A stretch of 64,000 bases of DNA from an uncultured Planctomycetota bacterium (GCA_963823665.1 CAWGMQ010000006.1:1344001-1408000), one strand, 5' to 3'; shown: positions 1 to 64,000, counted from the first letter of the stretch. Translations and numbers: made by a program. Notes: generated from the sequence alone by a model not told the origin.

Positions 1-93
1 CTGATTGACTGCGAACAGCGCGGGCGGTACCTTGGAACTTTACCGTACCAAGTTGACGAATTTGCTGATTTGTGAAACTGGGGAAGATCTATC

Positions 94-1380
94 GTGGGTT
101 CGACGTGTGTGGTGGGATTGCAGTGGGGTGACGAGGCGAAGGGGAAGATCGTGGACCTGCTTTGCGACCGGCACGACGTCGTGGTGCGGTACCAGGGCGG
201 GGCGAATGCGGGTCATACGGTCGTCGTCGATGGGGCTACATACAAGCTCTCGCTGGTGCCGACGGGGATTTTGCGGAGCGGCGCTCATGCGGTGATCGGC
301 AATGGGGTGGTGATTCACCCGCCGGCGCTGCTCAAGGAAATTGATACGTTGCGTGGGCAAGGGGTGGAGATGGGCGACCGGCTGCACATCAGCGACCGCG
401 CCCATGTGATTCTGCCTTATCATCTGGAAGAGGAGCGATTGACCGAGGAATCGGCGTCGTCGGCGGACCACCTGGGAACGACGCGGCGAGGGATCGGGCC
501 GTGCTATCGCGACAAGGTGGGACGGGTGCATGGCGTGCGGGTCGCTGATCTGTATCGGCCGGAGGCGTTCACCGATCGGCTGGCGCGGATCATCGACTAC
601 AAGAACCGGCTGCTGGCGGCGATGCTGCCGGATTTCCGGCCATTCGACGCGGACGCGGTTGCGGCGGAGTATCTTGAGTATGCGGAGCGTTTGCAGCCTC
701 ATGTCTGCGATACGACGGTGTGGCTGCATCAGGCGATCGAAGCTGGGAAGCGGTTGTTGTTCGAGGGGGCGCAGGGGTCGCTCTTGGATGTGGACCACGG
801 CAGCTATCCATATGTGACTAGCTCCAATTCCAGCACATGCGGCATTCCGGCGGGCTCGGGTGTGCCGTCGCGGCATATCGATCGCTGGATTGGCGTGGTC
901 AAGGCGTATACGACGCGGGTTGGAGGGGGGCCGTTTCCGACGGAGCAGGACAACGCGATTGGAGAGCGGATCCGGCGCGTGGGCAAGGAATATGGGACAG
1001 TGACCGGCCGGCCGCGTCGATGCGGGTGGTTTGATGCGGTTGCGACCCGGCATGCGGTGCGGGTGAGTGGCTCGACCGAGCTGGCGGTGATGCTGCTTGA
1101 CGTGATCTCCGGGATCGAAGAGCTGAACGTCGCGGTGGCCTATGAGTGTGAAGGCCGCCGGATCACCGAGCTTCCCAGCTCGGTCACGACATTTGAACAA
1201 TGCCAGCCGATCTACGAGACCTTGCCGGGATTCGCCGGCGACATCACGCGAGTGACCACCTGGGCGGGTTTGCCTCCGGCCGCGCGGCGGTACGTGGAAT
1301 TCATCGGGCGGAGTGTGGGCGTACCGCCGGCGATCGTGTCGGTCGGCCCTGAACGCGGCCAGACGATCATGATTGATTAA
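94..1380 (+). CDS. purA: Adenylosuccinate synthetase
   Basis: GLQWGDEAKGK, RYQGGANAGHT, EGAQG, KAYTTRVGGGPFPTE and GTVTGRPRRCGWFD motifs; full length 428 aa. Confidence 0.98.
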   Translation: MGSTCVVGLQWGDEAKGKIVDLLCDRHDVVVRYQGGANAGHTVVVDGATYKLSLVPTGILRSGAHAVIGNGVVIHPPALLKEIDTLRGQGVEMGDRLHISDRAHVILPYHLEEERLTEESASSADHLGTTRRGIGPCYRDKVGRVHGVRVADLYRPEAFTDRLARIIDYKNRLLAAMLPDFRPFDADAVAAEYLEYAERLQPHVCDTTVWLHQAIEAGKRLLFEGAQGSLLDVDHGSYPYVTSSNSSTCGIPAGSGVPSRHIDRWIGVVKAYTTRVGGGPFPTEQDNAIGERIRRVGKEYGTVTGRPRRCGWFDAVATRHAVRVSGSTELAVMLLDVISGIEELNVAVAYECEGRRITELPSSVTTFEQCQPIYETLPGFAGDITRVTTWAGLPPAARRYVEFIGRSVGVPPAIVSVGPERGQTIMID

Positions 1381-1402
1381 GTAAGTAAAAGTAGAATAAA
1401 GA

Positions 1403-2177
1403 ATGGCGATTTCACAAGAAGGGTTGGAGCGGATCGAGGCTTACGGCCTCAAGCCGGAGCAGCTTCCCCGGCACGTCGCGGTGATCATGGATGGCAACGG
1501 GCGGTGGGCGCAGCGCCGGCGGCTGCCGCGCGTGATGGGGCATCGCAGGGGAATTCAGAGCGTGCGCGCGGTGGTCGAGGAGGGATGCAGGCTGGGGCTC
1601 GAGCAGTTGACGCTCTACTGCCTTTCGGTCGAGAACTGGAAGCGGCCGCCGAGAGAGCTGACGTTTCTGATGCGGCTGCTGCGGCACTTCCTGGTGGTCG
1701 AGCGCCGGGAGCTTTGCGAGCAGAACGTGCAGCTCAGGATGATCGGGCGCACGAGCGGTCTGCCGCCGGAGGTGCTGGACGAGTTCGAGCGTACGGCCGA
1801 GCTGACAGCGTCAAATGATGGCATGATCTTGTGCCTGGCCGTGAATTATGGCGGCCGTTGCGAGATTGCGGACGCGGCTCGCCGGCTGGCGGAGGACGTG
1901 CGGGCCGGGCGGCTCGATCCGGAGCAGGTGGGCGAAGAGACCGTGGCGTCATATCTGTACACGAGCGGAATGAGCGATCCGGACCTGCTCGATCCGCACG
2001 GCCGGCGAGATGCGAATCAGCAACTTCCTGCTCTGGCAGATTTCGTATTCGGAGATGTGGGTCACTCCCACACTCTGGCCCGACTTTCGCGGCGACGACC
2101 TGATGCAGGCTTGCCTGGCGTTCGCGGCCCGGGAGCGAAAGTTCGGCGGGCTTGCCGAAGGTGCTCTACTCGGATGA
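1403..2177 (+). CDS. uppS: Undecaprenyl diphosphate synthase (cis-prenyltransferase); one-base frameshift near 1991
   Basis: HVAVIMDGNGRWA, SVENWKRP, NYGGR; after DPDLL the conserved IRTAGEMRISNFLLWQISYSE...LWPDF...RERKFGG continues in a shifted frame to TGA at 2175-2177. Confidence 0.93.
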
Positions 2178-2217
2178 AACGATTTCAATAGCATTCAGCG
2201 AATATAACAACAAATTC

Positions 2218-3129
2218 ATGCTCGGAACGCGAGTTGTTTTTGGGTTCTTGATGGTGGCAGTGCTCGTTCTGGCTCTCTGGGTCGACGAATGGTTTGCTCC
2301 GTGGTATCCGTTCTGGCTGCTGACGTGCGCCGTGGTGATGATCGCCGCTTCGCGGGAGCTCGTGAATCTGCTGTCCAACAGCACGCTACGCCCTTCGGCG
2401 AATTCGGTGTTCGGGGGGGTGCTGGCGATCCTGATTGCCAACTGGGTTCCGCACGTGGCGCTTGATGTCCCCAATAGTGACGGCCTTCCGGCCTTGAACT
2501 ACGACCCCGCGCGCCCTCAGGCTGCACTGAGCTACATCTTCCTGTCGTTTGTGGCTGTGACGCTGGTGAGCTTCGTGGTGCAGAGTGTGCAGTTCGAGAA
2601 GCCGGGCCGGGCGACACTGCGCATCGCCGGGACTTTGTTCGTGCTGGGATACGTGGGGCTGCTGGGGAGCTTCATCGTCCAGCTTCGCTGGTTTGACGGC
2701 CCTCACGAGGGGCTCGTCGCGCTGCTCTTTCTGGTCGCGGCCGCCAAGGGGGCAGACACGGGCGCGTACACGCTCGGGCGGCTTATGGGCCGGCACAAGC
2801 TGTGGCCGGCGCTCAGCCCGCATAAAACCGTGGAGGGTGCGATCGGGGGACTGATCTTCGCGGTTGCGGCCTCGTTGATCGTCGCGGCGATCGCGCGGTA
2901 TGCGCTCGAGACGCCAGTGCTGTCGTGGGGGAAGGCGGTGGTGTACGGGCTTTTGATCGGCGTCGTGGCCCAGGTTGGCGACTTGATGGAGTCGATGATC
3001 AAGCGAGACTGCGAGCGAAAGGATGCATCCGATGCGGTGCCCGGGTTCGGGGGCATCCTTGATGTCATCGACTCGCTCATCTTCGCGGCACCGGTCGCGT
3101 TCGTATTCTGGCTTCGATACGGGCCTTGA
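2218..3129 (+). CDS. cdsA: Phosphatidate cytidylyltransferase
   Basis: Multi-TM protein with DTGAY, SPHKTVEGAIGG and GDLMESMIKRDCERKDAS..PGFGGILDVIDS signature; follows uppS. Confidence 0.95.
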   Translation: MLGTRVVFGFLMVAVLVLALWVDEWFAPWYPFWLLTCAVVMIAASRELVNLLSNSTLRPSANSVFGGVLAILIANWVPHVALDVPNSDGLPALNYDPARPQAALSYIFLSFVAVTLVSFVVQSVQFEKPGRATLRIAGTLFVLGYVGLLGSFIVQLRWFDGPHEGLVALLFLVAAAKGADTGAYTLGRLMGRHKLWPALSPHKTVEGAIGGLIFAVAASLIVAAIARYALETPVLSWGKAVVYGLLIGVVAQVGDLMESMIKRDCERKDASDAVPGFGGILDVIDSLIFAAPVAFVFWLRYGP

Positions 3130-3138
3130 GCTGCCGCA

Positions 3139-4023
3139 TCAGTTCGAAAAGGCATCCACAAAGTACAACCCGACATCGACGAGCAATACCGCCACGATGA
3201 TGAGCTCGAGTGCGATCTGGAAGGCCAGCGACTGGCAATGATCGAGCGATTCAGAGAGCGAGTCGAGGACGGTTTCGACAGCCTCGATGCGTTCGTCGAT
3301 CTCGCGCCTGAGCCGGCCGAGGCCCAGCCAGCGGCCGAGTCTGCGGTAGAGGTGAACGGCCCGCCTGTTCGCGAAGTGGCCGTGTGGATTGGTGAGCGGA
3401 CTTTCGACCAGAGGTAGATCGAGAATGATCCGTTGCAGCGCACGCCGCTGTGATCGGAGCTGCCGCGACCGCGCTCGCCCGATCACGCTCCGGAAGCTGT
3501 ACTCCGTGGCGAGGTCATGGCGCGACCACTCGGAAAGATCAATGAGCGTTCGATTGATTGCGGCGAACCGCCAGTACTGCGCGACGGCGAAGAGGACTGT
3601 TTCTCCGACGATGATCCAGGTTTCGACATCAACACTGACTCTGGCGACATTCGCGTCGATCTCGATCCGCAGCGGGAGACTCGACCGCCCGGAGCGGCTG
3701 CGGCCCTCCGATGCACGCTTGGCGCACGAACTGTTCCGCCGGTGCTCGACTGGATGCGCCGTTGGCTCGTCGCGCCTTCGCTTCAGTCGATCAGATTCTT
3801 CGAGTGTGACAAACTCGACGCGATGGGCAGGTGCAGGGATTTTCCATGAGGGGGCGGGCGCGAACCAGAATCCGAAAGGGGATGCGAAACCGTCGCCGGG
3901 CAAGTCCGGATGGGTCGTGGCGAAGGAAATCCGGGTGCGACGGCCGGATGGAATCTGGCTCTTTCGCCAGACTGAGTCCATTTCATTCCGTGCGGTCAGG
4001 TCGAGGGCGTACAGGGTGTGCAT
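3139..4023 (-). CDS. Hypothetical protein with C-terminal TM helix, RMD1/DUF155-like tail
   Basis: Helical region followed by ...SLAFQIALELIIVAVLLVDV, resembling the LE(W)III.L..E end of DUF155 proteins; start chosen at ATG 4023 just after the upstream stop. Confidence 0.45.
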   Translation of the reverse strand: MHTLYALDLTARNEMDSVWRKSQIPSGRRTRISFATTHPDLPGDGFASPFGFWFAPAPSWKIPAPAHRVEFVTLEESDRLKRRRDEPTAHPVEHRRNSSCAKRASEGRSRSGRSSLPLRIEIDANVARVSVDVETWIIVGETVLFAVAQYWRFAAINRTLIDLSEWSRHDLATEYSFRSVIGRARSRQLRSQRRALQRIILDLPLVESPLTNPHGHFANRRAVHLYRRLGRWLGLGRLRREIDERIEAVETVLDSLSESLDHCQSLAFQIALELIIVAVLLVDVGLYFVDAFSN

Positions 4024-4037
4024 GGGTCGACTGACCC

Positions 4038-5456
4038 TCAAGGGACGATCGGAACGGAAGTTCCGCTCGGGCTCGAGCTGGCCAGGGCCTGCGCGAGTTT
4101 CGAGCGGCGCGAGCCAACGCGGCGGGTGGAAACCTCCGCCACGGGAGCGGGAAGGATCGGCCGCCGCACCGAGTCGAGCGCCAGGCCCGTCTTGCGAGCG
4201 CAGAGTGCGCCGGCTGCTTCGAGGTAATTCTGGACACGGCAGAACTGGCCCGGTGCCCAGGGCAAAGCGGCGAGGTCGTTGGCCATCAGGTGGTTGGGGT
4301 CGGATACGGCAATGACGGGAATTCCTTGTTCGAGTGCAGCGAGGACAGGCAGGCCGATGCAGCCGTCGGGGATAACCAGAGCGGAGACATCGCGAGCGGT
4401 GAGGCAATCGGAGTGATGCAGCAGAGCGGGGTCGGTCTCGATCCTGGGACTGGATTTCAGCCCCTTCAGGATCGACTGGAGGAACGTGAGCGAGACGGCC
4501 TCGGCCGCCATTCTGGGATCGACAATGCCGGGATCGATCGATTCGATTTCTTCCGATTCGATCATGGGCGAGTGGGCTGTGGGCAAGCCGTAGAGGAGCG
4601 AAAGCGAGTGAGTGAATATGGCCTCGACGCCACCCCAGGGGTTGACCATCGCCCCGTCACTGTCGAAGTAGTCCTGATGGAATTCCGGCGGCACTGCGAT
4701 GACCGACGAGACTGCGATTGCGTCGGCTTCCGGAAGATAAGGGCGAAATCCCCTGAAGAAATTCCGAGAGGTTATCGACCCGGCCGGCGGCACGGCCGGT
4801 GGAGGTATACTCCGAAACGAGCTTGACCGGCGGGTCGAGCATGACAATTCGCGGGCAATCGAATCCGTAGCAGGCACGGGCCGCATTGACGGCGTTGATC
4901 GCGGCGTTCGAATAGGCGATCTCTTCGTGGCGATCGATCACCACCAGTACCCGGTTGTTGCGCACGCGATGCAGACCGGCTGTCCCCATCAGGAGGCGGC
5001 AGATGACACTGCCCTCGACATACAGGGCGTTCTCGGGCATCTCGTTGATATCGGAGGCGTTGACCACATTCGGGTGCACGATCAAGGTGTCGCAAACTGT
5101 CGATAAGAGCCGAGCCACCGGTCCGGCATCGCCGGCGTGGCCGCCGATGGTCGCATTGATACCAGTCGGGACCAGGAACACGACGTTGAAGCGATTGGCG
5201 TTCTCGAACGGCCGCTTGCGAAACTCGAAAATGGAGGGAACGGGCGCCGTCCAACCCGGGGCGGAGCCGCGGGCGCGCTCAGAATGCCGACCTCGCAGTG
5301 TCAGCGCCCTGCGGCGAGATCACTCGAGCAGACGACGAACCGAACCGGGATTTCGCCCTCTGCGAGGCGCTCCTGCACCATCCCGCCGAAATGGCCGAGA
5401 GCATCGCGTGGGCTGCTCGGCCAGGGAAAGTCCCATTCGTGCTCATACAACCGCAT
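4038..5456 (-). CDS. DUF3326-family protein (two apparent frameshifts, near 5300 and 4750)
   Basis: VPTGINATIGGHAGDA, HPNVVNASD, LYVEG, NPWGGVEAIFTH, AHSP, VDPRMAAE and NYLEAAG motifs spread over ORFs 5301-5609, 4657-5181 and 4038-4886; start overlaps the upstream stop. Confidence 0.8.
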
Positions 5457-6627
5457 CAGGGCAGGCTCCGAAGCGAGAGAAAAAATCTTCATATGTAAAT
5501 TGCCGGCGAAGCAGCAGGTCGCCCGTCGGGCCGACCGAGTAAATCGAAGGCAGGTTGATCCCATTGAACATGTGGGCCTTGACGATCGAATAGGCGCCGA
5601 CATTTGCAAATACGATGCGCGAGCCGATGCTCAAGCGGCGATTGAATGCGTAAACGCCGAGCACGTCGCCGGCCAGGCACGAGCTGCCGGCCAGAACGTA
5701 CTCAAAGTCACCCTGGTCGTCGTGGTCCTCTACATCGGGCTCGAACTGATATTCGAACGCCTCGGGAACGTGGTTCACGGTGGTATCGAGCACTGCGGTT
5801 GTGGTGCCGCGGTAGCGGAACATATCGATCACCGACGCGACCAAATAGCCCGCCTTGCGAACCAGGGCGGCGCCGGGCTCGATAAAGACGCAGAGGCCAT
5901 GACGCGACTGGAGCAGCTCGACCGATCGGGCCAGAAGGTCGACGTGCTCGGGCTCGTCCAGGAGATAGCCGCCGCCCAGGTTGATCCAGCTCAAACCGGC
6001 GAGCTTTTCTCCGAGCACCGTCTCGACGTGCATGACAGTGCGATAGAGTGGCTCGAAGCTCGTCGAGTCGCAGTTGTTGTGAAAGAGCAAGCCCGAGACT
6101 CGCTCGAAGAGCTCGGGCTCTCGATCCCAGCGTCTGGCAAGGGAGTCGAGCGGCACACCCAGCTTGGAAAGCGGCCGGCAGGGGTTATAGCGGTCGTCTG
6201 CGACGAGCGAAAGCTGGGGATTCAAGCGCAGCCCGACCTGGCCGGGTTTCTCGAGTGGGCCGGAGGAGCGGCGCAACTGCGACAGCGAGTTGAACGAAAT
6301 GAAATCGCAAAGCTCTCCCAGCTCGAAGAGCTCATCATCGCGGAGGCCGGGCGTTGTCAGATGGACCGTGCCGCGCGAGTCGAGTACCTCGCGGGCCAGT
6401 CGCGATTCGAAGAGCGAGCTGACCGCGAAGCCGTCCACCTTGCCGATCATCCACTCCAAAACGAATTCGCAAGACAATGGCTTGAGCGCATAAAGAACCT
6501 TGCACCCGCACTGATCGCGCAGCACGAGCGCGGCCTCGAGATCGCGGCGAACTTGCTGTTCGTCGAGCACGAGCGCGGGGGTCAGAACGCTCCGTACCAC
6601 GCGGGCATTCAGCGGCATCGTCGTCAC
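5443..6627 (-). CDS. nspC: PLP-dependent fold-III decarboxylase, carboxynorspermidine decarboxylase-like
   Basis: YALK (PLP Lys), GLRLNP, YNPC..SKLG, FHNNC, INLGGG, IEPG, GSSCLAGD, YSIVKAHMFNG..LPSI and F.YEDF match the NspC branch rather than LysA; orthology not certain. Confidence 0.65.
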   Translation of the reverse strand: MTTMPLNARVVRSVLTPALVLDEQQVRRDLEAALVLRDQCGCKVLYALKPLSCEFVLEWMIGKVDGFAVSSLFESRLAREVLDSRGTVHLTTPGLRDDELFELGELCDFISFNSLSQLRRSSGPLEKPGQVGLRLNPQLSLVADDRYNPCRPLSKLGVPLDSLARRWDREPELFERVSGLLFHNNCDSTSFEPLYRTVMHVETVLGEKLAGLSWINLGGGYLLDEPEHVDLLARSVELLQSRHGLCVFIEPGAALVRKAGYLVASVIDMFRYRGTTTAVLDTTVNHVPEAFEYQFEPDVEDHDDQGDFEYVLAGSSCLAGDVLGVYAFNRRLSIGSRIVFANVGAYSIVKAHMFNGINLPSIYSVGPTGDLLLRRQFTYEDFFSRFGACPDAVV

Positions 6628-6897
6628 TCATCGATAGCTTGACCGGACGAAGTGGAGTCGAATATATCCGACCCGGATGAGCCGAGCCAGATTTTGCCGG
6701 AGCCCGGCCCGGCAAATCCTGGGAGGTCCGGCAGGAGTTACTTGCGATCGACCACGTGGCATGAGTACGTTTACAGGCGGCGCATGGGATCTCAGAGCTT
6801 GTCGGGCGGGGAATCTCGTGATTGTGTTCTATGGATTCTTGCATGCCGGGTGTTCTCGGCTCAAAAGGCGTACCCAGGGCTGAAGGGACAATTCCCG

Positions 6898-7818
6898 ATG
6901 AATCACAGACGCGAGCTTCGGGTCGTCTCGTCCGTGCTAGCGCGGTTCCTGGCGGTGGCGGTCGGGGTGGTTTGGGCTGCCGTCGTCGCGGAGGGTGCTC
7001 AGGTTCCGCAAGGTCCGGGGCAGACGGCGACGAATCCGCTGCGGTACCAGGTCAATTACCGCGCGTCTGCGACGGATCCCTGGCAGCTTTATGCATCAAC
7101 GCGGAACCTTAATAATGCGAACGCGATCGCGGCTGAAGTGAAGAGCGCGGGTTACGAGTCGCAGGTTGTGAACAGCCAGAGCCCCGCAGCCCAGCTTTAC
7201 CCGGATGCGGAGGAGACGAGTGCGTCGAGATACTATCCCACGTCGAACTGGGCACAGGATTACAACTACTACGTGGTTCCCGGCGGGAACTACAACTATG
7301 GAACGTATGCAGGCTGGTATCCGTGGTACGGCTATCGCTCGTATCCAAATTACTGGTGGAATGGAGGCCGGTCGTTCTATGGAACGGGTTGGGGAGGGCA
7401 TTACTGGGGTGGTGGTTGGCGGCGAGGCGGCGGCTGGGGCGGCGCCGGGTGGGGCGGCGGCGGTTGGAGCAGTCATCATCGAAACTGGAACATGAGCCAC
7501 GCCGATCGGGCCACCCACAGTGCCCACGGTGAGCAGCACAGCGAGCAGGCGCATCACCAGTATCACCCGCACCAGGCTACGGCGGGCCATCACCAGCCCG
7601 GGCATCACGCGGCGGCGCGGCATGCGAGCCAAGCCTCGGCCGAGCATCGCGGCACGGGTCATCGGGGCAACGGTGCGCGCACGGCGGGCCATCGCGCGGG
7701 CGGGCACCGTGCGGCTGGGCATGCCGCTCGCGGACACGGCGCGCGAGGAGGGGGCGGGCGCGGGAACTCACCGGGGCGCCACGCTGGCGGCCATCACGCG
7801 GCCCATCACGATCCATGA
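6898..7818 (+). CDS. Secreted low-complexity protein (Tyr/Trp/Gly-rich then His-rich)
   Basis: Signal-peptide-like N-terminus ending AEGA, short globular region, YWWNGG/GGGW stretch, His-rich C-terminus; GAAGGGA upstream of ATG. Confidence 0.7.
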   Translation: MNHRRELRVVSSVLARFLAVAVGVVWAAVVAEGAQVPQGPGQTATNPLRYQVNYRASATDPWQLYASTRNLNNANAIAAEVKSAGYESQVVNSQSPAAQLYPDAEETSASRYYPTSNWAQDYNYYVVPGGNYNYGTYAGWYPWYGYRSYPNYWWNGGRSFYGTGWGGHYWGGGWRRGGGWGGAGWGGGGWSSHHRNWNMSHADRATHSAHGEQHSEQAHHQYHPHQATAGHHQPGHHAAARHASQASAEHRGTGHRGNGARTAGHRAGGHRAAGHAARGHGARGGGGRGNSPGRHAGGHHAAHHDP

Positions 7819-7868
7819 GAAGAAGCAAGCGAATTTACTGAACCTGGTCCTTTGCAACAGGCACGACT

Positions 7869-9326
7869 ATGGACAACGTCAATCGTCGAACGAGTATCGT
7901 GCAAATCGCTCTGGTGGGAATGCTCATGGTCTCGTCCGGGAGATTGTGCACGGCGCAAGACGCGCGTTCGAAGCCTCTGGAGCAGTGGCTGGCCCAGTTG
8001 AAAGATCCCGATGGGGCACAGCGGCGAGCAGCCGTGGTGGCCCTGGGGGCATTCGGTCCCGATCTGACCAAGGCGATGATCTCGCAGGTCGGCGAATTGC
8101 TGAAGGATCCCGATCAAAGCGTCCGTCACGCCGCAGCCCTTTCGATCGGCAATTTCGGCCCCGCAGCGAAGGCGGCGCTGGCGAACGTTCGCGGCGCCGT
8201 CAAGGATGAGGCGGCGGTTGTAAGGCGGGCAGCGGTCTTTGCCCTCGGCAACATGGGGACGTCCGCGCGGCAGGCGGTGCCGGAGTTGATCGTGGCGCTC
8301 GGCGACGGCAACGAGACGGTCCGTCACGCCGCAGCATATGCTCTCGGAAGCGTAGGTGAGGAGGCCAAAGCCGCGGCCGCCGCGCTGGGCAAGGTGCTGG
8401 CAAGCGACGCCGATCCCGACGTCCGGCAGGCTGCGGCGTTTGCGCTTGGCGAGATCGGGTCTGACGCGGCGGAGGCCGTTCCCGCCCTGACGCAGGCGCT
8501 TGCTGACGGGGATGAAGCCGTGCGGAAATCCGTGATCGAGGCGCTGGGGGCGATGGGCCCCGAGGCGAAGCCGGCGGTGGGAGTGCTTGCCAAGATCGTG
8601 ACGGATGATCCGGACTTTGTGCTCAGGCGATCGGCCGCGTTCGTACTCGGCGAGATCGGGCCGGAGGCCCGCGGCGCGGCCGTTGCCCTTGGCCAGGCGC
8701 TCAAGGACGCGGACGCATCCGTTCGTTACGATGCGGCACAGTCCCTTTCGACGCTCGGCCCCGAGGCCAAAGAGGCGCTTCCCGCGCTCACGGCGGCTCT
8801 GAAGGAAGAGGACGTTGAAGTGCTCAAGAAGGTGATCTACACGCTCGGTGAGATGGGCCCCTCGGCAGACCCCGCCGCCCATGCGCTTGGCAACTTGATG
8901 GGCAATGAGGATGAAGATGTGCGAAAGGCGGTGGCTTACGCGCTGGCCTCGATGGGGCCGGGCGCGACCCCGGCCGTGCCGGGCTTGATCAAGGGACTGC
9001 ACGACAAGGTCATGACCGTTCGGCTCGCGTCAGCGTATGCCATCGGCGAGCTTGGTCCCAACCACCCTCGGGCCTTGCAGGCGCTGCTCAACTCGATCAA
9101 AGACGCGGATGACGACGTGCGCGAGGAGGTCGTCTTCGCGATCGGGGAGATCGGGTCCGACGCCAAGCCGGTTTTGGATGCACTCCAGCAAGCCCTCCAG
9201 GATGCGTCCCCCACCGTGCGCGAAGCCGCGAAGGAAGCGATTGAGAAACTCACGGAGGACGACGACGACGACGAGGAAGAGCCGAAAGCGAAGAACCAGC
9301 CCGCGACAAAGAAACCCCAACCCTGA
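7869..9326 (+). CDS. Secreted HEAT-repeat (PBS lyase-like) protein
   Basis: Signal peptide, then about 13 repeats of L.D.D..VR.AAA.ALG.IG..A..AVP.L; acidic tail. Confidence 0.92.
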   Translation: MDNVNRRTSIVQIALVGMLMVSSGRLCTAQDARSKPLEQWLAQLKDPDGAQRRAAVVALGAFGPDLTKAMISQVGELLKDPDQSVRHAAALSIGNFGPAAKAALANVRGAVKDEAAVVRRAAVFALGNMGTSARQAVPELIVALGDGNETVRHAAAYALGSVGEEAKAAAAALGKVLASDADPDVRQAAAFALGEIGSDAAEAVPALTQALADGDEAVRKSVIEALGAMGPEAKPAVGVLAKIVTDDPDFVLRRSAAFVLGEIGPEARGAAVALGQALKDADASVRYDAAQSLSTLGPEAKEALPALTAALKEEDVEVLKKVIYTLGEMGPSADPAAHALGNLMGNEDEDVRKAVAYALASMGPGATPAVPGLIKGLHDKVMTVRLASAYAIGELGPNHPRALQALLNSIKDADDDVREEVVFAIGEIGSDAKPVLDALQQALQDASPTVREAAKEAIEKLTEDDDDDEEEPKAKNQPATKKPQP

Positions 9327-9483
9327 ATCACGGAACTCTTTCTGGCAACACCAACGCGGATCTTCCGCGAGCGATTGTTCGCGGTGGAATCGCCGCCGGC
9401 CACTTGCGTAAGTGCAATCTTCGTAGTGGGTTGTGCAATTCAAGCCGCAAAGTCATCGTCAGTTTTCCTGAATCGACACCATG

Positions 9484-9513
9484 TTGCTTTTTTGGGTTTC
9501 GGAATTCCATAAT
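9484..9513 (+). promoter_or_regulatory. Candidate sigma70 promoter of the phoH operon
   Basis: TTGCTT-18 nt-CATAAT in an AT-richer intergenic region about 110 nt upstream of the phoH ATG. Confidence 0.4.
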
Positions 9514-9624
9514 GGTGGGTAGGTTTGAGGTCGCTTTCACGCTGCGGTCGGGAATTCGCGGGAAGCCCGCGACGGTGTCGCGGGCGGGAGTCTTGCTGGA
9601 AACTGGGGCGGCGAAAGGTCGGGC

Positions 9625-10680
9625 ATGCCGGAAGTGACAATCAGCCTGGAGGGTCATGCCGAGGAGCTCGCCGTTTTCGGCAGTCGGGACCAGTATCTCA
9701 GGCAGGTTCGCGACGCGGTAGGCGTGAAGGTTCTGGCGCGGCATGGCGAGGTCCGGATCGAAGGAGATGTCGCCCGAATCGAGCAAGCGAAGCGCATTTT
9801 CGAGGGCTTGCGGGCGATTTATCGCGCGCGGCGGACGATTGCCTCGGGTGATGTCAGCGACCTGATCGACGCCACGCTGGGCAGTCAGCAGGCGGATCAA
9901 TCCGGCGAGCTCGAGATTCGCGAGGGCGCCCGGGCCGTTCGCCCGCGTTCGGACGGGCAAGCGCGGTACATGAAGGCGCTCCAGGAGAACGAGCTGGTCT
10001 TCTGCATCGGGCCGGCGGGGACCGGGAAAACTTACCTGGCGGTGGCGACGGCGGTTTCGTTCTTGCGGCGCGGGCGAATCAAAAAGATCGTTCTGGTACG
10101 GCCGGCCGTCGAGGCCGGTGAGCACCTGGGCTTCCTGCCCGGCGACCTGGAGGCCAAGATCAATCCTTATCTCCGGCCACTCCTGGACGCGCTTCACGAC
10201 TTGATGGACTACGATCAGATCCGGCGCTACATGGACAACGATCTGATCGAGATTGCACCGCTGGCATACATGCGGGGCCGCACCTTGAACGACGCAGCGA
10301 TCATCCTCGACGAGGGACAGAACGCAACAGTTCCTCAGATGAAGATGTTCTTGACTCGAATGGGCCAGAACGCCAGGATCGTGGTCACCGGCGACATCAC
10401 GCAGGTGGACTTGCCGGTGGCAACCAGGAGCGGACTTGCCGACGCGATCGATCGACTCAAGGACATCCCCGGCATCGGGACGGCGTTCCTTGATCGATCG
10501 GATATCGTGCGGCACCCACTGGTGCAGGCGATCGTCGATTGTTATGAATCTACCGAGATAGCGCCGGAGCGCGACGGGCGGGCTGAGCTCGCCGCGGCCG
10601 AGCCGTTCTCGAACCTTCCTACCCCAAAACCGCCCCGGAGTGAAGGCGCAGCGACACCGCCCAGGAGCACGATCGCGTGA
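9625..10680 (+). CDS. phoH: PhoH-family ATPase (YbeZ-like)
   Basis: GPAGTGKTYLA, RPAVEAGE.LGFLPGD, PLAYMRGRTL, DEGQN, GDITQVDL, VRHPLV. Confidence 0.96.
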   Translation: MPEVTISLEGHAEELAVFGSRDQYLRQVRDAVGVKVLARHGEVRIEGDVARIEQAKRIFEGLRAIYRARRTIASGDVSDLIDATLGSQQADQSGELEIREGARAVRPRSDGQARYMKALQENELVFCIGPAGTGKTYLAVATAVSFLRRGRIKKIVLVRPAVEAGEHLGFLPGDLEAKINPYLRPLLDALHDLMDYDQIRRYMDNDLIEIAPLAYMRGRTLNDAAIILDEGQNATVPQMKMFLTRMGQNARIVVTGDITQVDLPVATRSGLADAIDRLKDIPGIGTAFLDRSDIVRHPLVQAIVDCYESTEIAPERDGRAELAAAEPFSNLPTPKPPRSEGAATPPRSTIA

Positions 10681-10803
10681 TCATGAACAACATGACGCGT
10701 CTTGGTGCGGGACGAGCCGCAAAAGCCTGGGCCGCGTGGCCCTGGCACACTTCCGCGCGGAACGGCAGGAAAAAAGCCGGCTGCGTCGCTCCGAGAACGA
10801 TCC

Positions 10804-13044
10804 ATGAGTATCGGCCGCCGTCGTCCTAAACTCGCCCGGGTGCAACTGCGCCCGGCGCAATCAATCTCGCTTACGGAGAACCGCGCGGCCAGGCAGCGTG
10901 CGCGGTTGGTGCTCCTCTTCGGCCTGACGGTCGCGGTGGTGATGACCGCGCTCTTCGTGCACGGCTCGGGGCCGCCGTTCACGTTCCGCCAGGGTGAGCG
11001 GCCCACGCGCGAGCTCAGGGTCAATGTCTTCGAGTTCAAGCTTCGCAATCAGACCAAGACGAGCAGCGAGCGCCGGGCGGCAGCCGAGCAGGTCGCACCC
11101 GAGATGGTCAACGATCCGGGGCCGCTGCGCGAGCTGGCCAAGAATCTGGACGACTTGATCTCGGTCGTCGCCCGATCGAGCCGCTTCGAGGATGTGCGTG
11201 AGAACCTCCGCTCGAGCTGGAAGCTCAAGCCCGAGAGCTACCTCGACCTCAAAGCGGCTACGGACACCCCGGAGCGGCGCGATAACTTGCACGCCAAGCT
11301 GGCTCTCGCGTTCGAGCCTCTTCTTCGCGATGGCGTGCTCGGCCCAGGCACGCTCCCGACGAACGAGGAAACGGTACGCGTGCTCTCTGTGCGGAATGCC
11401 GACGAGCCCCGCTCCGCAAGCAGGTCCGTGCCGAGAGACCGTGTGGTCCCCGAACGAATCATCAAGCCGGACGGGGCGGTCGCCCAGGAATTCAAATCGG
11501 CCTTCACGACCCCGCAAGTCGGCCAGATCCTGTTCGACCTGGTCGCCGGCAAGCTGGATACGCTTGCGACCCTGACATATGAAGCCGACGCGACCGCGAA
11601 GCTTCGCGACGAGGCACGCACCCGCGTCCGTGACGTTTACGATACTTACAGCCGCGGCGACGTGCTGGTCGAAGCCGGCCGCAGGATCGGCCAGGAGCAG
11701 CTCATCCTGCTTCGCCGCGAGCACGAGGCCGCGATGCGAGAGCTCACTCTCGGCGATCGGGCCAAGCGCGGCCTCGGCATCCTGGCCCTGGTCGCCGGGC
11801 TCTATTTCCTTGCGGCGCTTTTGATCGTCCGGCGTGAGCCGCGATTCGCCCAAGATTATCGCCGCATCGCCATGCTCTGCGGCCTGTTGATTGTGGCTTT
11901 AGCACTGATCCGCCTGCTCGGAGCGCAGACCTGGAACGCCGAGATCGTGCCCGTGGCCATCGTCGGGATGATCGTGGCGATCGCCTTCACACCAAGCTTT
12001 GCGATGATGGTCACGTTTGCACTTTCCATCCTGACGTGCATCACGCTCGGCACCCAGATACCGCACTTCCTGGTCGTGATGGGCGGGACTTCGGCGGCCG
12101 TGCTCTCGCTCCGCGAGGTTCGCACTCGGACCAAGCTGATCAAAGTGGGTGCGGCCGCGTCGGCAGCCTACTTTCTGATCACCTGGGCGACCGGGCTCTG
12201 GCAGGATCAACCACTCGATGTCGTGCGCGACGACAGCTTCTGGCGCGCAGGCTGGGGACTCATGTCCGGCTTCCTGCTGGGAGGAAGCCTGCCGTTCATC
12301 GAGAACGCGCTCGGAATCGTTACCGGCATCAGCCTGCTCGAGCTCGGCGACAACACTCATCCCCTTCTCCAGGAGCTCGTCCGCCGTGCGCCCGGCACGC
12401 ACAACCACTCGATCACCGTCGGCGCGATCGCCGAATCGGCGGCCGAGCGCATCGGCGCCGACGGCTTGCTCGTTCGCATCGGCGCCTATTTTCACGATAT
12501 CGGCAAGATGCTCAAACCGCACTATTTCGTGGAAAACCAGGTCGGGTCGACCAGCCGCCATGCGAAGCTCGCACCGGCGATGAGCACGCTCATCATCATC
12601 GGCCACGTCAAGGATGGTGTCGACCTCGGCCGCCAGCACCACCTCCCCGAGCCGATCATCGACTTGATCGAGCAGCACCACGGGACGACTCTTGTCGAAT
12701 ACTTCTATCACGAAGCGAACAGGCGCAACGGCAACAATCCGGATGCGTCACCCGTCGCCGAGAGTTCCTATCGCTACCCGGGCCCCAAGCCGCAGACCCG
12801 CGAGGCAGCTATCCTCATGGTCGCCGACGCCGTCGAGAGCGCCAGCAGGACATTGTCGGACCCGGCTCCCGCCCGGCTCGAAGGGCTCGTGAGCGACCTG
12901 GTCGACAAGCGCCTGCGCGACGGCCAGTTCGACGAGTGCGGCCTCACCCTCCGCGAGATCGCCGAAATTCGCGAGAGCCTTATCAAGTCCCTGATCGGTA
13001 TCTACCACGGGCGGGTGAAATATCCCGAACATCGAACCGCTTGA
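10804..13044 (+). CDS. 7TM-HD (HDIG) phosphohydrolase, PgpH-like
   Basis: N-terminal TM, extracytoplasmic domain, 7 TM segments, APGTHNHS, YFHDIGK, HHGTT, YRYPGPKPQTRE, MVADAVES; conserved position between phoH and ybeY. Confidence 0.92.
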   Translation: MSIGRRRPKLARVQLRPAQSISLTENRAARQRARLVLLFGLTVAVVMTALFVHGSGPPFTFRQGERPTRELRVNVFEFKLRNQTKTSSERRAAAEQVAPEMVNDPGPLRELAKNLDDLISVVARSSRFEDVRENLRSSWKLKPESYLDLKAATDTPERRDNLHAKLALAFEPLLRDGVLGPGTLPTNEETVRVLSVRNADEPRSASRSVPRDRVVPERIIKPDGAVAQEFKSAFTTPQVGQILFDLVAGKLDTLATLTYEADATAKLRDEARTRVRDVYDTYSRGDVLVEAGRRIGQEQLILLRREHEAAMRELTLGDRAKRGLGILALVAGLYFLAALLIVRREPRFAQDYRRIAMLCGLLIVALALIRLLGAQTWNAEIVPVAIVGMIVAIAFTPSFAMMVTFALSILTCITLGTQIPHFLVVMGGTSAAVLSLREVRTRTKLIKVGAAASAAYFLITWATGLWQDQPLDVVRDDSFWRAGWGLMSGFLLGGSLPFIENALGIVTGISLLELGDNTHPLLQELVRRAPGTHNHSITVGAIAESAAERIGADGLLVRIGAYFHDIGKMLKPHYFVENQVGSTSRHAKLAPAMSTLIIIGHVKDGVDLGRQHHLPEPIIDLIEQHHGTTLVEYFYHEANRRNGNNPDASPVAESSYRYPGPKPQTREAAILMVADAVESASRTLSDPAPARLEGLVSDLVDKRLRDGQFDECGLTLREIAEIRESLIKSLIGIYHGRVKYPEHRTA

Positions 13045-13048
13045 GACG

Positions 13049-13474
13049 ATGCCCATCGAGATCCAGATCAGCGACACCCAGGGTCACCTGAAAATCAACC
13101 AGGCGACGATCGCCCGGATCGCCGAGACTGTCCTGGTCGCCGAAAATCGGCAGACCGCCTCGATCTCGATTGCCCTGGTCGACAACGACACGATTCATCG
13201 GCTGAACCGGATGCACCTCGGCCACGACTGGTCGACCGACGTCATCACGTTCCCGCTCTCGGACCCCGATGACGAGGAACTGTCCGGCGAGCTGGTGATC
13301 TCCACCGAGATGGCCGTCGCAACCGCCCGCGAGATGGGGCACGATCCGCTCGACGAGCTGGCCCTGTACATCGTCCACGGGCTGCTGCACCTCTGCGGAT
13401 ACGACGATTCGAACGAAGAACAGTCGGCCGCGATGACTCGCCGCCAGACGGAAATCTGGAGAGCCCTCCCCTGA
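13049..13474 (+). CDS. ybeY: rRNA maturation endoribonuclease YbeY
   Basis: TDVITFP, GELVIS, HGLLHLCGYDD. Confidence 0.95.
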   Translation: MPIEIQISDTQGHLKINQATIARIAETVLVAENRQTASISIALVDNDTIHRLNRMHLGHDWSTDVITFPLSDPDDEELSGELVISTEMAVATAREMGHDPLDELALYIVHGLLHLCGYDDSNEEQSAAMTRRQTEIWRALP

Positions 13475-13496
13475 TCAATGCAAGGGCGATCGTGCT

Positions 13497-16400
13497 TCAC
13501 GCACCGGCATGCCTGCCGAATCGTTCGCCCCTGGCCAGTAGTGCGTCGATCAAATGCGGATACCCCTCCGGCGCTGCCGTCGCGCGCGCCAGTTCCACGG
13601 CCGAGAGTTTCACCCCTCCACGAGACAGGATCGCGATCGCGTTTCCGCCTGGCTGGCCGTCATGGTTGCCGTCGATTAACCGGCCGATGCTGTCAACCAG
13701 TCCTGACGGCGCCACCCCATCGATCAGCAGTTGGACCGGCTTGGTGAGTGCGAACGGCTTCTTCGGGATGAGCGTCACAGAGTGGGTCGAATCCGTGTAC
13801 GTGGCCGATTTGAGTTTGATCACTGCCGCGTTCTTCGCGGTGTAAGACCCGTGTTTCCCCGGAGTCGCCAGGCGATAGATGCCTGTCGTCATATCGGCCT
13901 GGGTGGAATTGACCGACCCGCTGAAAACGACAGTTACTTGCGTGACTTGGTGTTTCTTGTTCGTCTTGTCCGTGACGCCGTTCACGGTCACCAGGGGCGG
14001 CACCACGACGATCGTCTGAATGATGCTCGGACTGCTCACGTCGCCGTACTTGTCAACCACCTCAACCTGGTATGAATACGATCCGGGGGAAAGCGGACCT
14101 TGCAACGTGAACTGGTAGTTGCCGGACCCATCCGCCGTGGTCGTGCTGATCGTAGTCGGCGGAGACCCGGCGATCCTGCTCGGAACAAGAAGCTGTGCGG
14201 TCGCTCCAGGAAACGTCGTACCGACGACCTCGGGACTCGTCGAGATGGTGGTCTCGCCCCCCGTCGCTCCGGTGCTTTCGGATGGCAAGAGCGTTGGCGG
14301 GCTCGGCCTGGGCGGTGCCGCCACGATTGTCAAGCTGAACGGCAAGCTGGCCGCGCTGCTGCCGTAGGCGTTCATTGCGACGACACGGAAGCTGTACGTG
14401 CCGGGGCCCAGCGGTGCGCCCGGCACCGGCAGGATGTACGTGCCGCTTGGGCCGGCGGTGGTCGAACCAACCACGGCGTTCAGATGGTCGAGAAGCTGGA
14501 CGGTCGCGCCGGGCTCGGCTGTACCGGAAAGGCTCGGCGACTCGACATCCGTGATGCCGTCACCCTTCGTTCCACTGTCGTCGTCAGCGAACAGCACCGG
14601 TGCCGGCGGCTGCGCCGGCGGCGGTCGGTGAATGGTCAGCGTGTTCGAGCTCGGGCTGCCCAGCTCCGCCCCGCTGCCGGGGCTGCTCAAGACCACGTTC
14701 ACCGTCAAGTCGGCAATGAGGCCGGCGTTCAGGAGCGGGATGCTGATCGTCTCGCTGTGCTGGCCTGCGGGGAAATTCAGGGTTGTATTCACCGCGGTGT
14801 AGTTTGTCCCGGCCACAGCCGTTCCGCCGGATGTCCCGATATTAACGCTCACAGCGCCCTGGTACCCGCTCGCCCGTTCGATCTCGATCGTCGCGCTGCC
14901 GGTGGTCTCGTCCACGGATTCAGAGGCCGTGGCAAACTCGAGAGCCGCCGCCGCGGCCACGGTGAAAGGGGTCGTCGTCGCCGCGAACCCGTTGCTGCCG
15001 GTCGCCCGCAGCGTGTAGCCGGTGTAGGCGGTCGCCAGCGTCAGATCCGCGAATGCGGCGACCCCGTCCACAGCATTGACGGTCTTGGTCCCGCCCAGAA
15101 CGGCGCCCGTCGGCCCGGTCAAGATCGCGATCGAAAGCGGTTGCGTGAACGATTGATCGATGTTTCCAAAGGGATCGAGGGCGCTGACGTCCACCTCGAA
15201 TTCGGTGTTGCCGGTCACGCTCGTGGTTGGCTGACTCGCAATGCTGAGCTTCGTGGCTGCTGCTGCGGTCACGCTGATCGAGCTGCTTGTCGCGGAAGTG
15301 AGACCAGCGTAGGCAGCGGTGATCGTGTACCCGCTGCCGGCCTGTTCTAGTGACACGTCCGTGAACGTCGCCACTCCCGCTACCGCCGCTACCGTGAACG
15401 TGCCGTAAAGCGTGCCCTGCCCCCCACTGTTCGCGACTGACAGCGTGACGTCCTCATTGAAGTTGCTGATGACGTGTCCTTGCGGATCCGTTGCCTCCAC
15501 GGTGAGCGGAAACGCCACTCCGGCGACGACCGCACTTGGTGGCTGCGCCGTGATGTTGAGCGACCCGACAAAGATCTTGACCGCGAAGCTGCCGATGCTG
15601 CCCACCGTGACGGCATTGCCCGCCAGGTCGGTCGGAGCCCCGCTCACCAGGTTGACGCTATACGTTCCGTCGTCAGCTTCACTCCACGATCCGCCCGGAG
15701 GCGTGATCTGATACGTGACGACAAATCCTTGTGCGTCGCCGGCGGCGTCCGTCGCACCCTGCGGCGTGGTGCTGACCACAGTCGTCACGATCGGCGATCC
15801 GATCCCGGGCGGCATCACCTGCACGACCGTCGCCGCCAAGCTCGATTTCTTGACGGCGAGATTGTCCGTGTAGGTGATGCTGAACGTGTACGGATTGAGC
15901 ATCGACGCATTCGAAACGTTGACCGCCGTCGCTTGCAGCGAGGCCGTCGGAGGGATCGTGTCGACCGCCGGCCCGATCTGATACGCACCGATGTCGGTCA
16001 CGCCGGCGACCGTCCGCGGCGCCCCGCGCTGGTCCGTCAGAACGTTTTGCGGATTCGCGCCGGCGCCCGCGGCGGGGCTCCCCGATTGCAAGGCAATCGT
16101 GGCAGTGGTCCCGCCGTTGTTCGCGAGGCCCACCGTCGCAAGCAGCGGATTCACTCCTACCAGGTTTCCGGGTGGGATGACCGTGCCCGCAGGCAGCGTC
16201 TGAAACAGCGAATCATTCGCGGTGATGTTCCCCTGGTAGTCGAGCGACCCATTGCCCGCGAACAGCGTACTGACCGCCGTGACGGTGCCTGCGGGTGCGG
16301 ATACAACTCCTGAGCCGATGTTGAGAGCGATCGTCGTGTTGTCGAGCGTTGCCGTCCCGCCAGCCACCGAAAGCGCGCCGGCGCCGGAGGTTCCCGAATT

Positions 16401-19400
16401 CCCCGCGAGGCCGGCCGCGCCCGGCCCGCCGGCGAGCGCCGCAGATCCGGGCTCGCCGCTGGCTCCTGAGACTCCACTCGTTGCGCCGCGGCCGCCGCCG
16501 ACCCCGCCGACACCAGCCCGGCCGCCCGGCCCGGCCTTGCCGCCGGCGCCGCCGGACCCCGCCACGCCCGCGATTCCGGCCGCGCCGCCCTGCGCGGAGT
16601 TCTTCGCGATGGTGACGTTCAACGTCGTGAGCGACCCGGCGGCCAGATAGATGCCGCCACCGGCTGCAGTTCCGCCGTTGCCTCCGTCTAAGCCACCCCC
16701 GCCCGGTCCCCCGGCACCGCCGTTTCCACCCGCGCCACCATGGCCTCCCACTCCCCCGGCGCCCGCTTTGCCCGCGCCGAGCTGAGCGTTTGACGTGAGC
16801 CCGGTCACACGTCCTCCCGCTCCGCCATCGTTGTAGGTAAATGCGTTGGTTGCCGTGCTGCTGGCGGCGACCAGCCCTCCGCGGCCGCCGTCGCCGCCGA
16901 GTCCGCCTGCTCCACCGCTTCCTCCATTCCCGCCGTCGCCGCCGAGCGCCGCGTTGAACGCCAGAGTGTCTGCGGCCAGCGTGACGCTTCCACTCGTGAC
17001 AAAGAGTGCCCCGCCGCCCGCCATTCCGCCATCACCGGCGCGGCCCCCGTTCCCCCCCGCGGCCCCGAGCCCCCCGTTCGCGCCGGCACCGTCACTGCCC
17101 CCGGAGCCTCCATTGCCGGCGGTGTTCGCATAGACGATAACTTGATTGCCATTTGTTCGCTTGACATCTCCGGCGTTCCCGCCCGCGCCTCCGCCTCCGC
17201 CAGGCCCACCCCTGCCGCTCGAAACTGTAGCGTTCGTGTTTTCGCCGCCGCCGGCACCCCCGCGCCCGCCGGTCCCTCCGGCGCCTCCCTGCGCGCTATT
17301 GCTGTCGAGCGTGGAGCCGGAGATCGCGATCGTGCTGCCGGTCACGAGAATCCCACCCCCGGAAGCCGGTCCCGCTGCACCGCCATCCCCACCGGCACCA
17401 CCGGCCGCCGCCGTCCCGACCGGGCCCGCATTGCCTCCTTTACCGCCTTTCCCTCCCCGACCGGCGTGGGCTCCCAGACCGATGACTCCACCTCCCGCCG
17501 AGGCGCCCGGCGGCCCTGCTGATCCGCCGGCCCCGCCCCCACCGCCCCCACCCCCGATTCCGCCCGCCAGGGCTGCACCGCCGGCTCCGCCTCCGCCCCC
17601 GGCGCCGCCTCGCCCGCCGGCAACCTGGTTGCCACGCACGCTGTTTCCGGAAAACGTCACATCGCCGCCGGCGTACACGGCGCCACCCGAAGCGGAACCA
17701 CCCGGTCCCCCGGCGCCACCGCGGCCGGCGCTGGCGCCGGGGCTCGGCTTGCCGCCGGCTCCCCCGTCGCCGCCGTTTCCACCTGATCCGCCGTTATAAT
17801 GAGGCGTGCCCGCTCCGCCCGCGTGGCCGATTCCGAAATATCCTGCACCGCCGGCTCCTCCGCTTCCGCCGCGGCCGCCATATCCGCCCTCGCCCGTGCC
17901 GCCGGCGCCGCCAGCACCTCCAGCTCCGCCAGTGCCCGCGTTTGCCTGGTTGCTTTCCATGTCGAGGGCCGTGAACACCACACTCGTCGCGCCCTCGCCG
18001 ATATAAACGCCGCCACCTCGCGCGGAACCCCCGGCGCCGCCCGCGCCCCCATCGGAACCGGCCGCACCGGCACCGCCATTGCCGCCTGCACCGCCGGCAC
18101 CCCCCGAGCCTCCTGCCCCGCCCGAAAGCGACGACTGCTCAGATACGGTCCCGTGCCCGCCCGTGCCGCCGCTGGCGCCAAAACCTCCTTCGCCGCCGCG
18201 GCCGCCTTTGCCGCCCAGGCCGCCTTTTCCGCCACTGCCCCCCGCGCCTCCGTTCGCGTCGTTGGACATAAATGTGCAGCCGTCGATGGAAATAGTACCG
18301 GCGGCAATGTAGACGGCGCCGCCGGCAGCGTCACCGCCCTCGCCCCCCTGTCCTGCCAGACCCGCTGCGCCTCCGGCGCCGCCTCGTCCGCCGATCCCGC
18401 CGGCCCCGCCGCCAGCTCCCGCGTGCTTCCCTCTCGCTCCCGCCGCTCCCCGGACGCCGGATCCGCCACTTCCTCCCTGCCCCCCGGCCCCGCCGGTTCC
18501 ACCGCCGCCCGCCGCCCCGCCCGCGCCGCCATCTGCGTTGTTCGATCCAAACTGATCGTTCGACAGAGTGACCGTGCCCGCTCCCAAATACAGGCCTCCG
18601 CCAGCGGCGTTTCCGGCGTTGCCGCCGCCGCCGCCATCACCGCCCGGCTTCCCGGCGACCCCGGTCCCTCCCTTGCCCCCCGCACGTCCATCGCCCATTC
18701 CTGTCGTTCCGTTGCCCGCGGAACCCGGCGCCCCATTCGCACCGCTTGATCCACTCCCGCCAGGGCCACCTACTCCGCCCATTCCGCCACGAGCCACGTT
18801 CGAGCCCAGATCGCTCGTTTTGAGCGTCAGGCCGCCTTCGGAAAGGTCGATGGCACCCCCGGCCGCAGTACCACCATTTCCGCCGGCGCCACCTTGAAGC
18901 CCCAGTCCTCCCGAGCCGCCGAGTGCACCCCGGCCGCCAATGGCCTGATTGCCTGTAAACTGTGAGGCAACCACGATGGCGGATCCTCCGCCGATGAACA
19001 GTCCCCCGCCAGCGGCCGCGCCGCCAGCCCCGCCAGCCCCGCCGTCGTGGTTATTGCCGGCGCCCCCAATCCCGTTTGCCCCCGCCACGCCGGCCCCGCC
19101 ATAGGCCGAGTTATCGTCGACCTTCACGTTATTCAGGGTCAGCGTGCCGGTGGCCAGATAGATTCCGCCTCCCTGTGCCGCAGCGCCGGCCGCACCGCTT
19201 GCGCCTGCCGGTGCCGATAATCCTCCGCCTGCGCTGGAGTTCGTCGGACCGGGGGCTCCCGCGCGATTGCTCTTCACACTCACGCTCGAGAACGTCACGT
19301 CGCCGCCGTCGATGAGGAATCCACCCCCTAAAGCGGCGTTGCCTCCGAGGGCGCCGCCGTCGCCCGCAGCCCCTCCCTGGACCGTCAAGTTCTGGAAGAC

Positions 19401-19784
19401 AACCGTGACCGCCGCCCCCTGGCTGCTCACAATCTGAAAAACACGATTCTGAAGCTGGCTCGCGTCCACGATCGTCGTTCCGGCGCCAGCCCCTACGATG
19501 GTAAACGTCTTCGCCGCCACACCCGCCGCCTGGTCGTTGATCAGCAGGTCGCCGGAGCTCGTATCCGTGAGCGAAAAAGTCCCCGTCTCCAGGTTGATCG
19601 TATTGCTTGCATCGCCGTTCGTATCCGACTGGTCGATCGCGTCGCGCAGGCTGCCGGCCGCACCGTCGGCAGTCGCTGCTGCGACGTTGAACACCGCCGG
19701 GTTGATCCGTATTTCCAGTCCTTCAAGATTGGGAAGCATCCTTCGCTTCCGGGCGACGCGGAACGATCGCGGACGCAATGCCAT
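13497..19784 (-). CDS. Giant secreted Gly-rich (PGRS-like) beta-helix/Ig/Calx-beta surface protein
   Basis: Leader RRMLPNLEGLEIR; GGAGG tracts interleaved with A.GGG(L/I)Y...G rungs; choice-of-anchor-Q-like LANNGG..DQRG..DIGAYQ; Calx-beta and Ig-like repeats. Confidence 0.88.
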   Translation of the reverse strand: MALRPRSFRVARKRRMLPNLEGLEIRINPAVFNVAAATADGAAGSLRDAIDQSDTNGDASNTINLETGTFSLTDTSSGDLLINDQAAGVAAKTFTIVGAGAGTTIVDASQLQNRVFQIVSSQGAAVTVVFQNLTVQGGAAGDGGALGGNAALGGGFLIDGGDVTFSSVSVKSNRAGAPGPTNSSAGGGLSAPAGASGAAGAAAQGGGIYLATGTLTLNNVKVDDNSAYGGAGVAGANGIGGAGNNHDGGAGGAGGAAAGGGLFIGGGSAIVVASQFTGNQAIGGRGALGGSGGLGLQGGAGGNGGTAAGGAIDLSEGGLTLKTSDLGSNVARGGMGGVGGPGGSGSSGANGAPGSAGNGTTGMGDGRAGGKGGTGVAGKPGGDGGGGGNAGNAAGGGLYLGAGTVTLSNDQFGSNNADGGAGGAAGGGGTGGAGGQGGSGGSGVRGAAGARGKHAGAGGGAGGIGGRGGAGGAAGLAGQGGEGGDAAGGAVYIAAGTISIDGCTFMSNDANGGAGGSGGKGGLGGKGGRGGEGGFGASGGTGGHGTVSEQSSLSGGAGGSGGAGGAGGNGGAGAAGSDGGAGGAGGSARGGGVYIGEGATSVVFTALDMESNQANAGTGGAGGAGGAGGTGEGGYGGRGGSGGAGGAGYFGIGHAGGAGTPHYNGGSGGNGGDGGAGGKPSPGASAGRGGAGGPGGSASGGAVYAGGDVTFSGNSVRGNQVAGGRGGAGGGGGAGGAALAGGIGGGGGGGGAGGSAGPPGASAGGGVIGLGAHAGRGGKGGKGGNAGPVGTAAAGGAGGDGGAAGPASGGGILVTGSTIAISGSTLDSNSAQGGAGGTGGRGGAGGGENTNATVSSGRGGPGGGGGAGGNAGDVKRTNGNQVIVYANTAGNGGSGGSDGAGANGGLGAAGGNGGRAGDGGMAGGGALFVTSGSVTLAADTLAFNAALGGDGGNGGSGGAGGLGGDGGRGGLVAASSTATNAFTYNDGGAGGRVTGLTSNAQLGAGKAGAGGVGGHGGAGGNGGAGGPGGGGLDGGNGGTAAGGGIYLAAGSLTTLNVTIAKNSAQGGAAGIAGVAGSGGAGGKAGPGGRAGVGGVGGGRGATSGVSGASGEPGSAALAGGPGAAGLAGNSGTSGAGALSVAGGTATLDNTTIALNIGSGVVSAPAGTVTAVSTLFAGNGSLDYQGNITANDSLFQTLPAGTVIPPGNLVGVNPLLATVGLANNGGTTATIALQSGSPAAGAGANPQNVLTDQRGAPRTVAGVTDIGAYQIGPAVDTIPPTASLQATAVNVSNASMLNPYTFSITYTDNLAVKKSSLAATVVQVMPPGIGSPIVTTVVSTTPQGATDAAGDAQGFVVTYQITPPGGSWSEADDGTYSVNLVSGAPTDLAGNAVTVGSIGSFAVKIFVGSLNITAQPPSAVVAGVAFPLTVEATDPQGHVISNFNEDVTLSVANSGGQGTLYGTFTVAAVAGVATFTDVSLEQAGSGYTITAAYAGLTSATSSSISVTAAAATKLSIASQPTTSVTGNTEFEVDVSALDPFGNIDQSFTQPLSIAILTGPTGAVLGGTKTVNAVDGVAAFADLTLATAYTGYTLRATGSNGFAATTTPFTVAAAAALEFATASESVDETTGSATIEIERASGYQGAVSVNIGTSGGTAVAGTNYTAVNTTLNFPAGQHSETISIPLLNAGLIADLTVNVVLSSPGSGAELGSPSSNTLTIHRPPPAQPPAPVLFADDDSGTKGDGITDVESPSLSGTAEPGATVQLLDHLNAVVGSTTAGPSGTYILPVPGAPLGPGTYSFRVVAMNAYGSSAASLPFSLTIVAAPPRPSPPTLLPSESTGATGGETTISTSPEVVGTTFPGATAQLLVPSRIAGSPPTTISTTTADGSGNYQFTLQGPLSPGSYSYQVEVVDKYGDVSSPSIIQTIVVVPPLVTVNGVTDKTNKKHQVTQVTVVFSGSVNSTQADMTTGIYRLATPGKHGSYTAKNAAVIKLKSATYTDSTHSVTLIPKKPFALTKPVQLLIDGVAPSGLVDSIGRLIDGNHDGQPGGNAIAILSRGGVKLSAVELARATAAPEGYPHLIDALLARGERFGRHAGA

Positions 19785-20015
19785 GAAACTCTCCAGGTCC
19801 AGAGCCGGGTGCCTTGGGATCCAAACCCCTCATCGATGACGAGGTAAACTCTTCGGCCATGGCACCGGCGAACTTCACAATATAATGCGATCACGCATTC
19901 GTTTTCCAGACTCCCGCACGCGCGAAGCCTCCCGAATGCTAGAATCGAACCCAGGCGATCCCTTTTCGACACCCGGCTCATCCGCTCACAAGCATGGGGT
20001 GGGGACTGAACTTCC

Positions 20016-20762
20016 GTGCCGGCAATCCGAACGCTAGCTCTGGTTCTGCGAACGGTCGAGGTCTTTGAAACCAGCTCGGTCGCAACGCTTTTCACGCGCG
20101 AGCTGGGAAAGGTCTCGATCCTGGCGAAGGGCGCCCGGCGGCTCAAGTCGCCGCTTCAGGGTGGCCTTGACCTGCTCGGCGTTTCGGATATGGTGATCTT
20201 CACGAAAGCGGGAGAGGCGCTCGAGTTGTTGGCCGAGGCCGCCCCCGTCGAACGATTCCCATCTCTTCGCCGCAATCTTGCGGCCCTCTATGCCGGCTAC
20301 TACATCGCCGAACTGCTGTCTGACCTGACCGACATCCACGATCCGCATCCCAAGCTGTTCGACGCGGCGACGGTCACGTTGCGGCATCTGGGGGACGAAG
20401 GATTGCGCTCGGGGCGGGTTCTCCGGTTCGAGCTGGCGTGCCTGCGTGAGCTCGGAATCATGCCGTCTCTCGACCAGTGCGCTCAATGCGGTGGCGATGC
20501 CGCCTCGGAAGGGGGAAAGGTGTCCTTCGGGCTCTCGAGCGGCGGTGTTCTCTGTGAGGCCTGCCGGCCTGGCCAGCCGCACGTCGTAAGATTACCGAAC
20601 AGCGACCTCCAGGCGATCCGAATCCTGGCCAGTCCGGGCAGCGCCTGGCGTGAGCTCTGCTTTCGCCCGCGACACCTCGTTGCGGCGCGAGACGCCATCG
20701 GCGCGGTCGTCAGCCACGCTCGGGGCCGTCGTTCCCAACTTCGGCCCTTGCTCGGAGTTTGA
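20016..20762 (+). CDS. recO: DNA repair protein RecO
   Basis: LVLR...ETS.VATLFTRELGKV..LAKGAR, FEL..L.ELG..P.L..C..C, GGVLC..C zinc motif. Confidence 0.93.
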   Translation: MPAIRTLALVLRTVEVFETSSVATLFTRELGKVSILAKGARRLKSPLQGGLDLLGVSDMVIFTKAGEALELLAEAAPVERFPSLRRNLAALYAGYYIAELLSDLTDIHDPHPKLFDAATVTLRHLGDEGLRSGRVLRFELACLRELGIMPSLDQCAQCGGDAASEGGKVSFGLSSGGVLCEACRPGQPHVVRLPNSDLQAIRILASPGSAWRELCFRPRHLVAARDAIGAVVSHARGRRSQLRPLLGV

Positions 20763-20766
20763 CTTG

Positions 20767-22188
20767 ATGCTTCGGGGTGATCGAATTCGTCAAAACACGC
20801 CTGCCAAGCCTGCGCCCCGCACGCATCGCTCCGTCCCATCCCCGCTCCTTCCCGGACCGCCCTGTCCCCCCGCTCCTTTCGCTCGCACGGGTCTCCTCGC
20901 CATCACCCTCGCAACGTTATTCAGCCTCACCGGCTGCCAGAACTTCGTCAGCCCTCTCGCAACCCTCAGAGCGGCTTACGACGGAGGCCTCGTCCGCGGT
21001 CCGACCAAGGAGGAAATGTCCGACTCCAGTTCCTCGATGAGCACCGATAACTTGCGCGACCGCTGGCTCACTCCGCGCCGAAGTCCCACTAACGCGGGTA
21101 GCGGCTCGTCCTCCACGCTGGTCCTCGGCTCCGACGGCTGGAAACCGATGACCAAGGCAGCCGCCGATCCGGCCGCCGAGGCCGAGTTCAATGCCGCCCA
21201 CACCCTCTTCCAGCAAGGCAAGCTCGACGAGGCTGAAAAGGAATTCGCCAGGATCGCCAAGAAGCGAAAAGGATCCCCCGTCGGCGAAGACAGCCAGTAC
21301 TATCTCGGCGAGACTCAATTCCAGCGCCAGAACTACTCCAGGGCTCACGACAGTTTCGAGTTGCTGCACAAAGACTATCCCGCAAGCGACTACATCGACA
21401 AGGCAGTCGCGCGCGAGTACGAGATGGCCCAGCTCTGGTTTGCCCAGGCTGACTCCAAAACCCCCAAGGAGAAGCTCCTCCCCTGGTACGGTCGCTTTGA
21501 CGGCCGGCTGCCGCTAATCGACATTCAGGGCAATGCTCTCAAAGCCCTCGAACACGTTCGCCAGAACGATCCCCTCGGCCCGCTGGCGGAAACGGCAACC
21601 AGAGGCATCGCTGAATACTATGTCCGCCACCGCGACTACGATTCTGCCGTCCAATATTACGACCAGTACATGCAGGAATACCGCAAAAGTCCTCATCTCT
21701 ACGACGTCCAGCTCGCCGCCATCGACGCTCACTTGAAAGGCTATCTCGGGCCCGATTACGACGCCTCCGGCCTCGGCAAAGCTCGCACCCTGGTCAGAAG
21801 GACCATGGAAGACCATCGCCAGATTCAAGTCGGCGAAGGGCTCTATCATACCCTCGACGTGATCAACGAGGCCGAGGCCGAAAAGACCTACAAGGTCGCG
21901 GCTCACTACAAGAAAATCGGCAAGGTCGCTTCCGCCGAATACTACTTCGGAAAGCTCCCCAGGCGCTGGCCCAATAGCCCCTGGGCCGTGAAGGCCAAAA
22001 CCGAGCTCGCCGAGCTCGCCAAACTCCCGCGAACACCCTCCAAGCCCAGCCGCATCATCATCCCTCCAGGCGGCACCGACATGTCCGGCGGCGGCATGGG
22101 CGGCATGGGTGGCATGGGTATGGGCGGGATGGGTATGGGCGGCATGGGTATGGGCGGCATGCCCATGGGCGGCATGGGAATGATGTAA
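20767..22188 (+). CDS. bamD: Outer membrane assembly lipoprotein BamD-like TPR protein with a GGM-repeat tail
   Basis: Lipobox LTGC, TPR helices, YLGPDYD, A..Y.K.GK..SA.YYF...WPNSPWA; located between recO and lptE. Confidence 0.78.
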   Translation: MLRGDRIRQNTPAKPAPRTHRSVPSPLLPGPPCPPAPFARTGLLAITLATLFSLTGCQNFVSPLATLRAAYDGGLVRGPTKEEMSDSSSSMSTDNLRDRWLTPRRSPTNAGSGSSSTLVLGSDGWKPMTKAAADPAAEAEFNAAHTLFQQGKLDEAEKEFARIAKKRKGSPVGEDSQYYLGETQFQRQNYSRAHDSFELLHKDYPASDYIDKAVAREYEMAQLWFAQADSKTPKEKLLPWYGRFDGRLPLIDIQGNALKALEHVRQNDPLGPLAETATRGIAEYYVRHRDYDSAVQYYDQYMQEYRKSPHLYDVQLAAIDAHLKGYLGPDYDASGLGKARTLVRRTMEDHRQIQVGEGLYHTLDVINEAEAEKTYKVAAHYKKIGKVASAEYYFGKLPRRWPNSPWAVKAKTELAELAKLPRTPSKPSRIIIPPGGTDMSGGGMGGMGGMGMGGMGMGGMGMGGMPMGGMGMM

Positions 22189-22206
22189 CGAACGGGAGAG
22201 AGCGCT

Positions 22207-22845
22207 ATGCTACGATCCGACTCTCCGAGTCCCACGCGTGCAGCCCCCGGCATCCGATCCTCGTTCACCTTGCGCCTGGTCCTGGCCCTGATGACGGCTT
22301 GCTTCGCCGGCTGCGGCTCGCTGAGAAACACCAACGCGAACGGCGACCACGACGGTTTCTTCGGCTGGCATTTCCACGCACCTTTCGATACCTCCGAGGT
22401 CAAGACCGTCGCCATCTTTTTCAAGTCAAACGTCTTCCGCCGCGACCTCCAGCAGATGCTCACCGAAGCCGTGATCAAGGAGATCAACCTCCGCACGCCT
22501 TACCGTGTCGTCGCCAATCCCGAAAACGCAGACTCCCTCCTTACCGCCAGCATCACGTCCGACAACAAGAACCTGGTTGTCGAGTCCCCCACGAACTTCG
22601 CGCGCGAGCTCAACGCCACGATCGTCGTGCAGGCAAACTGGACACACAACCCTGCTACCGACATCGAAGTCGCGCGAACACCGACACTGATCTCGGAAAC
22701 CCTCAACTTCGTCCCCGAAGTCGGCCAGACCACCCTCTCCGCCTACAACCAGGTGATTCAGAGCATCGCCAAGCAGTTAGTTGATATGATGGAAGAGCGC
22801 CTGGTACCTGCCTCAGGACCTGGAATAATCAAACTGCGTTCCTGA
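22207..22845 (+). CDS. lptE: LPS assembly lipoprotein LptE-like
   Basis: Lipobox FAGC, VKTVA..F....FRRDL...LTEAV.KEI..RTPY.VV, ADSLL; last codons probably frameshifted. Confidence 0.7.
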   Translation: MLRSDSPSPTRAAPGIRSSFTLRLVLALMTACFAGCGSLRNTNANGDHDGFFGWHFHAPFDTSEVKTVAIFFKSNVFRRDLQQMLTEAVIKEINLRTPYRVVANPENADSLLTASITSDNKNLVVESPTNFARELNATIVVQANWTHNPATDIEVARTPTLISETLNFVPEVGQTTLSAYNQVIQSIAKQLVDMMEERLVPASGPGIIKLRS

Positions 22846-22917
22846 TCGAGGCGTTCTCCAGGCAATTCATCGCATCGGCTGTTCCGATCTCCCTGATTCG
22901 ACCGATCGAGTGCAAGA

Positions 22918-23787
22918 TTGAGCCCCCGGTCCACCACACTCTGGGAAGCCCGCGGCCGCACGGTCTTTAGCCCGTCGGATCCCGTTCCCAAAGTGATGGG
23001 CATCCTGAACCTGACGCCGGACAGCTTCTCCGACGGCGGCGAGATCGAAGATCTTCTCGAAGCGATCGCTCTCGCGAAGCGCCTGGCCGCACAGGGCGCC
23101 GACATCCTCGACGTGGGTGGCGAATCGACCCGCCCGGGTGCAGAGCCTGTCTCCCTCCTGGAAGAAGCACGACGAATCATCCCGGTCGTGGAGGCAATCG
23201 CCGCGCAGCTCGAGATCCCCATCTCGATCGACACCACCAAGGCCGAGGTGGCCCGCCTGGCCTTGGCCGCCGGTGCCTCGATCATCAACGATACCAGCGC
23301 GCTGGCCGCCGATCCCGCCATGGCGCCAGTCGTCGCTGAATCCGGGGCCGGCGTCGTCCTCATGCACATGCAAGGCACCCCCGCCACCATGCAGGCTAAT
23401 CCTTCTTATCAGGATGTTGTCATCGAGGTGTACGACTTCCTCGCTCGCCGCATAGAGTGGGCCCAGAGCCACGGCATCCCGCGCCAGCAAATTGCCATTG
23501 ACCCCGGAATCGGCTTCGGCAAGACCTTCGAGCACAACCTCGAGATCTTGCGGAATCTTGAACGTTTTGACACGCTGGGGTGTCCCATCCTGGTCGGCCT
23601 GTCGCGCAAAGGGTTTCTCGGTTCGATCACGGGCAAGCCGGTTTCCGAGCGCACCGCGGCGACCGTCGCCGCCTCGCTCGACGCATGCCGCCGTGGTGCC
23701 CGGATCGTCCGCGTTCACGATGTCGCCGCAATGGTCGACGCCATCCGCGTCTGGACCGCCTTGAAGAACTGGGAGGTTCGCACATGA
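22918..23787 (+). CDS. folP: Dihydropteroate synthase
   Basis: MGILNLTPDSFSDGG, DVGGESTRPGA, SIDT, LMHMQG, DPGIGFGK, SRK, RVHDV. Confidence 0.97.
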   Translation: MSPRSTTLWEARGRTVFSPSDPVPKVMGILNLTPDSFSDGGEIEDLLEAIALAKRLAAQGADILDVGGESTRPGAEPVSLLEEARRIIPVVEAIAAQLEIPISIDTTKAEVARLALAAGASIINDTSALAADPAMAPVVAESGAGVVLMHMQGTPATMQANPSYQDVVIEVYDFLARRIEWAQSHGIPRQQIAIDPGIGFGKTFEHNLEILRNLERFDTLGCPILVGLSRKGFLGSITGKPVSERTAATVAASLDACRRGARIVRVHDVAAMVDAIRVWTALKNWEVRT

Positions 23788-25087
23788 GCGCGCAAGCGGA
23801 AATCAAACCGAATCCGGAATCATATGCACTTGCGGAAACCAGCCTCTGCCGCACCATGGCCGAAGCCGCCAAAGCCGCCTCGCGCCGGCTCGCCATCACC
23901 CGGGGTGAGATCCGGAACACCTGGCTGCGCAAGTGCTGCTGCCTCGCTTCTCGAGCGCCGTCACGAAGTCCTCGCCGCCAACGCCCGCGACATCTCCGAG
24001 GCCAGGACCGCGGGTCTCTCCGCCGCCGCCATCGAGCGATTGACCCTGACCGATACCCGCTTGGGCGACATCGCCCAGAGCCTCCTGGACGTCGCCGCAC
24101 TCCCCGACCCGATCGGCGAGGTTGTCACCGCGAGCCGGCGGCCCAATGGACTCGACGTTCGCCAGGTCCGCGTTCCGCTCGGCGTCATCTTCATGATCTT
24201 CGAGAGCCGGCCCAACGTCACAGTCGACGCCGCCGCCCTCTGCGTCAAGAGCGGAAACGCGGTCATCCTCCGCGGCGGCAAGGAAGCGATCGGCACCAAC
24301 AGTATGCTGCACCGCGTTCTCGCCGATCAACTGGTGCCCTGCGGCCTGCCCGAGGCCTCCGTTCAGCTTGTCGCCACCGTCGATCGCGCGGCCGTCGCTG
24401 AGTTCCTGGCCCTCTCGGATCTGATCGACCTCGCCATCCCGCGCGGTGGCGAAAGCCTGATTCGCCGCGTCGTCGCCGAGGCGACCATGCCCGTCCTGAA
24501 ACACTACCAGGGCAATTGCCACGTCTACGTCGACTCACGCTGCGACCTCGATCTGGCCGTCAAGATCATCGTGAACGCGAAGGTCTCCCGCCCCGCAGTC
24601 TGCAACGCCGCCGAAACGCTCCTGGTGCATCAGGCGATCGCGCCCCGAGTTCCTTCCCCTCGCCGCCGAGGCACTTTTCCGCGAGGGGGTCGAGCTCCGC
24701 GGTGATGCCGCGGCCAGACAAATTGTCCCGGCCATGAAGCCCGCGCACGTCACGGACTGGGATACCGAGTATCTCGACAAGATCCTGGCAGTCGCCGTCG
24801 TCGATTCCCTGGACGATGCCATCGCCCATATCACGCGACATGGCTCCGGTCACACCGACGCCATCGTCACCCTCGATCTGCCCTCCGCCCAGCGCTTCAT
24901 CGCCGAAGTCGACAGCTCGGCCGTGATCGTCAACGCCAGCACCCGCTTCAACGACGGCGGCCAGCTCGGCCTGGGCGCCGAAATCGGCATCAGCACCGAC
25001 AAAATCCACGCCCGCGGCCCCTGCGGATTAAGAGAGCTGACGACCACAAAGTGGATCATCTTCGGCGAGGGCCAAATCCGCGAATGA
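23784..25087 (+). CDS. proA: Glutamate-5-semialdehyde dehydrogenase (frameshifts near 23930 and 24650)
   Basis: [79 protein letters not shown]; start overlaps the folP stop. Confidence 0.93.
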
Positions 25088-25104
25088 AACAGGCCTGTCG
25101 TGCT

Positions 25105-25182
25105 CTTAATCTTAATCCTAATCCTAATCTTAATCTTAATCTTAATCTTAATCTTAATCTTAATCCTAATCCTAACCCTAAT
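25105..25182. repeat. Hexamer tandem array (CYTAAT) x13
   Basis: Counted directly: CTTAAT/CCTAAT units plus one CCTAAC, between convergent proA and VWA genes. Confidence 0.95.
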
Positions 25183-25207
25183 CTCCTATCCATCTCCCCG
25201 CCTGTTC

Positions 25208-27955
25208 CTACTTCCCCTCCAAACCCCGATTCCTGATATCCCGCGCCTTCTTCACCAACCCGGTGAATTCCTTCCTGTACCCCGACTCATCCCCCTCACT
25301 CACCTGCCCCGCAATCTCCAACACCCCATCAAACGTAATCGTCCCCTTATACTTCGAATCTCGCAGCAACATCCCGAACCCCGCAACCGCCGCCGCAAAC
25401 TTCAGGTCCCCTGAAGCCCGGCCAAAATCAACCCCTTCATCCACAACCGGGTACACCAAAGGCACGCTCTTATCCTCATTCGGCTTCTTGTACCGCAGAT
25501 TGACGACGAACGAGTTCGCTCGCCTGGGTTCCTTGCCGCTCTCGGTTTTCTTCGCGGCATCCTTCAAGGCGACCTCTCGCCCCCGTTCGCCCACCTTCGC
25601 CGGCACCAGCTCGTAAAGCGCCGTCACGTGATGCCCCGCCCCGATCTCCCCCGCATCCTTGGCATCATTATCGAAGTCTTCGTTCGCCAGCGCCCGATTT
25701 TCATAACCGATCAGCCGATATTCGGCCACTTGCGCCGGATTGAAGTCGACCTGGATCTTCACGTCCTTCGCGACCGTGACCAGCGTCGAGCCCATCTCCT
25801 TCACGAGCACCCGATAAGCCTCGTGCGGCGAGTCGATATACGCGTAGTGGCCATTGCCCTTGTCGGCAAGCTGCTCCAGCTTGGCATCCTTGATGTTTCC
25901 CATACCGAAGCCGAGCACGCTCAGAAAAACGCCCGATTTCGCCTTTTCAGTGATCAGCTCCATGAGCTTCTTGTCATCGGTGATCCCGACGTTGAAATCA
26001 CCGTCGGTGGCCAGGATGACCCGATTGGTCCCATTCTTGATGAAGTTCTTGACGGCGACGTCATAAGCGAGCTGAATGCCCTCGCCGCCATTCGTCGAGC
26101 CGCCGGCCTTCAGCCGGTCGATCGCCGTCATGATCTCGGCCTTCTTCTGGCAAGACGTCGACGGCAGAACGAGCCCCGCTGCTCCCAGGTAGACAACGAT
26201 CGCCACGCGATCATTTTCGCCGAGCTGCTCGACCATTCTCTGCAAGCCCCACTGCACCAGCTTTAGCTTGTCTGGCTCGTCCATCGACCCCGAAACATCC
26301 ACCAGGAACACGAGATTGCTGGCCGGTCGGTTGGCCTGATCAATCGGTTTGGCGGCAATGCCGATGCGCGCCAGTCGGTGCGCAGCATTCCACGGGCACC
26401 CGCTCACCTCGACGTGCACCGCAAACGGCTGATCGCTCGCATCGGCCGCCGGCGAATCGTGATAAGGGAAGTAGTTGAGCATCTCTTCAATGCGAACGGC
26501 ATCACGCGGCGGCAGCGATTCCTGGTTCAAGAACCGCCGGATCATCACGTAGCTCGCCGTATCGACGTCAATCGAGAACGTCGACTGCAGCGCCTTGGCG
26601 GTGAGCAAGAACGCGTTCTCGACGATCGGCGCAAACGCCTCTGCATCGGCGACGACTTCTTGCTCGATCCTCGCTTCGACTTGCTGCTCGGGTGCATTCT
26701 GGGCGAGATTCTGTTGCACATCCTTGACTTCCTTGTCGGTCGGTTTCGGCAACGCGGCATTGCCTTCGTTTGCCGGCGGAGTGAACCCCAGTTGAGTCTT
26801 CTGGCCAGCCCGCGCGGGATCACCGCCGTTTTGCATTTGCCCGGCAGGTGCCTTCGCGAGCGTCAGGTCCTCTCGAAGCTCCGCACCAGGCGCCCGAGCG
26901 GCGGGTGCCGCGGCCGCCGGGGCTGCCTCGGTTGCCTTTCCGGTTGCTCCGGCCGATAGCGGGCTCGCGCCTTGCTTCGCTTCTCCCGCCAATCGCTCAT
27001 CAGTCGGCGCCGCGGTCGGCGTCGGACGTGACGGAGCGCCTTGCTTGGCCTTGGCATCGAGCGGCGCTTCGAGGTCGTTCAATTCCGCCAGGCGCTTTCG
27101 CCGGCGGAGAGCAAGCGAGTCTGCCCCCGGTGCGGCCGCAGCCGGGTACACTGAACGCTCGGCGGGCGCCGAAGCTCCCGTCACCACGGTAGCGCCTGGT
27201 GCCGGCGGCATCGCCGGACCAGAACCGCCCGCTCCGGTCTGGCTCACTTTCCCGAGTTTCCTGGCGACCAGCGCGCGCTGCTCGCCACGGTCAGTTGCTC
27301 CGCCCATGCCGCCGCGCCGACCCTCGGGGGCAATCGCCGTCACATCCGCCTCCTCTCCGTATGCATCGACAAACCCTTCTCCCGCCGGCTTGTTCGCGGC
27401 GCCCTGGCTCACTCCGAGATCTCGAGACACGCCCTCGCCCGTCTCGGTGGAGGCGCGTAAGGCCACCGCCGCCGGCGCCGCAGCCGCCGTCTTTTCCGAA
27501 ATACGATTCCGGACACGCTTCGCCTGCGGGGCGGGCGCGGTCGATCGTTCGCCCGGTTCTGCGAGGGCAATCCGATCCAATTCTCGGCGCTGCTTCACAT
27601 CCACACGAACAAACGGCACGACCGCCAGCCCCACAAGCGCCAGCACCGCCGCCGCGATCAAATTCATCCGGATTGCGGGCCGTCCCCACCACCGCCGTCG
27701 CGGCGCATCCGAATTCGCCACGATCTCGCCGGCAACATGATGGTTGTTGATCCCGGCCTTCTCCACCGGATGATGCGCTCGACTCTCCGCTTGAAGCTGT
27801 TCGGAGAGCCACCGCGTCGTCAACCGGATCTCTTCGACCGCCTCGCGACAGTCGGCCGAATCGATGAGATTTGCCTCGACCACCGCGCGCTCGGTGGGAT
27901 CGAGCTCGCCAAGCACGAATGCCGTCAGCCGGGGATCGTTGGGGTCAATGTTCAT
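25208..27955 (-). CDS. Anti-sigma-like N-terminus + TM + YfbK-type VWA/DUF3520 protein (copy 2)
   Basis: LTAFVLGEL...C N-terminus, TM helix, [68 protein letters not shown]. Confidence 0.9.
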   Translation of the reverse strand: MNIDPNDPRLTAFVLGELDPTERAVVEANLIDSADCREAVEEIRLTTRWLSEQLQAESRAHHPVEKAGINNHHVAGEIVANSDAPRRRWWGRPAIRMNLIAAAVLALVGLAVVPFVRVDVKQRRELDRIALAEPGERSTAPAPQAKRVRNRISEKTAAAAPAAVALRASTETGEGVSRDLGVSQGAANKPAGEGFVDAYGEEADVTAIAPEGRRGGMGGATDRGEQRALVARKLGKVSQTGAGGSGPAMPPAPGATVVTGASAPAERSVYPAAAAPGADSLALRRRKRLAELNDLEAPLDAKAKQGAPSRPTPTAAPTDERLAGEAKQGASPLSAGATGKATEAAPAAAAPAARAPGAELREDLTLAKAPAGQMQNGGDPARAGQKTQLGFTPPANEGNAALPKPTDKEVKDVQQNLAQNAPEQQVEARIEQEVVADAEAFAPIVENAFLLTAKALQSTFSIDVDTASYVMIRRFLNQESLPPRDAVRIEEMLNYFPYHDSPAADASDQPFAVHVEVSGCPWNAAHRLARIGIAAKPIDQANRPASNLVFLVDVSGSMDEPDKLKLVQWGLQRMVEQLGENDRVAIVVYLGAAGLVLPSTSCQKKAEIMTAIDRLKAGGSTNGGEGIQLAYDVAVKNFIKNGTNRVILATDGDFNVGITDDKKLMELITEKAKSGVFLSVLGFGMGNIKDAKLEQLADKGNGHYAYIDSPHEAYRVLVKEMGSTLVTVAKDVKIQVDFNPAQVAEYRLIGYENRALANEDFDNDAKDAGEIGAGHHVTALYELVPAKVGERGREVALKDAAKKTESGKEPRRANSFVVNLRYKKPNEDKSVPLVYPVVDEGVDFGRASGDLKFAAAVAGFGMLLRDSKYKGTITFDGVLEIAGQVSEGDESGYRKEFTGLVKKARDIRNRGLEGK

Positions 27956-28504
27956 GATAGGCTCTCCTCTCGATCGGCACCGGACCTGGCAGCTTCGCCG
28001 GCAAAGAGTTGAACACGAAGCGCCTTGACCCCGGCATGAATCAAGTAGCCCACGTTGGACACGCTATGTCCGCTGATCCGGCTGATTTCCTGGTAGGAAA
28101 ACCCGTTCTGAAACTTGAGGCGAATGACCTCGCGCTGATTGACGGGCAAGACCTCGAGCAAGTCGAGCACCCGCGACGCCAGGTCTCGCCTGACCGCGGC
28201 CTCGAGTGGTCCCGGATCCGGGCTGAGGCAGCGCTGCACCTGCTCTTCGTGCAACTGAGTCATCCGATTCTCCTTCCGCAGCACATCGAGCGCCCGGTTG
28301 CGGCAGACAGTGAACAGCCACTCGGCCAGGTGCCCGTCGATCGATTCAAACTCGGAGGCGCACAGCTTGAGGAACGTATCCTGCACCACATCTCGCGCAG
28401 CCTCGGCATCTCGCAGCAGGCGCGGCATACAACAAGAGCGGCCCCTCAAACCGGGCCACCGCATCCCGTACCCATGACTGCTGCTCGCCCATTACTTGCA
28501 ACAT
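27952..28504 (-). CDS. ECF sigma factor (copy 2; frameshift near 28430)
   Basis: [47 protein letters not shown] overlap with the VWA gene. Confidence 0.88.
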
Positions 28505-28542
28505 CAGCCCACTCGAAAGGAATTCCAGTTCCGTCAACCCAT

Positions 28543-31314
28543 TCACGGCATGTCTCGCACCGTTCGTTCCCGGATTTCCTTCGCTTTCCTCACCAACCCC
28601 ATGAACTCTTTCCGATACCCCGATTGATCACCCTCACTCACCGTCCCCGCGATCTCCAGAACCCCATCAAACGTAATCGTCCCCTTATACTTCGAATCTC
28701 GCAGCAGCATCCCGAATCCCGCAACGGCCGCCGCAAACTTGAGATCTCCGGATGCCCTCCCAAAATCAACTCCGTCATCCACAACCGGGTAGACCAGAGG
28801 TTCGCTCTTATCCTCATTCGGCTTCTTGTACCGCAGATTGACGACGAACGAATTCGCCCGCCGCTGCGCTTTCCCCTCTCGCTTCACCGCGACATCCTTC
28901 TGTGCAACCTCCTGCCTTCCTCCGTCCGCCTTCGCCGGCACCAGCTCGTAAAGCGCCGTCACGTGGTGCCCCGCTCCGATCTCCCCCGCATCCTTGGCGT
29001 CGTTGTTGAAGTCTTTATTCGCGAGAGCCCGGTTTTCGTACCCGATCAGTCGATATTCGGCAACCTGATCGGGAATGAAGTCGACCTGGATCTTCACGTC
29101 CTTGGCGACCGTGACCAGCGTCGCGGCCATACCAGTCACCAGCACCCGGTAAGCCTCGCGGGGCGAGTCGATGTAGGCAAAATGACCGTTCCCTTTGTCA
29201 GCGAGCTTCTCCAGCTTGGCGTCCTTGACGCCCATCCCAAACCCCAGCACGCTCAGAAAAACGCCCGATTTTGCCTTCTGCGTGATCAGCTCGACAAGCT
29301 TGTCGTCGTCGGAAATGCCGACGTTGAACTCGCCGTCAGTCGCCAGGATCACCCGATTGGTCCCATTCTGGATGAAGTTCTTGGTCGCGATGTCATAGGC
29401 GAGCTGAATACCCGCCCCGCCGTTCGTCGAGCCTCCGGCCTTGAGCCGGCCAATCGCCGCCATCACCTCGGGTTTCTTCTGACAGGAAGTCGACGGCAGA
29501 ACCAACCCCGCGGCCCCCGCATACACGACGATTGCCACCCGGTCATTCTCGCCAAGCTGCTCCACCAGCCTTTGCAAGCCCCACTGCACCAGCGGCAGTC
29601 TGTCGGGCTCGTCCATCGACCCCGAAACATCCACCAGGAACACGAGATTGCTGGCCGGCCGATTGGCCTGATCAATCGGTTTGGCCGCAATGCCGATGCG
29701 CGCCAGCCGGTGCGCAGCATTCCACGGGCACCCGCCCACCTCGACGTGCACCGCAAACGGTTGATCGCTCGCATCAGCCGCCGGCGAATCGTGATACGGA
29801 AAATAGTTGAGCATCTCTTCAATGCGAACGTCTTCACGCGGCGGCAGCGAGTCTTGCTTCAAGCACCGCCGGATCATGGCGTAGCTCGCCGTATCGACAT
29901 CGATCGAAAACGTCGACAACCGCTCCTTGCTCGTGAGCTGAAACGCGTTCTCCACGATCGGCGCAGCCTCCTCGTCGGCAACGATTTTTTCTTTCTCCTC
30001 GCCTCCGACTTGCTGCGCGGGTAGTTTCCGGGCCAGCTTTTGTTCGAGATCGGCAAGTTCTCCGTCTTTTCCTTTACTGGGCGGAGCGCCACCCGCTCCG
30101 GCCGCCGGAGCCTTGAACGCGAAGTCTGGCTCGCCTTCTCGCCCGCGAGCACTGCCTTTTTGCAGTTCCCCCAGCGGCGCCTTCCCGGCCGCCATTCCAT
30201 CATGCAGCCCCTCCGCGATCCGCGCCTCCTGGCCACGCGAGGCATCTGCCGGCATGGGGGCTGGCACGGCTGCTGCCGAGCTCTCGCCCCGCTGCGGTTC
30301 GCGGGAAAATCCCTCAGCAGCCTTGGTCGCGCCCGGCACCGCACCTGCCGGAGCGTCTTTCTTATCCTCCGGTGCCGCACCTCGCATAGCGCCTTTGATA
30401 TTCTTTGGCTGCGGCTGCCCTCGTGAGTCGCGCGATTCCATCGCGCGACTCTGCGTGCGCAGGGCAACCAACGCTTCCCGCCGTGCAGCCGGAGCTGACC
30501 TCTTGGCCGCCTCGCCGGACGGTTGTGCTCCCGCCGCAACAACCCGTGGTGCCGGCGGCGTCGCCGGCGCGGATCCGCCCGCGACCGCGAGTTTCTTGCC
30601 GGTCATCGCGGGCTGCTTGCTCCTGTCAGCCCCTCCGCCCATGCTCCCGAGCTGACCTCCCCGGGCAGCAGCCGGCGCATCCACGTCCTGAAATGCAAAC
30701 TCGGCCGGTTGGGCCGCCGGCTTGTTCGGGGCGCCTCGGCTGAGTCCAAAACCTCGGGACACGCCCTCGCCCCTGTCGTCCGCGGTCGATAACGGCACGG
30801 CCGCCGGTGCCGCGGCCAGAGGCGACGCAGGAGCAGCCGCCGGAGCGGGCGCCGCCTCGCCGAATCGATCATAGTCACGATTCGTCTGGTCCTCGATGGC
30901 TCGTTTCCCACTCTTCTTGAGGTGCGCAACGCGCTCGAGTTCTCGGCGCGGCTGCACATCCACACGAACAAGCGGCACGACCGCCAGCCCCACAAGCGCC
31001 AGCACCGCCGCCGCGATCAAATTCATCCGGATTGCGGGCCGTCCCCACCACCGCCGTCGCGGCGCATCCGAATTCGCCACGATCTCGCCGGCAACATGAT
31101 GGTTGTTGATCCCGGCCTTCTCCACCGGGTAATGCGCGCGACTCTCCGCTTGAAGCTGCTCGGAGAGCCACCGCGTCGTCAACCGGATCTCTTCGACCGC
31201 CTCGCGACAGTCGGCCGAATCGATGAGATTTGCCTCGACCACAGCACGCTCCGTGGGGTCGAGCTCGCCAAGCACGAATGCCGTCAGCCGGGGGTCGTTG
31301 GGGTCAATGTTCAT
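28543..31314 (-). CDS. Anti-sigma-like N-terminus + TM + YfbK-type VWA/DUF3520 protein (copy 1)
   Basis: Same architecture and motifs as 25208-27955. Confidence 0.9.
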
Positions 31315-31866
31315 GATAGGCTCTCCTCTCGATCGGCACCGGACCTGGCAGCTTCGCCGGCAAAGAGTTGAACACGAAGCGCCTTGACCCCGGTATGAAT
31401 CAAGTAGCCCACGTTGGACACGCTATGTCCGCTGATCCGGCTGATTTCCTGGTAGGAAAACCCGTTCTGAAACTTGAGGCGAATGACCTCGCGCTGATTG
31501 ACGGGCAAGACCTCGAGCAAGTCGAGCACCCTGGACGCCAGGTCTCGCCTGACCGCGGCCTCGAGTGGTCCCGGGTCCGGGCTGAGGCAGCGCTGCACCT
31601 GCTCCTCGTGCAACTGAGTCATCCGATTCTCCTTCCGCAGCACATCGAGCGCCCGGTTCCGGCAAACGGTGAACAGCCACTCGGCCAGGTGCCCGTCGAT
31701 CGATGCAAACTCGGAGGCGCATAGTTTCAAAAACGTATCCTGCACCACATCTCGCGCAGCCTCAGCATCTCGCAGCAAGCTGCGCGGCGTACAACAAGAG
31801 CGGCCCCTCAAACCGGGCCACCGCATCGCGTACCCATGACTGCTGCTCGCCCGTTACTTGCGACAT
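31311..31866 (-). CDS. ECF sigma factor (copy 1; frameshift near 31780)
   Basis: Near-identical to 27952-28504; ATGA overlap with the VWA gene. Confidence 0.88.
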
Positions 31867-31947
31867 CAGCCCGCCCGAAAGGAATTCCAGTTCCGTTCAT
31901 TCTATAAGACGGGTGTCGGGCGAGTTTCTTAGATTTGGAAGCGCATA

Positions 31948-31993
31948 CCTGCCCCCAGCGTGGGCGAGGTGCCGCCGCAGGCGGCGGTGGGGG
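31948..31993 (+). repeat. REP-like double hairpin (CCCCC..GGG.GAGGTGCCGCC..GGCGG..GGGGG)
   Basis: Similar copy at about 35815-35862 in the same orientation. Confidence 0.5.
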
Positions 31994-32038
31994 GCCGGCG
32001 CACACGGAAGAAACCCCAGCGCACTAACCGGCATTGTC

Positions 32039-32088
32039 CTCGTCCCGACGCTCCGCGTCGGAACGGTGTTTGTGCCGCTCTGCGGTGC
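32039..32088 (+). repeat. REP-like palindrome CTCGTCCCGACGCTCCGCGTCGGAACG
   Basis: Hairpin CCGACGC-TCC-GCGTCGG resembling the TCGTTCCCACGCTCCGCGTGGGAAC REP class. Confidence 0.55.
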
Positions 32089-32183
32089 GCTTGACGTAAA
32101 TCGCAGGAAGTTCTTTCCGGCTTTTTCTTCAGTCAACAGATCGTAATTGGCCGTGCAAATCAGAACAAAAAAACTCTTTGGGC

Positions 32184-32332
32184 CTGCGCCACCTATCATC
32201 TGCGCCATCCCCTTGCGGTGCTTGGACTTAACGGTGGCGCAGGCAAAAACCGGAATACAGGCAGAATCGCAGTAACTCACTGCTGCAAATCGAGTTGTGA
32301 GGTGGCGCAGAGGTGGCGCAGACGTGGCGCAG
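32184..32332. repeat. Iteron-like GTGGCGCAG cluster (4 direct, 2 inverted)
   Basis: GTGGCGCAG at 32234, 32302, 32313 and 32324; inverted CTGCGCCA(C/T) at 32184 and 32200. Confidence 0.8.
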
Positions 32333-32340
32333 AGGAAACG

Positions 32341-33823
32341 TCAGAGCTGCTCCGCACCGATCGTGATCAAGCGGCTCGCGTTCGTCTTCCCGAATGCCAC
32401 CGATATCCCGCGCGTCCGAAGCGCCGGAGCGATCCGCCGCAGTTCGTCGCTGAACGCCCGCACGGTCTTCGGCCACTGCGCCGAGATCCGCACCCGCCGC
32501 GGCACCTCCCTGGTCAACTCGTCCAGCATCTCGGTCGGCGAGAGTTTCCAATCCGTCCTCAACCCCCCAAGTTCCGCGCTCTCAATCAAGGCCCGAGCCA
32601 GCGGCGAATCCTCGATCGATGCGCTCGCGGCCGCCCGCCGGTTGTCGCCGTAAATCGACAGAAATGTCTCTGCCGGCCAGCCCAGCCCCCGGCCGACGGC
32701 CTCTCCAAATCGCGCAAAGTCCGCCATTCGTGGAAGCTTGAGCGGGTTCACCGACGGAAGCCCTCTCAGCCCGCCCACGACCGCATCGAGCAACCCTCCG
32801 AAAATCGACGCATATTCCGCCCGGAATGCTTGCCAGAATTCCGACTCCGCGCGGCGGCTCGTCTGACTGATCGGCGGCGGTTGCAAGAATGCACAACGGT
32901 CCGCCAGGTCTTCCCGGCGGACAAATTCATCAACACCATTTAATATAACCGGCCGCTCGGCATGGATCGTCCTCCGCTCGTCGTCTGAATAAACCGCTGC
33001 GCCCGGAAAATCCACCGCCGGTCGCCAGCCGGCAAAAGCTATCGGAAAGCCAGTTTGGCAACACGCTGATGTTGTCATACACGAGCAGCCACCCGCCGAA
33101 GGCCGTGACCATCAGGTCGCGGGTGCTGCCCGGCTGCGCCAGCACCGGCGAGGCCTGCGGATCAATCAGCATCCGCACAACTTTCGCCAGAGTGCTCTTC
33201 GCCGAGCCTTGCTCGCCGTGGATCGCCAGCACCGGATAAGGCCCCTCGGGCAATAGTCGCCGCCGCCAGCCAGCCGACCAGGAGTCGAAAATCCGGCTCG
33301 GTCAGGTTCACATAGGCTTGCAGCCGCTCGATCGAGCCCTCGCGCTTCGGAACCGGCAGCGGCACCTGTCCGTCAGGGCGCCGGAATTTCACCACCGGTT
33401 TGTCGACCACGAGCCACCCGCGCGCGTTGATTTTCACGGCCCGGCCGCTCGAGTCGCCGAGGTCGATGTAGAAATCCCCGGCTCCCGCTTCGCCTTCGCG
33501 GCCCACTCGCACGTGCACAGCCGGCATGCTGCGCTCAAACCTCGCACGGGCCACCAGCGACGTGACCACGCTCCTCACCGCGCCCGCCGGCGGAAGCTCG
33601 CCTCGCTCGCATCGGTAGCTTTCGATCAGCCAGTCGCCGAATGCCGTCGACTTCAGCCCGTAAATCTCCTGCCGGTCGCCAATCGGCACCTGCGGCATGA
33701 AACCGCCCGTCCGCCGACCGGAAAAATCGAGCCCTCGACGCGATCCGCAAAAGCGCCTCGACCGTGCCTCCGGACTGCTGTGATTCGTCCGCCGCGCCCG
33801 TCACCAATCGTTTCAACCGACAT
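32341..33823 (-). pseudogene. Phage/plasmid primase-associated P-loop ATPase/helicase, several frameshifts
   Basis: Walker A GEQGSAKST, LLVYDNIS, SDSFCRLATGGGF, YSDDE, RPVILNG and DLADRC spread over four ORFs. Confidence 0.75.
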
Positions 33824-33867
33824 GCCGTTGCTCCCGTTTCGTCGAAGCCCGCTGGTTTACCTCATAC

Positions 33868-34560
33868 TCATACTCGTTGGCTCTTTCTACTGCCCCCGCC
33901 CGTCTTTCCCGCGCTCCTACCCCGACGCGTCCGCCGTGGGTCTCCGACCCCGCCCGTCTTTCCCACGCCCCCTCCCGACTCACTCGCTTCAGCCGAGCAA
34001 TCACGTCGCTCCTCCAGCAGGAACTTGACGCTTCGACTCGCCGACCTGATCCACAGCATCTCCTCGCGCTCGAGTTTCGCTGCCAGCGGCGACGAATCGA
34101 ATTCCCGCCCAGCAGCCTCTCGCGCGTCGTCGCTTGCTGGCACGCCGTCGATGCTCCTCGGCGCGCTCGCTCAGCCGATTCATCGCGCGCTTCCACGATG
34201 CCGACGATCGTCGCACGCCCCTGCTCCGATTCCCCAGATCAAGCACTCCTGGTTGACGCAAGCTCTCTGACACGGCTCAGGAAGTCCTTGGCACGCGCAA
34301 AGCCCATCTCCTTTTCAGCGCCAGGAACGCGTTGTCGTGGCCACGATCGATCGCATCGGCCGCCATGAAAACAACAGCAACTTCCGGATCGTCCATCGCC
34401 TCCAGCGGCCGTTTCCCGATCAGTCGGATGATGTCGAAGACATTGTTACAAATCCAGTTGCACATCCCACGGAAGCAATCGTAAATATGTGCCCAGTTTT
34501 CGAGAAGCCACCGGCATCCGGCCTCGGTCGACTCGAGTTGCTCCACGAGTGGGCCAGGTG
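33868..34560 (-). pseudogene. 3' part of a conserved hypothetical protein (frameshifted)
   Basis: LESTEAGCRWLLENW...IRLIGKRPLEA and FDSSP.A.KL.R.E segments resemble a multicopy planctomycete family (from memory); N-terminus absent. Confidence 0.4.
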
Positions 34561-35936
34561 GTGGGTACTTTATACTTCGGCCCTGATTCCACTACCGGCG
34601 TCACTTCCCTGGGCTGGCAGGCTTATGTCCAGCCCGTACAAGGTCCAGCAAGCCGAAGGGAGTAGCTGGTGTCCAAGATCGAGGGCTTCCGCGAACTCCT
34701 TGTCACGCCGCACCGCTTGCAGGATATACCGCTCTCGACTGGCCGCGGCCGCACGCCGTGCTCGCTCGACCTCAGAGATTTCAAAATTCAGGTAACCAAC
34801 GAAGTCTTCCATCGACCCCGTTGCAAGGCTGGATCCGGCTCGCTTATTCCCTCAACTCTTCAAAAGTCACGTGATCTCCTCTCTTGGGCTGTTCCACCAG
34901 AAAGCCGTCCCGCGCCAGCCCATGCCGAGCAAGCATAGCCGCCGCGGATTTTGCACTGCTCTCACGATCGCGCCGAATACGATCGGTTCGATATCCCTAA
35001 ATCGGGAAAATGCGCGACGAGCATTTAGTTTTTTCCCGTAAACGCAGCGTGAATCTGGTCAGCCTGCTTGGGTTTGCTGGGTGCAAGCGAATCTGACGGC
35101 GCTTCCTCTGGTTCAGTGTGCCAATCCGATCCCAGGGTCGTCGCGGCGTCGACCACGGAAGCGGTCCGATTGCCGCGCCTTTCGCTCGTGGTTTCCGCAT
35201 CGAAAAAAGCGATTCAAGCATAGTGAACAACCCGGTCCGATCATTTTGGCAATTTGCCAGTGGCATTGCCATGAGTGTGGGTCAATCGTTTGGAAACGCA
35301 CTCGCAAGGTCCGATCCTTTGATTCAGATTCAACATACGGAGCGGATTTCCCCGACCCGGATGACCGCTCGAACGTTTAAAAAATGGCAATAAGTGGCAA
35401 TTATACGAGGGTCTTCAAGCATCCGTACACTAGTGTAAATTGATGGATTTCATGAGCGGCCAGAGGGTCGTCGTCTGTTGGTTGTTGACGCTCACGGAAT
35501 GAAGTTGGAATCATGGTCTCTTCCCGGTAGAAATGGATTTGGATGAAGGTGCGCGGTCAAGCATCCCAAGTAGGTCAGGCTTCAGCCTGACGATTCGCAG
35601 ATCAGCAACGGCGGCCGATGGAATAGGTCGTTTTTGCCACTGCCGATCCGAGACGTCATGGCAGTACGCCTTCTCTGCGAAAACGGTCGATCACCCTGAC
35701 GCCCCAGCACGAACCACAGTGCCAAACAGCGCAGCGCCCTCGATGATCCATCGTAACCCCGAATTCTAGCACGCGAATCCCGAAAGTGCAAGTAGTATCC
35801 TGTTTAGAGTATTCTTCCCCCCGCCGTTGGGGAGGTGCCGCCCCCGGCGGCCGTGGGGGGGAGTGCAGGCGGATGGCTTGGGGAGCCCAGCGGTATTCTC
35901 GTGGCCGCAGTCGCCGGTGCTGGACCTCTTCCCGCT

Positions 35937-35966
35937 CTTAATCGTAATCCTATTCTTAATCCTAAT
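35937..35966. repeat. Degenerate (CYTAAT) x5 array
   Basis: CTTAAT CGTAAT CCTATT CTTAAT CCTAAT; same GCTCTTAAT start as the 25105 array. Confidence 0.75.
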
Positions 35967-35987
35967 CTTGCTCCCGCCCTCCGTCCT

Positions 35988-36122
35988 GGTACAGGTTCAG
36001 GACATAGGTGACACTTTAGGTTCAGGACATATGTGACACTTTGAGGCACGATTGGTCCGAATGGGGGGACCAAGCGATGCCTTGGAAAGTGATCAATCCT
36101 ATGGATGGCAGTACCGAGTTCG
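35988..36122 (+). mobile_element. IS481-family left-end remnant
   Basis: Two tandem 25-bp units AGGTTCAGGACATA(G/T)GTGACACTTT (35993-36042), then ATG 36077 encoding MPWKVINPMD..TEF, typical of IS481 transposase starts; truncated. Confidence 0.75.
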
Positions 36123-36269
36123 ACCTTCAGCCGAGCGGATCTCGTGCCTGTGGACGGGTTGCCGATTGAATCAAACCGTCGTCAGCTAACTGGAACGGTT
36201 TTATCGGAGCGATTTGGCACACACGAAGCAAGTGCGCATGCGTCCGTACCACGATTTGAGACAACGCGT

Positions 36270-39200
36270 CTAATCCCTGCGGGGAGGAACTTCACCCGCG
36301 GTTGGCCGGTCAGGCGCAGCGGGTGCGACTTCGGTCTCCGGCCAGTCCGGACCCAAGGGCGATGGATCGCCTTGGCAGATAAAGGCGCCCCAGTAGAAGG
36401 GATCGGGGTATTTGGCCTTCATTGCGAGCTGTGCGTGGCGCAACGCCTCGGCGCGGCCTTGGCCGTTCATGAGACGTCGGTAATAGTCGACCATCAACTC
36501 CTGTGTCTGCTCGTCGGGCACTTTCCACAGGCTCATGACCAGGGTCTTAGCCCCTGCCAGGACGAACGCGCGGCGCAGCCCGAAGACGCCTTCGCCGGCG
36601 TGGACCTCGCCGAGGCCCGTATCGCAGGCCGAGAGCACGACTAGCTCGGTGTCCAAGAGGTTCACCCCCGTGACATCCTCTGCGGTCAGCAGGCCGTCCT
36701 CGGCCTCCTCGGGCGCAGTGCCGGCCTTGAGGAAAGTGTTGGCGCCAGCCAGCGCCAGGCCGGAGCGGAGCATCGGGTTCTCCATCTGCGGGCCGGAGAG
36801 CCGACCTGGTGCGAATCCCTCAGCGGCGAACCCGACTGGGTCGACTTCAAGGCTCGGCGCCGCCTGCCGTAGCTCGGCCTGCTGGTCGGGCAGGAAGAAC
36901 CCGTGGGTAGCCAGGTGGAGAATGCGGGGCGAGCGGCATTCGGCCTTCAGCCGGCCCTCCGTCGCCGCGGTGCCCAGTACGGGCCGAATGCCGAGCAGCG
37001 TGGCGACTCGCTGGCCCTCGGCCCGTGTGCCCGGCAGGCGGTGGAAGTATTGTCCGACGTGCTGGCGGTCCATGTCGCGCGAATGGCGGCCGATCGCGCG
37101 AGCTGCCCCGCCGAGGTCGGGCACGGATCGGACGTTCGCCTCGAGGTCGAAGTCCGGATCGGCGAACAAGAGGGGCGAGGCGGGAGCGCCGCTGGCCGCG
37201 ATCCCGAGCCGGAGCGCGTCGCGGCCGCAGCTCAAGTAGCTGATCTGATATCCGTCGATCAGGCGGCTGCCGTTATCGGTGGGCAACACCTCGAATGGAA
37301 GCAGCGACAGGCCGCCGTCGGGGGCGATCAGGAGGCTTGTGCGGCCGGACAGCGCCGACAGCAGCCGGTCAAAAACGGCAGCGCGGAGCTGGCTGCCGAG
37401 CCGCTCCGCCGATGCAGGTGAGGGCTCCTCACACGATTTGGTCATGTCCCGGCAGGCGCGGTCCTCATCCGTACCGGTGACGCCGGCGCGGAAGTCGGCA
37501 ATCATGCGGTCGATCGGCTCGGCATGGCCAAGGTCGATCATCCGCACGTCGTCCGAGTTGCCCGCGCAGGACGAAAGCCACGTAGCGTTCCGGCTGCCAC
37601 AACTTCTCGCCGCGCGCCGGCCTCGCACGGAAGTCGTATACGGGGAACCGGACGAACTCGACGAGGGCGGCGCCCTCGGGCAAGGCCAGAGCCACGGCTT
37701 GGCGGTCGGCGGCGCGGAGCTGCCGCTCGAGGTTCATCTCGGGGACATGCCGGGCCAGCTCGGCTTCCTGTCGTTCCCGCTCGGCCGACCACTCGGCGAG
37801 CCGCCGCCCGTGGGCCTCGCGCCCCTCCGGCCCGGGCCCCGCCAGCGTCGCGCGGGCGACCTGCATCCGCAGGGCGCCCAGCTCCTCGAGCTTCGGTCGA
37901 AGGGCGGGGTACTTGCCTCCCAAGACGGCGTCGCGCTGCGTGGCTGTCGCCTCGGCGCCGATCGCTTTGCGGCTCAGGACGAGGTCGAGAACCATTCGGA
38001 TCGCGGCAGGCGAGTCACCCAGGTGCTTGAGGACGAGGGATAAGGTTTCGTACAGCTTGCTCAGCTTGGTCAGCAGGAACGCGATCCTCTGCCGTTCGGA
38101 GCCGATGCAAAGGATCTGCCCGATCATCCGGTCGTCAATTGCCGCGACCTCTTGAAGCGCGGTCAGTGCCGCCGCGGCTCGGTCGGTGGCTGACAGTATC
38201 AACGCAAGGTTGGTCAGCGCGGCGGCGTAGTTGCGGTGCGTCGCGCCGAGGGCGGTGCGGGTGAGCTCGACGCCCTTTCGGCACAAGGGCAGCGCGGCGG
38301 CGTAGTCCCCTATCCCCTGGTACACGCTCGCCAGGTTGTGCAGGCAGCGGGCGTAGTCGGGATGGGCCTCGCCGAGTGCGGCGTGGGTGATCTCGCGGCC
38401 CGCTCGAGCAGAGGCAGCGCGGCGGCGTAGTCACCCATGCCCTGGTGCACCGACGCTAGGTCATGCAGGCTGGCGGCATAGTCGGGGTGGCCCTCGCCCA
38501 GGGCGGCACGGGTGAGCTCGGCGGCCTCGCGGCACAGTGGCATCGCCGCGGCATAGTCCCCGATCCCTTGGTAGACCGAAGCCAGACTACGAAGGCTTCG
38601 GGCGTAGCCAGGGTGGATCCCGCCCTGAGCGGTGCGGGTAAGCTCGGCGGCCTTGCGGCACAGCGGCAGCGCGGCGGCGTAGTCCCCGATCTCATGGTAC
38701 ACCGCCGCCAAGGTACCCAAGCTCCAGGCGTAGTCGGGGTGGGCCTCGCCTAGGGCGGCGCGGGTGCACTCGGCAGCCCGCTCAAGCAGGGGCCGTGCGG
38801 CGGCGTAGTTGCCAATCGCCCAATGCACCGTCCCCAGGTTATGGAGGCACCGGGCGTAGTCGCTGTGGGCGTCGCCCAAGGCGGCGCGGGTGAGCTCAGC
38901 GGCCCGCTCGCGCAGGGGCAGCGCGGTGGCGTAGTCACCCATCCCCTGGTGCACCGACGCCAGGTCGTGCAGGCTGGCCGCATGGCAGGGGTGGCCCTCT
39001 CCCAGGGCGGCGCTGGTGAGCTCGCTAACCTTGCGGCATATCGGCAGCGCGCCGGCGTAGTTCCCAATCGCCCGGTGCGCTGCGCCAGGCTGTGCAGTGT
39101 CTCGGTGAACCAGGGGTGGCGCTCGCCCCAGCCGGCGAGGATGAGCTCGGCGGCCTGCTCGAGCAGCGGCAGCGCGGCGGCGTGGTCCCCCATCGCGCGG

Positions 39201-39496
39201 TGCACCTGCGCCAGGCTGTGCAGGCTACGTGCATATTCCGAGATTGAGAACAAGTATGCGAGCTCGCTAGAGCCGAATCGCTCTCGGCAGCGAACTATCC
39301 GGGGGTAGTCGGGGCCGTCGCCTCCGAATTGGAAGTGCGCCAGGTCCGCGGCCTGTTGAGCCAGCGGCAACGCCTCTGCCCATCGGCCCTGCGCCGATAA
39401 CGTCGCGACTGATCGTTTAAGCTCGAGCAGGAGCGACTCGGTCCTCTCCCCCGACGCCCCTCCCGCTCTGTTGGTGAAGGAATCGAACGGCGCCAT
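36270..39496 (-). CDS. TPR + CHAT (caspase-like protease) protein, several frameshifts
   Basis: 42-aa repeats (LG..HPDYA.SL..LA.V...GDYAAA.PL), then APDG.L..LPFE, LHLATHG (His), LSACDTG (Cys), MSLWKV, WGAF. Confidence 0.88.
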
Positions 39497-39659
39497 GGCA
39501 ATCGACTCCCGGTCTCCGGCTCACAGAAAACGTGGTGGTCCGGTAGGCCTGCGGTGTCCTGGAGCAGCCGACTCTCGGGCATGCCTGATCGGATAACTGG
39601 GATTATACGTTGGCTCCCGGACCGACTTCACGTATTAGACCCCCAACTTTCGGAAGGGG

Positions 39660-39858
39660 ATAAGGTGTCAAAGGGGAAAAGCTGTCAGGAACCCAATTTG
39701 CCCGAAGGGGAAAAGAAGGGGCAAAGGTGGGAAGGCGCAAAGGTGTCAGGAACCAATTTGTCCGAACTCGAAGCGCGAGCGGGAATAATTCAACGAACCA
39801 CGAAATGCGCGAAACCACACGGAAACGCGTTTGTGGTCAGGTCTCCTCGGGGTCGAAT
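39660..39858 (+). repeat. Dispersed AAGGTGTCAGGAACCAATTTG element, copy A (stuttered 5' end)
   Basis: About 120 bp aligns with 53576-53697 and about 65 bp with 56245-56313. Confidence 0.88.
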
Positions 39859-40314
39859 GCCGCATGACATCCATTCTGATCAAATCTCGCTCGGTCTTCG
39901 CTCCACACTCGACGAGGTAAGACGCCTCCTCGCCGATCGTGCGCACCGCAACGCGCGCCGGAGGTTCTTCGTCGAGGGCGCGAGAATCGTCGTCCATGCC
40001 CTCGAGACCGGCTTCCACATCGATGCGCTCATCTACAGCGAGAAGCTGTTGATCGCTTGATCGGTGCCTCGCCAGACGGGTCGGCCGATCTCCACCGCTT
40101 CGCCTATCCTCGCCCGACAATCCTCGTCCTCGGCGAGGAGCGCGGAGGGCTCTCGCCGCTCCAGCGTGATCTCTGCTCGGACCTCGTTCGCATTCCGATG
40201 CTCGGTGTCGCTGACTCCCTGAATCTCGCCGTGGCCGGAAGCCTGCTGCTGTACGAGGTCTATCGGGCCAGGTCGGCTCACGACACGAGTGTTCGCCGAT
40301 CCGGCGCACGTTAG
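39857..40314 (+). pseudogene. TrmH/SpoU RNA methyltransferase, internally deleted (copy 1)
   Basis: FFVEGAR N-domain joined to LVLGEERGGLS...IPM.G..DSLNLAVA SPOUT motifs; central part missing. Confidence 0.85.
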
Positions 40315-40702
40315 ATATCGCGAAGGATACCACCCCCGTGCCACGGGACTCGTTGGCTTGTCGAGTTCTGGACTCACATTTCGGACACTTGAACGGCTGG
40401 CGCGAACACTCGGAGAATTACGGGGTGTCTTTTCGGCAGTTGGCGAGCTTTCTGATGCAGCAATCCGCCCGTCTGGGCCAAAGGGATAGTTGCCACACAT
40501 CCTTTCGTGGGGCGCAGCGTAGCACGAGCCCGGGCCCGACGGTGTGGATTTCCAATGCTTACGCAGCGCGCCCGCATTCAAGCGCCTCGGAAACGCGCGT
40601 GACGAGCACCGTAGCGCCAATTTTCGCAAGACACGTTCGCGGTCGTACCGCGGAGTAAGGATAATTGATTAAAGGCCCGCGATTGTTTGGACCGAAGCGC
40701 TT

Positions 40703-40818
40703 ATGGTAAATAAACTGACGGATGTCACCGGGTTCCGCGGAGAGAAGATTCTCGAACTCTGCTTGACCGACTATCAGAACTTTCCGCAGCCCTTGTTCCG
40801 TCCTGGATTCCTGGGGGG
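40703..40818 (+). pseudogene. 5' fragment of a DUF4365-like (PD-(D/E)XK) gene
   Basis: MVNKLTDVTGFRGE...LFRPGFLG, cut by a dispersed 60-bp repeat. Confidence 0.45.
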
Positions 40819-41141
40819 ACTACAAGACACCCACCGTCCGCGAGTGGCGGGTGCATGGCTGAAACCCGAAAGGTAGGCGTCGGGCTTTCCCGTGCTCTCG
40901 TCGCCGCCGCCGCCGGTCGCGCGCCTGTACAAAGCGGGGGCCGCCCATGTCAGCTCTGTGCCCTTCGCGGGAACGACGGACTGGATTCAGGAGCGATGCA
41001 ACGAGCGTCGCGGACTGCTATCGTTAGGACGATGGAGCGTGCCGGGACCTGGTTCAACAGTCCGTCACGCAGCGGGATCTCGTGCGATTGTCCCGGCAAT
41101 CCGGAGTGACTTTGCCATCGGGCCTATCAGAGGCAACCGCC

Positions 41142-42203
41142 ATGACCAAACCGGCCCCGACCTTGATCAGCCAGATCTCCAAGAAGCAACGGGACGTCGT
41201 CCAGAAGATATTTGAGCACGAGGGGGCGAACCTCTCTCGGGATGAGTTCTTCCACTGGACTGAGGCCCAACGGACAACCAACACCCGCCAGGCCAAACAA
41301 GCTGCTTGGTCGCACAACGGCCTGCGAATCCATTTGAAGAATCGGTTCGGATGCACGGACGAAGAGGCCGAGGCAATGCTGGTGCGGAGCACCTACGAAA
41401 CCGGCCTGGTGGCTCGCGGCGTCGCCCGGCGGATCCTGACCGGAAACCCGGAAGAACTGGAAGCCGCGCTCAGCCTCAGTGCTCGCCTCGATTGGGTAGG
41501 AACCTGCTACCCGGGTCGACCATGGGGCGCGTCCTACCCCGACGTCTGGACGGCACTTGGCGGGCTCGCGGCGGGGGACCTCGAGGTTGCCCAGGCCATA
41601 TTCCGGGTGCCGTGCCACGACCGCGGCCACAGGGCCACCGTGCTGATTTACGACGGCGTCGAGGCCATCGTCATGCAAGACCGACCGGCGCAGGCTCGGC
41701 TCGCCCCCAAAATCGCCGATTGCCGCGTGTCGGGTTGCTACCGAGCCATTCTCGAGACACTTCACGGCATGATCGAAGCCGACGCGCCCTCGGTCGCCAG
41801 GGGGCTAGAAAGGGTCCTGGCCACGTTCCGACGTCAGGAACCGCTCCATCATGAGACGATCATCTCCTTCCACGCTCATGCTCTTGCCGAGCTAGCCTAC
41901 TGGGTCTCACCGAAACTGCTTGCGGATTTCGATGTGGACCGGCCGCTTCCCTGGGATCGCGAGTACTTTCACTGGCTGCGCCGGACGCCACGGTCCACGG
42001 CATACCGAGACCTGTCTGCCTATTCCAGTCTGCTCAACCGCTGGGTTCATGATCTGAACGAGCCCGATTGGTGGCAGCTCCAGCGAGCATCGGCCGAAGA
42101 GGGGCAATCGACGTCCGATTCTCGTGGGATACCTGAGGAAGCTCGCAGTGAGGAATCCGAGGAAGTCCGCTTGCCTGCCGATTGCGCCCGGCTTGTCTCT
42201 TGA
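41142..42203 (+). CDS. Hypothetical alpha-helical protein (possibly Imm49-like immunity protein)
   Basis: Clean 353-aa ORF with AGAGG RBS; C-terminal ISFHAHALAELA...PWD pattern; family assignment weak. Confidence 0.55.
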   Translation: MTKPAPTLISQISKKQRDVVQKIFEHEGANLSRDEFFHWTEAQRTTNTRQAKQAAWSHNGLRIHLKNRFGCTDEEAEAMLVRSTYETGLVARGVARRILTGNPEELEAALSLSARLDWVGTCYPGRPWGASYPDVWTALGGLAAGDLEVAQAIFRVPCHDRGHRATVLIYDGVEAIVMQDRPAQARLAPKIADCRVSGCYRAILETLHGMIEADAPSVARGLERVLATFRRQEPLHHETIISFHAHALAELAYWVSPKLLADFDVDRPLPWDREYFHWLRRTPRSTAYRDLSAYSSLLNRWVHDLNEPDWWQLQRASAEEGQSTSDSRGIPEEARSEESEEVRLPADCARLVS

Positions 42204-42277
42204 TCCGGCACGCAGTCCCAGCCAGGAGGAAGCACGCCGGGGACGCGGTCCACTTCCTCGACATCGGTCGGACCAGA

Positions 42278-43504
42278 ATGTCCGGTTATGGACCGGACAG
42301 CGCGGCAGAGATGGCTCCGTGGCTCAAGTGTTCCGGTTGGTTAGCCAAGCGGCCCTGGCTCTTTCTCGCCCGGTTCAAGGGCGAGAGCTGGATTCATTGC
42401 ATCGCATCGAAGCCGGGGCTTGTTTCGCTCGAAACGCTCGGGCGCAGCAAACACTTGCAGATCCTCAATGCCGGGTTCGATCTGGGCGAAAATCGGACAC
42501 ACGCTCAGTATCACAACAAGGGAAACATCGCGGCCGAGCTCACGGCTGCCGGAAAAGCGAAAGATCCGCTCGGGGTGCACTCGTTCAAGTCATCGGTCCG
42601 AGTCAAGGCGTTTCTCAAGCAATGCAAAACGGTTCGACACGCGGTCGACGGCTTCTTCGCGGCGCAAGACGCAGTGCTACGCGTGTTATCAGTCATCGAA
42701 GTGAACGGACTTCTTGAGCTGCGGGACGGCCTTGGGCGAGCTGTGAGCGCGGGCGAGCTAGCCGAGATCGGAATTCGATACTTTGTACCGATCACGGCCG
42801 AGGAGGATCCGGCTGGAGTGCGGCTGCAAGCGGCGATCAACACGGGCGACGTGGAGGCGGCTCGCCAGGCGATCGCGTCGGGCGCAAGCCTTGAGTTCAT
42901 TCCTGACGAATTCCGCAGCCCCTTGAGCATTGCCTTCGATGATACGCACCCAGGAGACTGGCGCGGCGTTGCGAAGCTGCTCATCGAGGCCGGTGCACCC
43001 ATCGATGGCTATGATTGGGAGGAGTCGCTGATCTGTTCTCCGATCAAAAACTTGGGGAAGTACGAAGACTCGGTCATCAAACGCATGGAGGCGATGCTCT
43101 CGCTGGGGGCATCCATCGATTCTCGGGGACGGTTGCCTGCTGTAGGGTTCACACCGTTACATCTCGCCGTCGAGAAGAATCAATTGCAGGTCGTGCAGTT
43201 CTTGATCGACGAGGGGGCCGACCTCGACGCACGCGATGTGCACGGTCGCACGCCGCTGGAACTGGCGGAAGATCAGGCAAGTGATGATCTGGAGAAAGAA
43301 GCTGCTGGTGGTGCGAATGACGAGGCTTCCTCTAGCGAGGGAGTCAGCCCTGAATTGACGCCACTCGAACTCTTCGTCAGCAAGTATTCGAGAACGCCAA
43401 GGGAGAGCGCGAGACGACGAATTCAAATCGTGAAGCTGCTGCGAGAAGTCTACGCGCACCGCCAGGCCGACTCACACGGCCCGCCGGCTAAAGTGAAGAG
43501 GTAA
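42278..43504 (+). CDS. Ankyrin-repeat protein
   Basis: GFTPLHLAVEKNQLQVVQFLIDEGADLDARDVHGRTPLELA plus degenerate upstream repeats; start uncertain. Confidence 0.8.
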   Translation: MSGYGPDSAAEMAPWLKCSGWLAKRPWLFLARFKGESWIHCIASKPGLVSLETLGRSKHLQILNAGFDLGENRTHAQYHNKGNIAAELTAAGKAKDPLGVHSFKSSVRVKAFLKQCKTVRHAVDGFFAAQDAVLRVLSVIEVNGLLELRDGLGRAVSAGELAEIGIRYFVPITAEEDPAGVRLQAAINTGDVEAARQAIASGASLEFIPDEFRSPLSIAFDDTHPGDWRGVAKLLIEAGAPIDGYDWEESLICSPIKNLGKYEDSVIKRMEAMLSLGASIDSRGRLPAVGFTPLHLAVEKNQLQVVQFLIDEGADLDARDVHGRTPLELAEDQASDDLEKEAAGGANDEASSSEGVSPELTPLELFVSKYSRTPRESARRRIQIVKLLREVYAHRQADSHGPPAKVKR

Positions 43505-43514
43505 GGACTCAAAG

Positions 43515-43791
43515 AAGCCACAACGAAGTCTACGCCATCATCTTGCGGGTTCTTGCTTCGCACACTCAGGTCGATACGAGATGTGAGGATGAGGGAAGCC
43601 AATGCCTCGCTCCTCTCAGTGATGAACCAATTGCGGTCTTCCGACATTGCGTGCCTCCCAGACAGTCGAATGTCGGAAATTTGTCCCCGAGAAATCGCGG
43701 ACGAAAGTACGGCTCATTCCTTCCGCTCAGTTCTGTCACGATGATGACAAAAAATCGCCTGTCCGCGCTCGCCAATGCCGTCTTTGCTCAA
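43515..43791 (-). pseudogene. Two tandem 5' fragments of DUF4365-like genes
   Basis: IGERGQAIF...YFRPRFLGDKFPTFD (about 43655-43791) and WFITERSEALA.L.LT.R.DL...DDGVDF (about 43515-43647). Confidence 0.5.
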
Positions 43792-44081
43792 GTTCGTACC
43801 CCCGCCAGCACGTTACCCAATCTTTGCACATTGATCATAACGTCCCGGGGCCAAAGAGCACATCCAGGGACTACAAGCCACCCACCTTCCGCGAGCGACG
43901 GGTGCATGGCTGCACCTCGAAAGGTGGTTTCTGGCCTCGCCCCCTCGCCACATCCCTCCCTGACACGTTATCCTTCAAAGGTGGTCCGGCCCTTCAAACC
44001 GAATCCGCTCGCGAACGGTCGCGCACGGGCGTCCCCCACTCCTTGTTCCACGTACCGAGCCCCAGGCTCCCCAAAAGGAGA

Positions 44082-44480
44082 ATGCCGCATGACATCCATT
44101 CTGATCAAATCTTGCTCGATCTTCGCTCCACACTCGACGAGGTAAGACGCCTCCTCGCCGATCGTGCGCACCGCGACGCGCGCCGGAGGTTCTTCGTCGA
44201 GGGCGCGAGAAACGTCGTCCATGCCCTCGAGACCGGCTTCCACATTGATGCGCTCATCTACAGCTTCGCCTATCCTCGCCCGACAATCCTCGTCCTGGGC
44301 GAGGAGCGCGGAGGGCTCTCGCCGCTCCAGCGTGATCTCTGCTCGGACCTCGTTCGCATTCCAATGCTCGGTGTCGCTGACTCCCTGAATCTCGCCGTGG
44401 CCGGAAGCCTGCTGCTGTACGAGGTCTATCGGGCCAGGTCGGCCCACGACACGAGTGTTCGCCGATCCGAAGTACGTTAG
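44082..44480 (+). pseudogene. TrmH/SpoU methyltransferase, larger in-frame deletion (copy 2)
   Basis: Near-identical to 39857-40314 but DALIYS is joined directly to FAYPRP. Confidence 0.85.
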
Positions 44481-44500
44481 ATATCGCAGTGGGGTTGAGC

Positions 44501-44959
44501 ATGGGAAACGCTGTGAAGATCAGGGCGCTGACCGCTCCACCGGCTCCATTCGCCACATTTGACCCGGGCGAATACATGAGCGGATTGGACTTCTACGAAA
44601 CAGACAGCGCAATCAACGACCAGGATCGTGACGGCCTGGCGCAGTTCACACACTTCATTGCCTTCATTGCCCTCCAGGCAAACTCGAGCAAGTGGGCTGC
44701 GTCAATCGTGCCGCGGGGCTCGTTGGCTTATCGAGCTCTGGATTCACATTTCGGACACTTGAGCGGCTGGCGCGAACTCTCGGAGAATCACGGGTTGTCT
44801 TTTCGGCATTTGGCGAGCTTCCTGATGCAGGACTACCCCCCGCGTGCGCCAAAAGGTAAGCCGCCGAACCAGCCGGTGCAGCAAACGGCGACCACAATGC
44901 TGCTTCCCGGTCTCTCTCACGGTCCTCCTGACCCATCGACTCGTTTGGAAGTTCGCTGA
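44501..44959 (+). CDS. Hypothetical cassette-like gene reading through a broken attC
   Basis: Begins 25 nt after GTTAGAT; about 44708-44830 is duplicated at about 40337-40460. Confidence 0.5.
   Translation: MGNAVKIRALTAPPAPFATFDPGEYMSGLDFYETDSAINDQDRDGLAQFTHFIAFIALQANSSKWAASIVPRGSLAYRALDSHFGHLSGWRELSENHGLSFRHLASFLMQDYPPRAPKGKPPNQPVQQTATTMLLPGLSHGPPDPSTRLEVR
44863..44910 (+). mobile_element. Truncated attC (5' half)
   Basis: GCCGAAC-5 nt-GGTGCAGC, same layout as the intact site at 45434; no complementary arm. Confidence 0.55.
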
Positions 44960-45044
44960 TTGACCGGCCGACTTTGGCCCGTCATGATCAATGCGTTCGC
45001 GTGAGAGAATCACAAGTTCGGAGGCGCGAAGAAAAGGGGTTTGT

Positions 45045-45424
45045 ATGGAGCAGGTAGTTGGAATTGGCGGTGTATTCTTCAAAGCTCGCGATCCCAAGGC
45101 GCTCGCCGCCTGGTATCGCGAGCACTTGGGCGTGCCCGTCGAACCAGAGCAAACCTACGGGGCTTTCACGTCTGCCACGGCTGGAGAGCAGGCGGTTTGG
45201 TCTGCCTTCCCTGCCGACACCTCCTACTTTGGTTCGGGCACACAACCGTTCATGGTCAATTATCGCGTCCGGAACCTCGACGCCATGTTGGCCCAGCTCC
45301 GAGCTGCCGGGCGCAAGTAGACGACCGAGTCGAGGACTACGACTTTGGCCGGTTCGGCTGGGCGACCGACCCCGAGGGCAACCGATTCGAGCTATGGGAG
45401 CCGCGCCCACCCGGACAGGGGTAA
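45045..45424 (+). CDS. VOC/glyoxalase family protein (frameshift near 45312)
   Basis: VVGIGGVFFKARDPKALAAWYREHLG, FMVNYRVRNLDAML, FGRFGWATDPEGNRFELWEP. Confidence 0.92.
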
Positions 45425-45433
45425 GCGCACCGC

Positions 45434-45531
45434 GCCGAACCAATGGCTGAAGCTGACCGGGGCCGCCATCCTGGTTTTTCGAGCTTCAAAGTTCTTGCAG
45501 GCGGCCCCGGCAGCTTAGCCGAGCGTTCCGG
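45434..45531 (+). mobile_element. Integron attC recombination site
   Basis: R'' GCCGAAC, 5-nt spacer, L'' GCTGAAGC, long stem, L' GCTTAGC, 5-nt spacer, GTT; two unpaired bases in the left arm; starts 9 nt after the VOC stop. Confidence 0.85.
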
Positions 45532-45591
45532 AGGCGCGCGTGAGAATTGCATGCAACCCGCTGCGAGACGATTCAGCGGTTCTCAATCGCG

Positions 45592-45939
45592 CTACGGGAT
45601 CTCCACGCCTCGGGGCGCCGTGGTAAGGTGCTTGCGGCCGGGCTCGAGGGCGGCGACGAAGACCGAAAGCGCGGCCTTCGAATCGCCACCTCCGCAGGAG
45701 AAAATATCGAGAGCGATATATCGGTGCTCGGGGTAAGTGTGGAACGCGATGTGAGACTCCGAGAGGAGGAGGTAGCCCGTGAGGCCACCCCCTTCGAAGC
45801 GGTGCAGCACCGGAGGGCCGATCGGCTTCATCCCACCCCGACGCGCCGCTAGGTCGAGACAATCGGCCAGCAGCCCGCCATCGACCAGACGGTCGGAGGC
45901 GACGTCGTAAAGGTCGGCAAGCAAGTGTTGACCGATCAT
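45592..45939 (-). CDS. speD: Pyruvoyl-dependent S-adenosylmethionine decarboxylase family protein
   Basis: G.HLLADLY, H.F.GGGLTG.LLLSESHIAFHTYPE, LDIFSCG; strong AAAGGA RBS. Confidence 0.93.
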   Translation of the reverse strand: MIGQHLLADLYDVASDRLVDGGLLADCLDLAARRGGMKPIGPPVLHRFEGGGLTGYLLLSESHIAFHTYPEHRYIALDIFSCGGGDSKAALSVFVAALEPGRKHLTTAPRGVEIP

Positions 45940-46022
45940 CGACGATTCCGTCCTTTCCTCTTCCGGTCAGGAAATGCTCCAGGCAACCATCAGGCCGGCG
46001 GCAACGAATCTCGTGTGCAGCA

Positions 46023-47081
46023 TCACGGAGCGAGCCGACTGGTGGGTCCCTCCTCGACTGCCAGGTGCTGCAGGAAGGGAAGCATCGCATTGGCGATCCG
46101 GTCGTAGCTGTACAGGTCGTGTGCACCGGCGTAGACCCGGTTCGCGCCTCCAAATCGCCGCTTGAACTGCGAGAGCCGGCGGTACCTGTGGTCGGCCCGG
46201 TCGCCATGGGCGTCGATCCCATAAAGGTCGTACGTGGCGCAGCCGCGATCGATCGCCGAGGCCATGATGGCGGACTGAAGGGCGGAGGGCGCCATCACTT
46301 CGCGGTGTTCCCGGCGGCTGCCGCCGTAAAGGTACGTGGCGCGGGGGCCGAAGAAGACCGCGATGGCAGCGGCCAGGGTCTCGCCCCGGTACGTCGCGAA
46401 GAAGGCCGCGGCCATCCGGGCGGGGAATAGGATTGCCGCCAGGTCCATCAGGTAGCAAAGCGGCTCCGCGGCGAACCCCTGACGAGCAGCCGTCTCGACG
46501 AGCAGCGGATGGAACCGCGCGGCCGAGGCCGGGTCGGTCGTCACCTCGATTTCGACCCCGTGCCGCCTGGCGAGCCCGACATTGTACCTGCCTTTTGACG
46601 TCATCCGGATGAGGACGCCGGCCATCCCACCCGACAGGTCCACTTCGTTCGTCTCGAACGGGTCGAAATCGACGGGTGCGCGGACGAACCCACGCAGATA
46701 AGGCGGCAGTGGAGGAGCGAGACGGGGCTCGATCCGCCAGAGGATGCTGTCCGTCCGCCGACGCAGCCGGCACGCCTCGCGCCGGATCGCGGCGAAGAGT
46801 ACGGCGGCACGCTCCGGGTCATGCCAGGGCACGAGCGGACCTCCGGGCGTGACCAGGATGCCCGGCCCGTCGAGCGAGCGGGCGGCCTGGAAGATCGCCC
46901 CGCCCTCGATCCGGCCGTCGCGAAACCAGAGCCGCGGATAGACCTCGACCCCCTGGCGCGCCTGGAGCTCGGCCCAGGTCAGCGATTGCATGAACCCGCA
47001 TGCGGGGTTCTCACGCACCGCCCTTTCCCAGGCGTCACGGTACTCGTCGCTGAACTTGGTGCATTGGAGCGGGCCGGACAT
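46023..47081 (-). CDS. FemAB/FemX-type tRNA-dependent peptidyltransferase (double GNAT)
   Basis: FMQS..WAE, GGP, RIEP, KGRYNV.LA.RHGV, ETA.RQGF, ATYLYGGS, ALQ..IM..A..RGC..YDLYGI, FK.RFGG. Confidence 0.88.
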   Translation of the reverse strand: MSGPLQCTKFSDEYRDAWERAVRENPACGFMQSLTWAELQARQGVEVYPRLWFRDGRIEGGAIFQAARSLDGPGILVTPGGPLVPWHDPERAAVLFAAIRREACRLRRRTDSILWRIEPRLAPPLPPYLRGFVRAPVDFDPFETNEVDLSGGMAGVLIRMTSKGRYNVGLARRHGVEIEVTTDPASAARFHPLLVETAARQGFAAEPLCYLMDLAAILFPARMAAAFFATYRGETLAAAIAVFFGPRATYLYGGSRREHREVMAPSALQSAIMASAIDRGCATYDLYGIDAHGDRADHRYRRLSQFKRRFGGANRVYAGAHDLYSYDRIANAMLPFLQHLAVEEGPTSRLAP

Positions 47082-47093
47082 GGGACATCACCC

Positions 47094-48569
47094 CTACCGC
47101 GGCGTGCGGTAGTAGTAGTAGCGGCCGTTGTAGTAGCAATAGTAGTAGTGGTAATACGGATCGGAATACCAGTAGTAGTAGGGAGTGGTCACGGTCCCCG
47201 CACCTCCGGACACGTACCCGCCGCGCTGCTGCATCGGATACGCGCCACCTCCGAAATAGGTTCTACTTCCTGGGGGACTTCCGTGCCCCCCCTTGGCGTA
47301 GGCGGCCGTGGGCATGGCGGTCTGCGCGAGGACGAGTACGAGCATCAATACGCTAAAGAATCGCCAACCCCAGGTCGTGAAGTTGGCCACGGGATCCTCA
47401 CCTCGCGACAGGAACTCGCGGAACCGCTTCAGTTCGGCCACGAGCCGCCCGGGCAAGGCGGCGGCGCGGCGGAGCAAAGCCGAGATCAACCGCCCTAGAT
47501 CGAGCGTGCTTGCGGCCTGAACCAGGTGGCCCGCCCACTCCATGACCAGCTCGCGGGTGACGATCCGGTGACCCAGCGGCACGCACATCAAGAGATCGTC
47601 GATCCCGGTACCGGGCTGGCGATCGAGCCACCCTTTCAGCTTCAGGCTCGGGACGGTCGCGGTGGCCGGCTCAGGCGGCGGGAACGGGTCGTCGAACCCG
47701 AGGAAGCAAACCGTCTCCTCGGCTTCTCCCGGCGCGATCGTGGTCGCATCGAGCAGATACTCATAAAGCGTCCGCCCCGCGTCCGATGCGGGTCGGATCG
47801 TCGTCCGCTGGTCGGCCTGTTGCCGGGGGAATTCGAAGCAGTCCACGAGCCCGGGCCCGTCAAGAGTTCGCACGCCCTCTGGAATGGGTACCGAACGCAT
47901 CTCAACAGGTGTGATGGCTCGATCCGAGGCGAGGAAGAACCCCCAGACGCCATACCCCAGCTCGGCGAAGCTGGGGACGCGCGACCGGCCCGGGAGCGCG
48001 GCGAGGCCGGCCGAGCGGAGGCTCTGGTAGACGCACCAGTACGCCGCGGGGGTCTGGTCCGGCGAGAGCCCATTGAGGGCAAGGATGCCCCCGGGCTCCA
48101 GGTGCGCGCGCAGCTTCTGGAACCAGTCGCGTGTGAACAGACCGCAGTCGGCCAGGGTGCTGGGACAGGTCAGGTCCGAGAAGATCGCGTGGAACGAGCC
48201 GGCCTTCGCGAGCGCCTCCCGGACGTCGGCGACCTCCACGGCGACCCGGTTATCGGCGAGGCTCGACCCGTTCCAGGGGGCGAGCTCGGTGCCCGCAAGG
48301 GCCAGGACCTCCGGGTTGTAGTCGATCACGCGGACCGACGCGACTCCCTCATGCCGAAGCAGCTCGCGGACGAGCAGGCCGTCGCCGCCGCCGAGCACGA
48401 GCAGGTTAAGCGGCCCCTCGAACCTCGCCCGCGCGGCGAGCAGGGCGGGATTGGCGAGCCGCTCGTGGTAAATCGCTTCGTCGTCGGTGTCGAATTGAAG
48501 GTCGCCGCCAAGGTAAAGCCGCAGCCCTCCAGCGCGTCGCTCCAGGACGAGCGTTATGTGCAAGAACAT
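47094..48569 (-). CDS. Spermidine synthase-like aminopropyltransferase with a C-terminal TM/signal-like helix and Tyr-rich tail
   Basis: LYLGGDLQF...DE.IYHE, LVLGGGDG, IDYNPEV, SDLTCP, L.PGG, VPSF..WGF; GAAGGAGG RBS. Confidence 0.88.
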   Translation of the reverse strand: MFLHITLVLERRAGGLRLYLGGDLQFDTDDEAIYHERLANPALLAARARFEGPLNLLVLGGGDGLLVRELLRHEGVASVRVIDYNPEVLALAGTELAPWNGSSLADNRVAVEVADVREALAKAGSFHAIFSDLTCPSTLADCGLFTRDWFQKLRAHLEPGGILALNGLSPDQTPAAYWCVYQSLRSAGLAALPGRSRVPSFAELGYGVWGFFLASDRAITPVEMRSVPIPEGVRTLDGPGLVDCFEFPRQQADQRTTIRPASDAGRTLYEYLLDATTIAPGEAEETVCFLGFDDPFPPPEPATATVPSLKLKGWLDRQPGTGIDDLLMCVPLGHRIVTRELVMEWAGHLVQAASTLDLGRLISALLRRAAALPGRLVAELKRFREFLSRGEDPVANFTTWGWRFFSVLMLVLVLAQTAMPTAAYAKGGHGSPPGSRTYFGGGAYPMQQRGGYVSGGAGTVTTPYYYWYSDPYYHYYYCYYNGRYYYYRTPR

Positions 48570-48999
48570 ACATCTCCTCCTTCCGCGTTAGTTCCGATCA
48601 AACCCAATCCAATTACTGTGCGTTGCGAAAACAACTGATGTGGCCTCCTCGGCCTCCTCGGCGGAGACGAAGAGCGGTCCCCGATCGAGGATGGCCGTCG
48701 CGCAGGAGGCAGAGCCGGCGTGTCCCCCGGAACAGCACAACCCAACCCCCGGGGGTGGAGTAACGAAGGCGGGTCGAGGAGCAAGAGGAAGAACAGGATC
48801 ATCGGAGGGACGCCGGGTTCGCCAGGCTGATCACCCTCCCTACAACCAGTTCGTCCCGCGTCGGTGTTTTGTGCGAGTGTTTCGCGAGATTTTCATTCTC
48901 AAGGCTTAAGTTCCGGGGACACCAGACGTAATTCTCACAGCCAGCATGAATGAGCTTCGCCGAGGTGGCGGCGGCCGCGCTGGCATACGACACGAACGG

Positions 49000-49113
49000 T
49001 TAGCCTCTGCCCCGCACCAATTGCATGATCGCCGCCCTGACATCCGGCGTCACGTAGTGCCATTTCGCGACCAGTTCCTGCAGTGCCTCCTCACTGCAGA
49101 CATCGTGATTCAT
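49000..49113 (-). CDS. 37-aa small ORF (L..LV..W....PDVRAAIM.LVR)
   Basis: Below the ORF-track cutoff; resembles a short motif often seen beside planctomycete integrated elements (from memory). Confidence 0.35.
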   Translation of the reverse strand: MNHDVCSEEALQELVAKWHYVTPDVRAAIMQLVRGRG

Positions 49114-49703
49114 CGGATTGGCTCGGAGAGTTGCCCTTGGTCGAGTCAGGCGCGAATGGCACGCTCACTGGCATGGTTTTGTCCAGAGCTATTCGGCTCG
49201 CATGAAGCATGCATTTATGCGTCTCTCTCACGATTTGAAACGACAGATCCAACCCCCGATTTCGTGCGTCGTTGATAGCAGTACGCGCAGCCGCTGCCCG
49301 ATCCCACGCATGTCGATTTCAGTGGTGAATTCCCGAAGGGCGTTTTTCCCGAGCAATTCGTCGCTCACCCTCCAAACGACCGCGCCGTCGCGCGGCCCGC
49401 TGCGTCGATCTGGGCAAAAAATGCACCCTCCTCGCTTTGTTTGCCCGTATCCCCGACGCGCGTCCGTGTCCGTGCCGAGCAACGCAAGCTCTGCCGGAGT
49501 CCAACGAAGGAAAAACGCGGGAACCCCGATCCGCTCTCGCTTGGCGTGAACGCAGGATGGAGTCCTTCCGAAGTTGAGTTTAGCGCCTGCGACCCCCCTG
49601 TGCCGATTCGATGGGCGTCGTGCATCGGCATTTCGCAGATTTGCGCCTGCGCATGAGCCCGAATTCCGAGGAGACCATTCGCCTCACACTCAAATTCCAT
49701 CGC

Positions 49704-52700
49704 CTATCTCACGACCGTGGAGAACGGTTTTTCGCTCGACTTGCCGTCGGCGGCGACGATGCCCGCTTCCACCACGACGTCCACGGCACCCTTGAAGGGT
49801 TTTTTGAGGTTGATCGTCACCGATTCCGCGTGGATGTTGTAGGTGACGAGACTGAACTTGACCGGTTTGGTATAGACCGTCTTGTGATGCTTCTTCACCC
49901 CCGAGAACAGGCGGTAGAAGGCCATGTTGGTCGCGGAGCCGAAGTCGAGCGGCTCGTTGAATCCGACGGTGATCGAGGTCAGCCCCTTACTGGAATGGCT
50001 CACTTTGACGCTCCCTGTGACTTGCGGGGGCGGCTGGTTGGGGGGAGGCGGCGGAGGGGGCGGCGGCGGTCCCAGCACGGTAATCGAAGTCGGAGTCGAC
50101 GACACTCCTCCTTCGTCTGCGGAAGCCGTGATCATGTAGTTGCCCGGATTGTTCGTTGACGCGCCAGGGCGCTCGATCAACAGGCCGGAGAAGTCGGCCA
50201 CGCCGTTATGGGCCATCATCGAGACAACGCCTGTGTTGGAGCTCCCCAGTCTGGCGCCGTTCATGTTGCCTGTCAGTGACAAGGATACAATGCCGTCGAA
50301 CGCGGTATCGACTTTCCCCTGAGTTTCGACGGCCACGTCGATGCTGAAGGTCGCACTCGTGGAAAGCGGGCCCGTCGGAGACTCGATGATTGCGAGCTGC
50401 ACGGTCTGCTGGGTGCTGCTCCCGAAGGTAACCGGCCCGCTGGTTGGGCCGGCCGATCCGGGGCCAGGGCTGGCGCCGGGAAGGCCGGCAGCGCCGGCCG
50501 TGGCAGGGCTGCCGGCCGGCCCGGCATCGCCATTACCCGCCTGTCCGCCTTCTCCGGTGCCGCCGGCACCGCCGGCGCCGCCAGCGCCGGGTCCGCCGGC
50601 ACCGCCGATCGGGCCGGCTCCGCCGCCACCACCCCCGGCGCCGCCCACGCCGCCGATGAGGGTGCCGCCTGTCTGCGAGGGGCTGCCCGGCGGGCCCGTG
50701 CCGACTATTACGCTGACGCTGAGAAGTGTGAGCTGGCCGCCCGTCACATAAAAGTCGCCACCTTCGGCAGCCCCTCCCGCGCCCCCGGTACCGCCGGCGC
50801 CGCCATTCCCTGAGGCGCCTGCGATTCCGCCTGCGCCGCCGCGGCCGCCATTGCCGCCGGCGCCACCGGTCTCGCCGTTGCCGCCAGCCCCGCCGATCCC
50901 GCCCTTGCCGCCCCGAGCAAGTCCCGTGACTGCGCCATACCCCGCACCGCCGGAGGCACCGGTCAAGCCTTGGCCGCCGGCCCCGCCCTGGGCGGTCTCG
51001 CTGGTGAAGTTGAAGTTGTCGAGGGTCAGTGTGACCGAACCGCCGGAGACCGCGACTCCGCCGCCGGCGCCCGTTCCGCCCGCACCCCCCGCGCCGGCGG
51101 GGCCTCCGCTGCCCCCGGCTCCGGCGGCGGCCGCAAATCCGCCGTTGCCGCCACTGCCGCCGTTGCCGGCGGGCCCGGTCGCACCGGCGCTCCCAGGTGT
51201 ATGACCGGGGCCGCCCGCTCCGCCGGCCCCGCCGCTGCCGCCATGTTGGCCGAAGGGCCCGCCGTTACCGCCGGCGCCCTGGCGACGACCACCGCCGCCC
51301 TTGCCCGCGTCCCCGCCCCGAGCGTGGTCACCCATGAGGAGCGAGGTGTTCAGGTTCAGCGTGCCACCGGCCACGAAGACGGCCCCCCCGGCTGCCATTC
51401 CGCCGTTGGCGCCTGCGCCGCCACCGCCGGCGTTGCCGCCGTTGCCGCCTCGACCGGCCGCGCCGCCGGCCGCGCCTGCGCCACCGTTACCGCGGTAGCC
51501 GCCAGTGCCGCCAGCGCCGCCTGGGCCGCCGCTGCCGCCGGCGCCGCCGGCGCCGCCCGAGCCAGGCACTCCACCGTTGCTGCCGTGACGGATGTATGAG
51601 CGCGAGCCGGAGCCAGGGCCGCCCGCGGCCGAATTATCCTGGAATTCGGCCTCGCTCTCGCTGACGGCGACCTGCAGGGCGAGAGTCCCGGCCCCAACAT
51701 AAAGTCCACCGCCTTGGGCGGAACCGCCGTTGCCGTTTCGGCCCCCGTTGTTACCCACACCGCCACCGCCGCCGGCACCGCCGGCGCCACCGCCGCCGCC
51801 CTTGCCGCCAGTGCCGTTGGTCGCAGCCGCGCCGGCACCGCCGGCGCCACCGTTGCCGCCGTTGCCCGCAGTTCCGCCGCCGCCGCCAGCGCCGCCGCCA
51901 CCGGCGGTCCCAGCTTCTGCGCTATTGGCGATGATGCCGCCGCCCGCGATCGTGAGCTCGCCCCCCGCGATGTAGACGCCCCCTCCCCACGCATTCGCAC
52001 CATTCCCCCCCTCGCCGGCCTTGCCGCCGTTGCCGCCGTTCACTCCGTTGCCGCCGATTCCGCCCATACCACCCGGCCTGGCCCCAGACGCGGCGTTGCT
52101 GCCGTTGCCTCCATTTCCGCCGTTGCCGCCCCCGCCGCCATCTCCGCCAGCCCCGCCTGCGAATCCAAGCGCACCATTCCCAATGATCGTCGAGTTTGTC
52201 AGGATGAGCCGGCCGGCCGCCTGATAGATGCCACCGCCGGCACCCGACCCTCCGGCACCACCGTTGCCGCCGGCACCACCCGTGGCGCCGGGCTCTCCGG
52301 GTCCGCCATTCATCCCGTCGCCGCCGCCGCCGCCGTACCCGCCGGTACCTCCATTAGCCCGGTTCTCTTTAACCAACGAGCCCGTCAAGGTCAGTTGGCC
52401 GGCCGCCTGGTAAATGCCACCGCCAGCAGCCGATCCTCCGGCGCCGCCGGCGCCACCTGACTCCACAGGCTTGCCCACACCGCTGCTCGTCCCGCCGCCG
52501 CCGCCGCCGCCGTTACCTCCTTTGGCCAAGTTAAAACTAACGGCTGAGCTGACCAGGCTCAGTTGGCCGGCCGCCAGGTAGATGCCGCCCCCTTCCGCGT
52601 TGCCGCCGTCACCGCCGCGACCTCCGGGTTGACCGCTATCTCCCAGCGCGCCCTTGGCGCCGGCGGCTCCCGACGCCCCGTTCGAACCAAGATTTGCATT

Positions 52701-53225
52701 GCTGAGCGTCACTTGCCCGCCATCGATCAAGATCCCGCCCCCGAGCGCCGCAGTGCCGCCGAGCACGCCGCCGTCATGCGCAGCGCCATCCGTGATTGTC
52801 ATGTCTTTGAGCACGACTGCCGTGGTCGCCGAACCGGTCCCGACGATCTCGAAGATCCGCGTGTTGAGCGCGGCCGAGCCCGATATGACTGTGCTCAAAG
52901 GCGACGTCCCCTGGCCCTCGATCGTCAATGTCTTCGGAGTGCTCGTCGCGTTGGTGATCTCCAGTTGGCCGGCCGCCGTGTCGGTGAGTGTGATCGAAGC
53001 CGACAGCTCGATGATGTTATTGGTGAAGCTGTTGGTGTCCGCCGCGGCGATGTCGGCGCGCAGGGCGCTCTCGGTCGCAACGTTCGCGAAGATGTTCGGG
53101 TTCAACACCGTGCGCGTCTCCAGACTCTCGGGCATCAGCCGGAGTGATCGCCGGCGCCGTTCATCGAGGTGTCGAGAGGATCGTTTCGCCGTGAACAATG
53201 CGAGCCGCCGCGTCTTGTTCAACAT
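49704..53225 (-). CDS. Secreted Gly-rich (PGRS-like) beta-helix protein, paralog of 13497-19784
   Basis: Leader RRRRSLRLMPESLETRTVL; shared DGG.LGG.AALGGG.LIDGG.VT; GGAGG tracts; poly-Pro linker; shared C-terminal domain. Confidence 0.85.
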   Translation of the reverse strand: MLNKTRRLALFTAKRSSRHLDERRRRSLRLMPESLETRTVLNPNIFANVATESALRADIAAADTNSFTNNIIELSASITLTDTAAGQLEITNATSTPKTLTIEGQGTSPLSTVISGSAALNTRIFEIVGTGSATTAVVLKDMTITDGAAHDGGVLGGTAALGGGILIDGGQVTLSNANLGSNGASGAAGAKGALGDSGQPGGRGGDGGNAEGGGIYLAAGQLSLVSSAVSFNLAKGGNGGGGGGGTSSGVGKPVESGGAGGAGGSAAGGGIYQAAGQLTLTGSLVKENRANGGTGGYGGGGGDGMNGGPGEPGATGGAGGNGGAGGSGAGGGIYQAAGRLILTNSTIIGNGALGFAGGAGGDGGGGGNGGNGGNGSNAASGARPGGMGGIGGNGVNGGNGGKAGEGGNGANAWGGGVYIAGGELTIAGGGIIANSAEAGTAGGGGAGGGGGTAGNGGNGGAGGAGAAATNGTGGKGGGGGAGGAGGGGGVGNNGGRNGNGGSAQGGGLYVGAGTLALQVAVSESEAEFQDNSAAGGPGSGSRSYIRHGSNGGVPGSGGAGGAGGSGGPGGAGGTGGYRGNGGAGAAGGAAGRGGNGGNAGGGGAGANGGMAAGGAVFVAGGTLNLNTSLLMGDHARGGDAGKGGGGRRQGAGGNGGPFGQHGGSGGAGGAGGPGHTPGSAGATGPAGNGGSGGNGGFAAAAGAGGSGGPAGAGGAGGTGAGGGVAVSGGSVTLTLDNFNFTSETAQGGAGGQGLTGASGGAGYGAVTGLARGGKGGIGGAGGNGETGGAGGNGGRGGAGGIAGASGNGGAGGTGGAGGAAEGGDFYVTGGQLTLLSVSVIVGTGPPGSPSQTGGTLIGGVGGAGGGGGGAGPIGGAGGPGAGGAGGAGGTGEGGQAGNGDAGPAGSPATAGAAGLPGASPGPGSAGPTSGPVTFGSSTQQTVQLAIIESPTGPLSTSATFSIDVAVETQGKVDTAFDGIVSLSLTGNMNGARLGSSNTGVVSMMAHNGVADFSGLLIERPGASTNNPGNYMITASADEGGVSSTPTSITVLGPPPPPPPPPPNQPPPQVTGSVKVSHSSKGLTSITVGFNEPLDFGSATNMAFYRLFSGVKKHHKTVYTKPVKFSLVTYNIHAESVTINLKKPFKGAVDVVVEAGIVAADGKSSEKPFSTVVR

Positions 53226-53244
53226 CCCGGTAATCCTGTGAATG

Positions 53245-53378
53245 AGGGGCGCCAACCGGCTGTCGAGCCGGGCGGCGACCATCCCAAGTAGCCGGTTGCG
53301 GTGCCGCGCCAGAAGTAGCTCTAGCTCCGGCCCGCGGCCGCCAGCCTTGCAGAGTAGTTCCTCGGTTTCCGGATCGTC
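53245..53378 (-). pseudogene. 5' remnant of a planctomycete-type ECF sigma factor
   Basis: DPETEELL..AG....LLARHRNRL..MVAARLDSRLA with no start codon; in frame with the downstream gene. Confidence 0.6.
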
Positions 53379-53575
53379 CAGCGCCTCAACACGATCAACC
53401 CGCTATGCCAGATCCTGCGAAATCATCGGCTTGGTTACATCTAACCATGATTTGCCCAAGAAACTCGAAGGCGCCCTGTAACGATCGGCCAGCAATCGCA
53501 GGAGTAGATCCTGGAGGGACCGACGATCGTAGGCCGTGTTCTCGCTTCGCGGCGCCGCCGGTCTTCTGGCCCGGG

Positions 53576-53697
53576 AAAAGGTGTCAGGAACCAATTTGCC
53601 CGAACTTGAAGCGCGAGCGGGGATAATTCACCGAGACACGGAACGCGCCAAACCACACGGAAACGCGTTTGTGGCCAGGTTTCCTCGGCGTCGAATC
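53576..53697 (+). repeat. AAGGTGTCAGGAACC element, copy B
   Basis: Aligns with 39740-39858. Confidence 0.88.
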
Positions 53698-53777
53698 GCT
53701 GGTCGATTTCCGTGTCCTTCCGCGCGTTCCGTGGTTAAGGAATTCGTCATGAATCACTTGTGCCCGACGCGTAGGCG

Positions 53778-54200
53778 TTGACTTTCCAGATGGCGGAGGT
53801 GGCGATGCCGCGTGCGTTGTTCGGTGCGATCCTGGAGCGGATCGACCGGCCAAGACGCGGTCCGTAACGCGTGTAAACGGATCGAGCATAGTGGCGTCGA
53901 TCCCGTGAAGACGAAGGCGGAGATGGTGCGCCATTGGGGCGATCAAAACGCGTGGAATGGTGGTTGATTGAGCGGACGGAAGTGCCGTGAAAGCAGAAAG
54001 ACGCCGGCCCGTGAGTCGTTCTAGGCAAGGGGCCGATCTTTACAGAACAGAAGCTTGGATTGATCCGCAACCTGAACGATACCAATGTGTTAGAAAAGCG
54101 AGGACAGAATCCGCGTTTTCAGGCTCGAGACGGCCTACTCACGGGCCGGCGCGTGATAGGTTGGTTCTCGCTGGAGAAGCAAAAAAACCCCGTCATGTCT
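53778..54200 (+). mobile_element. IS1380-family 3' remnant
   Basis: 53778-53867 encodes TFQMAEVAMPRALFGAILERI, the typical IS1380 transposase C-terminus; right boundary approximate. Confidence 0.65.
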
Positions 54201-54232
54201 GGTCGCCATTCCCCAAGAACGCCGGAGCCCCT

Positions 54233-56371
54233 ATGTTCACCTTCAAGCGCTCGCCTCGCGTTCGTCGTGCCGTCCGTCGTCCACAGTCCCTTAAAGCCGG
54301 CATGGAGGTGTTGGAAGATCGAATGGTGCTGAGCTCGTGGCAGGTCGTGACGACGCCCCCCGCTCTGGGCAGTCCGCAGGCGACGGTGCTCCTTTCCAAC
54401 GGCCGATTGCTGGTGAACGAATTCGGCACCGTTCATTGGTTCCTCGTCTCGCCCAATGCCAAAGGAAACTACGCCGACCCGACGATCGTACCCGCGCATG
54501 ACTCGCTCTATATTCATGAATATGCGGGAATCGCGTTGTTGAACGATGGCGAGGTGTTCATCTCGGGGGCCGAATATCCGCAGCCGGGTGACGCGGATTA
54601 CAATCCCGCCACCACGGGTCAAAATCATATCGAAATCTACAACCCGGCGACGAATTCCTGGCGGCCGGTCGCGCCTCCCTCATTCTTTGGCACCGAAGTG
54701 ATTGTGGACAACTCTGTGAAAGTGATGCCTGACGGCCGCGTCCTCGCGGGAACGGGGGGGTCGGGCGTGATGGGGTTGTACAACCCATCGAATGACACCT
54801 GGCAGCAGACGGGGTCATTTCCAACGAATTGGATGAACGAGGTGACGCTGACGATGTTACCCAGTGGCCGCGTTCTGGGCGTGGCTACGTACCCCGATGG
54901 AAGCCAGTCATGGGAATATGATGAAACGACAGGCATGTGGACCGCGGTCGGGTCGACGCCTGTGCCGCTAAACACGACCGAGGGGGGGCCGATGGTGGGG
55001 CTTCCCGACGGAGACGTTTTTGCCCTCGGCGCGGTGGCGCACTGGCAGGCGCAGACGGCCATTTATTCGCCGACAACGCAGACCTGGCAAATGGGGCCGT
55101 CGGTGCCGGATCTCTCCGACGGTATGCCTTTGACGACGACGGCTACGACCCTGGATCAAGTCGATAATGCCACCTATCGACTGGTTCCACGTCTGGCTCC
55201 TGACCTCGCGCTGGAGGCTCCCAACGCGTCCACAGATGCTCAAGAGGCGACGGATGTCGGTGTCTGGAATCAATCCGACGCGCAGATATGGGACATTGTG
55301 TCCGACCCGAACGGTCTGTACGGCTTGCGACCGATCAACGCGACGGCGACGCGGTTGGAGGCCGAGAGCGCAGGGTCGTCCGCCGTCGCGCCCGTCGACA
55401 CCAATTTCGTGAATGACGGCAATCCCGCGCAAGCATGGTCTGTGACTCTGAACAAGGACGGCTATTTCACGCTCTCTCCGGCCTCCGCACCTGGGTACGC
55501 GCTTCAGGTCAGCCAGGGCGGGGCCACGACGGAGTTGGATCCCCTCAATGGGTCTCCCGCACAGGAGTGGCAACTCGTACAAAACGCGAACGGTTCCTAC
55601 GGCGATGAGCCGCTCGCGGCGCTGCCGAATGGGCATGTGCTCATAGCTATCAATCAGATCGCTCCCGATCCCACGAATTCGTCTCAGCTCGCCGACACGT
55701 CCCAATTCTATGAATACAACCCCGGCGCGAACGGTTTCAGCCTGGTTCCTTCCGTGCCGGTCGCGCTGGCTTCTTACTCAACGACGAACACACTGAACAT
55801 GACCGTGCTTCCCAGTGGTCAGGTCTTCGTAACGGGAGGCGCGGACCATCATTTGTATATCTATACCCCGAACGGTGGGTCGCAAGAGACTTGGAAGCCG
55901 GCGATCTTGGGCATTCTTCCGGCGCCGGCCGGTTCGTCGACGCATTGGGTCGTGGGCTGGGGTTTGAACGGCTGGAGTGAAGGGGGCGTGTATGGAGACG
56001 ACAATTCCACGGGGAGCAATTATCCGCTCGTTCAGCTTGTCAATCGCTTTGGACATGTGACCTACGCCTCGACCGCCAATTGGACGACTACCCAGGTGGG
56101 AGATCAGTTTGAAGGCGTCCAATTCACGACACCGGCCAGTATGCCGTCGGGCACGTACAAACTCCGCGTGATTGCCAGCGGAGTGGCATCCAATCCGGTC
56201 ATCTACCACTACGTGCGGGATTTTGGGGGGAGGAAAGGGGGAGAAAAGGTGTCAGGAACCAATTTGCCCGAACTTGGAGCGCGAGTGGAAATGATTCACC
56301 GAACGACGAAACCGACCCGTGGCGCGGCGGGGTCGGACGGGAATGGGAGTGGGCCGCGCGGGCGTTCGTGA
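54233..56371 (+). CDS. Secreted Kelch-type beta-propeller protein with an inserted ricin-B lectin domain
   Basis: Leader MEVLEDRMVLS; L.DG.V...GG/EIYNP.TN.W blades; three QxW repeats (AQIW, AQAW, AQEW); NYPLVQL...ASGVAS C-domain. Confidence 0.82.
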   Translation: MFTFKRSPRVRRAVRRPQSLKAGMEVLEDRMVLSSWQVVTTPPALGSPQATVLLSNGRLLVNEFGTVHWFLVSPNAKGNYADPTIVPAHDSLYIHEYAGIALLNDGEVFISGAEYPQPGDADYNPATTGQNHIEIYNPATNSWRPVAPPSFFGTEVIVDNSVKVMPDGRVLAGTGGSGVMGLYNPSNDTWQQTGSFPTNWMNEVTLTMLPSGRVLGVATYPDGSQSWEYDETTGMWTAVGSTPVPLNTTEGGPMVGLPDGDVFALGAVAHWQAQTAIYSPTTQTWQMGPSVPDLSDGMPLTTTATTLDQVDNATYRLVPRLAPDLALEAPNASTDAQEATDVGVWNQSDAQIWDIVSDPNGLYGLRPINATATRLEAESAGSSAVAPVDTNFVNDGNPAQAWSVTLNKDGYFTLSPASAPGYALQVSQGGATTELDPLNGSPAQEWQLVQNANGSYGDEPLAALPNGHVLIAINQIAPDPTNSSQLADTSQFYEYNPGANGFSLVPSVPVALASYSTTNTLNMTVLPSGQVFVTGGADHHLYIYTPNGGSQETWKPAILGILPAPAGSSTHWVVGWGLNGWSEGGVYGDDNSTGSNYPLVQLVNRFGHVTYASTANWTTTQVGDQFEGVQFTTPASMPSGTYKLRVIASGVASNPVIYHYVRDFGGRKGGEKVSGTNLPELGARVEMIHRTTKPTRGAAGSDGNGSGPRGRS
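56245..56313 (+). repeat. AAGGTGTCAGGAACC element, copy C (short)
   Basis: Lies inside the 3' end of the Kelch gene, after a G/A-rich tract. Confidence 0.85.
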
Positions 56372-56414
56372 AGACGTGACAGAGGTACTTCATCACCAGA
56401 GGAGCGACAGAATC

Positions 56415-57270
56415 ATGATTGACAACAGAGCGAGCGATCAGAGAAGAAGCGGGCGGGGAACGGTCGAGAGACGGAAATAGCGTGGGATGCAGCCGACGGT
56501 GCTGTTGCTGGAGCAACGCGCGCTGCTGTCTACGTTCACCGTGAACAATCCGCCGACACGCCCGTCGTGGGCGAGACCGACCTGCGCCAGGCGATCGGCG
56601 AGGCGAATGCGGCCACGAGCGCCAGCACGATCGATTTCAACCTTACAAATTTAGCACTGGTGTCGATCGCGGTCTCCCCCGGCAAGCCGGACCTGGCCTT
56701 GAACGTCACGGGCCAGTTCAGCGCCACGGGCAGCTTCTCAGACGGCTCGACCGCGGACTTCACCGGTCTCGTGACCTGGGCGCCGTCGGCGCCGATCGGC
56801 GCCACGGGTCTGGCCTCGGGCCTGGCCTTGGGGCAAAGCGCGATCACCGCATCACTGGCGGGAGTAACGAGCCCGGCCGACACGTTGACGGTGGTAGCCC
56901 CCCGTTTCGTGGTCAACACCACCGCCGATGCATTCGGTTTCTATAGCGACACGACCAGCCTTCGCGAAGCGATCGCGGGCGCCAACGTGGTCCCAGGCCA
57001 AACGATCACTTTTGCCCCGACCTTTTTCGGGAGCGCCCAGACCATCAGTTTGACGTCGGGCCAGCTCGAGCTGAGCGACACGACCGGGACGGTGGCGATC
57101 AAGGGCCCGGCGGCGGGCGTGACGGTGAACGCTGGCGGGGCGAGCCGCGTGTTCCAGATCGACAGCGGTGTCACGGCGTCGATCTCGGGAATGACGATCA
57201 GTGGAGGCAGCGCCTACCGCTACGGCGGCGTGGCCAACTACGGCGGCAATCTCACGCTGACTCACTGCAA
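56415..57270 (+). pseudogene. Truncated secreted Ig-like/beta-helix protein
   Basis: Leader PTVLLLEQRALLSTFTVN with in-frame TAG and a frameshift; Big_2-like domain; SLREAI..AN; breaks near 57270. Confidence 0.7.
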
Positions 57271-57493
57271 GAGCGCCAGCCACGACCGGGAAGAGCCCAA
57301 GTATGTTCCAGGCGGCCGGGCCGTGCTCGGTCCATCCGAGGCGGGGCGTCAAGAGCGAGAGAAGCCACGGCAGCACGCCGAACGTAAACGGATACACAAC
57401 CGATACAACGAAGACGCCGAACATGAAGAGCATCCGGCGCGAAATGCGGGTTCGGTGCGAACGCTTACTGGCGGGGACTTCGGGCGTACTCAT
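57265..57493 (-). pseudogene. N-terminal fragment of a membrane (ICMT/PEMT-like) protein
   Basis: Two TM helices (LPWLLSLL.PR.GW....P..WN.LGL), then collides with the opposite-strand remnant. Confidence 0.45.
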
Positions 57494-57607
57494 GGGGCTG
57501 CCTTGATCTGGTTCAGAGTTAGGGGGTTGCTGGCGGCCGGCGTGCGCTCACCGGCCGCTTCTTTTCCTGTGGCACTGACGGCTACGACTTTTCATGATGC
57601 GCAGCGC

Positions 57608-59461
57608 TCAAGTCATGGTGTAGACGCCGAAGATGTCGTCATCGCTCGTCGACGCAAAGTTGAAACGGACCTTGCTCGACTTGCTGAGAGTCACGCCGGC
57701 ACCTGTGTCGATGTAGAGGCCGCCGCCTGACCCCTGGCCGCTCGAGCCGCCTGAGCCGGAGGCGCCGCCGATCGCAGCGTCGAAAGTGATGAGCGTGGCA
57801 TCGATCGACGCGGTCGTGGTGCCGAGCACGTAGAGGCCGCCTCCTGAGCCGTTGCCGCCGTTGCTCCCGGACCCACCGGCGCCCCCCTGGGCCACGTTGA
57901 AGATCAGGGTGCTGCCGGCGAGGGATACGCTCGAGGTGTCCGTACCGAGACCCAGGAAAGCCAATTCGAATGCGCCGATGCCGCCTCCATTGGCGATCCC
58001 GCCTCCTGCGCCGACGCCGCCCGCGGCCCCCGGTCCGCCAGAGCCACCCTTGGCCAGGTTACCGCTGGAGAGGACGTCCGAGACGTTGGCGGTCGAGTCG
58101 ACCCCGTTGTAGAAGCCGCCGCCGAACCCGCTGCCGCCCGTGCCTGCATATCCGCGGCTGCTGCTGCCACCGTTGCCGCCAATCGCATCGTTGCCGAAGA
58201 AACTCACGCCGGTGATGGTCGTGTCAGCAAAGATTTCCGCGGCGAGGCCGCCGCCAGCGGCCGGAGCTCCGGGGCCGGTGGCGGAGTTGCCGCCGATGGC
58301 CTGGTTGCCACTAAAGGTGGTGTCGGTTATCGAAAGCACGCTGGCAAAGTTGACCAGGCCGCCGCCCCATGCCTCGCCAAGGACCGGGTTGGGGTCAAGG
58401 CCGCCGACGTTTTCGCCCTGGTCTCCTCCCTTGGCCTCGTTGTCGGTAAACGTGCTGCCCGCGATCGTTAGCGGGCCGGCATTGGCGACAGCGCCGCCCA
58501 GAGCCTCACCGCCGAACAGCGCGGCGGAGTTGTTGGCTCCGCTCGCGCCGACAGCCTCGTTGGCAGTGAACGTGCAGTTGCTGATGGCGAGCGAAGGCGC
58601 GGCGAAGGTTTCGTTCTCGCCCGTGCTCAGGGCGCCGCCGTTGGTGGTCCTGCCGAGCGCCTCGTTGCCATTGAACGTGGAGTAGGTAATGGTCGCGGGG
58701 GAACTGCTGTTAATGGCGCCGCCATTGCCTTCACCAGTGCCCGTCGAAGGGCCAACGGCTTCATTGCGAGTGAATTCACTGTCGCTTACCGTCAGCAAAG
58801 AACCCTGGCTGTCGACGGCTCCGCCGGCAGAACCCTCAGTGACGGGGCCGGTGATGGGGGCGGCGTATTCGCCACCGGAGGCCACGTTGTTCGCGAAGAG
58901 GGATTCGGTGACAGTGAGGCTGCCGTCATTCTCGACGGCGCCGCCGTTGCCGTAGTTGCCTGCGGAGTCGGCGTAGGCAGTGTTACCGGTCACGACGACC
59001 TCGTCAAGGTTCAGGGTAGCGCCCGCGTCCACGAGAATGCCACCCCCGTTGCCGGCGACTTCCTCGCCATCGGTGATCGTCAGGCCGGAGATGGCCACCT
59101 GGCCCGCCGCCACCTCGAAGACGCGGCCCGAGTTGTTGCCGCTGACAGACAGCTCGTCCGCGCCGGGGCCATTGATCGTCACACTGCCGGTGATCGGCAA
59201 TGCGCTCTTCAGCGTGATGGTGCCGTGCAGCCCCGGCGCGAACGCAATGGTCGCGTCGCCGGACTGGATGCCCGCCCGCAGCGAGTAGGCACCGCTGTCG
59301 TTCAGGTTCATGACCATGAAGGTGCTGAGCAGCCTCCGGTCCTCCAATCCTTCCAAGCGCGGCAGGACCGAGCGCCGCGAGAGGGTGCGTCTTGAGCCGG
59401 GGCGCCGCGACCGAGTCGGAGAGCCCGTTGTCAACCGTCTGAACCAGGATGCAGACAACAT
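57608..59461 (-). CDS. Secreted beta-helix (pectin-lyase-fold-like) Gly-rich protein
   Basis: Leader PRLEGLEDRRLLS, DSGAYSLRA, repeated F..N.A.GG...GGA rungs, N.ASTS..DIFG end. Confidence 0.85.
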   Translation of the reverse strand: MLSASWFRRLTTGSPTRSRRPGSRRTLSRRSVLPRLEGLEDRRLLSTFMVMNLNDSGAYSLRAGIQSGDATIAFAPGLHGTITLKSALPITGSVTINGPGADELSVSGNNSGRVFEVAAGQVAISGLTITDGEEVAGNGGGILVDAGATLNLDEVVVTGNTAYADSAGNYGNGGAVENDGSLTVTESLFANNVASGGEYAAPITGPVTEGSAGGAVDSQGSLLTVSDSEFTRNEAVGPSTGTGEGNGGAINSSSPATITYSTFNGNEALGRTTNGGALSTGENETFAAPSLAISNCTFTANEAVGASGANNSAALFGGEALGGAVANAGPLTIAGSTFTDNEAKGGDQGENVGGLDPNPVLGEAWGGGLVNFASVLSITDTTFSGNQAIGGNSATGPGAPAAGGGLAAEIFADTTITGVSFFGNDAIGGNGGSSSRGYAGTGGSGFGGGFYNGVDSTANVSDVLSSGNLAKGGSGGPGAAGGVGAGGGIANGGGIGAFELAFLGLGTDTSSVSLAGSTLIFNVAQGGAGGSGSNGGNGSGGGLYVLGTTTASIDATLITFDAAIGGASGSGGSSGQGSGGGLYIDTGAGVTLSKSSKVRFNFASTSDDDIFGVYTMT

Positions 59462-59567
59462 GATGCAGGCCTTTCTTGCAGAAAACCGATCCGCGTGAAA
59501 AAACCAGCTTGGCCCGGCGCGGATCCACCGCCGGAACTGGCTGTCTGGAACTCATCCACGGTTCACG

Positions 59568-59654
59568 CCCCCGGCGCGCAGACTGAGCGCCGTGTTTTGC
59601 CGGGTCGATGAGACCCGGGCAGCCGCGAAGCGGGTCGTGGCAGCGAGACTCACC
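59568..59654 (-). promoter_or_regulatory. Conserved upstream motif, copy 1
   Basis: 23/24-nt match to 61096-61119 plus shared CGGCAAA and GGTGAGTCTC boxes. Confidence 0.6.
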
Positions 59655-59692
59655 TGCCGCTTTTTTTCAGGGGTCGGTCCTGGGCTGCGTAG

Positions 59693-61047
59693 CTACGTCA
59701 GGATGTACGTCCCATCGACGTTCGCTGTGCTGCCGTTGGTACCGGACGAATCCGTGTTGTTGATCGCGTTGGCGAAGGTGTCGGGATCCAGGTACACGAT
59801 GGCACCCGAAACAGTGTAGACGCCGGTATCGGATGCGTTAGGCACAGTCACTGTGCCGATATACAGACCGCCGCCATACGTAGCCGTATTGGATTGCACC
59901 GTGCAGTTGGTGAGGGTCACTGTGCCGGCCGCGACGCACAGGCCGCCGCCGTACGTAGCGGTATTGGATTCGACCGTATCGTTGGTAAGAGCGACCGTGC
60001 CGCCGGCAGCGAACAAAGCGCCGCCGTAACCGGTAATAGCACCCGCAAAACTCGATGTTGTATTGGAATTCAGAGTGCAATTGGCAACTGTCACTATGCC
60101 GCCAGCGACGAACACGCCGGCTCCGAAGGATACGCCGCTGAACGAAGTAATAGCCTGATTACCATTGATGCTGGTCGTGGTCATAACGACCTGTCCGCCG
60201 GCGACGTAAAGGGCGCCCCCGAAGCCGGGGCCGCCAGCGCCGTCATAGTTGAATCCGCCCTCAGCGTAATTCCCTGTGAACGAGGTGTCGCTGATGTTCG
60301 CAGTGCCACCGGCGATATACACCGCCCCGCCGTAAGCATTGCCAGGCGGTGATCCGGTGTCATAAGGATTGTGGATAGGCGGTATGGTGCCAGCCGGCGC
60401 ATCGCCGGTTCCACCAATGGTGTGGTTGCTCGAAAAGAGCGTGCCGTTTTCCAAGATCAGCGACCCGCTGGACCAGATGCCACCGCCCATGGCCGGTACG
60501 TCAGCACCGACGAGAGGTTTGTTCAGCGAGTTCTCATATAGGGTCGCGCCGCTCAGTGTCAGGGCGCCTTGGTTGTAGATTGCCCCACCCCCCCACTGGG
60601 AGGAATCCACCAGTGAACCCCCTTCCAGCGTCAGGTTCTGCAGCGCGAGCGAGGCACCCGCACTCACATCGAAGAAGCGGATGCTCGCATGACGGGGGGC
60701 CGGCTGGAGGGTGTCACCGTTGCCGACAATGGTCAGGTTGTCGTTGGCGGCGATGACCGGCAGGAAGTTCTCGCCGTTGGTGCCATTGTTGGCCGCCGTG
60801 AACAGATACGGTGATGTGGTCGGGGCTGTCAGGGTGATCGTGTTCGCCCCGCCGGCCGCGTTGGCGGACCCGATGTCGGCGATCAGGGCCGAAACGGTGG
60901 GCGCAGTGTAGCTCGCGAGCAGCGCCCGGCCTTCGAGATGGTCGAGGAGCAAGTGTGCCTTTTTGCGGCGCGACGCCGAGTTGCGAGGTTGGCCGCGCAG
61001 GGTGTAGCCGCGCAAAAAGTCCAGGGAGGCCAGGAGGAAATCGACAT
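59693..61047 (-). CDS. Secreted polymorphic-membrane-protein-like beta-helix protein (frameshift in leader)
   Basis: AAAGGAG RBS before ATG 61047; LLLDHLEGRALLAS; GGAIYN/GGALY...G.V.LTN repeats. Confidence 0.8.
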
Positions 61048-61095
61048 GTCGAGCTCCTTTTGTATGCGGTCCGCGATGGAACGACTGAGCAAGTA

Positions 61096-61167
61096 CCCCC
61101 GGCGCGCAGACCGAGCGCCAGGGCTTTGCCGATACGGTCAGACTCCTGCTTGTCGGTGAGACTCACC
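61096..61167 (-). promoter_or_regulatory. Conserved upstream motif, copy 2
   Basis: Matches 59568-59654; includes the palindrome GGTGAG-A-CTCACC. Confidence 0.6.
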
Positions 61168-61207
61168 GGCTGGTTTTGGTTGCCTTGTTCAGTTCGTCGT
61201 CAGAATG

Positions 61208-64000
61208 TTATCCCTTGGCGTCTCCTGCCTTTTTCCGCACTGTCGCCACATCGGCCCACAGTTTCCGCCACGACTCCTGCTGACCGGCCGACAGCTTCTT
61301 GAGCGCGGCCGCTTCACGCACACAGGCCAAGTTGACTTCGCGCTGCCAGTGCAGGAGCGTGGCCCGCACAGCCTGGCGATCCTCCAACGTGCCGCTTTCC
61401 ACTCGCTTCTTCCACTGCTCCAGGTCGGCCCGCAGCCAGGCGAGCGCCTGCTCGCGCAGCCGGCGTTGCTCCTGGTCGTCGAGCTTGTCGGCGTCGATCG
61501 CGGGACCCGACGAGGCGATCGTGGCGCACCAGGCGGCGTTAAAACGATGACCGGCTTTCAGCTCCTCAGCCAGTTTCGGGTCGGCGGTGAAGGCGTCGGC
61601 ATACAGCCGGGCGGCGGCGACGTACCGGCGCGTCAGCCGGCATACTTCCGCGAGGCCGAGCCGCTCGCCGTTGTCGGTGGCCGTGGCTTTCCCTGCGAGC
61701 ACGTCGGCGAGCTTTGCCTCCAACCGCGCCAGCCGTTCGGGGTTTGCGACCCGTTGGGCCGACACGAACTTCGGGTCAAGTTCGATGGCCTTCCTGTATT
61801 CGCCGATGGCCTCGTCCAACTGGTTCTTGGCCAGCAGTGCGTGGCCGAGGTAGAAGTGGTACGGTGCGAGCTTGGGGTCGAGCTCGATGGCCCTCCTGAA
61901 TTCGCCGATGGCCTCGTCCAAGTGGTACTTGGACCACAGTACGTGGCCGAGGAAGTAGTGTGCCATTCCGAGCTTGGGTTCGAGCTCGACGGCCTTCTTG
62001 AATTCGCCGATGGCCTCGTCCCAGTGGTTCTTGGACCACAGTGCCTCGCCGAGGTGAAAGTGGGCACATGCTTCCATGGGATCGAGTTCGATGGCCTTGC
62101 GGTGTAGGGCGATGGCCTCGTCCAACTGGTTCTTGGCGTGCATGCAAATGCCGAGCAACATGTAGAAAATTCCCTGCTTGGGGTCGAGCTCGATGGACTT
62201 CTTGCATTCACGGATGGCCTCTTCCAACTGGCCCTTGCCCAACAGCGAGTGGCCGAGGTTGTGGTGGGCATGTGCGAACTTGGGGTCGACTTCGATGGCC
62301 TTCCTGTATTCGGCGATGGCCTCGTCCAACTGGCCCTTGACTTGCAATTCATAGCCGAGGTTATTGTGGGCAGTTACGAACTTGGGGTCGACTTCGATGG
62401 CCTTCCTGTATTCGGCGATGGCCTCGTCCGGCTGTTTCTTGGCCACCAGCGCGTGGCCGAGGCTGTCGTGGGCGGTCGCGAGCTTGGGATCGAGCTCGAT
62501 GGCCTTCTTGTATTCGGCGATAGCCTCGTCCAACTGGCCCTTGGCTCGCAGTGCGAGGCCGAGGCTGACGTAGGCAGCGCCGGTAGCCGGACGTAGCGCC
62601 AAGGCTGTTCGACAACAGCCGATTGCTTCTTCCACGATCACCGGGGATCGATCCTTGCCATCATAGAGGACACGTCCCAGAAGAAAATGGATCCAAAAAT
62701 CCGTCACGTGACGGCCGCGCGCCCAGCGCAGCAAAGCCAAGGCTTCGTCTACGTCGCCTTGGAGAAAAAGATGCGAGGACAGCAGCACGAGACTGGAAGG
62801 TGGCAGGGACAGCCGCCGTGCTTGGCCGCTCAAGGCCCGTAGTGCCGCGGCGTCCCTGGCGAGGGCCGCGACCCGAAACTGCTGCCGCCACGGATCGTCA
62901 TCCGCCGCCGTCGCGATCGCCTCCACCATCTTCGCCAGCTCCAATTCCTGCACCATCAGGGCACTGGCGTGCCAATTGTCAAGTGCCACGATCAGGGCCT
63001 CGCGGATGGCGGGTTGTTCCGCGCGGATGCGCCGCGCCAGCTCTTCGGTTCGTCCCGGCGTCATCTCCAAACCGTAGGCAGCGCACGCCGCGGCATACTT
63101 CGTGACCGCGCCGGCATCGTCGAAATGGGTTTCGATCCAGCTCGTCGATCGCGACATGCGAGCGTCATCCAGCCAGCTCGATCGCGTCATGCGAGCGTCA
63201 TCCAGGTCGCGCAGCAGCTTTGCCGTCCGCTGGGCTTGCGACCGTTGCTGTCCGGTCTGTCGCCGTTCGTCCTGCACACGCTCTTGTAGATGGGCGTCGG
63301 CCGTTCCGGTCCTCAAGGCGGTCTCCGCCTGGTCCAGCGTCGCTTCGGCTTGGCGCCAAAGCGCCAGGGCAGCGTCCGCCTCCTGGCTCGTCGCGCTCGG
63401 CGCCTCGGCAGCCTGCTTTTTCAACTGCTCCGTCTTGATCAGTACCGCGTTCACGGTTTGTTCCGTCTCGGCCCTGCGACCGGACAGCTCGCTGCGACGC
63501 GCCGCCTGGTCCAGGAGCGCCCAGGTCGCAACGGTGCCGGCCAGCAGCAACACCAGGGCCGCCGCGGCCGTGACCCGCAGCCCCGCCTTGTGCCGGCGCG
63601 TGAACTTGCCGAAGCGATACCAGGCCGACGGCCGGCAGGCCGCAACTGGCTCGTCGTTCAAGTAGCGATCGACGTCCCGAGCCAGCTCGTTGGCCGTCTG
63701 GTAGCGGCGCGTGCGATCCTTCTCGAGCGCCTTCATGACGATCCAGTCCAGCTCGCCACGCAACAGCCGGCAGAGCCGTTTGGGATCGCTCTGCCGCTCG
63801 GCCGAGACCGTCACCGCTGAGGGGCCCAGCGTGCTCAGACGGGTGCTCGGACTGGGCGGATCCTCTTCCCGGATGATACGCCGCATCTCGTCGTAGCCCG
63901 CCGTGCGCAGCCGCTCCTTGTCAAACGGCGTAACGCCCGCCAGCAGCTCGTACAGCAGCACGCCGAGCGAGTAGATGTCGCTGCGCGTGTCGATGTCCAG
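61208..64000 (-). CDS. Ser/Thr protein kinase with TM and TPR array (5' end outside window)
   Basis: IDTRSDIYSLGVLLYELL, ELDWIVMKALEKDR.RRY, about 8 repeats of DEAIAEYRKAIELDP. Confidence 0.93.
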   Translation of the reverse strand: MDIDTRSDIYSLGVLLYELLAGVTPFDKERLRTAGYDEMRRIIREEDPPSPSTRLSTLGPSAVTVSAERQSDPKRLCRLLRGELDWIVMKALEKDRTRRYQTANELARDVDRYLNDEPVAACRPSAWYRFGKFTRRHKAGLRVTAAAALVLLLAGTVATWALLDQAARRSELSGRRAETEQTVNAVLIKTEQLKKQAAEAPSATSQEADAALALWRQAEATLDQAETALRTGTADAHLQERVQDERRQTGQQRSQAQRTAKLLRDLDDARMTRSSWLDDARMSRSTSWIETHFDDAGAVTKYAAACAAYGLEMTPGRTEELARRIRAEQPAIREALIVALDNWHASALMVQELELAKMVEAIATAADDDPWRQQFRVAALARDAAALRALSGQARRLSLPPSSLVLLSSHLFLQGDVDEALALLRWARGRHVTDFWIHFLLGRVLYDGKDRSPVIVEEAIGCCRTALALRPATGAAYVSLGLALRAKGQLDEAIAEYKKAIELDPKLATAHDSLGHALVAKKQPDEAIAEYRKAIEVDPKFVTAHNNLGYELQVKGQLDEAIAEYRKAIEVDPKFAHAHHNLGHSLLGKGQLEEAIRECKKSIELDPKQGIFYMLLGICMHAKNQLDEAIALHRKAIELDPMEACAHFHLGEALWSKNHWDEAIGEFKKAVELEPKLGMAHYFLGHVLWSKYHLDEAIGEFRRAIELDPKLAPYHFYLGHALLAKNQLDEAIGEYRKAIELDPKFVSAQRVANPERLARLEAKLADVLAGKATATDNGERLGLAEVCRLTRRYVAAARLYADAFTADPKLAEELKAGHRFNAAWCATIASSGPAIDADKLDDQEQRRLREQALAWLRADLEQWKKRVESGTLEDRQAVRATLLHWQREVNLACVREAAALKKLSAGQQESWRKLWADVATVRKKAGDAKG

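Follow-up and report, generated by a model that had tools for sequence, protein, structure and literature searches.

Many bacteria reportedly keep an AdoMet decarboxylase (AdoMetDC) for a role outside polyamine synthesis, together with a membrane-bound SpdSyn-like protein. The same work (Li, Kurihara, Kim, Liang and Michael, 2019, Biochem J 476:2579) reportedly proposes that this protein aminopropylates an acceptor that is not putrescine. The guild of SpdSyn-like, AdoMetDC, DUF350 and DUF4178 genes is already recorded as an orphan system, with Li et al. 2019 cited, in PMC11237479. That paper (Ravi et al. 2024) treats DUF4178, DUF350 and DUF2617 as families of orphan polyamine-linked operons and describes two arrangements of interest here: a 'second group' of CesT/Tir-PspA operons, with 7TM-SpdSyn-like, DUF350 (YjfL), lipoprotein and DUF4178 genes, and a 'third group' of E. 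coli yjf-type clusters, with glutathionylspermidine-synthetase-like ATP-grasp, DUF350, DUF2617 and AdoMetDC genes. A FemX-like gene is not mentioned in it, the matches to 'Fem' being references to FEMS journals only, and our literature search turned up nothing on a FemX partner or on a C-terminally anchored SpdSyn-like form. The locus described here has both. The initial annotation had proposed that it was undescribed, which by this search holds for these two features and not for the guild already present in PMC11237479; it was right that no characterised pathway couples these enzymes.

A three-gene cassette in Isosphaeraceae

The window is a stretch of 64,000 nucleotides from an uncultured soil Planctomycetota bacterium. 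It contains the following features:

48570-48907, minus strand: conserved upstream leader/promoter region, 81-92% nucleotide identity to eight Isosphaeraceae/Planctomycetota MAG loci
47094-48569, minus strand: SpdSyn-like gene (P0001, 491 aa)
47670-48569, minus strand: SpdSyn-like catalytic domain (aa 1-300), with the invariant core residues
47298-47363, minus strand: C-terminal membrane helix (aa 403-424), a hydrophobic stretch aligned in all 27 sequences
47289-47312, minus strand: juxtamembrane motif P-[DE]-x-[AVL]-[FY]-[AG]-K-G (aa 420-427), from alignment A2
47097-47288, minus strand: low-complexity Gly/Ser/Tyr-rich tail (aa 428-491), pLDDT below 50
46023-47081, minus strand: FemX-like gene (P0002, 352 aa), a double-GNAT aminoacyl-transferase homologue by Pfam FemAB and solved-FemX profile matches
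45592-45939, minus strand: SpeD gene (P0003, 115 aa)

The three tightly packed minus-strand genes at 45592-48569 were annotated exactly at the outset, including the 12-nt gap between the SpdSyn-like and FemX-like genes; the gap between the FemX-like gene and SpeD is 83 nt. Nucleotide homology to the eight MAG loci is limited to about 45540-48907 and the flanks differ. Upstream, homology ends at about 48907, and several loci have an indel of about 300 nt at 48640-48644. Of 41 genomes of the lineage, two, including the source genome, have a match to the FemX-like gene; this scarcity, together with the differing flanks, bears out the proposal that the region is accessory. Judged from these alignments, the cassette travels as a block between unlike flanks. 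It holds the sole AdoMet_dc (PF02675) match, P0003, and the sole FemAB match of the source genome (91.9% complete), in which no other AdoMetDC homologue was found. The other genus with the cassette is represented by a 60% complete genome (G012). PurA and UppS, sought as a divergence baseline, were not found in it, so the comparison was made via G021 and G022. Baseline identities were 79% (G021) and 76% (G022) for PurA and 80% for UppS (G021 only), compared to 89-94% for the cassette proteins, which suggests a recent transfer, short of proof.

Neither flanking repeats at the cassette ends nor Pfam families in the flanking ORFs (44988-45443, 48554-48802, 48946-49275 and 49118-49549) were found; the ORF at 48554-48802 (82 aa) had no NCBIfam match either. 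Promoter and terminator scans stayed at background level, and an Rfam scan of 44500-50000 returned one sub-threshold chance match and gave the upstream region no Rfam family. A tRNA search of the whole window found no gene, hence no dedicated tRNA gene. Contigs from four metatranscriptome libraries (two studies; at least 88% likeness) covered all three genes and bridged both junctions, which is no proof of a single transcript as such libraries can contain DNA. These contigs extended to 48898 and none passed 48899, an end of cover that is no evidence for a transcript end.

The frame of the SpdSyn-like or FemX-like gene is broken in several Isosphaeraceae MAG loci (L004, L005, L008, L009 and L010), a defect that may reflect either decay or errors of sequencing. 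Seven of the eight Isosphaeraceae junctions retain the TAG/TAA stop that separates the two genes; in L005 the stretch is shifted and its frame is not readable. An apparent 861-aa SpdSyn-FemX fusion ORF in L006 was rejected as an alternate-frame artefact, and a search for longer homologues found no fused protein, a negative that carries little weight.

Linkage of the genes in other genomes

Synteny of the three genes in other genomes had been proposed as a check on the annotation, its absence as a refutation, and the synteny was strongly borne out. With the FemX-like alignment we fetched 80 loci, labelled as cyanobacterial (43), Armatimonadota (11), Obscuribacterales/Melainabacteria (10), Planctomycetota (8), Chloroflexota (3), Rokubacteria (1), Elusimicrobia (1) or without label (3). 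A SpdSyn-like gene was present in 73 and stood directly upstream on the same strand in 72; gene order is rearranged in L055, and L036 and L069, with 6 kb of upstream sequence each, have a FemX-like gene and no SpdSyn-like gene in range. SpeD lies at most 6 kb away in 32 loci, in varying places (upstream, downstream, opposite strand), and is absent within the fetched range in 48. The reverse test was run on 201 Cyanobacteriota genomes, a full-length SpdSyn-like match being defined by E <= 1e-164. Ten genomes have the FemX-like gene (11 copies) and the same ten have the full-length SpdSyn-like gene (11 copies), all as adjacent pairs whose matched segments lie 44-428 nt apart; the remaining 191 yielded neither. 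The linkage of the two genes recurs across distant phyla and is far beyond chance. A SpeD homologue is present in all ten pair-bearing genomes, which also hold the best eight SpeD matches, seven of them at 0.9-1.7 kb from the pair.

These counts bear on one rival account of the locus, namely that SpeD and the SpdSyn-like protein make ordinary spermidine while the FemX-like protein adds an amino acid to peptidoglycan precursors. Such independent functions agree with the textbook roles of all three Pfam families and with the public annotation of relatives of the FemX-like protein as lipid II glycyltransferase. We consider them very unlikely, since a two-way adjacency in 11 of 11 copies is not expected for unrelated functions and a cassette present in so few genomes of its lineage does not serve housekeeping polyamine synthesis. 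Its apparent transfer as a unit, the scores of both proteins below the SpeE and FemX equivalog cut-offs (see below) and the FemX-like gene neighbourhoods, in which no peptidoglycan genes recur, also argue against them.

The flanks of the relatives point to a published system instead. DUF4178 is found in 38 and DUF350 in 36 of the 80 loci, in cyanobacterial relatives, DUF2617 in 7 Armatimonadota loci and LPG_synthase_TM in one locus. The DUF4178 and DUF350 flanks tie the SpdSyn-like/FemX-like pair to the unsolved AdoMetDC/membrane-SpdSyn-like system; neither family has a match in the source genome, so the tie rests on relatives. In the cassette, as in the AdoMetDC/SpdSyn-like/DUF350 clusters, an AdoMetDC gene is linked to that of a membrane-bound SpdSyn-like protein, and the best NCBIfam match of P0001 (PRK03612) is of their membrane-fused type. 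The cassette family differs from these clusters by its obligatory FemX-like neighbour and by the architecture of the SpdSyn-like protein, which has a single C-terminal helix, a Lys-Gly motif and a low-complexity tail in place of an N-terminal multi-pass domain. With the 'second group' it shares DUF4178 and DUF350 beside the SpdSyn-like gene, whereas PspA and CesT were seen neither in the window nor in the FemX-linked loci examined, and the FemX-like gene is extra. One cyanobacteriota genome (L092) contains a sister PspA operon with the order PspA-DUF4178-DUF350-micro-ORF-TM-SpdSyn-like. The 'third group' shares with the family an amide-forming enzyme next to polyamine-type genes and DUF350, to which Armatimonadota relatives add DUF2617. 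The FemX-like enzyme may be an analogue of the glutathionylspermidine-synthetase-like ligase of DUF350 clusters, the predicted amide donor being aminoacyl-tRNA, used by a double-GNAT enzyme, rather than ATP, used by an ATP-grasp ligase.

Conserved residues of the three proteins and possible acceptors

P0003 scored 95.1 bits with Pfam AdoMet_dc (cut-off 25) and 91.3 bits with the equivalog TIGR03330 (cut-off 75.65). Its residues S62, H67 and C82, invariant in 19 of 19 sequences, are the counterparts of T. maritima S63, H68 and C83, as given in PMC10407285. By these residues P0003 is a predicted class 1b pyruvoyl AdoMet decarboxylase homologue that keeps the self-processing Ser and the catalytic His and Cys. 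That its substrate is SAM and not Arg or Orn is a prediction; PMC10407285 also presents residues diagnostic for a group of Orn decarboxylases.

P0001 matched Pfam Spermine_synth (PF01564) with 62.4 bits, above the cut-off of 22.9, and remained under every NCBIfam equivalog cut-off (TIGR00417, 80.4 against 249.55; PRK00811, 85.1 against 260; PRK01581, 114.7 against 537; PRK03612, 181.8 against 472). Residues 1-300 are modelled with confidence by AF2, with pLDDT of 85-97 in most 10-residue blocks of 11-270 and one block at 78, and display an N-terminal beta-hairpin domain followed by a Rossmann fold. The top Foldseek matches were the Thermus aminopropyltransferase (1uir/3anx) and thermospermine synthase (6bq2), with TMt of 0.70-0.79. 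We aligned 27 members from at least six phyla, as labelled in their records. Q25 and F26, D30 and E31, Y34 and H35, the GGGDG stretch G60-G64, D83, N100, D132 and T134 are invariant in all 27; GGGDG and D132 align with the GGGEG and D-L of solved aminopropyltransferases, and we take the GGG[DE]G acidic residue and D132 to act in dcSAM binding and catalysis. The closest solved homologues have D-L-[AT]-D-P where the family has D-[LF]-T-x-P, with x non-acidic in 27 of 27 (C in P0001; A, C, Y, F, V or S in relatives). The missing Asp, at the fourth position, is presumably the diamine-binding residue, and its family-wide loss argues against putrescine as the acceptor.

This altered motif and weak methyltransferase Pfam matches of P0001 could be taken to mean that the domain has lost aminopropyl transfer and serves instead for methyl transfer, for binding or to scaffold the FemX-like protein. 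This is scarcely credible: the GGG[DE]G acid, Q-F, D-E-x-x-Y-H-E and D132 are invariant and common to solved aminopropyltransferases, and the repeated recruitment of SpeD beside the pair is sensible only if dcSAM is used.

The C-terminal part of P0001 is unlike that of the structural neighbours. The Thermus triamine/agmatine aminopropyltransferase and the plant and bacterial thermospermine synthases, which the catalytic domain matches best in structure and in sequence, are soluble proteins of about 300 aa, whereas the family carries a C-terminal extension of at least 190 aa with a membrane helix. In P0001 the catalytic domain begins at residue 1, no N-terminal multi-pass membrane domain is present, and the single helix at 403-424 is modelled by AF2 over 399-418; an ESM Atlas search with residues 230-430 returned no usable match. 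The juxtamembrane motif, P-T-A-A-Y-A-K-G in P0001, has an invariant K426, with G427 and P420 at least 90% conserved among the 27 sequences, and resembles a putative signal-peptidase-I-type site. The tail beyond it is Tyr-rich in Isosphaeraceae, replaced by a Ser/Gly/Tyr loop and a second hydrophobic helix in cyanobacteria, and by an extra domain of 200-450 aa in Armatimonadota and Obscuribacterales.

P0002 matched Pfam FemAB (PF02388) with 94.6 bits against a cut-off of 24, and also Acetyltransf_6. The FemX-like profile aligned end to end with solved FemX structures (4ii9, E 5.2e-28 over profile positions 13-339; 6snr, E 4.7e-33). P0002 shares with FemX of Weissella viridescens (FemX_Wv) and S. 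aureus this end-to-end homology, the F-K catalytic pair and the lack of a FemA-type coiled-coil insert. These FemX proteins are peptidoglycan side-chain aminoacyl transferases; P0002 scored well below the FemX equivalog NF047883 (52.9 against 500 bits) and the PEP-CTERM FemAB equivalog TIGR03019 (18.7 against 260.35), and its genomic partner is an aminopropyltransferase homologue rather than cell-wall genes. FemX_Wv K36 and R211, which we assume to bind UDP-MurNAc-pentapeptide, align with Q40 and E206 of P0002. F306-K307 is invariant in 20 of 20 sequences and aligns with the F-K pair of FemX_Wv, whose Lys305 is the catalytic residue according to PMC12945691. The alignment indicates that P0002 keeps the catalytic Lys, as K307.

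Two rival readings name different acceptors. In the simplest chemistry, a cellular diamine would be turned by the SpdSyn-like enzyme into a soluble tri- or tetra-amine, which the FemX-like enzyme would then cap with an amino acid, giving a free aminoacyl-polyamine analogous to glutathionylspermidine. The nearest solved folds favour this scheme, as do the glutathionylspermidine-synthetase-like ligase in related DUF350 clusters (PMC11237479) and the acylation of small amines by FemX-like enzymes in natural-product pathways (PMC12945691). It is nevertheless unlikely, though it deserves serious consideration, as the fourth-position Asp is replaced in every family member, each of which also has a membrane helix and a tail of extracytoplasmic appearance, needless for a soluble pathway, and the conserved partners include membrane proteins (DUF350 and, in one locus, LPG_synthase_TM).

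The acceptor might also be a lysine of a protein or peptide, either K426 itself or that of a separately encoded tail-like micro-protein, aminopropylated and then aminoacylated into a branched modification. K426 and the nearly constant G427 stand out in a tail that otherwise drifts freely, and the micro-ORF of L092 (79 aa) is built alike, with a membrane helix, then a Gly/Tyr-rich tail, and a Lys at its end. We hold this to be distinctly unlikely. Both catalytic domains should be cytoplasmic, because a FemX-type enzyme needs aminoacyl-tRNA and an N-terminal signal is absent from the SpdSyn-like domain, whereas K426 should lie beyond the membrane helix; the likeness of the P0001 tail to the micro-ORF is compositional, and the K-G motif may be a mere processing or anchoring signal.

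A proposed pathway and its meaning

We propose, with a probability of roughly 0.6, that the three genes make up a single conserved unit for the stepwise modification of an amine other than putrescine. SpeD is predicted to produce decarboxylated SAM, from which the membrane-anchored SpdSyn-like enzyme would transfer the aminopropyl group to this amine. It is likely that the FemX-like enzyme would then join an amino acid, taken from aminoacyl-tRNA, to an amine of that molecule at the cytoplasmic side of the membrane; an obligatory FemX-like partner points to an aminoacyl-tRNA-made amide bond and hence would place the chemistry on that side. We infer that the two enzymes act on one molecule and in this order, and the acceptor is probably associated with the membrane, for instance as a lipid head group or as an envelope precursor linked to a lipid, and not a free diamine. 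The chemistry put forward in the initial annotation, aminopropylation and then tRNA-dependent aminoacylation, is consistent with the conserved catalytic residues.

A speculative and improbable extension is that a lysine is aminopropylated from dcSAM and then extended by an amino acid from aminoacyl-tRNA, a new kind of post-translational or envelope modification, for which the best candidate would be the invariant Lys of the enzyme's own tail, at the edge of the membrane, or that of the tail-like micro-protein in sister operons. If true, the acceptor of the whole orphan AdoMetDC/membrane-SpdSyn-like system would be named.

Beyond what we found published on the orphan system, the family adds a FemX-like partner and a SpdSyn-like protein anchored at its C-terminus. 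In Isosphaeraceae the cassette is self-contained: its three genes include a dcSAM supply, and neither DUF350 nor DUF4178 belongs to it, which makes it the smallest unit that could be expressed for finding the product. If this product is an aminopropyl-aminoacyl adduct, the cassette would encode the first pathway joining dcSAM and aminoacyl-tRNA chemistry.

The cassette and its genomic setting

The initial annotation described three packed minus-strand genes with a first gap of 12 nt, and these positions match our ORF calls:

45592-45939, minus strand, SpeD gene, 115 aa (Pfam AdoMet_dc, 95.1 bits)
46023-47081, minus strand, FemX-like gene, 352 aa (Pfam FemAB, 94.6 bits, and Acetyltransf_6)
47094-48569, minus strand, SpdSyn-like gene, 491 aa (Pfam Spermine_synth, 62.4 bits)

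The short gap separates the SpdSyn-like and FemX-like genes, while 83 bases lie between the FemX-like and SpeD genes. The AdoMet_dc and FemAB matches of the cassette are the only ones in the source genome (16.46 Mb, 12 contigs, 91.9% complete), and four more Spermine_synth-domain matches were seen there in open frames of 780-899 aa (C4:2959318, C7:994395, C7:234810 and C3:152944; loci L083 and L085-L087).

When the window was compared with eight Isosphaeraceae/Planctomycetota MAG loci, nucleotide homology was restricted to about 45540-48907 (79-94% identity), which corresponds to the three genes and a 340-nt leader, the flanks being unrelated. The leader (48570-48907) was conserved at 81-92% in these loci and gave neither an Rfam match nor a credible ORF; an insertion of about 300 nt was present at 48640-48644 in L003, L004 and L010. 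The FemX-like gene was detected in only two of 41 lineage genomes, the source genome included; G001, of the same genus and 84% complete, gave no match. Between the window and G012, which belongs to another genus, identity of the cassette proteins is 89-94%, compared with 79% (G021) and 76% (G022) for PurA and 80% (G021) for UppS, a between-genus baseline drawn from G021 and G022; same-genus identities were 94% for PurA and 95% for UppS. In a further genus, a Tn5/IS4-like transposase gene (Tnp_DNA_bind and DDE_Tnp_1; L003:2296-3438, minus strand) precedes the cassette by about 1 kb. Taken together, the homology limited to the cassette, its patchy presence, its high identity relative to PurA and UppS and the nearby transposase suggest that it moved laterally in recent time. 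Several MAG copies have broken frames, which may reflect sequencing error. Metatranscriptome contigs from four libraries of two studies (at least 88% likeness) cover 45474-48898, with records spanning both the SpdSyn/FemX and the FemX/SpeD junctions; they represent close relatives in RNA libraries and are no proof of one transcript.

Other features were noted in the window:

13497-19784, minus strand, 2095-aa ORF with Calx-beta and Big_13 domains
25208-27955 and 28543-31314, minus strand, neighbouring paralogues of about 920 aa each, with vWF_A, VWA and YfbK_C domains
36270-39496, minus strand, CHAT-domain protease-like gene, then three TPR-repeat ORFs, an arrangement reminiscent of conflict or signalling systems
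49704-53282, minus strand, 1192-aa ORF with only a sub-threshold pectate-lyase-like match

G+C is unusually high (73-74%) in the stretches holding the 1192-aa and 2095-aa ORFs.

Linkage of the genes across bacteria

One-genome-per-species contigs were searched with an alignment of 20 FemX-like proteins, which yielded 517 confirmed stretches; locus counts refer to the best 80 of these. By record label, these 80 loci comprise 43 cyanobacterial, 11 Armatimonadota, 10 Obscuribacterales/Melainabacteria, 8 Planctomycetota, 3 Chloroflexota, 1 Rokubacteria, 1 Elusimicrobia and 3 unlabelled records. The expectation of the initial annotation that the genes keep company in other genomes was borne out: tblastn and ORF mapping placed a SpdSyn-like gene in 73 of the 80 loci, immediately upstream and in the same orientation in 72, and ORF clustering found SpeD within 6 kb of the FemX-like gene in 32. 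Gene order is rearranged at L055. Five of the seven loci lacking a SpdSyn-like gene have less than 1.3 kb of upstream sequence; at L036 and L069 the gene was not found within the fetched range, and these are real exceptions. An RRXRR/HNH endonuclease gene adjoins the FemX-like gene at L036.

The reverse search was performed on 201 Cyanobacteriota genomes spread evenly over the phylum. The FemX-like alignment matched 11 copies in 10 genomes, and the same 10 genomes held 11 full-length matches to the SpdSyn-like alignment (E <= 1e-164, extending to model position 449 or further), each adjoining a FemX-like match of the same orientation at a distance of 44-428 nt. Neither gene was found by these searches in the other 191 genomes. 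The two genes therefore form a strict two-gene module, accessory and patchily distributed. That the three cassette genes merely serve independent textbook functions is, next to this adjacency, a reading we hold to be highly improbable.

Some of the 191 genomes without the pair encode a canonical SpeE, in frames of about 283-330 aa. A third SpdSyn-like class of about 515 aa, with its catalytic domain in the C-terminal half, accounts for about 29 of the matches listed, in as many of these genomes, and adjoins a PMT/GT87-like glycosyltransferase of about 910 aa in cyanobacteria:

L090:5776-10025, minus strand, SpdSyn-like class of about 515 aa together with the glycosyltransferase, with matching places in L091 and L093-L096

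Genomes with this class (G054, G108, G159, G075, G081, G072, G069, G045, G123, G099 and G114, among others) also have a SpeD domain inside a frame of 363-402 aa.

Near the pair, SpeD takes one of three positions: upstream in the same orientation, downstream in the opposite orientation, or, as in the window, immediately downstream in the same orientation. A SpeD homologue was present in all 10 pair-bearing Cyanobacteriota genomes compared with 155 of the 191 others. The top eight SpeD matches in the 201 genomes belong to a divergent subtype and all fall in genomes with the pair, which is 0.9-1.7 kb away in seven cases, the E-value gap of this subtype arising partly by construction from a search alignment weighted towards it. 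The subtype, with a central motif D-I-H-x-C-D-Y-x-x-D-N replacing D-x-F-[ST]-C-G, was encountered only in genomes with the pair, mostly less than 2 kb away:

G221, G121, G082, G157, G148, G041, G061 and G067; loci L011, L015, L026 and others: divergent SpeD subtype

Protein features and the proposed reactions

The AlphaFold2 model of the SpdSyn-like protein is confident for residues 1-300 and has an aminopropyltransferase fold (Foldseek TMt 0.70-0.79 against Thermus 1uir/3anx and thermospermine synthase 6bq2). Across 27 aligned relatives, which by their record titles represent at least six phyla, Q25-F26, D30-E31, Y34-H35, GGGDG 60-64, D83, N100, D132 and T134 are invariant, and we give almost no credence to a domain that is non-catalytic or transfers methyl groups. 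The closest solved enzymes carry D-L-[AT]-D-P, whereas the family has D-[LF]-T-x-P, where x is C, A, Y, F, V or S. The fourth-position Asp helps to bind the distal amino group of a diamine substrate, and its loss across the whole family argues for an acceptor other than the usual diamine. The protein falls below every NCBIfam SpeE equivalog cut-off, its best match being the membrane-fused type PRK03612 (181.8 vs 472 bits).

Its catalytic domain is followed by a helical linker, a membrane helix (403-424), a K-G motif and a disordered Gly/Ser/Tyr-rich tail. A soluble aminoacyl-polyamine as the product of such an enzyme set is possible but unlikely. The motif after the helix, P-[DE]-x-[AVL]-[FY]-[AG]-K-G, contains the invariant K426, and its P at -6 and small residues at -1/-3 near Lys-Gly would fit a signal-peptidase-type site. 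At L092:4891-5130 (plus strand), a 79-aa micro-ORF lies just upstream of the TM-SpdSyn-like gene in a PspA-DUF4178-DUF350 operon, with a 200-aa gene on its other side. The encoded protein begins with a membrane helix, contains an A-x-A site and ends in a Gly/Tyr/His-rich tail whose last residue is Lys. It shares the layout of the fused tail of the SpdSyn-like protein, a purely compositional resemblance. A protein or peptide lysine as acceptor, such as K426 or a tail-like micro-protein of this kind, seems quite improbable to us.

The FemX-like protein matches solved FemX enzymes end to end (6snr, E 4.7e-33; 4ii9, E 5.2e-28), lacks the FemA-type insert and shares their F-K pair (F306-K307, invariant in 20 of 20 sequences), but lies far below the FemX equivalog cut-off (52.9 vs 500 bits). 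K307 corresponds to the catalytic Lys305 of FemX_Wv (PMC12945691). SpeD scores above its NCBIfam equivalog cut-off (TIGR03330, 91.3 vs 75.65 bits) and retains S62, H67 and C82, the counterparts of T. maritima residues named in PMC10407285.

We propose, with a probability of roughly 60%, that the three enzymes jointly bring about the modification of one molecule, a non-putrescine amine acceptor at the membrane. SpeD would supply decarboxylated SAM, the anchored SpdSyn-like enzyme would aminopropylate the acceptor at the inner membrane face, and the FemX-like enzyme would acylate an amine of the aminopropylated molecule from aminoacyl-tRNA. That the reactions run in this order and that the acceptor is membrane-bound is what we infer, and by analogy the FemX-like enzyme may take the role of the ATP-grasp ligase of related clusters. 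A single hint that the acceptor could be a lipid comes from one locus, the Herpetosiphonaceae copy, where an LPG_synthase_TM gene (lysylphosphatidylglycerol-synthase-type, flippase-like; L024:9276-10379, plus strand) directly follows SpeD.

Relation to known systems

The cyanobacterial operon runs DUF4178, SpdSyn-like, FemX-like, DUF350; among the best 80 of the 517 stretches, DUF4178 was found in 38 loci, DUF350 in 36 and DUF2617 in 7 Armatimonadota loci. In Ravi et al. 2024 (PMC11237479), families including these three are listed in two operon types: PspA-linked operons that contain a 7TM-SpdSyn-like fusion, and operons in which a glutathionylspermidine-synthetase-like ligase is accompanied by AdoMetDC and polyamine oxidase; Li et al. 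2019 is cited there for 'aminopropylation of other substrates'. We confirmed the PspA-DUF4178-DUF350-TM-SpdSyn-like operon in one cyanobacteriota genome (L092). Whereas the cyanobacterial form carries DUF4178 and DUF350, the source genome (91.9% complete) gave no match to either, and the Isosphaeraceae cassette is thus a stripped-down form.

In the largely open-access literature searched, we found neither a partnership of spermidine synthase with FemAB nor an aminopropyltransferase linked with FemX or aminoacyl-tRNA, and the words 'polyamine' and 'spermidine' are absent from the text of a 2026 review of aminoacyl-tRNA-dependent enzymes. The module is real and strongly conserved, and the cassette is a new form of a system that is known and unsolved. 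Since its three-gene Isosphaeraceae form is the smallest testable unit, the cassette is worth experiment.
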